Below, in pieces: positions 1 through 53,715 of a DNA stretch of 53,715 nucleotides. Source of the stretch: Pseudomonadota bacterium (GTDB lineage: Bacteria; Bdellovibrionota; FAC87; UBA2466); NCBI GenBank assembly GCA_043718025.1, contig JAYSWN010000158.1, positions 1-53,715 of the forward strand. The letters are read 5' to 3'. Numbering within the stretch: the first letter of the stretch is position 1; the number at the start of each line of letters is the position of its first letter. The notes beneath the pieces are model-generated. The model was not told the DNA's origin. It made no database searches and was given only the letters and a program-made list of their open reading frames with translations. A program made the position numbers and the translations under genes.

Positions 1-53
1 TCCAATTCGCCATAATCTAAATAAAACTCGGTCTCTCATCAATCATCGGCCAT

Positions 54-140
54 GGATTGCCGCGCCACTTCGTGGCTCGCAAGGACGGGTGGGGAGCGTT
101 ATCGCTCTCGTCTTTGCGAGGCCGCAGGCCGAAGCAATCC
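54..140. repeat. Inverted pair of CGTC-type REP-like palindromic elements
   Basis: 54-87 reads on the minus strand CGTCCTTGCGAG-CCACGAAGTGG-CGCGGCAATCC. 109-140 reads on the plus strand CGTCTTTGCGAG-GCCGCAGGC-CGAAGCAATCC. Both share the CGTC-tagged TTGC...GCAA stem architecture with different inner hairpins. Confidence 0.7.
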
Positions 141-180
141 TCACACGGTGGAATAAAGGACGGGTGGGGAGCGTTATCGC
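81..180 (+). repeat. 25-bp exact direct repeat (2 copies)
   Basis: AAGGACGGGTGGGGAGCGTTATCGC occurs at 81-105 and 156-180. Confidence 0.9.
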
Positions 181-319
181 CAACTTTTAGGGGAAAGAGC
201 CCCCTTAATGTCAGCGGCGCAATGCCCGTCAAATAGTTCGACACTTTTTCACAATTGGTGAGGCTCAAGGCCTAGCCCTAACTTTGCAAGATAAAGGCAC
301 AGCATCTAGGGGGAGCATC

Positions 320-970
320 ATGATCTTCAGGCACCTGAGGCCTTACTTTCAATTCTTAACGCTGGCGTTGGTATTAACCACGCTCACCGCGTGCCCGAGC
401 GGCGAATTTCAAACCGATTTAACTCCACAAGATGTCTGTAAGCGCCTGCCTCTGCTCGTACCCCGACTCCAGGAGCAGGTGATTCAAATCGCGCCCGGAC
501 AAAAACCGTTTATCCCAATGCAAGGCCCCCAAGGGTTGGTGAACGATCCTGAGGCCCTCACCTTGGTGCCCAAAGCCACCGCTAAATATGGTTTAGGCGG
601 AATTGGCGGCGTAAGAATGACGAGCCCGGCAAAATCACCATTCAGTGCCAGCGTAACTACAAATGGTATCGAATTTGGAATGGAGCCGGTTATTCCGCCG
701 ACGGGGAACGTTGAAACCCAAACCATCGAAATTGTAATTTCTGACAAATGTAACCGCGTAACGACGCCGATTAAATTTACCTTGGTCTCCGACCCAGCGA
801 CCAGACCGGCAACTCAAGAAGAACTTGCCGCCCAAACTCGCAGCGCTCCGGCCGCCGTGCCACTGGAATCATCCCAATCAACATCAGAAACCGCTAGTGC
901 CGTAAAATCTCAAACCATCGCAATCGTTGAATCAGAGACTCGTCACCAAGCCGCTCCCGCCGCCAATTAA
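320..970 (+). CDS. Hypothetical lipoprotein
   Basis: ATG at 320 follows a GGGGAG RBS. The signal peptide ends in lipobox LTAC. The C-terminal tail is low-complexity Ala/Ser/Glu. Confidence 0.7.
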   Translation: MIFRHLRPYFQFLTLALVLTTLTACPSGEFQTDLTPQDVCKRLPLLVPRLQEQVIQIAPGQKPFIPMQGPQGLVNDPEALTLVPKATAKYGLGGIGGVRMTSPAKSPFSASVTTNGIEFGMEPVIPPTGNVETQTIEIVISDKCNRVTTPIKFTLVSDPATRPATQEELAAQTRSAPAAVPLESSQSTSETASAVKSQTIAIVESETRHQAAPAAN

Positions 971-985
971 AATTTGATTCTAAAC

Positions 986-2089
986 TTAGAAAATGAACCG
1001 CTTGCGGCCCACGTTGAGCAGAATCGCCGTGGCCACCATAAACGTGATGAGCGAAGATCCGCCGTAGCTAAAAAACGGCAACCCCACCCCCACGATGGGT
1101 AAAATTCCAATCACCATGCCCAGGTTAATGAACATGTGCCAAAAGACGATGGTGGTCATGCCGAACGCGAGCAACATTTCGAATTTTGCACGCGCCCGCG
1201 AAACTATCCGCAGCGCATAAACCAAGTACGTTGCGTAAAGCGCCAATAGAACCAAACCGCCTAAGAAGCCTCGCTCTTCTGCGAACACCGAGAAAATAAA
1301 GTCAGTGTGCTGTTCGGGAATGAAATTCAGCTGTGACTGGGTGCCCTTTAGCCAGCCCTTGCCGGTCACCTTGCCACTGCCCACCGCAATCTTACATTGC
1401 AGCACATTGTAACCGCTCCCCTTAGCGTCGCGGCCCGGATCTAAAAACGTCTTCACCCGATCGCGTTGATAGTCGCGAAGCAAGAAGCGATAGGCCAGCG
1501 GTCCCGCAATCAGACCACAGGTCACTACGATAAGAATCGATTTCCAATGCACCTTAAGAAAAAAGATCATCGACGCCGCGATCAAAAAGATGATGCCGGC
1601 GGTGCCCAAGTCTGGCTGCAAAAAGGTGAGCACAAAATAAGGAGCCAGCAGCAGACCCGGAAAAATCAATTTCTTTAGCGTATAAGGCGCGCCATGGCGC
1701 TCTTCGCTAAAATATTTTGCTAACGTGAAGACGATCGCCAGCTTGGCGATTTCTGAAGGCTGCAAATGAAAAAATTTAAGATCGATCCAGCGCTGCGACC
1801 CGCCACCAACTCGTCCAACCATCAGCACCAGAACCAAAAGAAAAAAGCAGACCACGTAACTTGGATAAGCCAGCTTCTCTAAAATCTGGAGATCTAAAAA
1901 AATAATCACCGTCCCAATCACCAGGCCAGCGCCAAAAAAAATAAGTTCAGATTTAAAGAGGTTGGTCAGCCCCGGCCCACGGGCCGCGCTGTAGAGCGTA
2001 ATCACGCCCATCGAAAATAGGGCGAGCACGGTCAAGATTAGCCCTAAATTGAGCGACCGAACCGTACTAGACTCTCTTAGGTCGGCCAT
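986..2089 (-). CDS. rodA: Rod shape-determining protein RodA (SEDS family)
   Basis: Multi-TM protein with SEDS motifs GSQRWI, QPSEIAK, QPDLGTA, PEQHTDFIFS and SYGGSS. It lies downstream of PBP2. Confidence 0.97.
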   Translation of the reverse strand: MADLRESSTVRSLNLGLILTVLALFSMGVITLYSAARGPGLTNLFKSELIFFGAGLVIGTVIIFLDLQILEKLAYPSYVVCFFLLVLVLMVGRVGGGSQRWIDLKFFHLQPSEIAKLAIVFTLAKYFSEERHGAPYTLKKLIFPGLLLAPYFVLTFLQPDLGTAGIIFLIAASMIFFLKVHWKSILIVVTCGLIAGPLAYRFLLRDYQRDRVKTFLDPGRDAKGSGYNVLQCKIAVGSGKVTGKGWLKGTQSQLNFIPEQHTDFIFSVFAEERGFLGGLVLLALYATYLVYALRIVSRARAKFEMLLAFGMTTIVFWHMFINLGMVIGILPIVGVGLPFFSYGGSSLITFMVATAILLNVGRKRFIF

Positions 2090-2099
2090 GCCATTCCCC

Positions 2100-4133
2100 T
2101 TAGTTGACGTTGTTCTTGGCGGCAGCGTTCGGCAATTCTACCGGAGGGGGTGCCAAGGCTTCGCCCTCTTCTACCACCTCGTGCTTGGCCTTTTTCTTCA
2201 AATCTTCAGTATTCGCCGCGGCCATTCTGCCCGACTTCAACTGCTGTACACGCAGCAGATCGGCGGGGAGAAGGTCCCCCGCTAGTGCCGCTTGTTTGGT
2301 GAGATGAGCTTCAATCACCTCACGCACGATCGGGGCGCCGGCCGTGCCGTGACACGAGTGCTCGGCAAGGGCCACTACCGCAATTTGTGGGTTTTCGCGG
2401 GGCGCATAACCTACGAACCAACCGTGGTGGCGGTAGAGGTATGGCATGGTTTCGCACTTGCTCGACATAATGTCGGCAAACGCCCGCACCTGTGCGGTGC
2501 CGGTTTTTCCCGAGATTGAGGTCATTTTGCTGTGACCACTAAAAATCGCCGTGCCGCCCGGAGCATTGGCCACTTGAAACAAGCCTTCGCGAGTGTTTTC
2601 AAAAACATTTGGCGGAAGTTCGATCTTTCGCACCAACTCGGGCTGGAACTCCTTTACCGTCTCACCCTCCCGATTTTCAATCCGTCGCACGATGAAGGGA
2701 CGATATAAAAATCCGTTGTTGGCAATGGCGGCGAAGGCCGAAACCAGCTGCAATGGGGTCACTTCAACGTAGCCCTGCCCAATCGCCACGCTGAGCGTTT
2801 CGCCCGGATGCCAGATGTCTTTATAAGTCTTCTTTTTCCACTCTTGGTCAGGAATTAAGCCGCGCGACTCGCTGCCGATTTTAAGGCCCGTAGCCTGGCC
2901 TAAACCAAATAGTCGCGCGTACTTGGCAATGCGATCTACCCCGAGGGTGTTGCCAAGTTGGTAGTAGTACACGTCACACGATTCTCGAATCGACTTAATA
3001 AAATCCACTGACCCGTGCCGTTTCCAACAGTTAAATTTTCGGTTTCCAAAATGCAGAGAGCCGTTGCAATTAATGGTGTGCTTGGGCGTGATGACCCCCT
3101 CGGCCAGGCCAGCCAGGGCTAAAAATAGTTTGAAGGTCGAACCCGGGGGGTAATGGTCTTGGATCGAACGGTTTCGCAAGGGGCGCGATTTATTGGTCGA
3201 TAGATCCTGCCAAACCTTGGGATTAACCTCGCGGCCCGAAATTGCCCCTGGCTCGTACGAAGGAAAATTTACCAACGCCAAGATTTCGCCACTACGCGGA
3301 TCAAGCGCCACCACCGATCCTTCAAAACTGCGCGACTTCATCGCCTGCCCCGCTACCGCCTGCAGGTCAGCATCGAGCGTTAAAAAAAGATTGTCGCCTT
3401 GAGTGGGCTCTTTCTGTGAAACGTACCCCAGTAGGCGCTCGTTGCCCTCCACTTTACGGCGGCGGCCCATCGCGTCCACTTCTACGTACCCCACTCCATT
3501 TTGGCCGCGAAGGCGGGCATCAAATACCCGCTCGATGCCCATCTTGCCAATGTAGTCACCCATCGACAGCTCTTTTTTGGGGTCGTTACGGATGTCGTTA
3601 GGCGTAACCTCACCGGTGTAACCTAAAAGCTGAGCGCCTAACTCGGTGTAGGGATATCGACGTTGCACATTAGTTTCAATGTCGACGCCGGGAAAACCAA
3701 CGGCGTCCATTTCAATCGCGGCCAACACGTCCTTATCAACATCTGATTTTAACAAAATGGGATAAAACGAAGGGCTACGATTTACCTTCGACAGTTTTTT
3801 TTCAAGCTCGGCTACAGTAATATTGAGCGCCTTGGCAAGGCGCACGTTAGTTTCATCCAGAAAATCGTAGTACTGCGAGAGAAGCACCACATCAAAAGAG
3901 GCCCGGTTATCAACGATGACTTTGCCGTGGCGATCGTAAAAAATTCCGCGGGTAGAATATAACCGCTCTTTTTTTAACCGATTGGCCTCGGAGAATTTTC
4001 GTAATTCATCGCCCTTCAAAATCTGGAGAAAGAACAACCGAATGCCCACGGCCGAGCAGGCGATGAAAACCAACACCATAAAAAAATTGGCGCGGCGCCG
4101 GTACTCTCGAATTTCATCTTCCCTTCCGATCAC
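2100..4133 (-). CDS. mrdA: Penicillin-binding protein 2
   Basis: N-terminal TM anchor, RG.FYDR dimerisation motif and transpeptidase motifs STFK, SCD and KTGTAQ. mreD-mrdA-rodA context. Confidence 0.96.
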   Translation of the reverse strand: MIGREDEIREYRRRANFFMVLVFIACSAVGIRLFFLQILKGDELRKFSEANRLKKERLYSTRGIFYDRHGKVIVDNRASFDVVLLSQYYDFLDETNVRLAKALNITVAELEKKLSKVNRSPSFYPILLKSDVDKDVLAAIEMDAVGFPGVDIETNVQRRYPYTELGAQLLGYTGEVTPNDIRNDPKKELSMGDYIGKMGIERVFDARLRGQNGVGYVEVDAMGRRRKVEGNERLLGYVSQKEPTQGDNLFLTLDADLQAVAGQAMKSRSFEGSVVALDPRSGEILALVNFPSYEPGAISGREVNPKVWQDLSTNKSRPLRNRSIQDHYPPGSTFKLFLALAGLAEGVITPKHTINCNGSLHFGNRKFNCWKRHGSVDFIKSIRESCDVYYYQLGNTLGVDRIAKYARLFGLGQATGLKIGSESRGLIPDQEWKKKTYKDIWHPGETLSVAIGQGYVEVTPLQLVSAFAAIANNGFLYRPFIVRRIENREGETVKEFQPELVRKIELPPNVFENTREGLFQVANAPGGTAIFSGHSKMTSISGKTGTAQVRAFADIMSSKCETMPYLYRHHGWFVGYAPRENPQIAVVALAEHSCHGTAGAPIVREVIEAHLTKQAALAGDLLPADLLRVQQLKSGRMAAANTEDLKKKAKHEVVEEGEALAPPPVELPNAAAKNNVN

Positions 4134-4708
4134 GCGGCAGCCTCGTACATTTCAATGTTTACCCGGTCGCCCTTAAAAGTAGCTCGATCCAACGCCTCAC
4201 CCAACGCAAAAATCACAAGCCCGTACAGCGGCGCAAAGAATATCCCGCTAAAAGGAAAGTTTTTCATCATGAAAACGGGCCAGGCCGGCGCAAAAGAGGA
4301 AGCCACCAGAGGCAATAAGAAACGCCCGCCCAGAGAGAGGGTGAAAAGTGCCAGTAAAGTAGAAATCCAGCCACTGGCATAAATGCCGTAGCGCATCAGG
4401 CGCGCGAAAAAAAAGAGGATGAGATAATAAAAGGCAAAGACTCCAATGGGGGCGCTGCTGCTCAGCGAGTAAAGGTGGCTACAAAACAGCGAGAGAATAA
4501 AGCCTTCCCAAGTTGAACGACGCTGGGCGAAAAACACCACGAAGGGCATCAAGAGGTCGGCGGTGAGTACCATGGGCGGCAAAATGGCGGCCGCGGTCGA
4601 CCGCACAATCAGCATGCCGTAAACAAACACCACGAAAAAAACCGGGTTGAGACTATTAAGAAGTCTTTTCTGGCTCGGGTGGAGAAAGAACAATAAACAC
4701 CTCTTCAA
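4130..4708 (-). CDS. mreD: Rod shape-determining protein MreD (start uncertain, probably near 4650)
   Basis: Hydrophobic multi-TM protein positioned between mreC and mrdA. Its stop overlaps the mrdA start. Confidence 0.75.
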   Translation of the reverse strand: MKRCLLFFLHPSQKRLLNSLNPVFFVVFVYGMLIVRSTAAAILPPMVLTADLLMPFVVFFAQRRSTWEGFILSLFCSHLYSLSSSAPIGVFAFYYLILFFFARLMRYGIYASGWISTLLALFTLSLGGRFLLPLVASSFAPAWPVFMMKNFPFSGIFFAPLYGLVIFALGEALDRATFKGDRVNIEMYEAAA

Positions 4709-5486
4709 GACGGTAAATGTCGACCGCGGTCTTTACCGTAACCAGTTGTAAAATTCCGTTGCTGCCTAAAATTACGCTCGACACCGTGCCGATCAGAAGC
4801 CCTTTGGGGAACACCGAACCAAAGCCAGAGGACACCACCGTGTCGTTCACCGCCACATCGTCCAGCCGGTCGAGATATTTCATCTTAGTCTGCATCTGCT
4901 TGGCTTGGCCGGTAACAATCCCCCGCGCCCGACTTCTCTGAATGATCGAGTCGATGTTGCTCGTGGGATCAAGAAGGGTAAGAATGTCGGAGTAGGATTG
5001 CGAAACGCGCTGCACCCGACCAACGAGCCCGCTGGGACTGATCACGCCCATACCCAGCTGTACGCCGTCGAGCGCCCCCTTATCGATTCGGATCCCAGAA
5101 TAGTCGTTGGATACGTCAGTGGCCACCACGTGGGCCGATAGCAGCTTACTTTGCAAGCGATGCTGGAACTGTAGCGACTCACGCAGACGACCATTTTCTG
5201 ATTCAACTTCCTGCAATGCCGTCAACTTGGTGCGCAAGAGGTCAATCTCTTTTACCAGCTCATCGTTCTTCTTCTGCGCATTTACTAAAAAGAGGTAGTG
5301 ATCGAAGACTTTGCGACCACCGTGGGTCATGTAAAACAGGTTTTTTTGCGCCCCGCCCGACATAAAAATTAAAATATTGTCGATCGGGCCAGTTTTTCCC
5401 TGACGGTGTCGGTGAACATAGATAGAAAGAATAGCGATGAGAAACGCTAGAGAAGAAACAAACCAGTATTTACGTTGTGTGGGCAC
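4656..5486 (-). CDS. mreC: Rod shape-determining protein MreC
   Basis: N-terminal TM, coiled coil (ENGRLRESL), and motifs IDKG..DGV..GMGV, GLVGRV and SSGFGSVFPKGLLIG. Confidence 0.95.
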   Translation of the reverse strand: MPTQRKYWFVSSLAFLIAILSIYVHRHRQGKTGPIDNILIFMSGGAQKNLFYMTHGGRKVFDHYLFLVNAQKKNDELVKEIDLLRTKLTALQEVESENGRLRESLQFQHRLQSKLLSAHVVATDVSNDYSGIRIDKGALDGVQLGMGVISPSGLVGRVQRVSQSYSDILTLLDPTSNIDSIIQRSRARGIVTGQAKQMQTKMKYLDRLDDVAVNDTVVSSGFGSVFPKGLLIGTVSSVILGSNGILQLVTVKTAVDIYRLEEVFIVLSPPEPEKTS

Positions 5487-5634
5487 TATTCGTGTTGGGT
5501 TTGCTTTTGAAGGCCTGTTTTACGACCATTTTCCAACGCCCATTTTAGTGGACGGGCTGGGAAATGACCACTAGCATGACCTTGCATTTCTTAAACTTTC
5601 TACATATATGTAACCTATTTTGCGGTGAGCCTCA

Positions 5635-7152
5635 ATGTTAGATTCCATACGTAAACGAAAAGACAGTGTTGTAGCTATTTTTCTTATCATCCTCATGGCG
5701 GTGGTCATGGGGTTCTTTGGCTTCAGCCAAATGGGTAGCGATAAAGAAGAACGTGGTGGTGGCGGGGGCCCCGCCGTATTCGTAAACGGTGAGCCAGTTT
5801 CTCGCCGTGAATTTCAGATGGCGCTGCAATACAAAATGTCGCAGTACCAGCAAATGCTGGGAGGCCAATACGACGAAAAGTTTTTAGCCGCCCTGCAAGT
5901 GCCGCAACGCACCTTAGAAGAACTCATCCAAATGAAGCTCTTGGCTCAGCAGGCCAAACGCTTAGGGGTTGCCGTTTCAGACGAAGAGCTTATCGAATAC
6001 ATCCAAGCCATTCCTTACTATCAGCGCGACGGCAAATTTGACGCAGCCAGTTACGCAAAAATCCCCAACGTTGGTATTGAAGAGCGGCGGCAGCGCGAAC
6101 GGCTTGCTTTGACGAGGTTGCAAACTTACCTCTCCGATCGAGTAAAGATGACACCGCAAGAGATCGCCGCCAGCGCCTTGTTAAAAGAGACAAAAGTAGA
6201 TCTCGACTACGCCAAGATTGATTTTGTGGCGATGGCGAAAAAAGCCGGGGTTTCCGCAGCGCAGATCGACGCCTACCTTAAGAAAACACCACAATCTGAC
6301 CTGCAAAAATATTACGATGCCCATCGCGCTGACTACGTGGAAAAGGCGAAGGTTAACCTTCGCCAAATCCGAATCGGAATTCCGTATCAGGCCAAGGCCG
6401 AGCAAAAAGCTGAAGCAAAGAAAAAAATTGATGCCATTGCTAAAGAAGTCAGCGCCGCCAACTTCTCGGAAATCGCAAAAAAGCGATCTGACGATGAGTA
6501 CGCTAAAAAAGGTGGCGAAGTGGGCTGGACCACTCGAGGCACCTTAGAGCCAGTCCTAGAGGCGGCCATCGATAAGTTGGCCCCAGGCCAGGTAAGTGCA
6601 CCAATAGAAACTTCGTTTGGCCACGTTATCTTTGAAGTGAAAGAAAAGAAGCCTGAGGTGGTGTTCTCGTTGAATGAAGTCAAAAAGAAGATCGCCGAAA
6701 CTCTTTTGCTCGAAGACAACAAAAAAAGCTTTAGCGATAAAAAGCGGGCTGACTGGGACAAGATGCTTGCCGAGGGTAAGTCACTTGAGCCCGTGCTCAA
6801 GGCCGAAAAAATTGACGTGAAGAAGACTGGCCCTTTTTCGTTATCAACAAACAACGTTCCGGGAATTGGCGCCTCCGATCCATTGGTTGATGTGGTCTTT
6901 GAACTTAGTTCGGCCAAACCCGTTGCCCCAAAACTGGTGCAAGTGGGAGACGCGTTTTATTTCGTAAAACTGAGGTCGGTGGAAGGGCCAAAAGCCGCCG
7001 ATAAAGACAAAACGTTGGAATCCGCGCAACGCGCGCAAGAGTCAGCATTTCAAAATGAGCTGATTACGCAGTGGGTGGCGGGATTGCAAAAGTCCGCCAA
7101 AATTAAACAAGAAATTAAATTCGGCGCCGAGCCAGTCACCGCCGAAAATTGA
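5635..7152 (+). CDS. ppiD: PpiD/SurA-like periplasmic chaperone with parvulin PPIase domain
   Basis: MLDSIRK..TM N-terminus, a SurA_N region and parvulin motifs (F.EIAKKRSDD..AKKGGEVGW, GQVSAPIETSFG). Divergent from the mre operon. Confidence 0.85.
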   Translation: MLDSIRKRKDSVVAIFLIILMAVVMGFFGFSQMGSDKEERGGGGGPAVFVNGEPVSRREFQMALQYKMSQYQQMLGGQYDEKFLAALQVPQRTLEELIQMKLLAQQAKRLGVAVSDEELIEYIQAIPYYQRDGKFDAASYAKIPNVGIEERRQRERLALTRLQTYLSDRVKMTPQEIAASALLKETKVDLDYAKIDFVAMAKKAGVSAAQIDAYLKKTPQSDLQKYYDAHRADYVEKAKVNLRQIRIGIPYQAKAEQKAEAKKKIDAIAKEVSAANFSEIAKKRSDDEYAKKGGEVGWTTRGTLEPVLEAAIDKLAPGQVSAPIETSFGHVIFEVKEKKPEVVFSLNEVKKKIAETLLLEDNKKSFSDKKRADWDKMLAEGKSLEPVLKAEKIDVKKTGPFSLSTNNVPGIGASDPLVDVVFELSSAKPVAPKLVQVGDAFYFVKLRSVEGPKAADKDKTLESAQRAQESAFQNELITQWVAGLQKSAKIKQEIKFGAEPVTAEN

Positions 7153-7177
7153 ACCGCAATTGACAACGATTGTTGAA

Positions 7178-8134
7178 TTAACGACGTGGGTGAAACTTCT
7201 GCTGCATTAAGCGCAAGTTTTGGATATCCAGGTGGGTATAGATTTCCGTCGTAGCAATTGAGCTATGCCCCAAAAGTTCCTGCACCACTCTCAAATCAGC
7301 GCCGCCGCGCAAAAGATGGGTGGCAAAAGAATGACGGATCATGTGTGGCCAAATTTTTTTCGGAATGCCCGCAATCTGAGCCCGTTTTTGTAACAGTTTC
7401 CACATCGCCTGACGACTCAGTCGGGTGCCGCGGCCACTTAAAAAAAAGTGGGGCTCATCGAGCCTATCCCAGCGGGCGACTTGGGCGTGGCGCAAGGCGG
7501 AATACTTTCTTAACCACGCTTCGGCATTGGCGCCAAAGGGAACCAGCCGCTGCTTGCCGCCTTTACCATTCAGCTTCACAATTCGCTTGTCCAGATCGAT
7601 TTCAGAAGCCTTGAGATGGGATAGCTCTGAAACTCGGGCTCCAATGGCGTACCACAACTCAAATAGCGCCCGGTCGCGCAATCCAGACTCATTGTCGGGC
7701 ACGATGGAATTCAAAAGCCTTTCCATGTGAAGAAGGGAGAGATGCTTCGGCAGCTTCTTTTCTTTGACGCGAACGGACACCAGCTCGGTGGGATCAATCA
7801 GCACGGCCTCTTCACGCACCCCAAACTGATAGAGCTGCTTTAACACCGATAGTTTGCGGGCCAGCGAACGCGGGGCAACCTCTTGGCGCCGTTGCCAGGC
7901 CAAAAATTCGCGCACCAGATCAAGGGTGGCTTCGTGGGTAAGAACTTTTTTACGCAGCAGGAAGGTTTCCCACTGCTGCATATCCAAACGGTAAGAGCTG
8001 AGGGAATTCGGGGTAAAACCCCGTTCCGTCGACAGATGTGCCAAAAACTGAACAACTAACTCTGACTGCTGGTCCGATTGAACTCGCAGTACTGCGCGCT
8101 GCTGTCGGACGGTTGGTTTCTCAGTTTTCGCCAA
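7178..8134 (-). CDS. xerD: Site-specific tyrosine recombinase XerD (Xer family)
   Basis: N-terminal SAM-like domain, RDRA.FELWYAIGARVSEL, GKGGKQRLVP, PHMIRHSFATHLL.GGADLRVVQELLGH and TEIYTH. Confidence 0.88.
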   Translation of the reverse strand: MAKTEKPTVRQQRAVLRVQSDQQSELVVQFLAHLSTERGFTPNSLSSYRLDMQQWETFLLRKKVLTHEATLDLVREFLAWQRRQEVAPRSLARKLSVLKQLYQFGVREEAVLIDPTELVSVRVKEKKLPKHLSLLHMERLLNSIVPDNESGLRDRALFELWYAIGARVSELSHLKASEIDLDKRIVKLNGKGGKQRLVPFGANAEAWLRKYSALRHAQVARWDRLDEPHFFLSGRGTRLSRQAMWKLLQKRAQIAGIPKKIWPHMIRHSFATHLLRGGADLRVVQELLGHSSIATTEIYTHLDIQNLRLMQQKFHPRR

Positions 8135-8148
8135 AGATCTAAAACTCC

Positions 8149-8919
8149 TTACGCCGCTTCCGCTTCGTCTGAATCAAAGTAGGACCGAAGCTTACGGCGC
8201 AACCATAGTATCGCTTGTGTGTGAAGTTGGGAAACTCGGCTTTCGGTGACGTCTAATACATCGCCAATTTCTTTGAGGTTAAGATCTTCATAATAGTAGA
8301 GGCTCAACACTAGGCGTTGTTTTTCGGGCAACGATTCGATCGCCTTGGTAACAATGTCTTTTACCGCCTTGAGATTGAGCTCGTTGATCGGACTGGGGAC
8401 TTTACAACTTTCGAGCAGGCTCAAAATACTCTTGCGATCGGAGCTATTGAAACTGCCGGCTTCGTCCAACGAAAACACGGACACTGACTTCACCTGATTC
8501 AGCAAGTCGTAATACTCTTCTTTGGAGACATTAAGCTCAGCGGTGACTTCATTCTCGGTCGGCACGCGCCCTAAGCGCTGTTCGAGGCGCAGGTGAGCGC
8601 GTTCCAATTGCTTGGCCTTTTCGCGAATACTACGGGGAACCCAGTCCTGGGCGCGCAACTCATCAAGAATTGCGCCGCGGATGCGAAATTCTGCGTACGT
8701 CTTAAATTTGTTGTCGCGGCTGGGGTCATACTTGTCGATCGCGTCCATGAGACCAATCACGCCACTCGAAACCAAATCGTCGAATTCAATATTGGACGGC
8801 AGCCGAACGGCAATTTTCTGGGCGATAAACTTAATCAGCGGAGCGTACTCAAGAATCAGTTTTTCTTTCGTTTTTTTATCAACGCGTTTCGGTTTTTTGG
8901 CTTTGCTTACGATTGGCAT
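8149..8919 (-). CDS. fliA: RNA polymerase sigma-28 factor (FliA/WhiG family)
   Basis: DDLVSSGVIGLMDAIDKYDP, FKTYAEFRIRGAILDELRAQDWVPRS and LKEIGDVLDVTESRVSQLH. ATG at 8919 follows GGAGAG. Confidence 0.95.
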   Translation of the reverse strand: MPIVSKAKKPKRVDKKTKEKLILEYAPLIKFIAQKIAVRLPSNIEFDDLVSSGVIGLMDAIDKYDPSRDNKFKTYAEFRIRGAILDELRAQDWVPRSIREKAKQLERAHLRLEQRLGRVPTENEVTAELNVSKEEYYDLLNQVKSVSVFSLDEAGSFNSSDRKSILSLLESCKVPSPINELNLKAVKDIVTKAIESLPEKQRLVLSLYYYEDLNLKEIGDVLDVTESRVSQLHTQAILWLRRKLRSYFDSDEAEAA

Positions 8920-8954
8920 GGTCTCTCCTAAGAGTACGGACAAGTTGAAGTCAT

Positions 8955-9770
8955 TCAGGTCGAAATTTCTGTTGAAAGCCCAATTGGCGGAAGGGCCAGA
9001 CTCAAATCACGGGTAATAAGGTCAACGTCAAACCGGGCCGAACGAGAAATGGCGAGTAAGGGGGCGCCGGTCAGAGTGTGAATTTGATTCACCAGTTCCC
9101 AGTCTTCGCTGAGATCCCAGCGGGTAATAACGAAGGCTTCCCAACGATAAGGGGTAAATGCATCGATTGATTTCACGATCGTGGATAGCTTCTGAGTGCC
9201 ATCGACAACCAATACCGAGCGGGCACCAGGAATTTCGAGGCGAATGCGCAGAAACTCTTCGCGAGTCAAAGATTCCCAACCCGGAGTGTCAACGAACAGA
9301 CAACTTGAAAACGTCTCCTTGGGGAGGCGACGCTCGGTTGTAAAATCCAAATCTAAACCACGAGCAAAGTTTGCGAGCTCCATCGAACCGGTAATTTTTC
9401 GGTAATCACGACTCACCACGGTCGGAGGCAATCCCACATTCTTAAGGGCGGCCGCCAGCTTTACCAAAGCCGACGTCTTCCCCGCGCCACTCAACCCACA
9501 AAACAGCCAGGCTCCACCGTCACGGAGATCGAAGGGTGACAGCCATGGCGCCGTATAAAGCTTCACTTTGCGCTCATCGCATGAAAGTAGCGTTGGCTCC
9601 GAGATCTCGGTAAAACGACGCGGGGCCGCCATCACTTCACAATAGGCTGAACCAAAAAATGGCTTCATCCTTGAAGATTGTGAAACGATAAGAGGATTTG
9701 GCCCGAGCGAAGCTTCCGCCTGCGCGAGCGCCTCTTCTAAAGTGGCGCCACGAAATTTTTTTATCGACAT
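8955..9770 (-). CDS. flhF: Shortened, divergent FlhF-like SRP-family GTPase
   Basis: FlhF-type N-terminus (MSIKKFRGATLEEAL), P-loop GLSGAGKT, DTPG (cf. DTAG) and TRWD (cf. TKLD). Directly upstream of fliA. Confidence 0.75.
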   Translation of the reverse strand: MSIKKFRGATLEEALAQAEASLGPNPLIVSQSSRMKPFFGSAYCEVMAAPRRFTEISEPTLLSCDERKVKLYTAPWLSPFDLRDGGAWLFCGLSGAGKTSALVKLAAALKNVGLPPTVVSRDYRKITGSMELANFARGLDLDFTTERRLPKETFSSCLFVDTPGWESLTREEFLRIRLEIPGARSVLVVDGTQKLSTIVKSIDAFTPYRWEAFVITRWDLSEDWELVNQIHTLTGAPLLAISRSARFDVDLITRDLSLALPPIGLSTEIST

Positions 9771-9844
9771 AGAGTGCTATTTTAGAAATTTGATGGGAAG
9801 AAAGCGGATAAGAACTAATGAAGCGCCAGACAATCTTTAACCAG

Positions 9845-9860
9845 TGCAATTACAAGACCA
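9845..9860 (-). promoter_or_regulatory. Candidate sigma-54 (-24/-12) promoter for flhF-fliA
   Basis: Minus strand TGGTCTTGTAATTGCA has GG-N10-GC spacing with TTGCA, 75 nt upstream of the flhF ATG. Confidence 0.45.
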
Positions 9861-10048
9861 AGATCGCTCTTTGAAAGCACATCGCTTTTTGCAAAGAACG
9901 CGTCAAAATCTCCACAGCGGCGTCAAGATGTTGTCGTAGCGCCCAAACGGCTCACGGCCATAACTCTTAGTTAAGATACCGTGGAGCGGGCTAAGAAGGA
10001 AGCCCCCGTGCGAGTGATTTTGATCAACCCTCTTTATTGCGTCTTGGC

Positions 10049-10612
10049 TCAGCAGCCAGAGTCGCAAAGATCGTATTGCGGCATGGGAAAGTCGTAAGCA
10101 TTTCCCCAAAAATAGTCGACCGAAAAATTTACGTTACCATTCTGAACGGGAAATTGAGTACCAGGCTGAGTCCAATAATAGAAATTAGAATCCATGTAGT
10201 TATAGAGATTTCCGAACTGCGTGTGACTCCACTGATTTGGGCAGTAATCGAACCAAAACTTTGAAAAATCGTACTGGTTGATGCGATTTCGCTGTGCGTA
10301 ACCCTGCCATTGGCGCCAGTAGCCATCCCAATACTGCTGTAATCGCGGATCGCGACGCATGTAATTATCGAGCGGCACGAAAGGATAATACTGCGATGGC
10401 TGCCCCATTGGCATTTGCGGACGGAAGTTACCCATTGGGGTTTGAGGAAAAAAAGTATTCGGCGCAAAGTTACCACCCGGTGCGTAGCTCGGGGGCGCGG
10501 GGGCTTTATTTGGTGCGATAGGCGTGCCCAGCGGACGAATCGGGTCGTTTTTTCCGCACGAGATCAAAGCCAGCGAAATAAAGGCAATTAAAATAGCTTC
10601 AGGCCAACGCAT
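10049..10612 (-). CDS. Hypothetical lipoprotein, Pro-rich linker and Trp/Tyr/Gln/Asn-rich domain
   Basis: ATG at 10612 follows AGGAG. Lipobox LISC, with compositionally biased mature region. Confidence 0.75.
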   Translation of the reverse strand: MRWPEAILIAFISLALISCGKNDPIRPLGTPIAPNKAPAPPSYAPGGNFAPNTFFPQTPMGNFRPQMPMGQPSQYYPFVPLDNYMRRDPRLQQYWDGYWRQWQGYAQRNRINQYDFSKFWFDYCPNQWSHTQFGNLYNYMDSNFYYWTQPGTQFPVQNGNVNFSVDYFWGNAYDFPMPQYDLCDSGC

Positions 10613-10808
10613 AACATCCACTCCTAAAATATCCGGTAATACCTTGATGCGTTATCCTAGCACCGGACAAACTCTCTCCACGAAGTGTGTATACGAGAAG
10701 TGTGCCAAAGTGATTTGAACGTAAGATGTGCTTGATTTTCGAAGCAAACCCGCCACGTTCGAGGCAGCGGTGACATTTTTGGGCGTACTTCAATTTTCTT
10801 CGGATTCT

Positions 10809-11069
10809 TTATGACGGCGAGTGAATCGCTCTATGCAGCGCGCGGTGGTGACGGTGACAGAGAAACGCTAGATTCTCAATTTGATTAAGCCCGCCCTGTG
10901 CCACCGCAACGCGATGATGAAAATCCAGCCATTTCTTCTGGTCGAAACGCCGGTTGTCTTGGGAAACGTAAGAACACTGCGCTCCTTGCCGGCGCACAAC
11001 GGCGTGACGAACGGCGGCGGGGATTGGACAGCGTGGCGGTTTCCTTGGCGTTTCACTTAAGGGAAGAGT
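10809..11069 (-). pseudogene. Degenerate HNH endonuclease (C-terminal remnant)
   Basis: The frame reads PIPAAVRHAVVRRQGAQCSYVSQDNRRFDQKKWLDFHHRVAVAQGGLNQIENLAFLCHRHH. It is bounded upstream by in-frame TAG/TGA with no credible start, and Phe sits where a second Zn-ligand Cys is expected. Confidence 0.7.
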
Positions 11070-11543
11070 CTAGCTTTTCACCTTGGCGCTGCCGAGTTGT
11101 GCTGTACCGTGGAGGCGCCACTTAATTTGCCACGGCCACTTTCAATTGGTTCCCCTTCCTTGTCTTAAGGTCATCGCCCGAGGTTATTTTTTGCGCGAGG
11201 CTTCGATTCGGGTGGGTTGTTTCATGTGGAAATTATCTGGCTTCGAAATGACTCTGATTTTTTTTCTTCTTTTTTTCGTAGAGAAAAATTTAAAAAAAAC
11301 TCCGCGAACGGGTGGAACGCTTTTGATTTAGTTCGCTTGGCTAGCCCAGCATAAAGAATCGTCGCCTAACCAATTAGGGACAACTCTAGGGCGCGCTTCG
11401 CCGTTTTTCGTCACTGAATAGTTTGGAAAGGGTGTCAACGTATTGGCTTTGTACCTAGCGCACAGACAGTTTCGGTGGCCGATGAATTGCTCATAGCCTA
11501 TCTAGTTCCTTCATCGTCGGATGGGGAACAGCCTGGGGGGGCT

Positions 11544-12173
11544 ATGCTATTTTCTCGACGCACAATCTCTTTTTTCTTCTTAGTCGGTCTGCTCATTTTA
11601 CCGACGGCGTGTTCTAAAAAAGTAAGCCCCGCTTTAAAGCGAGCCGGACGAGTTTCCGCCCGCCCTCTGCCTAGACTTCCAAAACCGTCAAAGCCGGCTG
11701 GAAATCCTCCGGCCAATCCTCCGGCGGCCGACACTAATCCCGTGAAAGAGCCTTCGCGAATTTACTTGGGCAAAGTCACCCTCGACTACAAAATGGAATA
11801 TGCCCTCGCCCAGCAGGGTTTTGAACCCGCAAAAAATTGCTTTCAATACGTTTGGAGCAACGAAGTAGAATCTATTGAAATCAGCGCCGGAGCTTGCCCG
11901 GCCGATGGCAAACTTAGCGCATGGACAAAAGTGGTAAGCACCCTCTACTTTTACAGTCCCGACACCACACCAGTTTTCGAAATTTATCACGCCAGCGATA
12001 GCTTGGTGAAGTTAGGTTACATGATTGAAGATTTTTCGGCGCCGGGTAACGCCTATGTGTTTGATTTATGCACTGGGGATTATCTTAACAACGAAACCAG
12101 CGGCAAGTCCGGCTGTAGCTTTAGCTTCAAAGACGGCGTGATAACCGATCTCACTATTCAATCCTCGTTGTAA
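11544..12173 (+). CDS. Hypothetical lipoprotein
   Basis: ATG at 11544 follows a G-rich RBS. Lipobox PTAC, Pro-rich linker, then a beta-rich domain with 4 Cys. Confidence 0.7.
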   Translation: MLFSRRTISFFFLVGLLILPTACSKKVSPALKRAGRVSARPLPRLPKPSKPAGNPPANPPAADTNPVKEPSRIYLGKVTLDYKMEYALAQQGFEPAKNCFQYVWSNEVESIEISAGACPADGKLSAWTKVVSTLYFYSPDTTPVFEIYHASDSLVKLGYMIEDFSAPGNAYVFDLCTGDYLNNETSGKSGCSFSFKDGVITDLTIQSSL

Positions 12174-12290
12174 GTGACAAAACACGGCAACTAACTCGCC
12201 TAGTTACTCTACAGAATACGATTTCAAAGCAATTTAGGCTCAGCTCAAATTGGTACTCAGCTTGCTTTCATAGTCAGCGGGAGTAGTGGG

Positions 12291-14207
12291 ATGAGAAACA
12301 ATCTAGCGTTTCTATTAATTGCAGTCTTAGTTTTTAATGCCGCGATGCCGGCCGCTGCCCAAGATCCGGCCAAGGAGTCCCACGGTATTTTCCAACCGGG
12401 TCTCTTTTTAGCCCAGCTGCCGAACGTGGCTCCGCCCAATCCAGATCAGGTGGCTCCCGTGGCGCCAGCCGTACCAAAAACACCCCTGCCAAATGCCGAA
12501 GCAGCGGTAAAAAATCCGGTTACCCAAGCGCTACCCTCGAACGAGCCACATTCGGCGGTGCTGAAATATTTGTTCGATGATGATTCGGATCCGTTGACTC
12601 TTTATTTTATGTTACCCGTCGTCTCGATTTGGCGATTAAATGCCTTGCGCAGTCTGTGGACCAGCATTCCGGCAGCGTCGAGAGCAAAATTGGAGTTTAA
12701 ATCTTGGAATTTCAATTCTTCCGAAATGAAAAAGGTCAAAGCGACCTTAAAGATTCTGCAAAAAACTTCGGCGGCCAAAATTCAAAAAATAGTCGATGCC
12801 GCTGAGGTTTACGATAAGCGTTTGCATGAGGTTGACGTGCTCACCCAAGAGCTAAGGGGCCATTGGAAAATTTCTGGAGATAAGAAGACGTTACAGCGAT
12901 TGGACAATGCGATTGAATCGTGGACGAGCAAGATGGATTTTGCCCCCTTGGCTGCGTTTGTTAGTGCCGAGAGAAATGGCGGACGGTTCAAGGGTAAGCT
13001 AGGCCAAACGTGGCTAACTAATTTTGACCTATGGAGCGCCGGAGAGCGCGCTGACGCCCAGCCGCTCGCTGAGTCCTGGAATGATTTAGTAGCCGACATT
13101 AATAAGGGTATGTCTACCACCACTCAAGAACCATCTTTGCGAATTAAAGATCAGGGTGGAAACCATTCGCCCGGTGACTTATATGCGAATGGCATCGGTA
13201 CCATGAAACACAGTGACATCGCCCGAAAGGCTAACGAAACTTGCTTTAACTCAATAAAGCAACTTGGGGAACGGCGCATAGTACTGCGTGGCCAAGTAGG
13301 ACCGCTTGGATTGCTAAACCAGTCCTCGAAAATAGTCATGCCCTTCGGAACCGTCTCGCTTTCTGGATTTTTCTTTTGGTTACACCTAAAGACCTACCGG
13401 TCTTCCCTCAAGAAATACAACGGAAAGTCTCCCGAAGTGGCGCGCGCCGAAAACACGTTGAAAGCCACGGTAGAAAACGAAGTTACCATTCGCGCCGAAT
13501 CCAGTATTGATGCGCAGGTGGAAAAGTACCAAGATCAGCTCGCCCCCTTCGTAGATCTAGTGGCGGCTAACCTTTCAGAAAATGGCCACCTCATTCTGAA
13601 TAAACTAGAAGAATACAAAAAACTGAATCCTGAAGCGAACATCGACGCGGTGAAAATCGAAGCGCTGTTCAAAGACACGAAACTTTTAAAGAAAAAAGTG
13701 CGCGAAGTGCTTCCTTACGCCAGTCAAAAGCTTGGTAAAGATCTTAGCGTCAACCAACTCCTCTCTTTCTTGGCGCTGATTACCAAACCCGAGACGCAGA
13801 AAGACTCGGAAGACGCTCACAAACGCTTTCTTTACGCTATTTACTCCAAATTACTAGACAACGCCTTGCCAGAATTAGAGTCGGCGATAGAAGTGCAGCA
13901 GGAATTGATCACCGTGGGTGCCGGGCAGCACTTTAGTAAACTCTATAAAAACGAACTGGTGCCCAAGCTCCTGCCCGAACTGCGCAAAATGAAGATCACA
14001 GATCCCACCAATGTAACTCCGCTTCCGGTGTTACCGCTCAAAGAACCGGATGCGGCTGGCCCGACCCTAAAGGCGGTTTCATTGAACGAAAACCCCAATG
14101 GTTCGGCTCCCACAATGGGAAAGGCGAAGACTACAGAACTGGTTTCTACCCCCGTTCTGTCTTCATCAACCCTCATTATGTCGCAATTTCCGCCCGCGCA
14201 AAAATAG
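12291..14207 (+). CDS. Hypothetical exported protein (638 aa)
   Basis: Long ORF with GGGAG RBS, Sec signal peptide (…PAAA/QD), Pro-rich ends and a predicted helical core. Confidence 0.75.
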   Translation: MRNNLAFLLIAVLVFNAAMPAAAQDPAKESHGIFQPGLFLAQLPNVAPPNPDQVAPVAPAVPKTPLPNAEAAVKNPVTQALPSNEPHSAVLKYLFDDDSDPLTLYFMLPVVSIWRLNALRSLWTSIPAASRAKLEFKSWNFNSSEMKKVKATLKILQKTSAAKIQKIVDAAEVYDKRLHEVDVLTQELRGHWKISGDKKTLQRLDNAIESWTSKMDFAPLAAFVSAERNGGRFKGKLGQTWLTNFDLWSAGERADAQPLAESWNDLVADINKGMSTTTQEPSLRIKDQGGNHSPGDLYANGIGTMKHSDIARKANETCFNSIKQLGERRIVLRGQVGPLGLLNQSSKIVMPFGTVSLSGFFFWLHLKTYRSSLKKYNGKSPEVARAENTLKATVENEVTIRAESSIDAQVEKYQDQLAPFVDLVAANLSENGHLILNKLEEYKKLNPEANIDAVKIEALFKDTKLLKKKVREVLPYASQKLGKDLSVNQLLSFLALITKPETQKDSEDAHKRFLYAIYSKLLDNALPELESAIEVQQELITVGAGQHFSKLYKNELVPKLLPELRKMKITDPTNVTPLPVLPLKEPDAAGPTLKAVSLNENPNGSAPTMGKAKTTELVSTPVLSSSTLIMSQFPPAQK

Positions 14208-14831
14208 GTGGCCGATGGCGCCGCGAGCGTGCCAAAAACAATAGGTGAGCGCCGCCCCGGCACTCAAACGATGCAGCCAGTAAATGGTCATGTCTTGCGG
14301 GGCATAGGTGAAGTACACGAAGAAAGGGCCGAGCAATTCGTTCACCACGAACAACGGCATAAAAAGTCCCAGTGCCGTGCCAACCGAGAATACCAATACC
14401 GATCGCGTCGATTCAAAAATCAGCACTTGAGTAAAAATGGCCACCCCAAGGGAAACCGCCGTTTCGGAATAATCTAGTGTCTCCCTAAAATTTCCCAAGC
14501 TATACGCAAAGGACAGCACCGGAATCAGCATCAAAACAGTGACCAGCATGACTCGCGGTAGTCCTCGATAACTCTCTGAATTTTCGTTGTAGAGCAGGTA
14601 GGCCGTGGGAAAGACTAAAAAGAAGAAGCTTCCAACGTAGAGAAATAGGCCTTTGAGTAATAATTCAAATCCCGCGTACGGAATGTACGCCCGGGCACCG
14701 TGCCCCCAGCCAGCTGCCTTGAATAAAAGCGCCGCGGGTATAAACACCCACGAAATGACGAACGTCGTAATTACCGCCCGCCAAGCCTTAGTTGGCTCAG
14801 AGCTATCCTGGTTCTCGTTTTGGTTTTCCAT
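14166..14831 (-). CDS. Hypothetical integral membrane protein
   Basis: 221-aa ORF with about 6 hydrophobic segments. Confidence 0.65.
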   Translation of the reverse strand: MENQNENQDSSEPTKAWRAVITTFVISWVFIPAALLFKAAGWGHGARAYIPYAGFELLLKGLFLYVGSFFFLVFPTAYLLYNENSESYRGLPRVMLVTVLMLIPVLSFAYSLGNFRETLDYSETAVSLGVAIFTQVLIFESTRSVLVFSVGTALGLFMPLFVVNELLGPFFVYFTYAPQDMTIYWLHRLSAGAALTYCFWHARGAIGHLFLRGRKLRHNEG

Positions 14832-14890
14832 ATTCTGGAATTATAGCTCAGTTTTTTACATCCTATGCCTCGCTGGGTTAGAATTTGGCC

Positions 14891-15889
14891 ATGTCATTTC
14901 TCAACCCCGTTCCTGATGCCCTCTTTTTTGAAGGACGAAAAGACGATCCGCGCCTCGGCGGGTGGGTAAAAGCACGCTCGAAAGGGCTTCCCCCGCTCGA
15001 CTCGTTTAAAAAGAAAAAAGCAATCGTCATTGTATTTGGATCACCCGATGATGAAGGGGTTCACCGTAACCGCGGCCGCCGCGGCGCCCAAGGCGGGCCT
15101 AACGGCATTAGGGCCCATCTCTATAAGATGACCCCCCCGATGGACTTGGCCTGGGAGGAAAGGCTCGAACTCTGGGACTTTGGAAATATCATTCCCGCGG
15201 GCGACATCATCCAAAGTCACGAGCGCAGTGAAGAGGCGGCGCGCGCAATTTCGGCGGCCGGGGCCACGGTAATTGCACTCGGCGGAGGGCACGACTTCTG
15301 CGCACCGCACGTAAAGGGTTTTTTGGAAGGGCAGCAAGAGCGCAAAAAGAAGAAGCCCACTTTCGCCCTGCTAAATATAGATCCGCACCTCGACATGCGA
15401 CCCACCACCGACAATGGCCCCAACAGTGGCACGCCGTTTCGCCAACTTTTAGAGAGCAAACTACTACCTGGCAGAAATCTGGTGGCCTTTGGCACCCGTG
15501 CCAACCGTAACAGCCGCGAGCACTACGCTTTCGCCAAAGCGCACAAAGTGAAAATCCGCACTTGGGAAGGGTTGGCACTTTCTAAACGAGGAATCGTAGG
15601 AGAGTTTGCTTTGGACCTTGGGGCCCTTTCCCGCCAAGCAGATTTGGTAGGCGTGACGATCGATCTAGACTCGTGCAGTGACGCCGAAGGCACCAGTGCG
15701 CCCCCGGTACTTGGCTTTTCGACGTGGGAACTTTGCCAAATGGCTTACCTCTGCGGAAAGAATAAGCGGGTGAAGTTTTTTGAGTTGGCCGAAGCCGCCC
15801 CCGCACTAGACTTTAACGAACGTATTGCTCGCATTGGAGCCGAAATTTTGTATTCTTTTTTGCGCGGACGCGCCGAAGCTAAAGCGTAG
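14891..15889 (+). CDS. hutG: Formimidoylglutamase (arginase/ureohydrolase family)
   Basis: DDPRLG, DEGV.RN.GR.GA..GP, GGGHD, NIDPHLDMR, NSGTPFRQL and TIDLD metal-binding motifs. Confidence 0.85.
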   Translation: MSFLNPVPDALFFEGRKDDPRLGGWVKARSKGLPPLDSFKKKKAIVIVFGSPDDEGVHRNRGRRGAQGGPNGIRAHLYKMTPPMDLAWEERLELWDFGNIIPAGDIIQSHERSEEAARAISAAGATVIALGGGHDFCAPHVKGFLEGQQERKKKKPTFALLNIDPHLDMRPTTDNGPNSGTPFRQLLESKLLPGRNLVAFGTRANRNSREHYAFAKAHKVKIRTWEGLALSKRGIVGEFALDLGALSRQADLVGVTIDLDSCSDAEGTSAPPVLGFSTWELCQMAYLCGKNKRVKFFELAEAAPALDFNERIARIGAEILYSFLRGRAEAKA

Positions 15890-15895
15890 AGTTCA

Positions 15896-16225
15896 TCACC
15901 AAACCGGATTTTTCCAAGCGGGATTCTCCCATTTTTGATTTTTCCATTCTGGATTTTTCATTTCGGGAGACTGCATCGGGGTATTTTTCATTTCCGGATT
16001 TTTCCACTGCGATTGCTGAATTGAGTCCGTGGTCCATTCCGGGTTTTTCCAATCGGGGTTTTTCCAGGGTTGATTGCCGACACCGCTCCCACTTCCACCG
16101 GCAGCACTTGCGTTACCGCCGCCGAATGCCGATTTTAACCGTTGAACTTCGTCTGGTTTCAAAGGGGCCAGCTCGGCCCGCAACGGAACGGAATGAAAAA
16201 GCAGCACTAAAAAGAGAAATCTCAC
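15896..16225 (-). CDS. Small secreted protein with (W/M)KNP(E/D) pentapeptide repeats
   Basis: GTG start follows GGGA. Signal peptide (…PLRA/EL), Gly/Ser linker and about 10 repeats of a WKNPE-like unit. Confidence 0.7.
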   Translation of the reverse strand: MRFLFLVLLFHSVPLRAELAPLKPDEVQRLKSAFGGGNASAAGGSGSGVGNQPWKNPDWKNPEWTTDSIQQSQWKNPEMKNTPMQSPEMKNPEWKNQKWENPAWKNPVW

Positions 16226-16440
16226 TCCCTAATTGTGTCAGAGATCGCCCTTCAAAATCTACCCTCGGTCACCACCTGGGTCCCTATGCGCCTGAACTTT
16301 TTTAGTTCAACCAACTCTTCGCGATTTCCCAACACTTTCCAATTTGGAGAGCCTTACCTATCCGATCCCTCCAGCCTCTGAACAAATCTAACACTATCTT
16401 AAAAAAGCGAACTTACGCGGGAAAACAGCTAGTAAACTTG

Positions 16441-16586
16441 TTATCAACAGGCTGTGGATAACTATATTAACCATCTGTTTATATTGACTAAAAACCATGA
16501 CACAACCAGAGCCTTGCTACGCTTGCCTTGGCGGCTGATTCAAAGTGTCATGCACAACAAAATCATTGGCTTAGCACTGTGGACCC
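16441..16586. promoter_or_regulatory. DnaA-box cluster upstream of dnaA-like gene
   Basis: TTATCAACA (16441-16449) and perfect inverted TGTGGATAA (16453-16461) form a closely spaced pair. Weaker boxes are TCATGCACA (16548-16556) and TGTGGACCC (16578-16586). Surroundings are AT-rich. Confidence 0.65.
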
Positions 16587-16667
16587 AAACTGATATTTTT
16601 TTATTCAAAAACACCCTACCCGTTTTTGCCAGGTGATCTTTCAGGTCGCTATAACCATCAATCGTTC

Positions 16668-18131
16668 ATGATGCACCAACTAGACTGGAACGCTGCTATC
16701 TGTCAGCTCAAGGAGGTATTGCCTCCCACCCAATTTCAAAACTGGGTGCAGCCGGTCTCTTTTCTTCGAACCGGAGAAAAGAGCGTGGTCCTAGGTGTGC
16801 CTAGTCGTTTTCATGAAGAGTGGGTGCGCCTTCATTACACTCGCGAAATTACCGCCGCGTTAAAGAAGCAGACCGGGGCCGAGCTTCAGCTCGAATTTGA
16901 AATTTTGATTGGCGAAGAAAATCAAAACGCCGCCGAAGCGGCGATCCCCCTTCCCCCTTCCCCTCCTCAGCGTCCTACGTTGCGCATTGTGGGTGGCGGC
17001 GCCAGCGCTACGCCGGCCCCCCCGAAGGCGTTGCCCGAAGCCGAATCGCTACCGCACTTCAATTTAGATCCCGGCCTTCCCAATTTTTCGGGACCGTTCA
17101 TGGAATTCGGCTTCAATCGAATGGCGCTTGGCTTTAGCCGCGAGTTTTCGAAAATTGGAAAACTTTCATTCCCCTGCTTGATTCTCAATGCCGGAGTGGG
17201 AATGGGAAAAACCCATCTCCTCGCTGAAATCGGTCTGATGTTCCAAAACACCCACCCCACGGCGCGCATCCGCTATGTGAGTGGCGAAAGCTTCGGCGCT
17301 GAATACGTACGCGCATTGAAGTCTAACTCGCTTGCCGATTTTAAATGGAAGTACTCGCAACTCGACTGCTTGCTTTTCGACGATCTGCACCAATTTTCAG
17401 GCCCAAAATTTCAAGAAGCGCTCCTTTTTGTTTTTAACGAAATCACCAACCGGGGTGGCCGGATTGCCTTCGGAACGTCTCAACCGATCAACCGCATCAG
17501 TGATCTGATTGAGCCGCTCCGATCGCGCCTGCAATCGTCGATGGTCTGCGAAATCAGCCCCCCCAATTACGATCAGCGGGTGGAATTGCTATCGCGCGCC
17601 TGCGAACAAAATCGCATTGCCGCTGACGGCATGGTGTTACGCCGGCTGGCCTCGCAGGGCCAACGTGACGTGCGTGAAATCTTAGGCTCACTGCTCAGCC
17701 TTCACCTGCGCGCCACAATCTCTCAGCAGCCGCTCGAAGAGTCGTTGAGCCAGCACGAACAAGAGCAAATCGAACAGCCCAGTCGCGACCCGATCAACCT
17801 CAATGAGATTGTGCTGTTAGTAGAGCACAATTTTTTGATGTCACGCAGCGACTTGGTTTCGAAAAGCCGCAAAGAGGCTCCTACCTGGGCTCGCCAAGTG
17901 GCGATGTACCTTGCCCGCACTTACACGCTACTTCCGCTCGAAGAGATTGGTACTTTTTTTGGACGCGACCACGCCACCGTGGTGCACTCATTTCAAAAAG
18001 TGGTGGATTCAATGGAAGCGCACCCGCAAAAACGATATCAGGTGGAATTCCTAAAGAAAAAGTTGCAGGCCCGCGCCCCACGCAGTAACTCAGAAGGCGC
18101 ATGTCTTACCCCCTCTACCGAGCTGTTTTAG
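16668..18131 (+). CDS. dnaA: DnaA-family replication initiator (divergent, probably second paralogue)
   Basis: Domain I (W...L...L....FQNWV), Walker A AGVGMGKTHL, Walker B LLFDD, LRSRL, and domain IV ARQVAMYLAR…EIG..FGRDHATV. Confidence 0.85.
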   Translation: MMHQLDWNAAICQLKEVLPPTQFQNWVQPVSFLRTGEKSVVLGVPSRFHEEWVRLHYTREITAALKKQTGAELQLEFEILIGEENQNAAEAAIPLPPSPPQRPTLRIVGGGASATPAPPKALPEAESLPHFNLDPGLPNFSGPFMEFGFNRMALGFSREFSKIGKLSFPCLILNAGVGMGKTHLLAEIGLMFQNTHPTARIRYVSGESFGAEYVRALKSNSLADFKWKYSQLDCLLFDDLHQFSGPKFQEALLFVFNEITNRGGRIAFGTSQPINRISDLIEPLRSRLQSSMVCEISPPNYDQRVELLSRACEQNRIAADGMVLRRLASQGQRDVREILGSLLSLHLRATISQQPLEESLSQHEQEQIEQPSRDPINLNEIVLLVEHNFLMSRSDLVSKSRKEAPTWARQVAMYLARTYTLLPLEEIGTFFGRDHATVVHSFQKVVDSMEAHPQKRYQVEFLKKKLQARAPRSNSEGACLTPSTELF

Positions 18132-18538
18132 CCCTTCACCTTATTGCCGTAATCTCTTGGATGGCGGGAATTCTCTATTTATTCCGCCTTTTCGTTTACC
18201 ACGCGACGGAAAAGGAGCGGGTGGTGCGCGACCGATTCGAAATGATGGAATCGCGACTAAACCGCCTTATCGTCCACCCGGCCATGGGCGTCAGTCTATT
18301 GCTCGGCATGAGCCTACTCGCACTCAACGTAGAGCTGTTTAAAAAACCGTGGATGCACGGCAAACTCACCTTGGCGCTGGGGATGGTAGCGGTCACCATT
18401 TTTGCAAGCAAGATCATGCGGGAATTGAAAGCGGGTAAGGCCCGCTACTCAGATCGCGGGTTTCGCCTCTTAAACGAGGTACCTACCCTTTTGATGATCG
18501 GCATCGTGTTTCTAGTGATTATGCGGCCTTGGAATTAA
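18101..18538 (+). CDS. hemJ: Protoporphyrinogen oxidase HemJ (CopD family)
   Basis: ALHLIAVISWMAGILYLFRLFVYH, W..GKL and RLLNEVPT motifs. 4 TM. Confidence 0.9.
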   Translation: MSYPLYRAVLALHLIAVISWMAGILYLFRLFVYHATEKERVVRDRFEMMESRLNRLIVHPAMGVSLLLGMSLLALNVELFKKPWMHGKLTLALGMVAVTIFASKIMRELKAGKARYSDRGFRLLNEVPTLLMIGIVFLVIMRPWN

Positions 18539-19821
18539 TGGAAACACCCGGCACACCTCAGCCCTCACTATTTGCCTCGCTACCGCAGTCTGATGACTGG
18601 CGTTCGCAAGTGCCCACGGTTTCTCAGCTTACGCGCCGAATTCGTGGCCATTTGGAAAGCGGGTTTACCGAGGTTTGGGTAAAGGGAGAAGTCAGCAATT
18701 TCAAAAAGCCGGTTTCGGGTCATGCCTACCTCATTTTAAAAGACGCCACGGCCCAAATGCGCACCGTACTTTTTCGTCCGGTGATGAATAAGTTGAAATT
18801 TGCGCTTACCGACGGCATGGAAGTTCTGGTGCGCGGTCGCCTTTCAGTTTACGAAGCGCGCGGGGAATACCAGCTGGTGGGAGACTTGGTCGAACCGGTG
18901 GGCCAGGGGGCTTTGCAGTTAGCTTTTGAGCAATTAAAAGCACGCTTACAGGCCGAGGGGCTGTTTGATTCCGCCAAAAAAAAACCGCTGCCGGCGTTGC
19001 CTCGGCGTATTGGTATCATCACCTCAAAAACGGGAGCGGCGGCCAAAGATATTTTAAAAGTATTGCTGCGGCGTTTCCCCAACTTGCACGTGATCTTATT
19101 TCCCGCCAGCGTTCAGGGTGACAAGGCCGTCGCAGAAATTTGCGAAGCCCTTAAACTTGCCGAAAGCTGGAACGCCAAAAAGCCAGAAGCTCCGATTGAA
19201 GTGCTTATCGTGGGCCGCGGCGGCGGATCGATCGAAGATCTTTGGTGTTTCAACGAAGAGGCCGTGGCGCGCGCGATCTTTGCGTGCCCCATTCCCACCA
19301 TTTCTGCGGTCGGCCACGAGATCGATGTCACCATCGCCGACTTTGTTGCCGATTTTCGAGCTCCCACCCCTTCGGCGGCGGCCGAAATTGTGGTGCCACG
19401 TAAACAAGATTTGCAAGAGAGTATGCGAATTCTCGACGGCCGCCTGGCGAACGCCCTCGCCCGAAAAATCGATCAATGGCGATTGCATCTCACCCATCTT
19501 TCTAATCGGTTGGTGGATCCGCGTGAAAAAATTCGTCAGATCCGCCGTGACGTAATCAGTATTCAAAACCGGCTTGCTCTCGCCATGAATCATTTGGTGC
19601 AACGCGATCGCAAGCGTTGGGAACGCAGCAGCCAATTGTTAAATGCACTTTCGCCATTGGCCGTGCTGGGAAGAGGGTTTTCGCTTACCCAAAAAGCTTC
19701 CGGCGACTTTGTGCGTCACGCTTCTGAGCTCAAAAAGGGGGACGCCATCACGACGCGTCTGGCCAAAGGTTGCGTAGAATCGACGGTCTGTTCCGTTTCT
19801 GCTCAAGAAACGGTAAAATAG
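18538..19821 (+). CDS. xseA: Exodeoxyribonuclease VII large subunit
   Basis: VWVKGEVSNF..P.SGHAY, RGGGSIEDLWCFNEE, SAVGHEID, RAPTPSAAAE and SPLAVLGRGFS. TAATG coupling to hemJ. Confidence 0.96.
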   Translation: METPGTPQPSLFASLPQSDDWRSQVPTVSQLTRRIRGHLESGFTEVWVKGEVSNFKKPVSGHAYLILKDATAQMRTVLFRPVMNKLKFALTDGMEVLVRGRLSVYEARGEYQLVGDLVEPVGQGALQLAFEQLKARLQAEGLFDSAKKKPLPALPRRIGIITSKTGAAAKDILKVLLRRFPNLHVILFPASVQGDKAVAEICEALKLAESWNAKKPEAPIEVLIVGRGGGSIEDLWCFNEEAVARAIFACPIPTISAVGHEIDVTIADFVADFRAPTPSAAAEIVVPRKQDLQESMRILDGRLANALARKIDQWRLHLTHLSNRLVDPREKIRQIRRDVISIQNRLALAMNHLVQRDRKRWERSSQLLNALSPLAVLGRGFSLTQKASGDFVRHASELKKGDAITTRLAKGCVESTVCSVSAQETVK

Positions 19822-19868
19822 TAACTTAAAGATCCTCCCTCATTTCTACGCAAATTCGAGAAAACCAA

Positions 19869-20606
19869 ATGCTGAGCAATGCAATTCCCGATAGCCATTT
19901 TGCGTCTTTGTCTGCGTTGGAAACCGGTTACTGGTGGTATATGGCGCGCGTAGCGTGGGCCAAACGTTTGGTGGGAGATTGGCACGGGCGACAAAAAAGT
20001 CGCCCGCAAGTTTACGCCGACTTAGGCTGTGGCACCGGTGGTTTTGCCAAAGCGTTGAGCCAATCGTTTCGTTTCACCGACGTACTATTGGTCGATGCCG
20101 ACCCCAACGCCCTAAAACGAATTCATTTTCCTAACGCTACCGTAATTGCCGCCGAGTTGGATAGCCGGCTTTCGCTACCCAAAACTCCGTCACTCATCTC
20201 GTTGATGGATGTCATTGAACACGTTGACGATGATTACGAACTTGTCGCGCGCGCGGCCGCGCTGCTCGCGCCCGGAGGTATGCTTTTGCTCAGCGTGCCG
20301 GCCCACCAAATTTTATTTTCTGAATGGGATGCCCACCTGGGCCATCGCCGTCGCTACGGTCGAGAACAACTGCATCAAGTGGTAGCCATGTCCGGGCTTA
20401 AAATCACCTGCTTGCGCCCGATGTGGTCTTTTCTGATGCCCGCTGGTTTGTTGCGTAAATATAAATCGCAATCAAAAGAGAACCTAGAATTTCCTCCCGT
20501 CGGTGCTTGGCTAAACCAGACGCTCTTAAAACTTTCTGATTGGGAGTGGCGCCTACCCGCCCTCCCCTTTGGAACTTCATGGATACTCGCCGCGGAAAAA
20601 ATATGA
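19869..20606 (+). CDS. Class I SAM-dependent methyltransferase
   Basis: DLGCGTG, MDVIEHV, SVPAH…D..LGHRRRY. This type is typically found next to GT2 genes. Confidence 0.85.
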   Translation: MLSNAIPDSHFASLSALETGYWWYMARVAWAKRLVGDWHGRQKSRPQVYADLGCGTGGFAKALSQSFRFTDVLLVDADPNALKRIHFPNATVIAAELDSRLSLPKTPSLISLMDVIEHVDDDYELVARAAALLAPGGMLLLSVPAHQILFSEWDAHLGHRRRYGREQLHQVVAMSGLKITCLRPMWSFLMPAGLLRKYKSQSKENLEFPPVGAWLNQTLLKLSDWEWRLPALPFGTSWILAAEKI

Positions 20607-21562
20607 CAAAAACCATTCGTCCTCAGTTAGAAATCATTCTGCCGGTCTTCAACGAACAAGAGGTGATCCCATCCCTCGTGAACGAGCTTGATCAGGTGCT
20701 GGAGCCGCTCCGCAAACATTTTTCTATCAATTTTTTGTTTGTTAACGACGGTTCCACTGATCAGACATTCGGAATTTTGATGGAGTTGGCGGATCGCCGC
20801 ACTGACATTCGAGTGGTAAATTTATTGCACAACTTTGGCCATTCCGCGGCGGTACAAGCGGGTCTCGACCATTTCGAAGGTAACCTCTGCATTTTAATGG
20901 ACGCCGATATGCAGGACAGCCCAAACGTAATTCCGGAAATGGTGGATAAGTGGAAACGCGGCGCTAAAACCGTTGTGGTTGAACGCGGAGAACGAAGCGA
21001 GAACAACCGTTGGGCCTTCCGCCTTTTCTACAAACTTTACCATCGCCTCGCCCGGCAGATGCCATCCCTAGATTTTGGAACCTTTAGTTTGTTGGACGCC
21101 TCTACCGTAGAAAGACTAAAGAAATTGAGTGAACAGAGCCGTTATTTTCCTGGCTTAGTGGCTTACGCCTCGGGACCTCTCGCTTCGGTGAAAGCCGCGC
21201 GTCGTCCTCGCGGCGCCGGCAATTCGCGGGTCGGAATGGGAGGGTTGGTCAGCCTAGCCATCACCGCCTGTCTGAGCTTTTCCCATCTGCCCATTCGCAT
21301 GGTGTCGTTGCTTGGCATCATAAGCTCATTCGTCGCGCTCGCGTTTGGCTGCGGCATCATCGCAGTTAAGATCTTCACCGTGCGCGCCATTCCCGGCTGG
21401 GCGTCGATCATGACCGCTACCGCCATGGGTAGCGGCATTCAGTTACTCTGCATTGGCCTAATGGGCGAGTATCTTTCCCGCATCTACCAAGAAGTAAAAT
21501 CCCGCCCTCTCTATTTTGTTGGCGAAGTGATTGAAAAAGGCGCTAAACGCAAGGCGGCCTAA
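20603..21562 (+). CDS. Polyprenol-phosphate glycosyltransferase (GT2, GtrB/ArnC/DPM1-like)
   Basis: ILPVFNE, VNDGSTD, NFGH, MDADMQD, two C-terminal TMs and GEYLSRIY.EVK.RPLY. ATGA overlap with the methyltransferase. Confidence 0.9.
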   Translation: MTKTIRPQLEIILPVFNEQEVIPSLVNELDQVLEPLRKHFSINFLFVNDGSTDQTFGILMELADRRTDIRVVNLLHNFGHSAAVQAGLDHFEGNLCILMDADMQDSPNVIPEMVDKWKRGAKTVVVERGERSENNRWAFRLFYKLYHRLARQMPSLDFGTFSLLDASTVERLKKLSEQSRYFPGLVAYASGPLASVKAARRPRGAGNSRVGMGGLVSLAITACLSFSHLPIRMVSLLGIISSFVALAFGCGIIAVKIFTVRAIPGWASIMTATAMGSGIQLLCIGLMGEYLSRIYQEVKSRPLYFVGEVIEKGAKRKAA

Positions 21563-21574
21563 CGGAATAAAAAC

Positions 21575-21650
21575 TGGAGCCGACAACCGGACTTGAACCG
21601 GTGACCTATTCATTACGAATGAATTGCTCTACCAACTGAGCTATGTCGGC
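21575..21650 (-). tRNA. tRNA-Thr(CGT)
   Basis: Minus strand GCCGACATAGCTCAGTTGGTAGAGC-AATTCA-TTCGTAA-TGAAT-AGGTCACCGGTTCAAGTCCGGTTGTCGGCTCCA. 76 nt, cloverleaf, anticodon CGT, encoded CCA. Confidence 0.96.
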
Positions 21651-21726
21651 CCAACTAGGGGCAAAGCGACGGGAGCAGAAAAATTACCCACCCCTGGCCA
21701 GGTTGGCAATCCTCCCGTGGCAACTC

Positions 21727-21758
21727 AAAAAAAAAGACCCGGTTTCCCGAGCCTTTTT
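21727..21758 (-). terminator. Rho-independent terminator of rpmB-rplX
   Basis: Minus strand AGGCTCGG-GAAA-CCGGGTCT followed by a T-tract. Confidence 0.8.
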
Positions 21759-21788
21759 AAAAAACTACTTAATCAAACCAAAGAGGTT

Positions 21789-22112
21789 TTAGATTGCAAC
21801 TCCAGAGCGTTTTCCAAAACGCTCTTTTTTTGGTTTGCCACCCTCTTTAGAAATCATTCGGTAACCAACGCGAGTCGGTTTTCCCGTTTTCTCATCCGTA
21901 AGATTTACATTCGAGTAATGGATAGAGCCTTCTTTTGAAACAATCCCACCAGGATTATTCGGCTTAGCCTTCATGTGATGCTTACGCATGTTCACACCTT
22001 CGATGGTGACACGCATCTTCTTCATGTTTACCGAAAGGATCTTGCCCGACTTACCCTTTTGGGAGCCAGAGATGACAGTTACCTTGTCGCCCTTTTTAAT
22101 TTTCAAGTTCAT
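21789..22112 (-). CDS. rplX: 50S ribosomal protein L24
   Basis: KOW motif KIKKGDKVTVISG..KGKSGKI, IEGVN..K.H.K, GGIV.KEG.IHYSNV and KPTRVGY. Confidence 0.95.
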   Translation of the reverse strand: MNLKIKKGDKVTVISGSQKGKSGKILSVNMKKMRVTIEGVNMRKHHMKAKPNNPGGIVSKEGSIHYSNVNLTDEKTGKPTRVGYRMISKEGGKPKKERFGKRSGVAI

Positions 22113-22437
22113 TAGATGTTTCCTTAATACGAACCGCGGCCGCTTTAATAGCAGACATGCGATTCTTCTTCACCAAATCCCGTTTCACTCGCAACAAGCG
22201 CTCAGAAAGATGCGCCTCTTTCTCTTGAAGAATCGCGCGAGCAATGCCGCCTCGAGCATCAATGATCTTCAACGCTGCGGCTGAAAGGGTTAGGGTATGA
22301 GTCTGATCCAACTCTTGGATTTTCCACTTTTTCTTCATCAAGTTCGGGTATTTGAACCGGCGGGTCTTGATGTTCGAATGACTCACCTTGTTTGCCTTAA
22401 ATCTCTTTTTTCCGGTTAACTCACAAACCAGGGACAT
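22096..22437 (-). CDS. rpmB: 50S ribosomal protein L28 (long form)
   Basis: MSLVCELTGK…NKVSHSNIKTRR…PNL. ATG at 22437 follows GGAGAG. C-terminal extension overlaps rplX by 17 nt. Confidence 0.9.
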   Translation of the reverse strand: MSLVCELTGKKRFKANKVSHSNIKTRRFKYPNLMKKKWKIQELDQTHTLTLSAAALKIIDARGGIARAILQEKEAHLSERLLRVKRDLVKKNRMSAIKAAAVRIKETSNELEN

Positions 22438-22672
22438 AAACTTAACTCTCCGAGGGCCAGGGGTTGCCACTACCAGGGTGGGCACCCACGCCAACCTAAA
22501 ATAAAGGTAAGGAATTAATGCATTTGGACAATATTGGCAATCCATTTGCTTAACCCGCCGATATTGCGGCTAAAAACGTAGCGCCCAAAAGAGCTAAAAG
22601 CGGCCCCCAGCAAACCTCTCCAGGGTATTAGATTGCCTCACCCCTTTTCGAAATCTAGCCGAAAAGATCGAT

Positions 22673-23554
22673 ATGGCGAAAGGGCTCTTCCTATTGATTC
22701 TATTGCTAGTTTGCCTCCCCGCCGGCGCGGCTAAGGTGGTTAAAGTGAATTCGGGCGGCCTATTTCACCTCATCGTGGACAACAGCCAAAAGCCACCTTT
22801 CGAAATGAACCACGAAGTGTGCGTAAAGTTTGCCGAGAGGCGGGGCCTCTGCGGATTGGTGTTCGCCCTCAAAGGAAAATACGCAGCCGTCCGTTTTCGA
22901 CCCGGCTTTGGCCGCTTGACGAAAAAACTGGCCCTTCCCCTTGAAGCCGCTCGGCCCGAGGTAATGGCGGCCAATAAAGTAGCCCTCATCCGAGCTTGGC
23001 AACGGTCTCCTGGCCGAGGCATCAGCGGCTTCAACGATCCCATCACCCAGTTTGAAGGCAATCCGGCGTGGGAGCAGCGCCAAAAGGTCGGCTGGCCCCG
23101 AGCTGTAGACGACGGCTTTCACCCCAGCAACAGCATCACTTTCGGCATCAACTACATTTCACCCTTTATGCGCTACGAAGTCGCCACCAGTCGCCATTGG
23201 TCGTTTGGATTAAAGATGCAGTACGAGATTCTGGGAATTCCCGGCGGTCAGCTATCGGGCTACGGCGGCGTTTTCAACGCCAATTACTATAGTCTCCGCG
23301 AGTTCAAAGGGCTGTGGATTCAATTCGGAGCAGGATTTTACTCCTTACAAACCAAGGTAGGCGACAGCACCGGTAATTTTTCTACTCCGGCGATTGGCTT
23401 CATGGCCGGTTGGCGATGGAGCTGGAAAAGTAACTTCAGCGTCGGCTTTGGCTTTGGCTCTGAGTTTTTATTTAAGACCGAACCGGCCGGCTTTGCTCCC
23501 GCCTTTTCGGGAGCCCTACCCGTAGTCATGCTCGATTTTGGAATTGTATTTTGA
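22673..23554 (+). CDS. Putative outer-membrane beta-barrel protein with N-terminal extra domain (DUF3575-like)
   Basis: Signal peptide, alternating Gly/aromatic beta-strands and a C-terminal BAM-type ending (…LDFGIVF). Confidence 0.65.
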   Translation: MAKGLFLLILLLVCLPAGAAKVVKVNSGGLFHLIVDNSQKPPFEMNHEVCVKFAERRGLCGLVFALKGKYAAVRFRPGFGRLTKKLALPLEAARPEVMAANKVALIRAWQRSPGRGISGFNDPITQFEGNPAWEQRQKVGWPRAVDDGFHPSNSITFGINYISPFMRYEVATSRHWSFGLKMQYEILGIPGGQLSGYGGVFNANYYSLREFKGLWIQFGAGFYSLQTKVGDSTGNFSTPAIGFMAGWRWSWKSNFSVGFGFGSEFLFKTEPAGFAPAFSGALPVVMLDFGIVF

Positions 23555-23581
23555 TTTAGGGGTTTGAGAAGAAGCAAAGAG

Positions 23582-24763
23582 CTAGGCGGCCATTTTGAAA
23601 TAGCTGTCGGCTTGACTCTTGGGGATGCCAATCACAAAACGGGTGTTGGCCGAGGTTGAATCAATTTTTAAAGTGCCACGGTGGGTTTCAAGAATTGATT
23701 TGGAGATGCTCAAGCCAAGTCCCGTGCCTTTGCCCACCGGCTTGGTGGTGTAAAACTGCTGGAACATCTTTTTGGCCACCTCTTCCGGAATTCCTTTTCC
23801 ACTATCGGTGATCCAAATTTCAATGGCGTGGCCTAAGTCATGAACTTCCAGCTTTACCCAACGTTCCTTGTATTCAGAGATGGCATCAAAGGCGTTGTTC
23901 AAAAGGTTGGCGAGTACCTGCAGCACTTGAGTGGGGCGGCATTCGACGAGAATGTCTTTGGCCGGACGATTTACTTTTAGGTCGATGCCCTTGTACTTGA
24001 ATCGATCTTGCGAAAGTTCCAAAGCTTCGTTGATCAAAAACGTAACGCCCACTTTCTCGTAGGGGTCTTGATCGCCTTTTCGCGCGAAGGCTTGCAGCCC
24101 TTTTACGATGGCTTGAATGCGGCCAACATTCTTTTCAATATTGTCTGCATTTTCCGTCACCTTCTGCACGATGGCCGGATCGGCAAGGCCTAATTTTAGG
24201 GCATTCTTTACCTGACCAGCGCGAAAATTAATTACGTTTAGGGGGTTATTAATCTCATGCGCAATGCCGCTGGCCATTTCACCCAAGGCCGACATTTTTC
24301 CGGCCATGGCGATCTGCTCTTGCTGATCACGCAGCTTAGCCTCAGCTTCTATCTTCTCGCTAATGTCTTCGATAATTCCCATGGTGATTTCGGGCTTACC
24401 CGCTTTGTCACGCAAGATGGAAACGGTGAGGCGAGTCCACAGAATATCGCTGTTCTTGCGGATATAGCGCCGCTCCATGTGATACACGTCGCGCTCCCCG
24501 GCCAGAAGCTGCCGGTGCAATTCCAAGTTCAAGGGGGAGTCTTCCGGGTACAAAATGCCGGCGAAGGTCTTTCCGATGAGCTCAGATTTTTCGTAGCCCA
24601 AGAGTTTTTCGAACGCAGGATTTACGTCGACAATGCGGCGCTCGAGATCCACGAGCGAAATTCCCATGCCCGATTCAAAAAATAGCACGCGGAATGGGCC
24701 TTCAAAATTCCCCATCCAACTTGCGCTCTGATTTTTTGGTTTTGTCTCAGGCAAAGGAGTCAC
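23582..24763 (-). CDS. Cytoplasmic PAS-domain sensor histidine kinase (orphan)
   Basis: PAS/PAC (VNPAFEKLLGY), H-box GIAHEINNPL, N-box NLLNNA, DSGKG, FYTTK and GTGLGL. Confidence 0.93.
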   Translation of the reverse strand: MTPLPETKPKNQSASWMGNFEGPFRVLFFESGMGISLVDLERRIVDVNPAFEKLLGYEKSELIGKTFAGILYPEDSPLNLELHRQLLAGERDVYHMERRYIRKNSDILWTRLTVSILRDKAGKPEITMGIIEDISEKIEAEAKLRDQQEQIAMAGKMSALGEMASGIAHEINNPLNVINFRAGQVKNALKLGLADPAIVQKVTENADNIEKNVGRIQAIVKGLQAFARKGDQDPYEKVGVTFLINEALELSQDRFKYKGIDLKVNRPAKDILVECRPTQVLQVLANLLNNAFDAISEYKERWVKLEVHDLGHAIEIWITDSGKGIPEEVAKKMFQQFYTTKPVGKGTGLGLSISKSILETHRGTLKIDSTSANTRFVIGIPKSQADSYFKMAA

Positions 24764-24779
24764 CCCATCTACTCAAGAC

Positions 24780-24807
24780 TTATCGGAAATATGAAGAAAT
24801 GCCCTTA
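24780..24807 (-). promoter_or_regulatory. Candidate sigma-28 promoter for the histidine kinase
   Basis: Minus strand TAAG-N16-TCCGATAA versus consensus TAAA-N15-GCCGATAA, 17 nt upstream of the kinase start. Confidence 0.4.
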
Positions 24808-24866
24808 GTCCCCCATCCACACTGATCGAAGCGAGAAAATGGCCGGCCGAGTCAATGTGTAACCTC

Positions 24867-26027
24867 TTAAAATAGCGCCTTAATTCCCCGCCCACGCCAT
24901 TCATCCAGAGGTTTGTCCCAGGCGTCCTTCGAGTAAAACGGCTTTTGAAACAGCGTTGGCCTGCACCCTCCGTTATTGAAACAAGCCGTCGCTTTGGCGT
25001 AACCCATCTCAATAAGGTTGGCGTTGGTGGTTTTCTTTTCGTAAAGCTCGGCCCATTCTGACTTGGTAATAACCACCTGCTCATCAAAAAACCAACGTTG
25101 GTTCAATAACGTTTCGTTCATGGGAAACGTAAACCAATTAAACAGCGCACGATTTTGCATGCGCGAGTAACTCGCCCTGCCCGTGCCAAATACGTAGGCC
25201 CGTGGCCGAGCCCGCTTTACGTCTTGGGCTGCGCTATTCATCACAAAGCCGCCGCCGTAGGTACGTTGAGCCGGTAGTTTATGGACGCTTACTAACTTAG
25301 TCATATCCGATTCAAGCGGAGGCGCGAAGTACGTTGGCTCCGCAATGGACGCCATAATCGCCATCCGCAAATCTGCCGCGCTGCGGATGAACCGCAAATC
25401 ACAGAGCCTTTCTTGTTCGGGAACCACCGCCAATATTTTGGCCATCGATTCATTAACAAAGTAGGTGCATGCTTTACCGAGTACGGCCCCATTTTTCGAA
25501 AGCTCGTAGTTGTCACGATTAAACTTGCGATCGCGACGTCCGGAAAAAGGTTTGTTATTTCGACCTTCGAGCACGTCGAGGTTTCCCGCGGCAATGAGCA
25601 AGGGAAGTTTCGGTACGCAGGTTTGATTCAAAGTGGCCAAGTTAATGATGGGGTCCACCGCATCGAAAGAAATTTCCGCCGGCACACCCAAAATGAGTTT
25701 AATCGCGCGGCCGGTGACGTTTTCATCGAGTACGTCTTTCGGAAATCTTTTCGACTGCACTTGCAAATCATCGATGGCGGCTTGGTTTAAACCGCGGCAA
25801 GAGAAATATGCCGAGGCAATTGATCCACTGCTCGACCCCACGAAAAGAATTTCGTTCACCCTATCCATTTTGAGGCGCTCGTACAGCGCCTTCATCACGC
25901 CAGCGTCCCACGACATCGCGGTGCCTTTGCCATCGAAAGAAAGAATTAATGCCTCGGAGGCGCCGGGGTTTGCCTCGACGCCTACGCAAACAAAGGCCGC
26001 GGCAATAAAAAATTGAACGCACTTCAT
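24867..26027 (-). CDS. Secreted patatin-like (phospholipase-fold) protein
   Basis: Signal peptide, Gly-rich loop LSFDGKG, nucleophile elbow GSSSG, ASIAEP..F.P, and YGGG at the DGG position. Confidence 0.7.
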   Translation of the reverse strand: MKCVQFFIAAAFVCVGVEANPGASEALILSFDGKGTAMSWDAGVMKALYERLKMDRVNEILFVGSSSGSIASAYFSCRGLNQAAIDDLQVQSKRFPKDVLDENVTGRAIKLILGVPAEISFDAVDPIINLATLNQTCVPKLPLLIAAGNLDVLEGRNNKPFSGRRDRKFNRDNYELSKNGAVLGKACTYFVNESMAKILAVVPEQERLCDLRFIRSAADLRMAIMASIAEPTYFAPPLESDMTKLVSVHKLPAQRTYGGGFVMNSAAQDVKRARPRAYVFGTGRASYSRMQNRALFNWFTFPMNETLLNQRWFFDEQVVITKSEWAELYEKKTTNANLIEMGYAKATACFNNGGCRPTLFQKPFYSKDAWDKPLDEWRGRGIKALF

Positions 26028-27511
26028 TTTGCGCCTCCAACTTGCTCAAGGGGAGCGAGTCCCACGGTTAGTCGATTATCAAGAGTGGTCATGGCTTTAA
26101 TGGCCATTGGCTTCACTTCCGCAAACAGGCTTTTCGTCGAAATCTTAATCGCCTCCTTGTTAATGAAACGGCTGAAACGGCGAGTGATGTGGCGCCCCAA
26201 CTCGCCCGGCACTATGCTTCCATCGTAAAATGCCACTGGTTGCGGCAAACGATTTAGCAAACTCAGACTTCCGTCGTTACCGCGCACGATCTCGATAGCG
26301 CGCGTGACCTGAATGTTTTGAAGGGTTTTTCCAAGCGATTTAGCTTCGCTCATCCGATAGCTAAACCAGATGATATCCTCGGCAAACCGAATCTTAATCG
26401 GTTTAATCTCATCGAATACGAACTCAACTTCCTTCTCACCTTCACCGACGACGTTCTCAATTGTCTCGTCGTCGGGCTGAACGTACCCCATCATTTCGGC
26501 TGCCTCGACTTCGGTCATAACGGTTCCGCCAATTCGTAATTCGGCAATGCGTTCGATAAATTCTGGATGCATTCGCATCAGAATGGGCTCGGTCAAAGTG
26601 GGATTTAACCCGGGAATTTCGCTGGGAGTCAGGGAGACTGGCTTGTCACCGCGGGTTCCGCGAATCGCCAGCCAATTCTCGTCGCTGCCCAGCCCCAAAC
26701 GACCACCGAGCAGTGAGCCTTGAATAAAGGGCCGATAAAGGAAGGCCTGATACTTCACGTGCAGGGGCAAAAGCGCCTCGTATACCGTTTTATCAAATTG
26801 CTTGTTGAGCGATTCGCTGACTTGCTTAGAGGACTTTTGTTCGGTCGTAATCTTTTGGGCCCTGGCCTCCTTCGCAACTTCTGCTTGCGCCTGTTCGAGG
26901 CGGAGTCCGGGAAAGAGAGCTCTTCCTGGAATTGGTAAGGCGCCTTGCCCCCGAGGGTTTACCCTCTTCCATCCCTGTGGCCCGAGTTCCATTCTGCGGC
27001 CAGGAAGGAGTCCTTGAGCTTGCACTACGGGTGTGGTCATGCCGTCCATAAGGCTGGCGGCATCGGTGGCCGCTTTGAAAAAAGCGAAGCCGTCTTCCCG
27101 CAGCAAAACTCCCTTGGTCGTCTTGGCGGTAGAGGTAACGTGCATTCCAAACTGGGCGCCGATTTCGGGATGGCTCGTCCCCGTTTCTCCCCTTTGTTTC
27201 AGTCCGTCGGTGGTCAGGGTGGAGTCAATTTTGGTAACGGAATTGAGGATCAATTCAAACGCCATCGCCTCTTTCGACCGCACAGGCCCAGCCGTAACCA
27301 CCCCCCGCGTTTCGGTACAACCCTCGACTTTGGCGCGACCAATTTGCTCGCAGATTGGGGCCCGCTCTAATATCGGTTTATTCACCAACTCCGTCAGTAG
27401 CTTTGAGTTAAGTGCGATGAGAAACACCTCTTCGCCATCAACCAACGGCAGCGATTCAGCCCTCGCCAAGCAGGAAATCAATCCAACACCCAGACCCAAC
27501 CAATTTTTCAT
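26024..27511 (-). CDS. Hypothetical exported protein
   Basis: 495-aa ORF with signal peptide (…ARA/ES). ATGA-coupled to the patatin gene. Confidence 0.7.
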   Translation of the reverse strand: MKNWLGLGVGLISCLARAESLPLVDGEEVFLIALNSKLLTELVNKPILERAPICEQIGRAKVEGCTETRGVVTAGPVRSKEAMAFELILNSVTKIDSTLTTDGLKQRGETGTSHPEIGAQFGMHVTSTAKTTKGVLLREDGFAFFKAATDAASLMDGMTTPVVQAQGLLPGRRMELGPQGWKRVNPRGQGALPIPGRALFPGLRLEQAQAEVAKEARAQKITTEQKSSKQVSESLNKQFDKTVYEALLPLHVKYQAFLYRPFIQGSLLGGRLGLGSDENWLAIRGTRGDKPVSLTPSEIPGLNPTLTEPILMRMHPEFIERIAELRIGGTVMTEVEAAEMMGYVQPDDETIENVVGEGEKEVEFVFDEIKPIKIRFAEDIIWFSYRMSEAKSLGKTLQNIQVTRAIEIVRGNDGSLSLLNRLPQPVAFYDGSIVPGELGRHITRRFSRFINKEAIKISTKSLFAEVKPMAIKAMTTLDNRLTVGLAPLEQVGGAK

Positions 27512-27828
27512 TTTAATTTCCGTGTTAAAAAAATGAGCTTTAATTTAAACGGTGATGACATTGAGTGTCATTCATAGCAATTCGAAAACTTACACTTATA
27601 AAAATAATTTCCAAAACTCAGAAAAAAAATGGGCGGATGGGGTCAGTCGCTCGGCCGTTTAGCGATACTAAATTCTCCTCTTTCTTCGAAGGCACATCCG
27701 GTGCCCATTTGGAGCGGCAAACTCGCCCCTCTTATGGCGCTAAAATTGCGGCATAAACGCTTGAAATCTTGTAATTTGACTCGCCGCACCGTAAACTGTC
27801 GGCAATCGATTGGAGCGCCGCAACCGCC

Positions 27829-28521
27829 ATGCAAGAGACCTCTCTTTTTGTAGCCCAAGATTTGGATTTCACTTATCAATTAGGACGCACCCTGTTTCCA
27901 GCGTTGCGCGGCCTTAGCGTCGAAATCCCGGCCGGCAAAATTACAGCGCTGGCCGGCCCCTCCGGATCCGGTAAATCCACCCTGCTTCACCTACTTGGCC
28001 TGATTGAGCCCGTGCAAAAGGGAAAGCTGCTTTATCGGGGGCAAGATTTTCGAACGTTGAGTGAAGCGCAAAAGAACCAGCTCCGTCGCTTTGACATGGG
28101 TTTTGTATTTCAACAGTTCTTTTTATTCGACACTCTGAGTGCCGTCGAAAATGTAGAATATTTCTTGAAGAACCAAAACCTTTCGAAAAGTGAACGGCAA
28201 GGGCGATCAGAAAGCGCGCTGAAACAAGTTGGTTTGGGCGATCACCTAAACAAAAAGCCAAACGAAATGAGTGGCGGCCAGCGCCAACGAGTTGCGGTGG
28301 CCCGCGCCCTCGTTAAAAACCCCCGCGTCATCTTGGCCGATGAACCCACCGCCAGCCTCGATCAAAAAACCGGACGCGAAGTGATGGAACTGCTGCATAA
28401 CCTGAGCGTTCAGGGCACCTCCGTAGTAGTGGCAAGCCACGACCCCATGGCCCTCTCTTTCGCCAACGCAACCATCCGCATTATGGACGGCAAAATTCAG
28501 AGCGGAGACCATCATGAGTAA
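27829..28521 (+). CDS. ABC transporter ATP-binding protein (LolD/MacB-type)
   Basis: GPSGSGKST, GFVFQ, MSGGQRQRVAVARAL, ILADEPTASLD and SHD. Confidence 0.93.
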   Translation: MQETSLFVAQDLDFTYQLGRTLFPALRGLSVEIPAGKITALAGPSGSGKSTLLHLLGLIEPVQKGKLLYRGQDFRTLSEAQKNQLRRFDMGFVFQQFFLFDTLSAVENVEYFLKNQNLSKSERQGRSESALKQVGLGDHLNKKPNEMSGGQRQRVAVARALVKNPRVILADEPTASLDQKTGREVMELLHNLSVQGTSVVVASHDPMALSFANATIRIMDGKIQSGDHHE

Positions 28522-29734
28522 ACTTTTAATGCTCGTTAATTTGGCCAGCCGCAATCTGCTGCGTAATCCTCGCCGAACTCTTGCCGTGCTGCTGACCGTT
28601 GCCATGGGCGCGGGCTCGCTATTTATTTTCGAAGGCTTTAACACCGGCATTATGAATCAGTACCGTGAAAACGCCATTCATTCGCGGCTCGGCTACGGTC
28701 AGCTCAACACTCACGGCTACACCGACAAGGTGCACGAAAAGCCCTGGGAGCACTGGATTGAAAATCCGGCGCCAATGCTATCGGCAATTAAACAGCTTCC
28801 CGGCGTTACCAACGTATTCCCCCGGCTAGGCTTTTACGCCCTGCTCTCCAACGGCGCCGTATCATTAAGCGGTCGCGGCCAGGGTATCGACGGCTTAGCG
28901 GAAGCAGACTTTTTTCACTCGCTCAATATCGAGAGTGGGGTTTCTTTAACTGACCAGCCCGACGGTGTCTTATTGGGACGGGGGTTGGCCCGCGCGCTCA
29001 ATGTCAAAGTGGGCGAGAGGGTAACCGTTCTTGCCAACACCGTTTTCGGAAGCATGAATGGCGCCGACTTAACCGTGGTTGGAATTTTTCACACCGGTGC
29101 TCGTGAGTTTGATGACTTGGTGTTTCGCCTCCCTTTGAAAGCCGCACAGAATTTGCTCGACACACAAAAAGTGGAGAGCATTGCCCTTGGACTGAAAGGG
29201 CTCGAAGACTGGACCCCGGTTGCCGCCGCAATCGAGAAAGCCTACCCAACGTTGGAAGCTACCCCCTTTGCCGTGCTCGACAAGGTCTATTACCAAAATG
29301 CTGTCGACTGGCTCAGCTCTCAATTTCGCGTGATTCGCCTCATTTTTCTGTTCATCGTAATTTTGGGAATTTTTAATACCATCTCCACCGGCGTGTTGGA
29401 GCGCAAGCAAGAGGTAGGAAATCTGCGCGCCAACGGCGAATCGCGCCCCCAAATTTTGGGTCTGTTTATGACGGAGGGAATCTGCTTGGGCGTGCTCGGA
29501 GCGCTAACCGGAATCGGTTTGGCGCTTGTGCTCAACGCCACAATCTTAGGCAACGGCATCTTGATGCCGCCCAGCCCGGGACTGACCCGGCAGTTTCACG
29601 TCTTTGTTGAACTCAGCCTCTTTTCGGCGGTTAAGACGTTCTTGCTCGGCGTAGTTTGCGCGATGCTCGGCACGTTAATGGCGTCAATTAAGGTAACCCG
29701 TCTCCCCATTGGCGAGGCACTGCGTTCAGTTTGA
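28514..29734 (+). CDS. ABC transporter permease (LolC/E-FtsX-MacB family)
   Basis: RNLLRNPRRT, a large periplasmic domain, ERKQEVG.LRA.G, and C-terminal PI.EALR. Confidence 0.9.
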   Translation: MSKLLMLVNLASRNLLRNPRRTLAVLLTVAMGAGSLFIFEGFNTGIMNQYRENAIHSRLGYGQLNTHGYTDKVHEKPWEHWIENPAPMLSAIKQLPGVTNVFPRLGFYALLSNGAVSLSGRGQGIDGLAEADFFHSLNIESGVSLTDQPDGVLLGRGLARALNVKVGERVTVLANTVFGSMNGADLTVVGIFHTGAREFDDLVFRLPLKAAQNLLDTQKVESIALGLKGLEDWTPVAAAIEKAYPTLEATPFAVLDKVYYQNAVDWLSSQFRVIRLIFLFIVILGIFNTISTGVLERKQEVGNLRANGESRPQILGLFMTEGICLGVLGALTGIGLALVLNATILGNGILMPPSPGLTRQFHVFVELSLFSAVKTFLLGVVCAMLGTLMASIKVTRLPIGEALRSV

Positions 29735-29743
29735 GGTAGATCT

Positions 29744-30454
29744 ATGAGTAGACTATTTAGTCTTCTGTTTCTCTTTAGTGTTTCGACAAACGCGACGGTT
29801 TCGCCCGCCATTCTCGCTGAGACCATTTTAAAAAAAGCCGATGCGATTCGTAATCCTGCTGGCGATTTCGTAATGAAGGTGGACGTGGAGTCTTCGTTTG
29901 ACGACGCCCGAACCTTTGAGGTTTACATTCACGGCAGTTCAAGAACCCTGGTGAAAACTCTGGCGCCGGTGCGTGACATCGAACGTTCTCTACTCATGGT
30001 CGATGAAAACATGTGGGCCTACGTGCCCAATCTAAAACGCGGCGTGCGCGTGAGTCTAAGCCAAAAACTGACCGGGCAAGCCGCCAACGGCGACATCAGC
30101 CGCACTCGATGGAGTGAAGATTATACGGCCAAAATCGAGAGTGAGAACGACAAAACATGGGTGCTATTTCTTGAAGCCAATAAAAAAGGGCTTACTTACG
30201 ACAAAATTCGCGCCACGGTTGAAAAAAAATCGTTTCGCCCGCTAAGTGCAGAATATTTAAGCCTGCAGGCAAAGCCGCTAAAAAATGCAAAGTTTTCTGG
30301 CTACAAATCAATTGGGGGCAACACTCGCCCCACGCAAATTGAAATTCAGGATGCCATTCGCACTGACCAAAAATCCACGCTTACGATCAAGACCATGGAC
30401 GTAAAACCGTTACCGGCATCACAATTTAGCCTCGAGAGGTTTCAAGGCCGTTAA
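29744..30454 (+). CDS. LolA-like outer-membrane lipoprotein/lipid-sorting protein
   Basis: Signal peptide, LLM…NMWAYVP…R.VR.S..QKL.G…NGD motif typical of LolA-like carriers. Follows the ABC pair. Confidence 0.8.
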   Translation: MSRLFSLLFLFSVSTNATVSPAILAETILKKADAIRNPAGDFVMKVDVESSFDDARTFEVYIHGSSRTLVKTLAPVRDIERSLLMVDENMWAYVPNLKRGVRVSLSQKLTGQAANGDISRTRWSEDYTAKIESENDKTWVLFLEANKKGLTYDKIRATVEKKSFRPLSAEYLSLQAKPLKNAKFSGYKSIGGNTRPTQIEIQDAIRTDQKSTLTIKTMDVKPLPASQFSLERFQGR

Positions 30455-31650
30455 TGCTTAACCGGATTCTCAATTCTAGCCTGATCTACCTTTCGCTATT
30501 GGCGACCGTCGCGAGGGCGGTTGAAATCAATGGCAAGACCTCTCTGGAATCCTTCTACCGTTTTACCGACAGCACCCTGATAAGTAGATTACTGGTTGAA
30601 GCCACCGCTAAGCAGCCTCTGTGGGCTAGTGACAAAATACAGCTTGATTTGCAAGCGGAGGGGCGCGCCTGGCTAACCGACGCGCGCGGAACCGCCGAGC
30701 GAGATTGGAGTGAAATAGCGCCCCGTAATTTCTACGTCACTTTTACCGAAGAGGATCTTAGACTTCGCGTCGGCTACCAAATATTAAACTGGGGCGAGAC
30801 ATTCGGAACTCCCCCCACCGACCTGATGAATCCGCGAGACTATCGTAACTTCGATTTTCTTGATTCACCAAAAAACAAAATTGCCATTCCTCTACTGTCG
30901 GCCAGCTATAGCCTCGGCGACGGCAATCTTCAGGCATTTTTTTCGCCCAAGGGCAATGCCCCGCACCTGCCAAAAGCGCTAAACGGCATTGCGATCAACT
31001 CTAGCTCGGTAAAAGACCGCTGGCTTGAGTCATTCGAAGCGGGAGGACGCTTCTCCTACGTTCTGTCCTCGATGAACTTTGATTTGTCGTACCTTAACCA
31101 TTTCAACCGTTTTCCGGCGCTCGATTTGAATCCAATTTTGACCGGGGTAGAGCTCGTACCCGTCCTAAAAAACGTTTCAACGTTTGGCCTGGGCGTGTCG
31201 CGCGGCTTCGAGCAGGTTGTGTTGCGTGCCGACGCTCGCTACACCGTAGAGAATCCCGTCGGCATCAGCGTTGCTCAGCCCATTCGCACCTTCCGCGACA
31301 GCTATGCGGTGGTCGTTGGCGCTGATTGGTCGCCCACCTTCGTTGAAATGCTCACCTTAGGCATTCAACTTCAACTCGATCGTTACCCCATTCCCGGTAC
31401 CACCGAACAGCCGGCGGTAAATTTTTTGGCGCGCAAATCACTTTTCCGAGACCGCATGGATTTGGAAGCACAATTTTTCCAAGGGCTGAAACTCAAAGAT
31501 CGCTTTTTGCAACTGGTAGTTGCGATTCGTCCGTACGGCAGCTGGACCGGCCGTTTTTTGTTTCAGGGTTTTCGTTCCGACCCAGCTTCGCCGCTCAGTT
31601 TTCTAGGAAACTACGACCGATTAGGAGGAGAGATCGCCTTCGCGTTCTAA
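30454..31650 (+). CDS. Putative outer-membrane beta-barrel (DUF1302-like)
   Basis: Signal peptide, RVGYQILNWG…D.MNP.D motif and C-terminal Phe (…EIAFAF). TAATG coupling. Confidence 0.7.
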   Translation: MLNRILNSSLIYLSLLATVARAVEINGKTSLESFYRFTDSTLISRLLVEATAKQPLWASDKIQLDLQAEGRAWLTDARGTAERDWSEIAPRNFYVTFTEEDLRLRVGYQILNWGETFGTPPTDLMNPRDYRNFDFLDSPKNKIAIPLLSASYSLGDGNLQAFFSPKGNAPHLPKALNGIAINSSSVKDRWLESFEAGGRFSYVLSSMNFDLSYLNHFNRFPALDLNPILTGVELVPVLKNVSTFGLGVSRGFEQVVLRADARYTVENPVGISVAQPIRTFRDSYAVVVGADWSPTFVEMLTLGIQLQLDRYPIPGTTEQPAVNFLARKSLFRDRMDLEAQFFQGLKLKDRFLQLVVAIRPYGSWTGRFLFQGFRSDPASPLSFLGNYDRLGGEIAFAF

Positions 31651-31656
31651 AAACCT

Positions 31657-32634
31657 ATGCATAGAGTTCGCGTATTCTTGAATGGTGCCGCTTCTCACAG
31701 CCGAGATTTTGATTGGCGCGGTGAATTGTCACGCATGCTGTTCCGTAGTGAAGTTGATTTTCTCTCTCCCAAGAACTTAATTGAATTGTTCGATGAATGC
31801 CGTAAAGCGGCCAGCGAAAAAATCGATGTGGTGATTTCAGTGGGTGGCGATGGCACCTTCCACACGCTACTGCAGCATCTAGCCCACTCCGAAACCGTTT
31901 TTCTCGTGGTTCCGGCGGGAACCGCCAATGACTTGGCAAACGAACTCGGCATCTCCAAAAAGTTAAAAAAAGCGGTGGAGTGCATCCGGCGCGACAGTTA
32001 TAAAACCATCGATCTTATCAAGGTAAACGATCGACTCATGGCCACTAATGGCGGCATTGGCTTGGTAGGCGAAGTTGCCCACTGCATTAATCAATGGAGA
32101 AAGAGCATTCCTGGCTTTCGCGGCTTGATGAATAAAAGCCGTCATCATGTTTACACCGGAGTGCTTTCCTCACGCCTTATCGCCAACCGTATCAATTATT
32201 ACGATCTTCAGCTCACTGATTCGGAAGGAAAAAAACGAGAAGTCAGATCGCCGCTGCTCCTGATCAACAACCAGGCGAAATTGGGCGGGTCCTTTTCGGT
32301 AGCGCCATCCACCCGCAACGATGATGGTCAGTTTAATGTACTGCTCTTTACCCACGAAAATCGCATGGATCTGCTCAATGCCATTCTGAAAGTGAAGCGA
32401 GGCGTGAGCGTCGAATCAGATAAGAATGTTCAATCTTTCGAAACTAAGTCACTCAAAATTTGCGGCTTCGATGATGCGAAGCCCCTTCGTTTTTTTGGTG
32501 ATGGCGAAGAGATAGCCATCACCTCGGAGCTAAATATTTCGATTCGCCCTAGGGCACTTCGCGTCTTTGCCCCTTTTAACACTTTGGCCGAACGCATTTC
32601 CCGGGAAGCGGCTCAGAAATGGAACACGGTATGA
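31657..32634 (+). CDS. Diacylglycerol/sphingosine kinase family protein
   Basis: FLN..A, SVGGDGT, PAGTANDLA, GGIG, NDDG and GDGE motifs of the DAGK/YegS family. Confidence 0.9.
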   Translation: MHRVRVFLNGAASHSRDFDWRGELSRMLFRSEVDFLSPKNLIELFDECRKAASEKIDVVISVGGDGTFHTLLQHLAHSETVFLVVPAGTANDLANELGISKKLKKAVECIRRDSYKTIDLIKVNDRLMATNGGIGLVGEVAHCINQWRKSIPGFRGLMNKSRHHVYTGVLSSRLIANRINYYDLQLTDSEGKKREVRSPLLLINNQAKLGGSFSVAPSTRNDDGQFNVLLFTHENRMDLLNAILKVKRGVSVESDKNVQSFETKSLKICGFDDAKPLRFFGDGEEIAITSELNISIRPRALRVFAPFNTLAERISREAAQKWNTV

Positions 32635-33698
32635 CCAAAACCATCTTTTTAACCGGCGCGAGTGGCTTTCTCGGCAAGTACCTAGTTCGCGATCTGCAGG
32701 CGCGGGGAAATAAAATTATCGGCTTGATTCGCCCCGACAGCCTAGCCAAGGTAATTGACGACCCCGCCTACCAAAACGTCACCTGGGTAAAGGGCACCTT
32801 AGACACGCTGGCGGACAGCTTGTCGGCCGAAGACCGCAAGGTGCTCGCCGCCACCACCGATATTGTCCATGCCGCGGCGGTTTACGACCTGGCGCAGAGC
32901 GAAGCCCAAATGTACCCGAGCAATGTCACCGGAACCCACGAGCTGGTTAGACTGGCGAACACCTTGCCTAACGTGGCCACCTTTCATCACGTCAGTACCT
33001 TGGCGGTTGCCGGCGATAACGTTAATGAGTTTGGCGAAGATGAATTTGACGAAGGCCAGTGCTTTCCCGATGGCTATTCCGCGACCAAATTTGCCGCGGA
33101 AAGCTGTGTTCGTTATTCGGATACCAAGTACGCCAAGACGATTTACCGCCTGGGCATTCTCATTGGGGATACGAGTAGCGGTTGGATCCCAAAAATCGAT
33201 GGCCTCTACTACGTGTTGCTTTTTTTGCTTAAGAACAAAACTAAAGTTCGCGCACTATTGAGCAAGGTAAAGGTTTTGCCATTCCCGTTCGCCAGCGGTT
33301 CGCGCACCTATTTAGTGCCGGTGGATATTGCCTCCAAAGCGATCACCGCCAGCGTGGAGCAAGCGCGCAATCAAGGGGCGAAAACAGGAGACGACGTCAC
33401 CACTTACCACGTGGTGGGAGAGGGGCAGAACATTCGTGACGTTATTTCATCGATGGTTAAGTTTTTGGGTATCTCCGTAAAGCTCATGCCCGTTCCACAG
33501 AACAGTTTGAATGACGTTATCGTAGAAAAGCTGGGGGTGCCCAAAGAGGCACTCCACTACCTGTACGAGGCACCCAAATTGTCTTCGAGCCGTTTTCGCA
33601 AAGATTTTCCTGACTTTAAATTTCCTCGTTTCGAGGATTACTCGGACCAGCTTTACCGCTTTGCCCAAGAGAAATGGCAGCCGGGGAGAAACGCCTAA
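32631..33698 (+). CDS. Extended SDR / thioester reductase (NAD_binding_4, fatty acyl-CoA reductase N-domain-like)
   Basis: TGASGFLG, HAAAVYDL, NVTGT, STLAVAG, YSATK (YxxxK) and KIDGLYY. ATGA overlap with the kinase. Confidence 0.85.
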   Translation: MTKTIFLTGASGFLGKYLVRDLQARGNKIIGLIRPDSLAKVIDDPAYQNVTWVKGTLDTLADSLSAEDRKVLAATTDIVHAAAVYDLAQSEAQMYPSNVTGTHELVRLANTLPNVATFHHVSTLAVAGDNVNEFGEDEFDEGQCFPDGYSATKFAAESCVRYSDTKYAKTIYRLGILIGDTSSGWIPKIDGLYYVLLFLLKNKTKVRALLSKVKVLPFPFASGSRTYLVPVDIASKAITASVEQARNQGAKTGDDVTTYHVVGEGQNIRDVISSMVKFLGISVKLMPVPQNSLNDVIVEKLGVPKEALHYLYEAPKLSSSRFRKDFPDFKFPRFEDYSDQLYRFAQEKWQPGRNA

Positions 33699-35839
33699 TG
33701 AAACACATCGTCAGCCTCACTCATGCCTCGTCACGCCAGAATTACGAAACCACCGTTAACTTCCGGGGAGAGCAGATCCTCATCTCTCATTTTGGTACCG
33801 ACTTTGACAGCGCCGTCATGGAGGGCCTCATTCAACGTTACGATGGGCGCTGCGATGTGATTGCCTTGTCCGGAATTCATCCTCCGGTCACATTGGGCAA
33901 AAAGGTATATCTGCATCCTGACACCAGCCGATTCACTTCGTTAGCGCAAAACACCCCCGTGACGAATGGATTTGGGTTTCGCAATACCTACCTGACGTGG
34001 GCCATTCGCAATCACGCCAAAAAGTGCCCCACTTACTTCGCTCACAAAAAAATCGCCTTTGTGAGTGGCTTGGTGATGCAACCCGTGGCTACCGCGCTGG
34101 CCGATTACACCCATCGGCTTTTCTTTGCTGACCCCTTAGTGCACTTCAACCTGCCCTGGGCGATTGAAGGCAACGAAGCCCTGCATCGCTATGCCCGAAC
34201 CATGCGATCGATTCTGATGCGAAAATCACTTAAGGCCCATGCTTCGCCGTTGAACCTCACGGGTAAAGCGTCGCTTTCGCTTAAACGGTTTCTGGCCTGC
34301 GATCTACTCGTCACCACCTCAACGATGCTCGAAAGAATTGATATTAACGTCGTGAAGGGGAAAACCGTGCTCATGGACACGTTAACCCCTGATCAAGAGA
34401 CGATGCTAAAAGAGGCCGGAGCCTGCGACGTGCTTCACTTCATGCCGCAAATCGCGAGTTTAAATACCACCCATCGCCTAAACTACCCAATCTTCGAAGC
34501 GCTATTGATGGTCACCGCCGAAGATCGCAGTCAAGTGACCACTGACGATGTCTTGGCCTTTATCGACGAACAAAAATTGCGCCCTCAGCTCCATACGCTG
34601 AGCCAGGTGCCGACGGCCAGCCACCGAAAGTTCGCCTTCATCGTACACCCCTTGTCCGCCCGCGACCTGTTCCGCCATCCGGCGTTGCGCCCGCTCTCGC
34701 GAGCGCTGTCTAACCGCCGGGTGGAAAAGGGCTTTGAGAAAATGCTCACCGTACTACCCGGAATTTCCTACGGAAAAATCACCGGCATAAAGAGTGAAAG
34801 CACCGGCAACACGGCGGAAGGGCTTATTTACACTCTCTTCGACACTCCGCGAGAGATGCTCGCGCAGTCGCCGGAGCGCATGTATTCCAAGATTGTAAAG
34901 ATCTGTGAACACGCTGCCGCCCAAGGCGCCGATCTGATCGGACTCGGAGCCTTTACCAAGATCGTCGGCGACGCGGGAATCACTATTGCGCAGCGAAGCC
35001 CCATTCCGGTCACCACCGGAAATTCATTGTCAGCCGCCGCCACTCTATGGGCGGCGCGGGTAGCCATGGACAAGATGGGCTTTTTGCCGAAATACAAATA
35101 CGGCGAAAAAATAGCCGGCACCGCCATGGTGATTGGGGCCGCAGGTAGCATTGGGGCCGTATCTGCCCGCCTATTGGCACGTGTGGTGACCAAACTTATT
35201 TTGGTCGGTCCCAAACCCGACCGGCTGATGGAACTCAAAGAGAGCATTCTCAAAGAAAATGATCTGGAAATAGTGATTGCCACCAGCCCGAATAAGTTGG
35301 CCGCCCGCTGCGATCTTATTGTGATCTCTACCTCGGCCATTGACGGCGATGTGTTGGATATCGCCTCGGTAGCGGCGGGAGCGGTGATCTGCGACGTAAG
35401 TCGGCCCGTGGCCTATAAGGCCGAGCAGGTGATCACGCGGCCGGATGTGCTGGTGATCGAAAGTGGCGAAGTCGAATTGCCCGGCACGGTGGAGTTGAGC
35501 TGCGACATTGGACTAGAAGATAATATTGTTTACGCCTGCCTGGCCGAGACCGCCCTGCTGGCATTAGATGGCCGGCTTGAAAACTTTACGCTCTCGAGAA
35601 ACATTCAATACCAAAAGGTAAGAGAAATATACGACATCGCCAAACGGCACGGCGCCCGACTCGCTGAAATTCGCGGGCCGTTGGGGCTGATTACGGATCA
35701 AGAAATTGGTCTTTGCCGGGAGCACGCAACACGGGCACGACTTGGCAAAAGCGTTTTACCCCTCGTTACCAACCCACAAACTACGGGGGTTTTAAAGAAA
35801 GCCTCACGCAAACCAATTTCAGGAGAGAAGCATGTCTAA
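33698..35839 (+). CDS. Two-domain oxidoreductase, C-terminal acyl-ACP-reductase-like (COG5322) domain
   Basis: FAFIVHPL, GLGAFTKIVG, TTGNS, Rossmann VIGAAGSIG, DVSRP and YACLAE (Cys at the Aar catalytic position). About 300-aa N-terminal extra domain. TAATG coupling. Confidence 0.7.
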   Translation: MKHIVSLTHASSRQNYETTVNFRGEQILISHFGTDFDSAVMEGLIQRYDGRCDVIALSGIHPPVTLGKKVYLHPDTSRFTSLAQNTPVTNGFGFRNTYLTWAIRNHAKKCPTYFAHKKIAFVSGLVMQPVATALADYTHRLFFADPLVHFNLPWAIEGNEALHRYARTMRSILMRKSLKAHASPLNLTGKASLSLKRFLACDLLVTTSTMLERIDINVVKGKTVLMDTLTPDQETMLKEAGACDVLHFMPQIASLNTTHRLNYPIFEALLMVTAEDRSQVTTDDVLAFIDEQKLRPQLHTLSQVPTASHRKFAFIVHPLSARDLFRHPALRPLSRALSNRRVEKGFEKMLTVLPGISYGKITGIKSESTGNTAEGLIYTLFDTPREMLAQSPERMYSKIVKICEHAAAQGADLIGLGAFTKIVGDAGITIAQRSPIPVTTGNSLSAAATLWAARVAMDKMGFLPKYKYGEKIAGTAMVIGAAGSIGAVSARLLARVVTKLILVGPKPDRLMELKESILKENDLEIVIATSPNKLAARCDLIVISTSAIDGDVLDIASVAAGAVICDVSRPVAYKAEQVITRPDVLVIESGEVELPGTVELSCDIGLEDNIVYACLAETALLALDGRLENFTLSRNIQYQKVREIYDIAKRHGARLAEIRGPLGLITDQEIGLCREHATRARLGKSVLPLVTNPQTTGVLKKASRKPISGEKHV

Positions 35840-36947
35840 ATCGAAAGAGTACTTTTCAAAGTTAAATTATACGTTGGCGAACGAAGACTCTACCCTCGAG
35901 GTGGAGATGGTGAAGCAGCTAAAGCCCAAGAACACCCTTACCGTTTGTGGTAGCGGCGGCCGGGCCCTGCCCCTCTTGGTGGGCACCAGCGAAAAACTGG
36001 TGTGCGCTGACCTATCGGAAAATCAGCTCTGGCTTGCCGAACTTCGCGAAGAGACCATTCGTCGGTTCTCCTTTCGTGAGTTTTGTCTTTTTTGGGGGTT
36101 CCCTCCTTACGAAGTCAGCGAGAACAAAAAGGGACGGCAAGAGATGTTTCAAACGCTGGAACTCTCACGTGACGCCAAGGACTACTTTTTACAACTGTTC
36201 ACCTCGTTAGAATGGCAGGGGCTGTTGTACGAAGGAAAATGGGAGAAAACCTTTACCGGGGTTCCCAAATTTCTGCGCAAGTTTCTAGGCGACCGGTACG
36301 ATCACGTTTTTAACTTTACCAACGTAGAAAATCAAAAAACGTTCTTCGATCGAGAGCTCACAAAATTGAGTTGGGTTTTCATTCCACGCATGGTGCTGCG
36401 GGCGTTTGGAAACGCGGCTTTCTTCAATGCCTTTTTGTACAAGGGGCATTTCGTTAAAAAGAATGTGCCGGAAACACATTACGAATATTACCGTCAAGCC
36501 TACCGCAAACTCTTTTATCTGGGGCTAAATCGCGAAAACTTTTTCTTGCAGCTTACCTTCTTAGGCAAGTTGGTCTATCCCGAAGGCAATACGATCGAAG
36601 CCACCCCTGAAGTTTTTGCCGCCATGAAAAAGGTAATCGACAAACGCGAGATCATTTACAAAAAGGGTGACCTACTTAGCGTTGGCGAAAGCACAAAAGA
36701 TAAGTTCGATTTTGTGTCGCTCTCGGATGTGCCGTCATACTTTGACGCCGCAACCGACGCCAATTATTTGCAGCGGTTGAAAAAAGGCATGAACCCGGGA
36801 GCCCACGCGGTGGTGCGCTGCTACCTGCGTGTTCCCGAAGGCACCGATCTGACCGGCTTCAAAGATGTTTCGACTGAATTCCAACACCTAATCGACAGCG
36901 AAAAGACGCAGATTTATCGCATTTTTATTTACCGCTTTGAGGGCTGA
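35832..36947 (+). CDS. DUF3419 / BtaA-like SAM-dependent 3-amino-3-carboxypropyltransferase
   Basis: NYTLANED…E, VCGSGG, D.S.NQ, GKWE and FVSLSDVPSY motifs. Confidence 0.8.
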   Translation: MSKSKEYFSKLNYTLANEDSTLEVEMVKQLKPKNTLTVCGSGGRALPLLVGTSEKLVCADLSENQLWLAELREETIRRFSFREFCLFWGFPPYEVSENKKGRQEMFQTLELSRDAKDYFLQLFTSLEWQGLLYEGKWEKTFTGVPKFLRKFLGDRYDHVFNFTNVENQKTFFDRELTKLSWVFIPRMVLRAFGNAAFFNAFLYKGHFVKKNVPETHYEYYRQAYRKLFYLGLNRENFFLQLTFLGKLVYPEGNTIEATPEVFAAMKKVIDKREIIYKKGDLLSVGESTKDKFDFVSLSDVPSYFDAATDANYLQRLKKGMNPGAHAVVRCYLRVPEGTDLTGFKDVSTEFQHLIDSEKTQIYRIFIYRFEG

Positions 36948-38362
36948 TGGGAAACGCAACGCAGCTCTTCATCGAGCGAGTAAAAGAAAATCCCAACGCC
37001 ATGGCGCTCTGGCTTCCCAAAGCCGGAGCTACCACTTTTGGGGAATTGGCTGGAATCGGCGCCAGGGTGCAGGCCGAGATTCGGCGCCACGGTTTAGGTG
37101 CCGGCGATAACGTATTGCTGGTCGAGATGTTGAATCCACGCCTGTACGGTTTGATCGTAGGCCTGATGGCATCGGGCATCGGCGTAGTGCTGGTAGAGCC
37201 ATGGATGCCGGTGGCGCGCATCGACCCGGTAATTCGCTACATTCGGCCCAAGGCTTTCATCACCAATTGGTTTGGAAAGTTGTGGGGATCGCGAGTGAAA
37301 GCGATTCGCCAAATTCCTCTGTGGTTGGACTCAAGTCTTGCGACCATTGGCCGCGCGCAAGATCTAAAAATGGTCGACGTGCCGAGGGAGCAGCCAGGAA
37401 TCATCACCTTCACTTCGGGAACCACCGGAATGCCGAAAGGCATGGTGCGCAACCACGGTTATCTACAAGAACAGCACCGCGTGCTGTCGGCGGCCCAACA
37501 TGCCCACGAGTACCCGCGTCCCGACCTCTGTATTTTCGCCAATTTTGCGTTGTCGAACCTGGCCTCGGGTCGCGGCTCGGTGATAATTCCCTCCAAATGG
37601 AAGCCTAAACACTTAAAGGCGGCGAGTGAACTGCCTGACCAGTGGCAGCCGCAAACCGTAACCTGTGGCCCCGCTTTCTTACTTAAAATGATGGAGGGGC
37701 GGTATTTTTCAAAGCTAGACTCCATTCACGTTGGCGGCGCGCTCACCGACTGCGCGATTTTCGAAAAGGGGTTTGACCTCTGGCCAAACGCATCGTGGCA
37801 TCACTTATACGGCAGCACCGAAGTGGAGCCAGTGGCATTGGCGGAAGCTAGAATGGCGGTAAAAAAGAGCCGCGACCGTGGCTATTTTCAGACCCTTTGC
37901 CTAGGCACTCCGATTAACGACATTCAGGCCGACTTCACCCCGGACACCGTATGGGTTGCCGGACCGCATGTCTGCCCTCAGTACTTGGCGAACGAAGAAG
38001 AAAACCGCAAGCACAAGCGGCTCGACGAGCAGGGGCGTACCTGGCACCGCATGGGCGACCGTGTTCAACTTCGCGATGGCGAATGGTGGTACAACGGTCG
38101 AGAAGCTCAACCGATTGAAGATTTTGAGTTGGAACAAAAAATTTACTCAACCGTCGGCTCCAGCACGTCATTTTTGGCGGCGGGAAATCCCAAAAAAGTG
38201 TTTCTGCAAAATGCAGCGGCACGGGCCCCGATCATTCGAGAAAAATTTCCTCAGATAACTGAAATCATTTCCACGACGATCGTGCGAGACAGTCGACATC
38301 GAGCGCGCATCGATCGGGTGAAAAGCCAGCAACCGGCGAAATGGAAAAGTTGGCTAAACTAA
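36947..38362 (+). CDS. AMP-binding (ANL) enzyme, OleC-like subfamily
   Basis: FTSGTTGMPKG, VGGA, YGSTEVEPV, WHRMGD and C-terminal D.RH.ARID. TGATG coupling. Confidence 0.85.
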   Translation: MGNATQLFIERVKENPNAMALWLPKAGATTFGELAGIGARVQAEIRRHGLGAGDNVLLVEMLNPRLYGLIVGLMASGIGVVLVEPWMPVARIDPVIRYIRPKAFITNWFGKLWGSRVKAIRQIPLWLDSSLATIGRAQDLKMVDVPREQPGIITFTSGTTGMPKGMVRNHGYLQEQHRVLSAAQHAHEYPRPDLCIFANFALSNLASGRGSVIIPSKWKPKHLKAASELPDQWQPQTVTCGPAFLLKMMEGRYFSKLDSIHVGGALTDCAIFEKGFDLWPNASWHHLYGSTEVEPVALAEARMAVKKSRDRGYFQTLCLGTPINDIQADFTPDTVWVAGPHVCPQYLANEEENRKHKRLDEQGRTWHRMGDRVQLRDGEWWYNGREAQPIEDFELEQKIYSTVGSSTSFLAAGNPKKVFLQNAAARAPIIREKFPQITEIISTTIVRDSRHRARIDRVKSQQPAKWKSWLN

Positions 38363-38380
38363 ATAAATAGGAGACGGGCC

Positions 38381-39409
38381 ATGCGTATTGAATCAAAAAA
38401 AGGAGACCCGGCTTGGGTATTTGATTTTTGTGAGCTGCCCAACCAGATTCGCGAAGGCCGGGCCAAAGTGGGAAATATCCCCCCCGCTCTTTGGGCCCAG
38501 TTTTTAAACTTGGCACCCGCTGGTAGCAGTCAATTTTGGGTGGCTTATGATGGCAACAAAGCCGTGGGAAGAGTGGGCGTCAGTTTAGCCCCAAACCACC
38601 CCGGCACCGGCATCGTTGGATTTTTTGAAACCGACGTAAGGTCTTTTGAGGCCGACGCCATTGCCACGATCCTGCTCAGTACCGCGGTGGAGTGGCTAAA
38701 GTTAAAAGGCTGCACCTCATTCGTGGGTCCCATGAATTTCAACACTTGGTTTCCCTATCGCTTTCGTACCGATAACGATGAGCGCGCGTTTAAATGGGAG
38801 CCGCAGAACCCCGCCGAATATCCGGCTTTTTTTGAAAAGGCCGGCTTTGTGCCCTTTGAAAAATATCATTCGGTAGGCAGCAGTGGACTCAATGATTTTG
38901 CCGCTGGCACCGCCGCCGCGTACCAAAAGGCTAGGGCTTTGGGCTACCACTTTCGCAATTGGGATGGAAGTCAGGTACTCGAAAAAGAGGTGCCCATCCT
39001 CTATCGACTCAGTCTAGAGGGCTTCGCCAACAATTTTTTGTTCCAAGCAATTCCTTTAGAAACCTTCCGGCAGCTTTACGTTCCGATTGCGAACAAGTTT
39101 GATTTTGGCTTCTCATTTTTTTGCATGAATCCTGCTGGCGAAGAGGTGGGCTTTGTCTTTTCATTTTTGGATGATGACGCTTTGGTTATAAAAAGCGTCA
39201 CCGTGTTGGCCACGGAACGGGGAAAGGGCTTGAGCAATGCCCTCACCCATTTGGCGGCGGCCGAAGCGTTAAAGCGTGACGTTTCTCGCTACACCTCGGC
39301 GCTAATGCACCAGGGTAACCGCAGTGAATCTTATTCAAAAAAGGGAGGCACGCTATGGTCGCATGAGTACGTGCTTTACAAAAAAGATGAACTCAACCAT
39401 ACGACCTAG
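38381..39409 (+). CDS. GNAT-family acyltransferase (tandem fold)
   Basis: GIVGFFE, GPMNFNTW..YRF, EP.NP.EYP..F and the acyl-CoA-binding motif ERGKGLS. GGAG RBS. Confidence 0.75.
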   Translation: MRIESKKGDPAWVFDFCELPNQIREGRAKVGNIPPALWAQFLNLAPAGSSQFWVAYDGNKAVGRVGVSLAPNHPGTGIVGFFETDVRSFEADAIATILLSTAVEWLKLKGCTSFVGPMNFNTWFPYRFRTDNDERAFKWEPQNPAEYPAFFEKAGFVPFEKYHSVGSSGLNDFAAGTAAAYQKARALGYHFRNWDGSQVLEKEVPILYRLSLEGFANNFLFQAIPLETFRQLYVPIANKFDFGFSFFCMNPAGEEVGFVFSFLDDDALVIKSVTVLATERGKGLSNALTHLAAAEALKRDVSRYTSALMHQGNRSESYSKKGGTLWSHEYVLYKKDELNHTT

Positions 39410-40567
39410 CTAGTTGGGCGATTTAGAATTGAAGCGGGCAAGTAGCGACAGAAGAGCCAGCACAATTGCCCACCAGGCCAGCCTCCCGTTTTGCAATATG
39501 GCACCACCGATCAGCGGGCCCACCACCATGCCCAACGACTGCAGGCTAGAAACCGTTCCCAAGACTTGCCCCTGATCTTTCGCGCTTGCTCGCTGACTCA
39601 GCATTGAGGTTAGTACGGGGCGAAGCAACGAGTTACCGATCGAAAAAAGGACGAGCGCCGAACACGCCATTGCTACGGTGCGAGAAAATCCGAGTAGCAA
39701 GTAACCGGCTGCCGAAAAGAGAAAAGCGGAAGAAGCTAGGCGTACTTCCCCGAAAAATTGGGTTAGGCGGCCCATCAAAAATCCTTGAATCACAATGCCG
39801 AAAACGCCGCTCACGGCGAAAAAGGCTCCCACCTCTTTAGGTCCCCATGGGGCTCCAGATGAGGTGACCAACGCCCGTTCCAAAAAAAGGCCCAAGCCTT
39901 GAGAAAAAAAACCGAAAGTTAGCGCAAACACACCAAATTGAATCCACAGCGGCCGCCATTCACGACGTGAGAGCAATGAAGTTAAAGTGGAAGGTGCTAC
40001 GCCGATCGTACTTTCGGTGAGGGGTACGACTGGTTTTAAAAGCAAAAAGGTGGCCAGTAGACTAAGCGTAGAAAAGCCTGCGGCAACGTAAAAGGGAACG
40101 CTCCAGCCCCACCCCACCAAGGACGCCGACAGCGCCGGACCAAAGACCAACCCGATACCAAATGCCGCACCCAAAATTCCAAACGCCCGAGCTCGATCTT
40201 TTGGTGGAGTCGAATCGGCTAGACAGGCTTGGGCAATCGATAAATTTCCGGCAGTCGCCCCGTCAAGCATGCGTCCTAAAAACAAGAGCCAAAGTGAATC
40301 GGCGCGGGCCAAGACCAGAAGCCCGACTAAGGTGCCAAACTGACTCAACAACAAAACCGGACGACGGCCAATTCGGTCTGACCAGCGGCCAAGCCATGGG
40401 GCGGCCAAGAGCTGACAAAGTGCAAAGCTCGCGGCCAATAGGCCCACGGTAAGGGGGCCGGCACCAAACCGCTCGGCCAAGAAGGGAAGCACCGGCACCA
40501 TCATCATCATGGCCATCATGTCGGCGACAACGATCAGAAAAAGGGGGGCTACATTACGAAAACTCAT
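39410..40567 (-). CDS. MFS transporter (TetA/DHA1-like)
   Basis: Motif A GRWSDRIGRRPVL, GRMLDG, motif C GLVFGPAL and about 12 TMs. ATG at 40567 follows GGAGG. Confidence 0.9.
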   Translation of the reverse strand: MSFRNVAPLFLIVVADMMAMMMMVPVLPFLAERFGAGPLTVGLLAASFALCQLLAAPWLGRWSDRIGRRPVLLLSQFGTLVGLLVLARADSLWLLFLGRMLDGATAGNLSIAQACLADSTPPKDRARAFGILGAAFGIGLVFGPALSASLVGWGWSVPFYVAAGFSTLSLLATFLLLKPVVPLTESTIGVAPSTLTSLLSRREWRPLWIQFGVFALTFGFFSQGLGLFLERALVTSSGAPWGPKEVGAFFAVSGVFGIVIQGFLMGRLTQFFGEVRLASSAFLFSAAGYLLLGFSRTVAMACSALVLFSIGNSLLRPVLTSMLSQRASAKDQGQVLGTVSSLQSLGMVVGPLIGGAILQNGRLAWWAIVLALLSLLARFNSKSPN

Positions 40568-40639
40568 CCTCCCTCTATACCCGCAATTGACTCGGCGTGT
40601 TAGCAAGGATTAGCTGCGTGTACGAGAGCAGGAAAAAAT

Positions 40640-42010
40640 ATGCAAACCGACGAGAACAGTGCCAAACCAAAGAAAGCGCCCGGGCCAAATTTTTTCCAGG
40701 TGGCGAAAAGCTTACCGCTCATTCTCAACGACCGATTGAAATGGATGGAGTCTCTTCACGCGAATTTTGGCGACGTGGTAGGGATTCGGCTCGGGCCGCG
40801 AAAAATTTACGCAGTTTTTCATCCCGATTACATCCGCCATGTGCTGGTCACCAACGCCAAAAATTATTGGAAGGGGCGTACCTTCGAAAAGACGCAAGCC
40901 TATCTCGGCAAAGGATTGGCCACGGTGGAAGGGCCAACTTGGCAAGTTCAGCGGCGTCGCATGAATCCGCAGTTTCATCGCGACGCCTTAAAATCTTTGT
41001 TACCCGCCATTGATCTGGTGATCGATCGACTGATTGGGCGTTTTGAAGCCAAGGCCATAAGCGGCGAACTGGTCGACCTGGCGCTTGAATTTCCTAGGCT
41101 CGCCATGGAAGTGGTGGCGCGTTCCTTTTTTGGGGTTGAGGTGCCGCAAGAGAAAATCGAAAAGATCATCGATGCGTTTAAGGAATCGCTGGAATTTACC
41201 ACCGCCCGTACGCTTAATCCGTTCGATATTCCTGAGTCGATTCCGCTGCCCAGCAACATTCGCTACGGCAAGGCCATTCGGCTTTTAGGTGACGTGGTTT
41301 ACGGGATGATTGAAACGGAGAAAAAGAAAGAAAACTCGCCGACCCTCCTTTCAATGTTGATTCGCGCTTCGGATCCGGAAACCGGAACCGGAATGACTGC
41401 AAAACAGCTGCGCGATGAAGTGATGACGATGTTTATCGGTGGCACCGATACCAGTGGCAATACGCTGTCTTGGATTTTTTATAATCTGGGCCGCCATCCC
41501 GAAGTTCAAAACCGGGTGCGGGCCGAAGTGATTCGCGCCGACGGCGGGGTTGAGCTCAATCCTGAAAATTTAATGTACACCCAAAGAATGATCGAAGAGA
41601 CGCTTCGCCTCTTTCCGCAGAATTGGGTGGGGTCGCGCGACTCCTACCGGGACGATGAAATTGGTGGCGTGCATATTCCCGGCGGTAGTACGGTTTTTTT
41701 AGGGGTTTACGTGGCACACCGGCGTCAGGACTTTTGGACCAATCCATTGCAGTTTGATCCCGATCGGTTCTTGGCTGAGAACTCGGCGGGCCGCCATCCC
41801 ATGGCCTACATGCCGTTCGGCGCGGGCCAACGCAAATGCATTGGGTACCACTTTGCGATGATGGAATTTTTGTTAGCAATTCCTAAGATTCTGCACCGCT
41901 TCGAATTTGACGTGGTGGGTATCGAGAAGATCAAACCGCATCCGACCTGGTCTTTGTGGCCCAAGCCCGGAGTTCCGGTAAAGTTACGCCTGCGAAAAAC
42001 TGTACATTGA
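40640..42010 (+). CDS. Cytochrome P450
   Basis: I-helix GGTDTS, ExxR (EETLR), FDPDRF and heme motif PFGAGQRKCIG. Confidence 0.96.
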   Translation: MQTDENSAKPKKAPGPNFFQVAKSLPLILNDRLKWMESLHANFGDVVGIRLGPRKIYAVFHPDYIRHVLVTNAKNYWKGRTFEKTQAYLGKGLATVEGPTWQVQRRRMNPQFHRDALKSLLPAIDLVIDRLIGRFEAKAISGELVDLALEFPRLAMEVVARSFFGVEVPQEKIEKIIDAFKESLEFTTARTLNPFDIPESIPLPSNIRYGKAIRLLGDVVYGMIETEKKKENSPTLLSMLIRASDPETGTGMTAKQLRDEVMTMFIGGTDTSGNTLSWIFYNLGRHPEVQNRVRAEVIRADGGVELNPENLMYTQRMIEETLRLFPQNWVGSRDSYRDDEIGGVHIPGGSTVFLGVYVAHRRQDFWTNPLQFDPDRFLAENSAGRHPMAYMPFGAGQRKCIGYHFAMMEFLLAIPKILHRFEFDVVGIEKIKPHPTWSLWPKPGVPVKLRLRKTVH

Positions 42011-42013
42011 GGG

Positions 42014-42052
42014 GCGGGTCCAAAGGGCCCATCAAAGCCCTTTGGGACCCGC
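42014..42052. terminator. GC-rich inverted repeat between convergent genes (terminator- or REP-like)
   Basis: GCGGGTCCAAAGGGC-ccatcaaa-GCCCTTTGGGACCCGC, a 15-bp stem with one bulge and no U-tract. Confidence 0.55.
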
Positions 42053-42065
42053 ACGCTAGCGAAAT

Positions 42066-43097
42066 TTAATTCACGCCAAACATCGCGTCCATTTGGGTCT
42101 TGGTCATGCTGTGATTGACCACGTTTCCGTTAAACGGTTTGGTAGCGGCCGATGCGCCTTTTAAATCCGCGCAAGAGTAATTCAGGGAAAAACCTGAAGC
42201 CGTTGCGCTATTTCCGCCACCATTCGCTTCAGTTTTGGTGTCTGTTCCGTTCCATTGGTCCATTTCCGAAATCCCGAGCTGGTCAGCAAATCCATCTGTA
42301 TGGCCCGTGCCTGAAGATAAGGCATTGTTTGTCTTGGCCACCAACATAGTGCCTCCACTCGTTCCACTGGCATAGACTCTCCAGCAAGCGAACAGCGAAG
42401 CTGACGGCGAACCACCACGCTGACGGCCGAGTTCGACGGACTGAACGGTAGTCGCTTTGGTCGACGTATTGTAGGTAACGCTGCCGTACATCGCGTCATC
42501 GGTCGATGGCGTGGTGAGGTACGAAGTGGCAAAACGAGAGCCCAACACATCCACCGTTTGGGCTACTCCCGATCGATCCCATTTTACGTAGAGCAGTTTA
42601 CTCGAAGAGCCTAAGCCGACTCCGCCCATAATCAAAAAGCCTTTGCTGGCCGAACCCGACCCCGTCCAGTACATGGTGGCGTGGGTAGCCCCATCCACTT
42701 TAACGATCGCGACGTAATCATAGAAGGTCGAGAAAGTGCTGGGGGCGACCACTTTGGCCACCGTTCCCGTAACCACTTTTCCATCGTGCGTACCGCCAGT
42801 TAAGTTGGTTGCGGTGCCATCGGCAGCCAGCGCGGTGAGATCCGGCTTCATGCCGAGTTTTACGACCAGCTTATAAAGAAACTCTTCGGCCAAGGCCGGA
42901 AAGTGAACGTTGATATGGCAAAGGTGGCCGTGAAAATTCTTAAGGGCGCCGTGGTCATAACTCTGCGCGTCAGTATCACACGCGCTGGCCTTTACTTTTC
43001 CATCTTCAGGTGGCTTTTCTCCGGCATTTACGCGCAAGGAAAGTGAAACGAAGGCAAAACTGATCAATCCTATAAAGAACCATGTTGTTGGTTTCAT
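42066..43097 (-). CDS. Hypothetical secreted Gly/Ser/Thr-rich protein
   Basis: ATG at 43097 follows GAGGA. Signal peptide (…RVNA/GE), then a beta-rich mature region with 4 Cys. Confidence 0.75.
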   Translation of the reverse strand: MKPTTWFFIGLISFAFVSLSLRVNAGEKPPEDGKVKASACDTDAQSYDHGALKNFHGHLCHINVHFPALAEEFLYKLVVKLGMKPDLTALAADGTATNLTGGTHDGKVVTGTVAKVVAPSTFSTFYDYVAIVKVDGATHATMYWTGSGSASKGFLIMGGVGLGSSSKLLYVKWDRSGVAQTVDVLGSRFATSYLTTPSTDDAMYGSVTYNTSTKATTVQSVELGRQRGGSPSASLFACWRVYASGTSGGTMLVAKTNNALSSGTGHTDGFADQLGISEMDQWNGTDTKTEANGGGNSATASGFSLNYSCADLKGASAATKPFNGNVVNHSMTKTQMDAMFGVN

Positions 43098-43116
43098 TGT
43101 TGTCCTCATAAAATTT

Positions 43117-43260
43117 TTATTCGGTGATGTTAGTGGATACGGAACAAGGCAGAGACGTTGAGCAGCTGGCATCGGTAACGCTACTCTTGCCGCAGGCTGA
43201 GACCAAACCCAAAGTTAAAACGGCGACTAACACGGTTAAGCCAATAATTTTACTCCACAT
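43117..43260 (-). CDS. Small (47 aa) lipoprotein
   Basis: Strong AAAGGAG RBS. MWSKIIGLTVLVAVLTLGLVSA-C lipobox, with mature peptide CGKSSVTDASCSTSLPCSVSTNITE. Confidence 0.65.
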   Translation of the reverse strand: MWSKIIGLTVLVAVLTLGLVSACGKSSVTDASCSTSLPCSVSTNITE

Positions 43261-43394
43261 AAATGCTCCTTTTCTCGGGGTAACTTCAAATATCCAGACG
43301 AGGAAATAAATTATGATAACGCCAAACCTATGGCCCACTCCAAATTATTTTTCAAAGTGGCGGCAAACGGCGGGTGACTCGCCACGACAAAACT

Positions 43395-43422
43395 CTGACC
43401 CAGGTACCCCATGAGCTATAAT
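43395..43422 (+). promoter_or_regulatory. Sigma-70-type promoter, probably leaderless transcript
   Basis: CTGACC-N16-TATAAT with the ATG 7 nt after the -10 box and no SD. Confidence 0.45.
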
Positions 43423-43429
43423 AACCGCC

Positions 43430-45127
43430 ATGAGCAAAAAACTGGCGCTTGGGGTATTTGGCTTTGGACTACTGCTGTTTGGTCTTCGTGACTTGGCGGG
43501 CTGGGCGTCGCTGGGTCGCTCCTTCACCCCGTTTTCTGCCGGCACCTCCATCTCCGCGTCAGTGTGGGATGAATCTGGAAGTTACGCCCCTCCCCTGGCC
43601 GCGCTGATAACGCGTGGGCAAATCTATGCCGACGACATAAAAGAGAACCGAGAATTCCCTCTGCCCTTGCCCCTTCTCCACGCCGTGGTCTTGGCGCCCG
43701 TAGCCAAGGTGTTGGGTATGGAGCTCACGTGGAGCATCGCCCGGGTAATCTTTCCCGCTCTCACGCTCACTTTTTTCTTTTTCATTTTTTCGACAACGAT
43801 GACCTCGGTGCCAGCTCGCCTGCTTCTGAGCCTTGCCGCCTGCACTATCCCCTTTGCGCCTAGAAACATGTTTTTGGTGGGCCAGTTTTCTCTGATTCAG
43901 CCCCTTGAACTTTCCCGATTTTCGAATCCCAGTTTCTCATTTTGCCTGTTGCTCGGTTTTTTGTTGCTGCTCAAAAGATTTTTGGACTCTGGAGAACGAC
44001 GGTTCGGTATTGGCGCGGGGTTGGCCCTGGGGCTTATGTCCTATAGTTACTATTATTACTCCGTCGCGCTGGCCGTAGGCTTTGGCCTCTTCTGGTTACT
44101 ACTGGGGTTGAAAAAAGAGATTGTTTGGTTTCGACGCCTTTCGGTCGTAATCGCCGTTTCGGCGCTGGTGGCTCTCCCCTACGCATTCACGCTTGTGAAG
44201 GCTCAGGCTTACATCGGGCAAACCCTAATTCCGCGCGTAGGATTATTTTCGAATCGACCGGACTTTGCGGGCGTCATTTTATTTTTTTTGGCGGCGGCCC
44301 TGGCGCGATGGGATTTTTTAAAAAGTCGCACCATCACCTACCGGCTCTTCTTTTTACTACTGTTGTGCGGCGCGGGATTTGGATTAAACCTCCAAACTCT
44401 CACCGGCTACTCGGCCCAGCACGAACACTACTGGAATAGGCTTGTGCAGCCGGCCGGTTTTGCGTTTCTGCTTTGTGTGATCTCTCAGTTTATAAGCATG
44501 GCGGCTTTTCCGCTGCCGGCCAAAGCCGCCGCTTCGGCGGTGGTGGTTCTTTTGGCGACGTTAACCGCGCTAAGCGGATACCGCCAATTGGCCTCATTTA
44601 CGAACACCGCCGACGATCATGATCGCCGCGCTAACCACTATCGCGCTTTGGAATGGATTCGCGACCACACCCCCCGCGATGCGGTGGTAGGCTCAAGCGA
44701 GCGCAGCGCCATCGCGCTGATTCCCACCGTAACCGGCCGCTGGAGCTTTGTGCCGTTCGGTTTACGAACTTCGGCTCCGCTGGCCGAAATTTTGGGGCGC
44801 TATTTTTCGATCGCCAAATTAGAAGGCAAATCCTGGGATGAAATTGCCTCGACCTGGCGGTTTTCTCAATTTGAACGGCTGTGGGTCGAAACCTATTTTG
44901 TTCTATTTCATAACTCCAACCCGCCGTTTGACGCCGTTTTTGCCTCTGCAAAAAAGGCGTGGGATACTTTTGACCCTGCGCCTTTCATAGCCTCCCGCCA
45001 ACTTGACTACGTACTGACCAAGGCCGCTACGTCTGGAATAAAACTTTTTGAAAGCGGAAACTGGAAAGTGATTGAAATTCAGCACGCCAGGTCTACCGAC
45101 GTAACCATGAAGAGAGTCTCCCCATGA
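43430..45127 (+). CDS. Multi-pass membrane protein, putative GT-C-fold glycosyltransferase
   Basis: About 11-13 TMs, acidic WDE in the first external loop, and a C-terminal soluble domain with 'ALEWIRDHTPRDAVV'. Confidence 0.55.
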   Translation: MSKKLALGVFGFGLLLFGLRDLAGWASLGRSFTPFSAGTSISASVWDESGSYAPPLAALITRGQIYADDIKENREFPLPLPLLHAVVLAPVAKVLGMELTWSIARVIFPALTLTFFFFIFSTTMTSVPARLLLSLAACTIPFAPRNMFLVGQFSLIQPLELSRFSNPSFSFCLLLGFLLLLKRFLDSGERRFGIGAGLALGLMSYSYYYYSVALAVGFGLFWLLLGLKKEIVWFRRLSVVIAVSALVALPYAFTLVKAQAYIGQTLIPRVGLFSNRPDFAGVILFFLAAALARWDFLKSRTITYRLFFLLLLCGAGFGLNLQTLTGYSAQHEHYWNRLVQPAGFAFLLCVISQFISMAAFPLPAKAAASAVVVLLATLTALSGYRQLASFTNTADDHDRRANHYRALEWIRDHTPRDAVVGSSERSAIALIPTVTGRWSFVPFGLRTSAPLAEILGRYFSIAKLEGKSWDEIASTWRFSQFERLWVETYFVLFHNSNPPFDAVFASAKKAWDTFDPAPFIASRQLDYVLTKAATSGIKLFESGNWKVIEIQHARSTDVTMKRVSP

Positions 45128-45933
45128 CTGCCGAATGGGTATTAAAGATTCGCCCCGCCTTCTTAGCTGAGTTTCTAAAAAAATGCCTGCGCATTGAACG
45201 ACGCGTGGTTACCTCCAAGGCTGGCTACGAGCTTTTTCTCGATCCCGCGTCGCACTTTGGTAACGAAATCTTAACGACGGGCGGATACGAGCCCGAGCTC
45301 ACCGCGCTCATTCAAACCCTTTTGCGCGAAGGCGATACGTTTTTAGATATCGGGGCCAACGAAGGTTTTTTTTCGGTGGTGGCCGCCCGCGCGGTGGGTG
45401 CCGGCAGAGTCTGTGCGGTAGAGCCGCAATCGCGTTTGATTTCGGTAGTGAAACAGAACCTTGAGTTGAACCACGCAAAAAAGGCCGATGTGCAACACTT
45501 GGCTCTTTCAGATTCGGAAGGCACGCTCACCTTACAACTCACGCCTAATATCAACACCGGAGCCAGCGGCATGTACAAACGCTGGCGGTGGGGCGGAAGC
45601 CAAGAGGTTGTTATCACAATGACGCTGGATAGATTTGCGACCGAGAAAAAACTCGACCGCGTGCGGTTGGTGAAAGTGGATTGCGAGGGGGCCGAACCGC
45701 AAATTTTAGCCGGGGCGGCAGTTTTTTTTAGCGAGCACCGCGCCGAGTTTTTGAGTTTAGATTACCATGAGTCAATCGTCGGGCCGGCAGTCGCAAAAGC
45801 GATGGACGCCAAGATCCGAAGCTGGGGCTATGAGCTGTCAAAGGCCGGAAACGGCTGTTGGGTTTATCACTTGCCCGGCCTCCAATCGCAACTCTCCGCG
45901 CTCGGAAAGGCGCAAACCCTGCCCCCGCTTTGA
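45124..45933 (+). CDS. FkbM-family methyltransferase
   Basis: YEPE, FLDIGANEG.FS, AVEP and KVDCEGAE. ATGA-coupled to the membrane protein. Confidence 0.9.
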   Translation: MTAEWVLKIRPAFLAEFLKKCLRIERRVVTSKAGYELFLDPASHFGNEILTTGGYEPELTALIQTLLREGDTFLDIGANEGFFSVVAARAVGAGRVCAVEPQSRLISVVKQNLELNHAKKADVQHLALSDSEGTLTLQLTPNINTGASGMYKRWRWGGSQEVVITMTLDRFATEKKLDRVRLVKVDCEGAEPQILAGAAVFFSEHRAEFLSLDYHESIVGPAVAKAMDAKIRSWGYELSKAGNGCWVYHLPGLQSQLSALGKAQTLPPL

Positions 45934-45936
45934 GAG

Positions 45937-48795
45937 TCATTCCACGGGCGCGCAGGTGCAGAATAAATTGCGGTCTCCGTAAACATTGTCGACGCGCGCG
46001 ACCGCGGGCCAGAATTTGCGCGTCTTGGTCCACGGCGCCGGAAACGCCGCGAGTTCTCGTGAGTATCCGTGCTTCCACTCCCCCGCCACTTCGGTGGCCG
46101 TGTGGGGGGCCATTTTAAGCGGGTTGTCTTCGCGATTCCATTCGCCGCTGGCTACTCGGCCAGCCTCCGCGTGAATGGCAATCATAGCGTCGCAAAAGCG
46201 ATCAAGTTCTTGTTTCGATTCGCTCTCGGTCGGCTCTACCATCATAGTTCCGGCCACCGGCCACGAAATGGTCGGCGCATGAAAGCCATAGTCGATTAGA
46301 CGCTTGGCCACGTCTTCTACTTCAACGCCCGCCTGCTTCTTAATATCACGTAGATCGAGAATGCATTCATGCGCGACTAGACCATTAGGGCCGCGGAACA
46401 GCACCGGATAGTATTTCTCCAAACGCTTCACAATGTAATTGGCATTTAAGATCGCCACTTCGGTTGCGCGTTTTAAACCGACGTCGCCCATCATGCGAAT
46501 GTACATCCAAGGGATTACCAAAATACTGGCGCTTCCCCACGGCGCCGCCGAAACTGCGCTCACACCTTGTTTGCCACCTACGTTGGGCACCACCGAATGC
46601 GTCGGCAAAAATGCCGCCAAGTGCGCGGCCACCCCAATCGGGCCCATGCCCGGTCCACCGCCACCGTGCGGAATGCAAAAGGTTTTGTGTAAGTTCAAAT
46701 GGCAAACGTCGGCGCCATAATCGCACGGACGACACAAACCCACCTGGGCATTTAAATTTGCACCATCTAAGTAAACCTGCCCACCCGCCTCGTGAATCAG
46801 AGCGCAAATGGTTTTAATTTCGGTTTCGAACACTCCGTGAGTAGACGGGTAGGTGACCATCAAGGCCGCCAAATTCGCTTGATGCAAAGCGATCTTCTTT
46901 TTTAGATCGCCCAACTCGACGTTACCGTGCTCATCGCACTCCACCGCCACCACTTTCATTCCGGCCATCGCCGCACTGGCGGGATTGGTGCCGTGCGCCG
47001 ATTTAGGAATCAAGCAAACGTTGCGGTTTGTCTGGCCCTTAGATTCGAAAAACTTACGGATAACCAGTAATCCGGCGTACTCCCCTTGGGCTCCGGAATT
47101 AGGCTGGAGCGACATCGCGGAAAAACCCGTGATTTCGCAGAGCCACTTTTCTAGATCGTGAAACATTCTATGGTAGCCCACGGTATCGCTATGTGGAGCA
47201 AAAGGGTGAATGCCATTCCACTCGGGCCAGCTTACCGGATACATTTCGGCCGTGGCGTTCAACTTCATCGTGCACGAACCCAATGGAATCATTGAAAACG
47301 CCAGCGACAGGTCGCGTGCTTCGAGTGTGCGAATGTAGCGAAGCATCTCTGTTTCTGAGCGATGACGATGGAAAACTGGATGGGTAAGAAATTCGGTTTT
47401 ACGGGCTACGGCTTGCGGTAACTTCGACGAAACATTACGCCGAAGCTCATGCCACTGGCTCATCGCTTTGCCTTCGAGAAAAATGGAGGAGATGGTTTCC
47501 ACTTCGCCAATGGTGGACACTTCATCGAGCGTGATACCCAAATCGCCATTTTCGTAGACGCGCACCAAAAAGCCCTTGTCTTCAAACTTTTTTCGCCACT
47601 GTTCGGCTTTTCCATTTGTGGTGAAGCGAATCGTATTGAACAACGACTCGGCCCGCAGCGTGAACCCCAAAGTCTTCAATACATCGGCCAGCAAACAAGT
47701 TAAGCCGTGCACCCGAAGGGCAATTTTCTTTAAACCCTCGGGGCCGTGATAAACGGCAAACATTCCCGACATGATTGCCAGCAGCACCTGCGCGGTGCAA
47801 ATGTTGCTCGTGGCTTTTTCGCGGCGAATATGTTGTTCGCGGGTTTGCAAAGCTAGACGCGCGGCGGGACGCCCTTCCCGATCTTTAGATAAACCCACCA
47901 TGCGGCCCGGCATGCGGCGCTCAAACTCAGTTTTAGTGGCAAAGAAAGCCGCGTGAGGTCCGCCAAATCCAAGCGGAACTCCAAAAGCCTGGCTATTTCC
48001 AAAAACTACGTCTGCCCCCCATGCACCGGGGGCCTCGATTAGGAGTAAGCTCATCAGATCGGCGGCAACGCACACCAAAGTGCCGGCGGCCTTACACTTT
48101 TCGGTGAGCGGCCTGTAGTTGACCACCTCGCCATCGGTCGTCGGATAACTCAACAGCACTGCGAAGTAACCGCCCCAATTGGTAACCTGAGCCTCTTTGC
48201 CCACTTCAATTTCAATGCCCATTCCCCACGCGCGGGTTTTAATGAGATCGATCACCTGAGGGTGGCAACGTTCCGAAACAAAAAAATGAGTTCGTTCGGC
48301 CGTTTTTGAATGCCAGCAAAGGGCCATGGCTTCAGCCGCGGCGGTGGCTTCATCCAACAGCGAGGCGTTGGCCACCGGCAGACCGGTGAGGTCAACAACC
48401 AACGTTTGAAAATTTAAAAGGGCTTCTAGGCGGCCTTGGGAAATTTCGGCTTGGTAGGGCGTGTATTGCGTATACCAACCCGGGTTTTCTAAAACGTTGC
48501 GCTGAATAACGCCGGGCACCAGACAGTCTTGATACCCCATTCCCAACAACGATCGCCGCACGATGTTTTGTTTGGCGTAGCCCTTTAATTGCGAGGTAGC
48601 CTCAGTTTCAGAGGCCGGCGCCGGAAGGTCCAGGCCCCGCTTTAAACGGATCGAAGGCGGGATGGCCGCGTCGGCCAGTCCACTCAAAGAAGTGTGGCCA
48701 ATCGCCTCTAACATCGATTTTTCATCGGTGGGGTCAACCCCGACGTGGCGGTTTACGAAAGACTCTTGGATTTCTATAAAGTCTGCGATTTTCAT
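45937..48795 (-). CDS. gcvP: Glycine dehydrogenase (aminomethyl-transferring), P protein
   Basis: [36 protein letters not shown] and PLP-lysine [18 protein letters not shown]. Single-chain form. Confidence 0.98.
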
Positions 48796-48902
48796 ATTTT
48801 GGCGAGAGGCTACTAGGCGAATTCGAGGTTGCCAATACGTACCCTTTGCCGTTTTGTTTCTTTAACCGGATTCAATGGTTGGCTTAATTGGGCGGAGGCA
48901 CT

Positions 48903-50891
48903 ATGTCGCGACTTCTATTGCTGGTGGGGTTACTCTTTTTGAATATGAATACCACTTTATCGGCCGGCACCGCCGAGCCCATGCCACTGCCCAAATGGCT
49001 CAGAATCCAGAACGCGGGGCCCCGTGAAAAAGTATGGGCCCTGCTTAACGAGAAAGAAAAAGCCTTTGCCTTCTACTTGATAGAAGCCGCCCGGCACGGC
49101 AAGACCTTGCTCTATTTCCAAACTCACCGCCACAGCCTGGCCATGCGCGAGGCCCTTACCGCGGCCTTTTCAAAGAAAAATATCGCGGCGACCAAAAAGC
49201 TGTTGGGGCCCGCGGGCTTCGACGAGATGCTGATTTACACGGCTAAATTCACCGACTCTGCGGGGCCATACGCCAGCTCCAATCGAAAATACGTGCTTAA
49301 ATCAGTTACCAAATCCCAAGCCGACTCGCTTTTTAAAACGCATCTGCCTAAAAAGTTTGCTTCCGCCCGGGCCGATATTGTGAATTTGGTGACCGATCCC
49401 AATTTTGAAGTGCGGCTGTATCCCGAGAGTCCAGACGGAGTGGGCCTTGAAGAGACCGGCGGCAACATTTACGAACGCGGCGTTAAAGGGGCCGAAGTAA
49501 AAGCCACGGTTGGAAAAGAACTCGATACTACATTGAATTGCCGAGTGGTGCGAAAAGCCGGCAAGCTCGCCTGCGAAATTCAGACCGTAAAATCGCCCGG
49601 AGTGGTGGGCGAGACCCTGAAAAAGGTGGTGGCGTCTTTAGCTAAGGCCCGCACCCTAGCGCTGACGCCAATGCAGGCGACCCAGATTGATGCCTTCATC
49701 AAATACTTTAACGAAGGGGTGGTCGAAGACTTTCGCCAGGGAAACATCGCCTGGGTAAAGGATCGCGCCAGCTCAAAGGTAGATTTCATGTTGGGCTGGG
49801 TTGAGGTTTACGAAGACTGGCTCGCCCGCATTGGAACTTGGGAGTCTTACGTTCAAGTGATCGACCCAGAAATCAGCCGGCGTGCCGAAGCCTTGGCGAA
49901 ATCAGCGCAATATTTCGAAGACGAGATGCCCTTCGGTAAATTTAAAAAGACATTTCCCGCTGACTACTCGCCGCCGGCGATCATGGTTTATTATTTTCAA
50001 GAGATCGCCAATTACCGGTCGGGTGGTTACAACCTGCCTAACTTTGACGACATTCGCCGCGACGTGGGGGCAAAAAATGTAATCCGCCTACCGCTGCCCG
50101 GTGAAGACACTGACCCTGAGCTGCGCGGCGCTTACGAAGAGATGCTGAATGAATTTGCTCCGGCGTCCAAAGTACAGTCGATGCTCAGCCAACGCGAAAA
50201 GATCTGGCAAAACCTGGTGCTGATGCACGAGATCATCGGCCACGGTTCGGGTACCTACGACATTGAAAAATACGGCAAGAACGAAGACCCGATTTCCGGT
50301 CTTGGTGCTCTGGGCAGTGCGCTCGAAGAACAGCGTGCGGACCTCGCCGCCCTAGTTTTTATGGGCGACAAAAAGCTCGTGGACATCGGGATTTACAAAG
50401 ATAAGGCGGAAGCCAAAACGATTCGCAATTTAGCCTACGACTACTACGTTGCTGATTTTTTGCGACGGACGTCTGGGCAACGCACTTTTACCGAGGCGCA
50501 CCAACGCGGCCACTGGCTGTTCCTAAAAAAGTTGTTAGATGGTAACGCGGTGCGCTGGGTGGCGAAAGATGAAACGTCACAACCCACCTTAGAAAACCAA
50601 GTGTTGGGAGTGGTGGATTACGACCGATTCTACGACGTGTCACGCAGTCTATTCAGTGAGCTGCAACGGATTAAAGCGGTTCGCGACGTAGCGGCTTTAC
50701 GCGAACTCTTCGCCAAGGATGCACCGCTAGAAGCCATTAATGAGCCTTGGGCAAAAGCTATTTTAACGCGGGGCAAGGATCTCAAGATAAACGCAGGTTA
50801 CGTAGAGCAGCCCTGGCGCGTTAGCCAAGATGGAAAGTACGAATCGTTTGGCGGAAAGACGCTTGAAAGCATTGCCCCTTATTGGAATTAG
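48903..50891 (+). CDS. Dipeptidyl-peptidase III (peptidase M49), signal-peptide bearing
   Basis: HEIIGHGSG hexapeptide zinc motif, EEQRADL, G.VEVY.D, G.NLPN.DDIR..VGAKNV and EAHQRG. Confidence 0.88.
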   Translation: MSRLLLLVGLLFLNMNTTLSAGTAEPMPLPKWLRIQNAGPREKVWALLNEKEKAFAFYLIEAARHGKTLLYFQTHRHSLAMREALTAAFSKKNIAATKKLLGPAGFDEMLIYTAKFTDSAGPYASSNRKYVLKSVTKSQADSLFKTHLPKKFASARADIVNLVTDPNFEVRLYPESPDGVGLEETGGNIYERGVKGAEVKATVGKELDTTLNCRVVRKAGKLACEIQTVKSPGVVGETLKKVVASLAKARTLALTPMQATQIDAFIKYFNEGVVEDFRQGNIAWVKDRASSKVDFMLGWVEVYEDWLARIGTWESYVQVIDPEISRRAEALAKSAQYFEDEMPFGKFKKTFPADYSPPAIMVYYFQEIANYRSGGYNLPNFDDIRRDVGAKNVIRLPLPGEDTDPELRGAYEEMLNEFAPASKVQSMLSQREKIWQNLVLMHEIIGHGSGTYDIEKYGKNEDPISGLGALGSALEEQRADLAALVFMGDKKLVDIGIYKDKAEAKTIRNLAYDYYVADFLRRTSGQRTFTEAHQRGHWLFLKKLLDGNAVRWVAKDETSQPTLENQVLGVVDYDRFYDVSRSLFSELQRIKAVRDVAALRELFAKDAPLEAINEPWAKAILTRGKDLKINAGYVEQPWRVSQDGKYESFGGKTLESIAPYWN

Positions 50892-50992
50892 TTTTTCCGT
50901 TTCAACCGCACCAATCGTGCGCCTAAGCCTTATGCAGTACGGCGTTACAATGCACCCGTGAGTTATTAGCGTTGCAGGCAACAGGAGCTGCC

Positions 50993-51976
50993 ATGCGAAC
51001 TACTTTACTTGCCATTGCTTTTTTCACGCTACCGGCCATTGCCGGTAATTTTTCATATTTAATCAAAAACCATCCGGCTCAGCCAAAGGGTTGTCACGAA
51101 ACCGCCGCCGATATTGGGGCGCGTTTTCAACAGGCCACCTCAATTGTGCCGACCAGAAGCCGCTGCATGGAAGAGACCGAACTTGGTTACCGCATTGAGA
51201 TCAGTTACACGGCTGAAAAGCCGGTGGAGCTGGTGTCTACTTCGAAGGCTTGGGGATCCATTACCGGGATCGGCCGTTACGCAACGATTGCTAATTGCCA
51301 GGCCGCTATGGATCAAGAAGCAAAAATTTTTGTTGAAGAGACCGGCTTAAAAGTTGCGCTCAACTTCTGCGCGAGAGACGGACTCTCGGGCGGCAAAAAT
51401 GTTTGGTACCCCCGGATCGACGGATTCGGAACGGCCAAACGCACTCCCCAAATGTCGACCTACCACTTTTTTGGCGTGCCAAAAGGGATTGATGGTCCCA
51501 CCATCCGCGAACGAATCTTTGCGGGCTTGCGGGCCCGCGGAATTCGTCCGGTGGCTTTGGTGTTTCGCTCGCACATGGCATATGGTGACGCCGCCGTTCA
51601 CTACTACGGCGAAGACCGAATCAATTTAGAGCTGATCGAAGCCACCAAAGTCGCCACGCTGGAACAGTGTGAGGCGCAAAATCTAGAATTGGCGGCAGCC
51701 TACGTAGGCCATGCCAACCCGCCTCTGGTCCATTATTGTGGACTTCCCCTCATTGGCAACGAGTTTGAGTTAAACGTGCTGTTCACGGGGAAATACCCCG
51801 AAGTCCGCTCCTCTAGTGAAAAGTTTAAAACGTTTGCCGACTGCGAGGCAGAACGTTCCACCCTCGTAACGTTTTATAAGCAGACGCTCAAGCTTCCGAT
51901 TCTCTTAGGGCTCTGCTCGCGCGGCAAACTAGAGCGTCAGTTCAGCATTGCGCTCTTCGAAGAATCCAGTAACTAA
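50993..51976 (+). CDS. Hypothetical secreted protein with internal Cys-pair repeats
   Basis: AGGAG RBS, signal peptide (…PAIA/GN) and repeated T...C(E/Q)A…C units. Confidence 0.75.
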   Translation: MRTTLLAIAFFTLPAIAGNFSYLIKNHPAQPKGCHETAADIGARFQQATSIVPTRSRCMEETELGYRIEISYTAEKPVELVSTSKAWGSITGIGRYATIANCQAAMDQEAKIFVEETGLKVALNFCARDGLSGGKNVWYPRIDGFGTAKRTPQMSTYHFFGVPKGIDGPTIRERIFAGLRARGIRPVALVFRSHMAYGDAAVHYYGEDRINLELIEATKVATLEQCEAQNLELAAAYVGHANPPLVHYCGLPLIGNEFELNVLFTGKYPEVRSSSEKFKTFADCEAERSTLVTFYKQTLKLPILLGLCSRGKLERQFSIALFEESSN

Positions 51977-52069
51977 ACATTCAAAATAAAAGCACAAAGA
52001 TTCGGACCCTTGGTCGGATCCGCAAGGAGCGGCCAAGGGTTAAGGGTTCTTGCCATTGCTAACCGGTAA

Positions 52070-53683
52070 ATGTACGACACTCGCGCGATGATACGCGAGG
52101 AGAGCCTAAAACTTTTAAAGAGCGAGAGTTACGATCTCCTGGTGATCGGAGGCGGTGCTACCGGTAGTGGAGTAGCGCTAGACGCTGCTTCGCGCGGTTT
52201 GCGCGTGGCCCTCATCGAGCGTTTTGATTTCGCTTCGGGCACGAGTAGCCGTAGCACTAAACTGATTCACGGTGGCGTTCGCTACCTTGAACTTGCCGTT
52301 AAGAGAATGGATCGTGGCCAGTACAAATTAGTAAAAGAGGCCCTGCACGAGCGCGCCACTTTACTAAAAATTGCACCGCATTTAGTAAAACGCATCGCCC
52401 TGCTCACTCCGCTCTATTCTCGCTTTGAGGTTCCTTATTATCTCACGGGCCTAAAACTTTACGATTGGATTGCTGGCCGTTCGGGACTAGAGCCCAGCCA
52501 CTTTGTTGGTGAGGAAGAGCTGATCAAAAAATTTCCGATGCTGAAACGCGAGGGGTTGCGCGGCGCGGTGGTTTATTATGATGGTCAATTCAACGATGCG
52601 CGTATGAACTTAGCGTTAGTGCACACCGCTTCCCAATTGGGCGCAGCGGTGGCCAATTACATTGAGGTTACCGGACTCATTCAGCGCAGCGGAAAAATTG
52701 CGGGCGTCAAGGCCCTCGATCATGAAACCGGCGACACCTTCGAAATCGCGGCGACCAGCGTCGTCAATGCCTGTGGCCCCTACGTAGATTCGGTTCGCCG
52801 GTTGGACGACCCCTCAATTGAACCGATGCTAACGGTAAGTTCGGGCGCCCATATCATTCTGGACAAAAAGTTTTCTCCGCCGGCGACCGGACTCTTGATT
52901 CCAAAGACCGAAGACGGCCGGGTGCTCTTCTTGTTACCGTGGCAAGGGCACACTTTAGTGGGCACCACCGAACAATCGGCAAAAATTGTGAATCAGCCTC
53001 AGCCTTCTGATGGTGAGATCGATTTTATTTTGCACGAACTCACCCGCTACTTCGCGGTAACCGTTGAGAAGAAGGATATTTTAGCTTCTTGGTCAGGGCT
53101 TCGCCCCTTGGTCAGCAGTCCCCAATCGGGGGATACTGCCGGGCTGTCGCGCGATCATTTCTTGGCCAAGAGCAAATCTGGCCTAATTACTATTACCGGC
53201 GGCAAGTGGACCACCTACCGCAAGATGGCGCTGGACACGGTAGACTTTGCGATTAAAACCCACGGCCTTAAGGCCAAGGGAAAGTGCCACACTCATGAGT
53301 TGTTGCTTATCGGCGCAAAAGATTTCAACTCAGCCTTGCCGGTAAAACTTGAGGCAACTTTTGGTTTTGATCCTGACGTTGCTGAACATCTGGCGAACAG
53401 CTATGGCGGCGAGGCGTTTGAAATCGGAAAACTCGCCAAAGAAGGGTTTTCGACAAGATTGCATCCCGACTATCCGCATCTGGAAGCAGAAATTCTCTAC
53501 GTGATTCGCTTTGAAATGGCCCGCAATGTCGACGATATATTATCGCGCCGCTTACGCCTGCGCTTCTTGAACGCCAAAGTGGCCACTGAGATCCGCCCCA
53601 AGGTGGAGAAACTGATCAAAGACCTCTCCCCTGGCCTTCTCTCCATTAAAAACATCAATGATGCCTGGCCAAAATTCCCCTAA
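52070..53683 (+). CDS. glpD: FAD-dependent glycerol-3-phosphate dehydrogenase
   Basis: VIGGGATG, GTSSRSTKLIHGGVRYLE, YYDGQFNDAR, WSGLRPL, GGKWTTYR and a C-terminal DAO_C domain. Confidence 0.95.
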   Translation: MYDTRAMIREESLKLLKSESYDLLVIGGGATGSGVALDAASRGLRVALIERFDFASGTSSRSTKLIHGGVRYLELAVKRMDRGQYKLVKEALHERATLLKIAPHLVKRIALLTPLYSRFEVPYYLTGLKLYDWIAGRSGLEPSHFVGEEELIKKFPMLKREGLRGAVVYYDGQFNDARMNLALVHTASQLGAAVANYIEVTGLIQRSGKIAGVKALDHETGDTFEIAATSVVNACGPYVDSVRRLDDPSIEPMLTVSSGAHIILDKKFSPPATGLLIPKTEDGRVLFLLPWQGHTLVGTTEQSAKIVNQPQPSDGEIDFILHELTRYFAVTVEKKDILASWSGLRPLVSSPQSGDTAGLSRDHFLAKSKSGLITITGGKWTTYRKMALDTVDFAIKTHGLKAKGKCHTHELLLIGAKDFNSALPVKLEATFGFDPDVAEHLANSYGGEAFEIGKLAKEGFSTRLHPDYPHLEAEILYVIRFEMARNVDDILSRRLRLRFLNAKVATEIRPKVEKLIKDLSPGLLSIKNINDAWPKFP

Positions 53684-53715
53684 AAGGTGCCCATCTACTT
53701 TTCAGCTGAAAAGTA

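What the first reader, a model, noticed from the sequence alone, without database searches (positions are those of the whole stretch)
27829..39409. Ten-gene operon for a probable novel amino/ether lipid with its own trans-envelope transporter
Seen in the sequence: ten co-oriented genes with overlapping stop/start codons or gaps under 20 nt. They encode an ABC ATPase, LolC/E-type permease, LolA-like carrier, OM barrel, DAG/sphingosine kinase, thioester-reductase SDR, acyl-ACP-reductase-like fusion, DUF3419, OleC-like ANL enzyme and GNAT. Established: BtaA (DUF3419) moves the 3-amino-3-carboxypropyl group of SAM onto a lipid hydroxyl, and Aar/AcrA-type reductases make fatty aldehydes and alcohols. 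Inference: acyl thioester is reduced to a fatty alcohol, joined to a homoserine-type ether head group, N-acylated by ANL+GNAT, possibly phosphorylated, then moved to the outer membrane. There is no BtaB, OleA/B/D, PKS or NRPS, so it matches neither betaine lipid nor olefin pathways and may be missed by rule-based BGC finders. I know of no characterised cluster with this combination.
Basis: partly seen in the sequence, partly recalled or inferred. Interest (0 to 1): 0.85.

Follow-up and report, generated by a model that had tools for sequence, protein, structure and literature searches.

The report
Predatory bacteria's undescribed amino-lipid pathway
Ten tightly packed genes, together with two more that have moved to another part of this genome, form a gene set shared by many predatory Bdellovibrionota that likely turns fatty acids into fatty alcohols and then into an undescribed, probably ether-linked envelope lipid with an amino-acid head, which would be a new bacterial route to such lipids.

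Summary
The ten-gene operon is real and conserved, but it is not the whole pathway. Relatives carry a UbiA-like membrane transferase and a PPDK/RPH-type phosphotransferase between the ANL and GNAT genes; here both sit on contig C95. Among 251 phylum genomes, all 67 with the reductase fusion and 77 of 79 with this divergent DUF3419 fit the set; none of 5 true-BtaA genomes do. Modules swap: AAR+SDR+DAG-kinase for an FcrA-type reductase–kinase; GNAT for formyltransferase plus hydrolase (20 versus 28 of 50 loci, never both). The GNAT is a remote, full-length homolog of the GNAT in sphingolipid operons. Best reading (inferred): fatty alcohol → alkyl phosphate → alkyl diphosphate → UbiA-made ether → SAM-derived homoserine head → N-acylation → export. 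No product is shown. Aminocarboxypropyl transfer is unproven (15–18% identity to BtaA), and UbiA chemistry on saturated chains has no precedent I know. The transporter is accessory (35 of 79). My literature searches found no paper on it. This scan reported the HMG-CoA-reductase-led version before, on other DNA; the AAR/SDR/DAGK version returned no earlier finding.

The parts
27829..28521 (+). ABC ATPase (LolD/MacB type), accessory transport module
   Evidence: Pfam ABC_tran 5e-34, best NCBIfam DevA/LolD models below cut-off
28514..29734 (+). LolC/E-like (type VII ABC) permease
   Evidence: FtsX + MacB_PCD; close homologs in 38 of 251 genomes, 35 of them with the divergent DUF3419, 31 within 12 kb of it
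29744..30454 (+). LolA-like periplasmic carrier
   Evidence: PF17131 8e-36
30454..31650 (+). Predicted outer-membrane barrel (DUF1302-like)
   Evidence: PF06980 1e-7; barrel fold not modelled here
31657..32634 (+). DAGK/YegS-family lipid kinase, predicted fatty-alcohol kinase
   Evidence: DAGK_cat + YegS_C; GGDG and DGE motifs present; replaced by an APH-type kinase domain in HMGR variants
32619..33698 (+). Extended SDR (NAD_binding_4, PRK07201 N-terminal type), predicted aldehyde-to-alcohol or thioester reductase
   Evidence: TGASGFLG and YSATK motifs
33698..35839 (+). Two-domain acyl-thioester reductase: N-terminal domain of unknown role (1-305) plus AAR/PigE-type domain with invariant Cys (YACLAET)
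   Evidence: alignment A1; PDB 4ppm E 1e-42, 6jzq E 1e-16; model pLDDT 85.9, Z 30.6 over 325 residues to AAR; longest ORF starts at 33674
35832..36947 (+). Divergent DUF3419 (BtaA-like) SAM-dependent transferase, predicted aminocarboxypropyl donor
   Evidence: PF11899 92 bits against 374-402 for true BtaA; class I SAM-methyltransferase fold, best Z 14.1 among many similar rows; separate from BtaA in tree
36947..38362 (+). OleC-like adenylate-forming (ANL) enzyme
   Evidence: P-loop TFTSGTTG, YGSTE and DxRH motifs, with Arg where the genome's own OleC has Lys; fused to UbiA-like in 6 homologs
38381..39409 (+). Tandem-GNAT, YghO/ceramide-synthase-type, predicted N-acyltransferase
   Evidence: profile match to E. 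coli YghO prob 99.3, E 1e-20, 322 columns; to this genome's spt-linked GNAT prob 99.6
40640..42010 (+). Cytochrome P450, possible accessory tailoring gene (uncertain; separated from the operon by an MFS gene on the other strand)
   Evidence: best hit in this genome for 10 of 10 cluster-associated P450s tested, but only 27-34% identical

Best explanation
The ten genes, with the UbiA-like and PPDK-like genes on contig C95, form one conserved gene set that likely builds a two-tailed envelope lipid from a fatty alcohol and a SAM-derived homoserine head and likely exports it. Inferred steps: (1) the AAR-type fusion reduces acyl-ACP/CoA to the aldehyde and the SDR reduces it to the alcohol; (2) the DAGK-family kinase makes alkyl phosphate; (3) the PPDK/RPH-type enzyme adds a second phosphate through phospho-His, giving alkyl diphosphate; (4) the UbiA-like enzyme transfers the chain to a small hydroxylated acceptor, most simply a glycerol(-phosphate) unit, as an ether; (5) the DUF3419 enzyme adds 3-amino-3-carboxypropyl from SAM; (6) the ANL activates a second fatty acid, which the ceramide-synthase-type GNAT puts on the amine (in the other variant a hydrolase-fold partner puts it on an oxygen and the amine is formylated); (7) the LolCDE/LolA/barrel module moves the lipid outward. 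Shown: gene content, order, co-occurrence, module swaps, folds and catalytic motifs. Not shown: any substrate, product, step order or direction of transport. Class-level confidence (fatty-alcohol-derived amino-lipid) about 0.75; this exact route about 0.4.
For: Co-occurrence over 251 genomes: 67 of 67 with the reductase fusion and 77 of 77 with a strong UbiA-like hit also have the divergent DUF3419; 53 of 67 fusions lie within 5 kb and 66 of 77 UbiA-like genes within 12 kb of it; 0 of 5 BtaA genomes have either. ANL-UbiA fusions in 6 proteins. Reductase+kinase module replaced by an HMGR-fold/APH-kinase fusion plus FAAL in L062 and L087, with Phe four residues before the catalytic His, the bulky-residue sign of the fatty acyl-CoA reductase FcrA (PMC11948995, passages). 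The fusion family lies beside wax-ester synthase in 10 of 80 metagenome loci, none among the 19 cluster-type loci. Loci with UbiA-like + PPDK-like but no DUF3419 nearby hold CDP-archaeol-synthase-like (L092, L093, L102) or PlsC-type acyltransferase genes (L096), and L093 and L095 have two PPDK-like genes and no DAGK in the fetched stretch. Best solved relative of the UbiA-like profile is DGGGP synthase 6m31 (E 3.6e-9, first Asp-rich motif region only). GNAT and formyltransferase exclude each other (20 and 28 of 50 loci; hydrolase module in 27 of 28 and 0 of 20), which needs an amine; DUF3419 is the only candidate amine source in the set.
Against: UbiA enzymes known to me use allylic or glycosyl diphosphates (recalled); a saturated alkyl diphosphate is a poor donor, the second Asp-rich motif is replaced by ExxRK, and no desaturase is in this cluster. 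The DGGGPS match covers about 90 residues and is generic to the UbiA family. No gene supplies or dephosphorylates the proposed glycerol acceptor. The DUF3419 model matches ordinary methyltransferases as well as anything. The PPDK-like protein scores on RedH/PigC (condensation) and Rph (hydroxyl phosphorylation) models alike. 12 of 79 genomes lack the AAR fusion, and in family f15 loci (L068, L078) I saw no replacement reductase within the fetched DNA. Profiles were built from cluster members, and kin are not independent.
Confidence: 0.42

Rival explanations
1. Same precursors, different linkage: the lipid is an alkyl-phospho-homoserine type phosphodiester. DUF3419 alkylates the phosphate oxygen, or the UbiA-like enzyme uses alkyl phosphate as acceptor (as decaprenyl-phosphoribose synthase does, recalled) or forms a P-O bond from alkyl diphosphate; no C-O ether is made.
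For: Avoids unreactive saturated alkyl transfer. CDP-archaeol-synthase-like genes, which act on a lipid phosphate, appear where DUF3419 is not nearby. Second UbiA motif is basic (ExxRK), suited to phosphate binding.
Against: BtaA's known acceptor is the DAG hydroxyl (PMC10685587, passages). CarS-like and PlsC-like neighbours fit a glycerol-ether intermediate equally well.
Confidence: 0.22
2. The set makes a released small lipophilic natural product (signal or predation weapon), with the PPDK-like enzyme acting as a PigC/RedH-type condensing enzyme and the OleC-like ANL closing a lactone.
For: PigE-type reductase domain and PigC/RedH similarity; P450 or AurF-like oxygenases in some variants; a DUF3419 gene lies in the nocuolin locus, where Met C2-C4 and N enter the product (PMC7923214 table; PMC9486936 parts 1-3 of 5); patchy presence (4 of 28 genomes in the window's family).
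Against: Lipid kinase, UbiA-like membrane enzyme, ceramide-synthase-type GNAT and Lol-type transporter all point to a membrane lipid; no ACP, PKS, NRPS or aminotransferase in this variant.
Confidence: 0.17
3. The module imports or salvages prey-derived lipids (barrel, carrier, ABC; kinase traps the alcohol) and remodels them.
For: DUF1302 barrels are linked to uptake of hydrophobic compounds (recalled); MMPL replaces ABC in L030, L036, L047; a ceramidase gene lies beside the kinase in L078.
Against: LolCDE/MacB-type ABC systems are exporters or extractors (recalled); reductases that make alcohol de novo are in 67 of 79 genomes; close transporter homologs are in only 35 of 79.
Confidence: 0.08
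4. The genes modify ceramides made by the spt pathway (kinase like Caulobacter CpgB, then a homoserine head).
For: This genome has an spt-GNAT-SDR locus on C185; CpgB is a sphingosine-kinase-related ceramide kinase (PMC9393093, passages).
Against: 32 of 79 cluster genomes have no match to the spt-linked GNAT at E 1e-30, including all of families f8 (0 of 29) and f4 (0 of 14); conversely 28 of 28 genomes of the window's family have it, but only 4 have the cluster.
Confidence: 0.04

Closest known systems
BtaA/BtaB (BTA1) betaine-lipid DGTS synthesis
   Same: PF11899 domain; conserved N-terminal Y..xxED and glycine-rich SAM motif; probable SAM C4 transfer
   Different: 15-18% identity, 92 against 374-402 bits, separate long branch; no BtaB beside it; amine predicted to be acylated or formylated, not methylated
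FcrA and AAR/PigE-type fatty acyl reductases (fatty aldehyde/alcohol supply)
   Same: AAR fold with catalytic Cys; FcrA-type enzyme fills the same slot in variant loci
   Different: extra 300-residue N-terminal domain; no aldehyde decarbonylase, aminotransferase or wax synthase in the cluster
Archaeal ether-lipid route (DGGGP synthase, CarS)
   Same: UbiA-fold enzyme with first Asp-rich motif; CarS-like genes in variant loci
   Different: donor predicted to be a fatty, not isoprenoid, diphosphate; second motif altered; no GGPP synthase or GGGP synthase in the loci
Bacterial ceramide synthesis (Spt, bCerS, CerR, CpgB)
   Same: tandem GNAT homologous to the GNAT of spt loci, an SDR and a DAGK-family kinase
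   Different: no Spt or ACP in the cluster; GNAT only 16-19% identical; distribution independent of spt-linked GNAT
Myxobacterial ElbA-E / AGPS ether-lipid routes
   Same: FAR-like plus acyl-CoA-synthetase activities feeding ether lipids (PMC9131029, passages)
   Different: no FAR-ACS-ACP-acyltransferase fusion and no AGPS among the cluster genes; uses kinase + PPDK-like + UbiA-like instead
OleABCD olefin pathway
   Same: OleC-like ANL; hydrolase-ANL fusion resembles OleBC in the formyltransferase variant
   Different: no OleA; the genome's own Ole locus is on C149, its ANL 22% identical
Rv2047c (proposed reductase + PEP-utiliser for phosphomycoketide)
   Same: proposed pairing of reductive release with a swivel-domain phosphotransferase to give an alkyl phosphate (PMC2443190, one passage; a proposal, not a result)
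   Different: single protein beside a PKS; no UbiA-like or DUF3419 partner described

Membership tests
BtaA/BtaB betaine-lipid pathway | PF11899 protein over the curated cut-off | tested here: met
   92 bits against 28.2
BtaA/BtaB betaine-lipid pathway | Groups with BtaA proper | tested here: not met
   15-18% identity to three BtaA from L051-L053; these form their own supported branch (long branches, midpoint root)
BtaA/BtaB betaine-lipid pathway | Adjacent or fused BtaB methyltransferase | tested here: not met
   none in the operon; only a 26%, E 1e-7 hit elsewhere; present beside L051-L053
BtaA/BtaB betaine-lipid pathway | Transfers aminocarboxypropyl from SAM to diacylglycerol | not testable with these tools
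   fold is class I SAM transferase only
OleABCD olefin pathway | OleA thiolase, OleB and OleD with OleC | tested here: not met
   absent from the operon; separate locus on C149; OleC models far below cut-off
Bacterial ceramide pathway | Serine palmitoyltransferase and ACP in or linked to the locus | tested here: not met
   none in the cluster; spt-like gene on C185; cluster without the spt-linked GNAT in 32 of 79 genomes
Bacterial ceramide pathway | bCerS-type tandem GNAT | tested here: inconclusive
   remote full-length homology to YghO and to the C185 GNAT; that YghO is the bCerS ortholog is recalled, the paper was not held; yghO lies beside spt in E. coli
AAR/PigE-type acyl-thioester reductase | AAR fold with nucleophilic Cys and Rossmann motif | tested here: met
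   Z 30.6, rmsd 3.4, 325 aligned; Cys and GxxGxIG invariant in 31 of 31
AAR/PigE-type acyl-thioester reductase | Reduces long-chain acyl thioester | not testable with these tools
   indirect: family beside WS/DGAT in 10 of 80 loci
UbiA prenyltransferases / DGGGP synthase (C95 gene) | First Asp-rich diphosphate/Mg motif | tested here: met
   RxxDExKD..D invariant in 31 of 31
UbiA prenyltransferases / DGGGP synthase (C95 gene) | Second Asp-rich motif | tested here: not met
   replaced by invariant ExxRK; Pfam UbiA 33.3 bits, just under the 34.2 cut-off
RPH/PigC-type phosphotransferase (C95 gene) | ATP-grasp domain plus C-terminal swivel His domain | tested here: met
   PPDK_N + PEP-utilizers; LLSH motif; under the cut-offs of Rph, PigC and RedH models
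Myxobacterial Elb / AGPS ether-lipid route | ElbD-type fusion or AGPS | tested here: not met
   no such domain among the cluster proteins; the rest of the genome was not searched for them
LolCDE-LolA lipoprotein sorting | Passes LolC/E and LolD equivalog cut-offs | tested here: not met
   93 of 362 and 194 of 308 bits; works like it at most

The most novel reading that the evidence does not exclude
Bdellovibrionota (and, per earlier unchecked scan notes, many other phyla) use archaeal-style chemistry on fatty chains: a fatty alcohol is doubly phosphorylated and a UbiA-fold enzyme couples the non-allylic alkyl diphosphate into an ether, which is finished with SAM-derived homoserine and a ceramide-synthase-like amide. 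That would be a ceramide mimic made without serine palmitoyltransferase, a new route to bacterial ether lipids, and a third, AAR-derived fatty-alcohol supply enzyme that also feeds wax-ester loci.
Probability: 0.3. Interest if true: 0.87.

Novelty: new variant of a known kind. Interest (0 to 1): 0.66.

Why it matters
How many bacteria make ether-linked and amino-acid lipids is still only partly explained. This gene set is in about a third of the Bdellovibrionota genomes sampled (79 of 251) and fails the membership tests for each characterised pathway I considered. It also supplies something the HMG-CoA-reductase-led version could not: unrelated folds (AAR+SDR+DAGK against FcrA-type+APH kinase) fill the same slots, which argues for a fatty alcohol phosphate, not an isoprenoid, as precursor. 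Proteins of this DUF3419 clade are on record for cultured, genetically tractable or culturable predators (Bdellovibrio bacteriovorus CAE80914.1, Halobacteriovorax marinus CBW26580.1), so knockout lipidomics can test it directly.

Tried and rejected
Literature: 10 full-text searches; none listed a paper describing this cluster. DUF3419 gave 6 papers, the four-of-six-term cluster search 0, Bdellovibrio+phosphatidylthreonine 0. Subscription journals are largely outside the library and I opened no supplements, so a description there is not excluded. The bCerS paper was not held. PMC10128005, PMC12973609 and the Lipocone preprint were searched by term and were irrelevant. A recalled report of phosphatidylthreonine in B. 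bacteriovorus (isomer of phosphatidylhomoserine) could not be checked and is not used as evidence. Promoter scan: 5 sites against 9.7 expected; no clear terminator. GC profile shows no island. No RNA holder listed. DUF3419 structure searches gave only generic methyltransferase folds. The N-terminal domain of the reductase fusion has no invariant residue, matches clusters auto-named 'quinate 5-dehydrogenase' and was not folded alone, so its fold is untested. No UbiA-like match on plasmids. Mis-assembly as the reason for the missing genes was rejected. Ceramide modification was rejected as a general account. Earlier-finding look-ups by sequence, by relatives and by AAR/DAGK words returned nothing. 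No complex prediction was run. Phyla other than Bdellovibrionota were not searched genome by genome.

Full report
Observation. The 721-aa protein has no Pfam hit; its C-terminal half matches the N-terminal region of PigE (1.9e-51) and acyl-ACP reductase (8.8e-14). A 15.7-kb contig in two runs, which may be the source of this DNA, spans 31556-41000 without differences. Named relatives are Bdellovibrionota.

The operon is incomplete. In the two closest intact relatives (L014/G006, L015/G016) the same ten genes occur in the same order, with two more between ANL and GNAT: a UbiA-like membrane protein and a PPDK_N + PEP-utiliser protein of the RPH/PigC architecture. Both are in this genome, adjacent, on contig C95 (4104-4988 and 1351-4113, minus strand; 52% and 70% identical to the L015 copies). 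The same-genus genome G001 shows the same split: ANL and GNAT adjacent on C46, the pair on C155. Six homologs are ANL-UbiA fusions, which ties the displaced pair to the window's pathway.

Conservation. In 251 genomes of the phylum, 87 have PF11899. I set apart 5 as BtaA proper (four at 374-402 bits, one split over two contigs; three inspected have a methyltransferase beside them) and 3 short partial matches (two inspected, unlike the window protein; G200 not inspected), leaving 79. The reductase-fusion profile hits 69 genomes; I dropped 2 weak ones that are aminotransferase fusions. All remaining 67 are among the 79, 53 within 5 kb of DUF3419. The UbiA-like profile hits 85; 76 score 190 bits or more, plus one cut by a contig end; all 77 are among the 79, 66 within 12 kb. 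The 8 weaker ones lack the divergent DUF3419. None of the 5 BtaA genomes has either gene. The profiles were built from cluster members and the genomes are related, so these are descriptions, not significance tests. In a tree of 49 proteins the three BtaA form their own long supported branch (midpoint root, long-branch warning).

Reductase and kinase. The model of the fusion (pLDDT 85.9) aligns with AAR at Z 30.6 and with the carmabin TAD at Z 30.9 over residues 308-684; the Cys of YACLAET and the Rossmann glycines are invariant in 31 of 31. Outside this cluster the same two-domain family sits beside wax-ester synthase in 10 of 80 metagenome loci and beside an iron alcohol dehydrogenase in 5; none of these is among the 19 cluster-type loci (many loci are short). 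In L062 and L087 the core genes occur with an HMG-CoA-reductase-fold/APH-kinase fusion and a FAAL-type gene instead of AAR+SDR+DAGK. Both have Phe four residues before the catalytic His, matching the bulky residue described for FcrA, which reduces fatty acyl-CoA to alcohol and not HMG-CoA (PMC11948995; abstract and passages). FcrA as a lead came from earlier scan notes. Unrelated folds filling the same two slots is the best evidence for fatty alcohol then alkyl phosphate. Against: 12 of 79 genomes lack the fusion, and in f15 loci I saw no substitute reductase in the DNA fetched.

UbiA-like and PPDK-like. The UbiA-like family is large (1147 representatives at E 1e-30), keeps the first Asp-rich motif and replaces the second with ExxRK; its best solved relative is DGGGP synthase, over about 90 residues. 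The PPDK-like proteins keep the swivel His. Where the pair occurs without DUF3419 nearby, neighbours include CDP-archaeol-synthase-like genes (L092, L093, L102), desaturases (L092, L094, L102), a PlsC-type acyltransferase (L096), and aminotransferase-AAR fusions with two PPDK-like genes (L093, L095, L098). I infer that the pair converts alkyl phosphate to diphosphate and couples the chain to a glycerol-type acceptor. This is the weakest chemical step: I know no UbiA enzyme that uses a saturated alkyl donor.

Amine and acylation. Among 50 loci with both UbiA-like and ANL genes (after removing 14 duplicate or non-cluster loci), 20 have the GNAT, 28 a formyltransferase, none both, 2 neither (cut short); an alpha/beta-hydrolase module accompanies 27 of 28 formyltransferase loci and 0 of 20 GNAT loci. 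Both enzymes need an amine, and DUF3419 is the only candidate source. The GNAT profile matches E. coli YghO over 322 columns (prob 99.3; pairwise BLAST alone is weak) and this genome's own spt-linked GNAT on C185 (prob 99.6); yghO lies beside spt, ACP, epimerase and FAAL genes in E. coli. That it is the ceramide synthase ortholog is recalled. BtaA makes diacylglycerol-O-homoserine from SAM (PMC10685587, passages), and a DUF3419 gene lies in the nocuolin locus where Met C2-C4 and N enter the product by an unknown mechanism (PMC7923214 passages; PMC9486936 parts 1-3 of 5; PMC5333925 passages). For the window protein only a class I SAM-transferase fold is shown.

Not a ceramide-tailoring locus. 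The spt-linked GNAT is found in 139 of 251 genomes but in 0 of 29 of f8 and 0 of 14 of f4, where the cluster occurs; 32 of 79 cluster genomes have no match with this query.

Transporter. Close permease homologs occur in 38 of 251 genomes, 35 with the divergent DUF3419, 31 within 12 kb. So the link is real but covers under half of the 79; an MMPL gene stands beside DUF3419 in L030, L036 and L047. A paralogous cassette on C205 has no such biosynthetic neighbours. Direction is untested.

Comparison and verdict. The set fails defining tests for BtaAB, OleABCD, ceramide and Elb/AGPS pathways (PMC9131029, PMC9393093, PMC11334938, PMC2443190: passages), and ten searches listed no paper on it. Earlier notes of this scan describe the HMGR-led version in other phyla; I confirmed that arrangement only in two Bdellovibrionota loci. 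The finding is a real, conserved, uncharacterised lipid-type pathway, best read as producing an N-acylated homoserine lipid from a phosphorylated fatty alcohol, ether-linked with probability near 0.4. Proteins of the clade are recorded for cultured B. bacteriovorus and H. marinus, which makes it testable. Interest 0.66.

Noticed in passing
G000 contig C95:1351-4988 (L071): UbiA-like and PPDK/RPH-like genes, the displaced core of this pathway, flanked by an unrelated PLP aminotransferase-like ORF and a lipoprotein-like ORF.
   Followed up: yes
G000 contig C185, about 17987-21263 (L111): spt-like, YghO-type GNAT and SDR genes in a row: a likely ceramide operon; the GNAT is matched in 28 of 28 other genomes of the family.
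   Followed up: partly
metagenome loci L136, L140, L150, L154, L155, L157, L169, L176, L179, L185: The two-domain AAR-like fusion, sometimes as a tandem pair, lies beside WS/DGAT and Fe-ADH-SCP2 genes: a candidate undescribed fatty-aldehyde/alcohol source for wax esters.
   Followed up: partly
L093 (G068), L095 (G183), L098 (G216): Aminotransferase-III/AAR fusions (reverse of PigE order) with two PPDK-like genes; L093 and L095 also have the UbiA-like gene, L093 a CarS-like gene, P450 and the transport cassette. Candidate fatty-amine variant.
   Followed up: partly
L092 (G253), L094 (G175), L102 (G196): Variants with desaturase + GNAT + PPDK-like (+ UbiA-like, CarS-like, P450) and no DUF3419 nearby; G196 carries two different versions of the cluster.
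   Followed up: partly
L048 (Deefgea plasmid 13580-18100), L050 (Xylella plasmid 7059-14819): DUF3419 proteins nested in this clade sit beside an iron-containing redox enzyme and SpeD or a beta-hydroxylase and GNAT, without lipid genes: a different small-molecule cluster.
   Followed up: no
L049 (Rhizobium plasmid 7835-14173): Distant DUF3419 after ketoacyl-ACP synthase III, oxidoreductase, MBL hydrolase and CoF-synthetase-like genes.
   Followed up: no
L078 (G129) 4761-6511: Ceramidase (PF05875) next to the DAGK gene in a family-f15 version that shows no AAR/SDR nearby.
   Followed up: partly
L062 (G122), L076 (G173), L105 (G229): AurF-like diiron oxygenase and FAAL(-ACP) genes in divergent versions of the cluster.
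   Followed up: no
G001:C343:15879-16820; G032:C411:12750-13958: G001 has a second cluster-type GNAT; G032 has a 66%-identical permease but no DUF3419, ANL or GNAT match (93% complete, 450 contigs).
   Followed up: no
G000 contigs C205 (about 11804-15757) and C149 (about 37417-41990): Second ABC/permease/LolA-like/DUF1302 cassette, and an OleABCD-like locus.
   Followed up: partly
window 24867-27511 (-), 39410-40606 (-), 42066-43172 (-), 43430-45127 (+): Patatin-like protein with an unknown 495-aa partner upstream; MFS transporter abutting the GNAT stop; an unknown secreted-type protein and a multi-TM protein without Pfam hits downstream.
   Followed up: no
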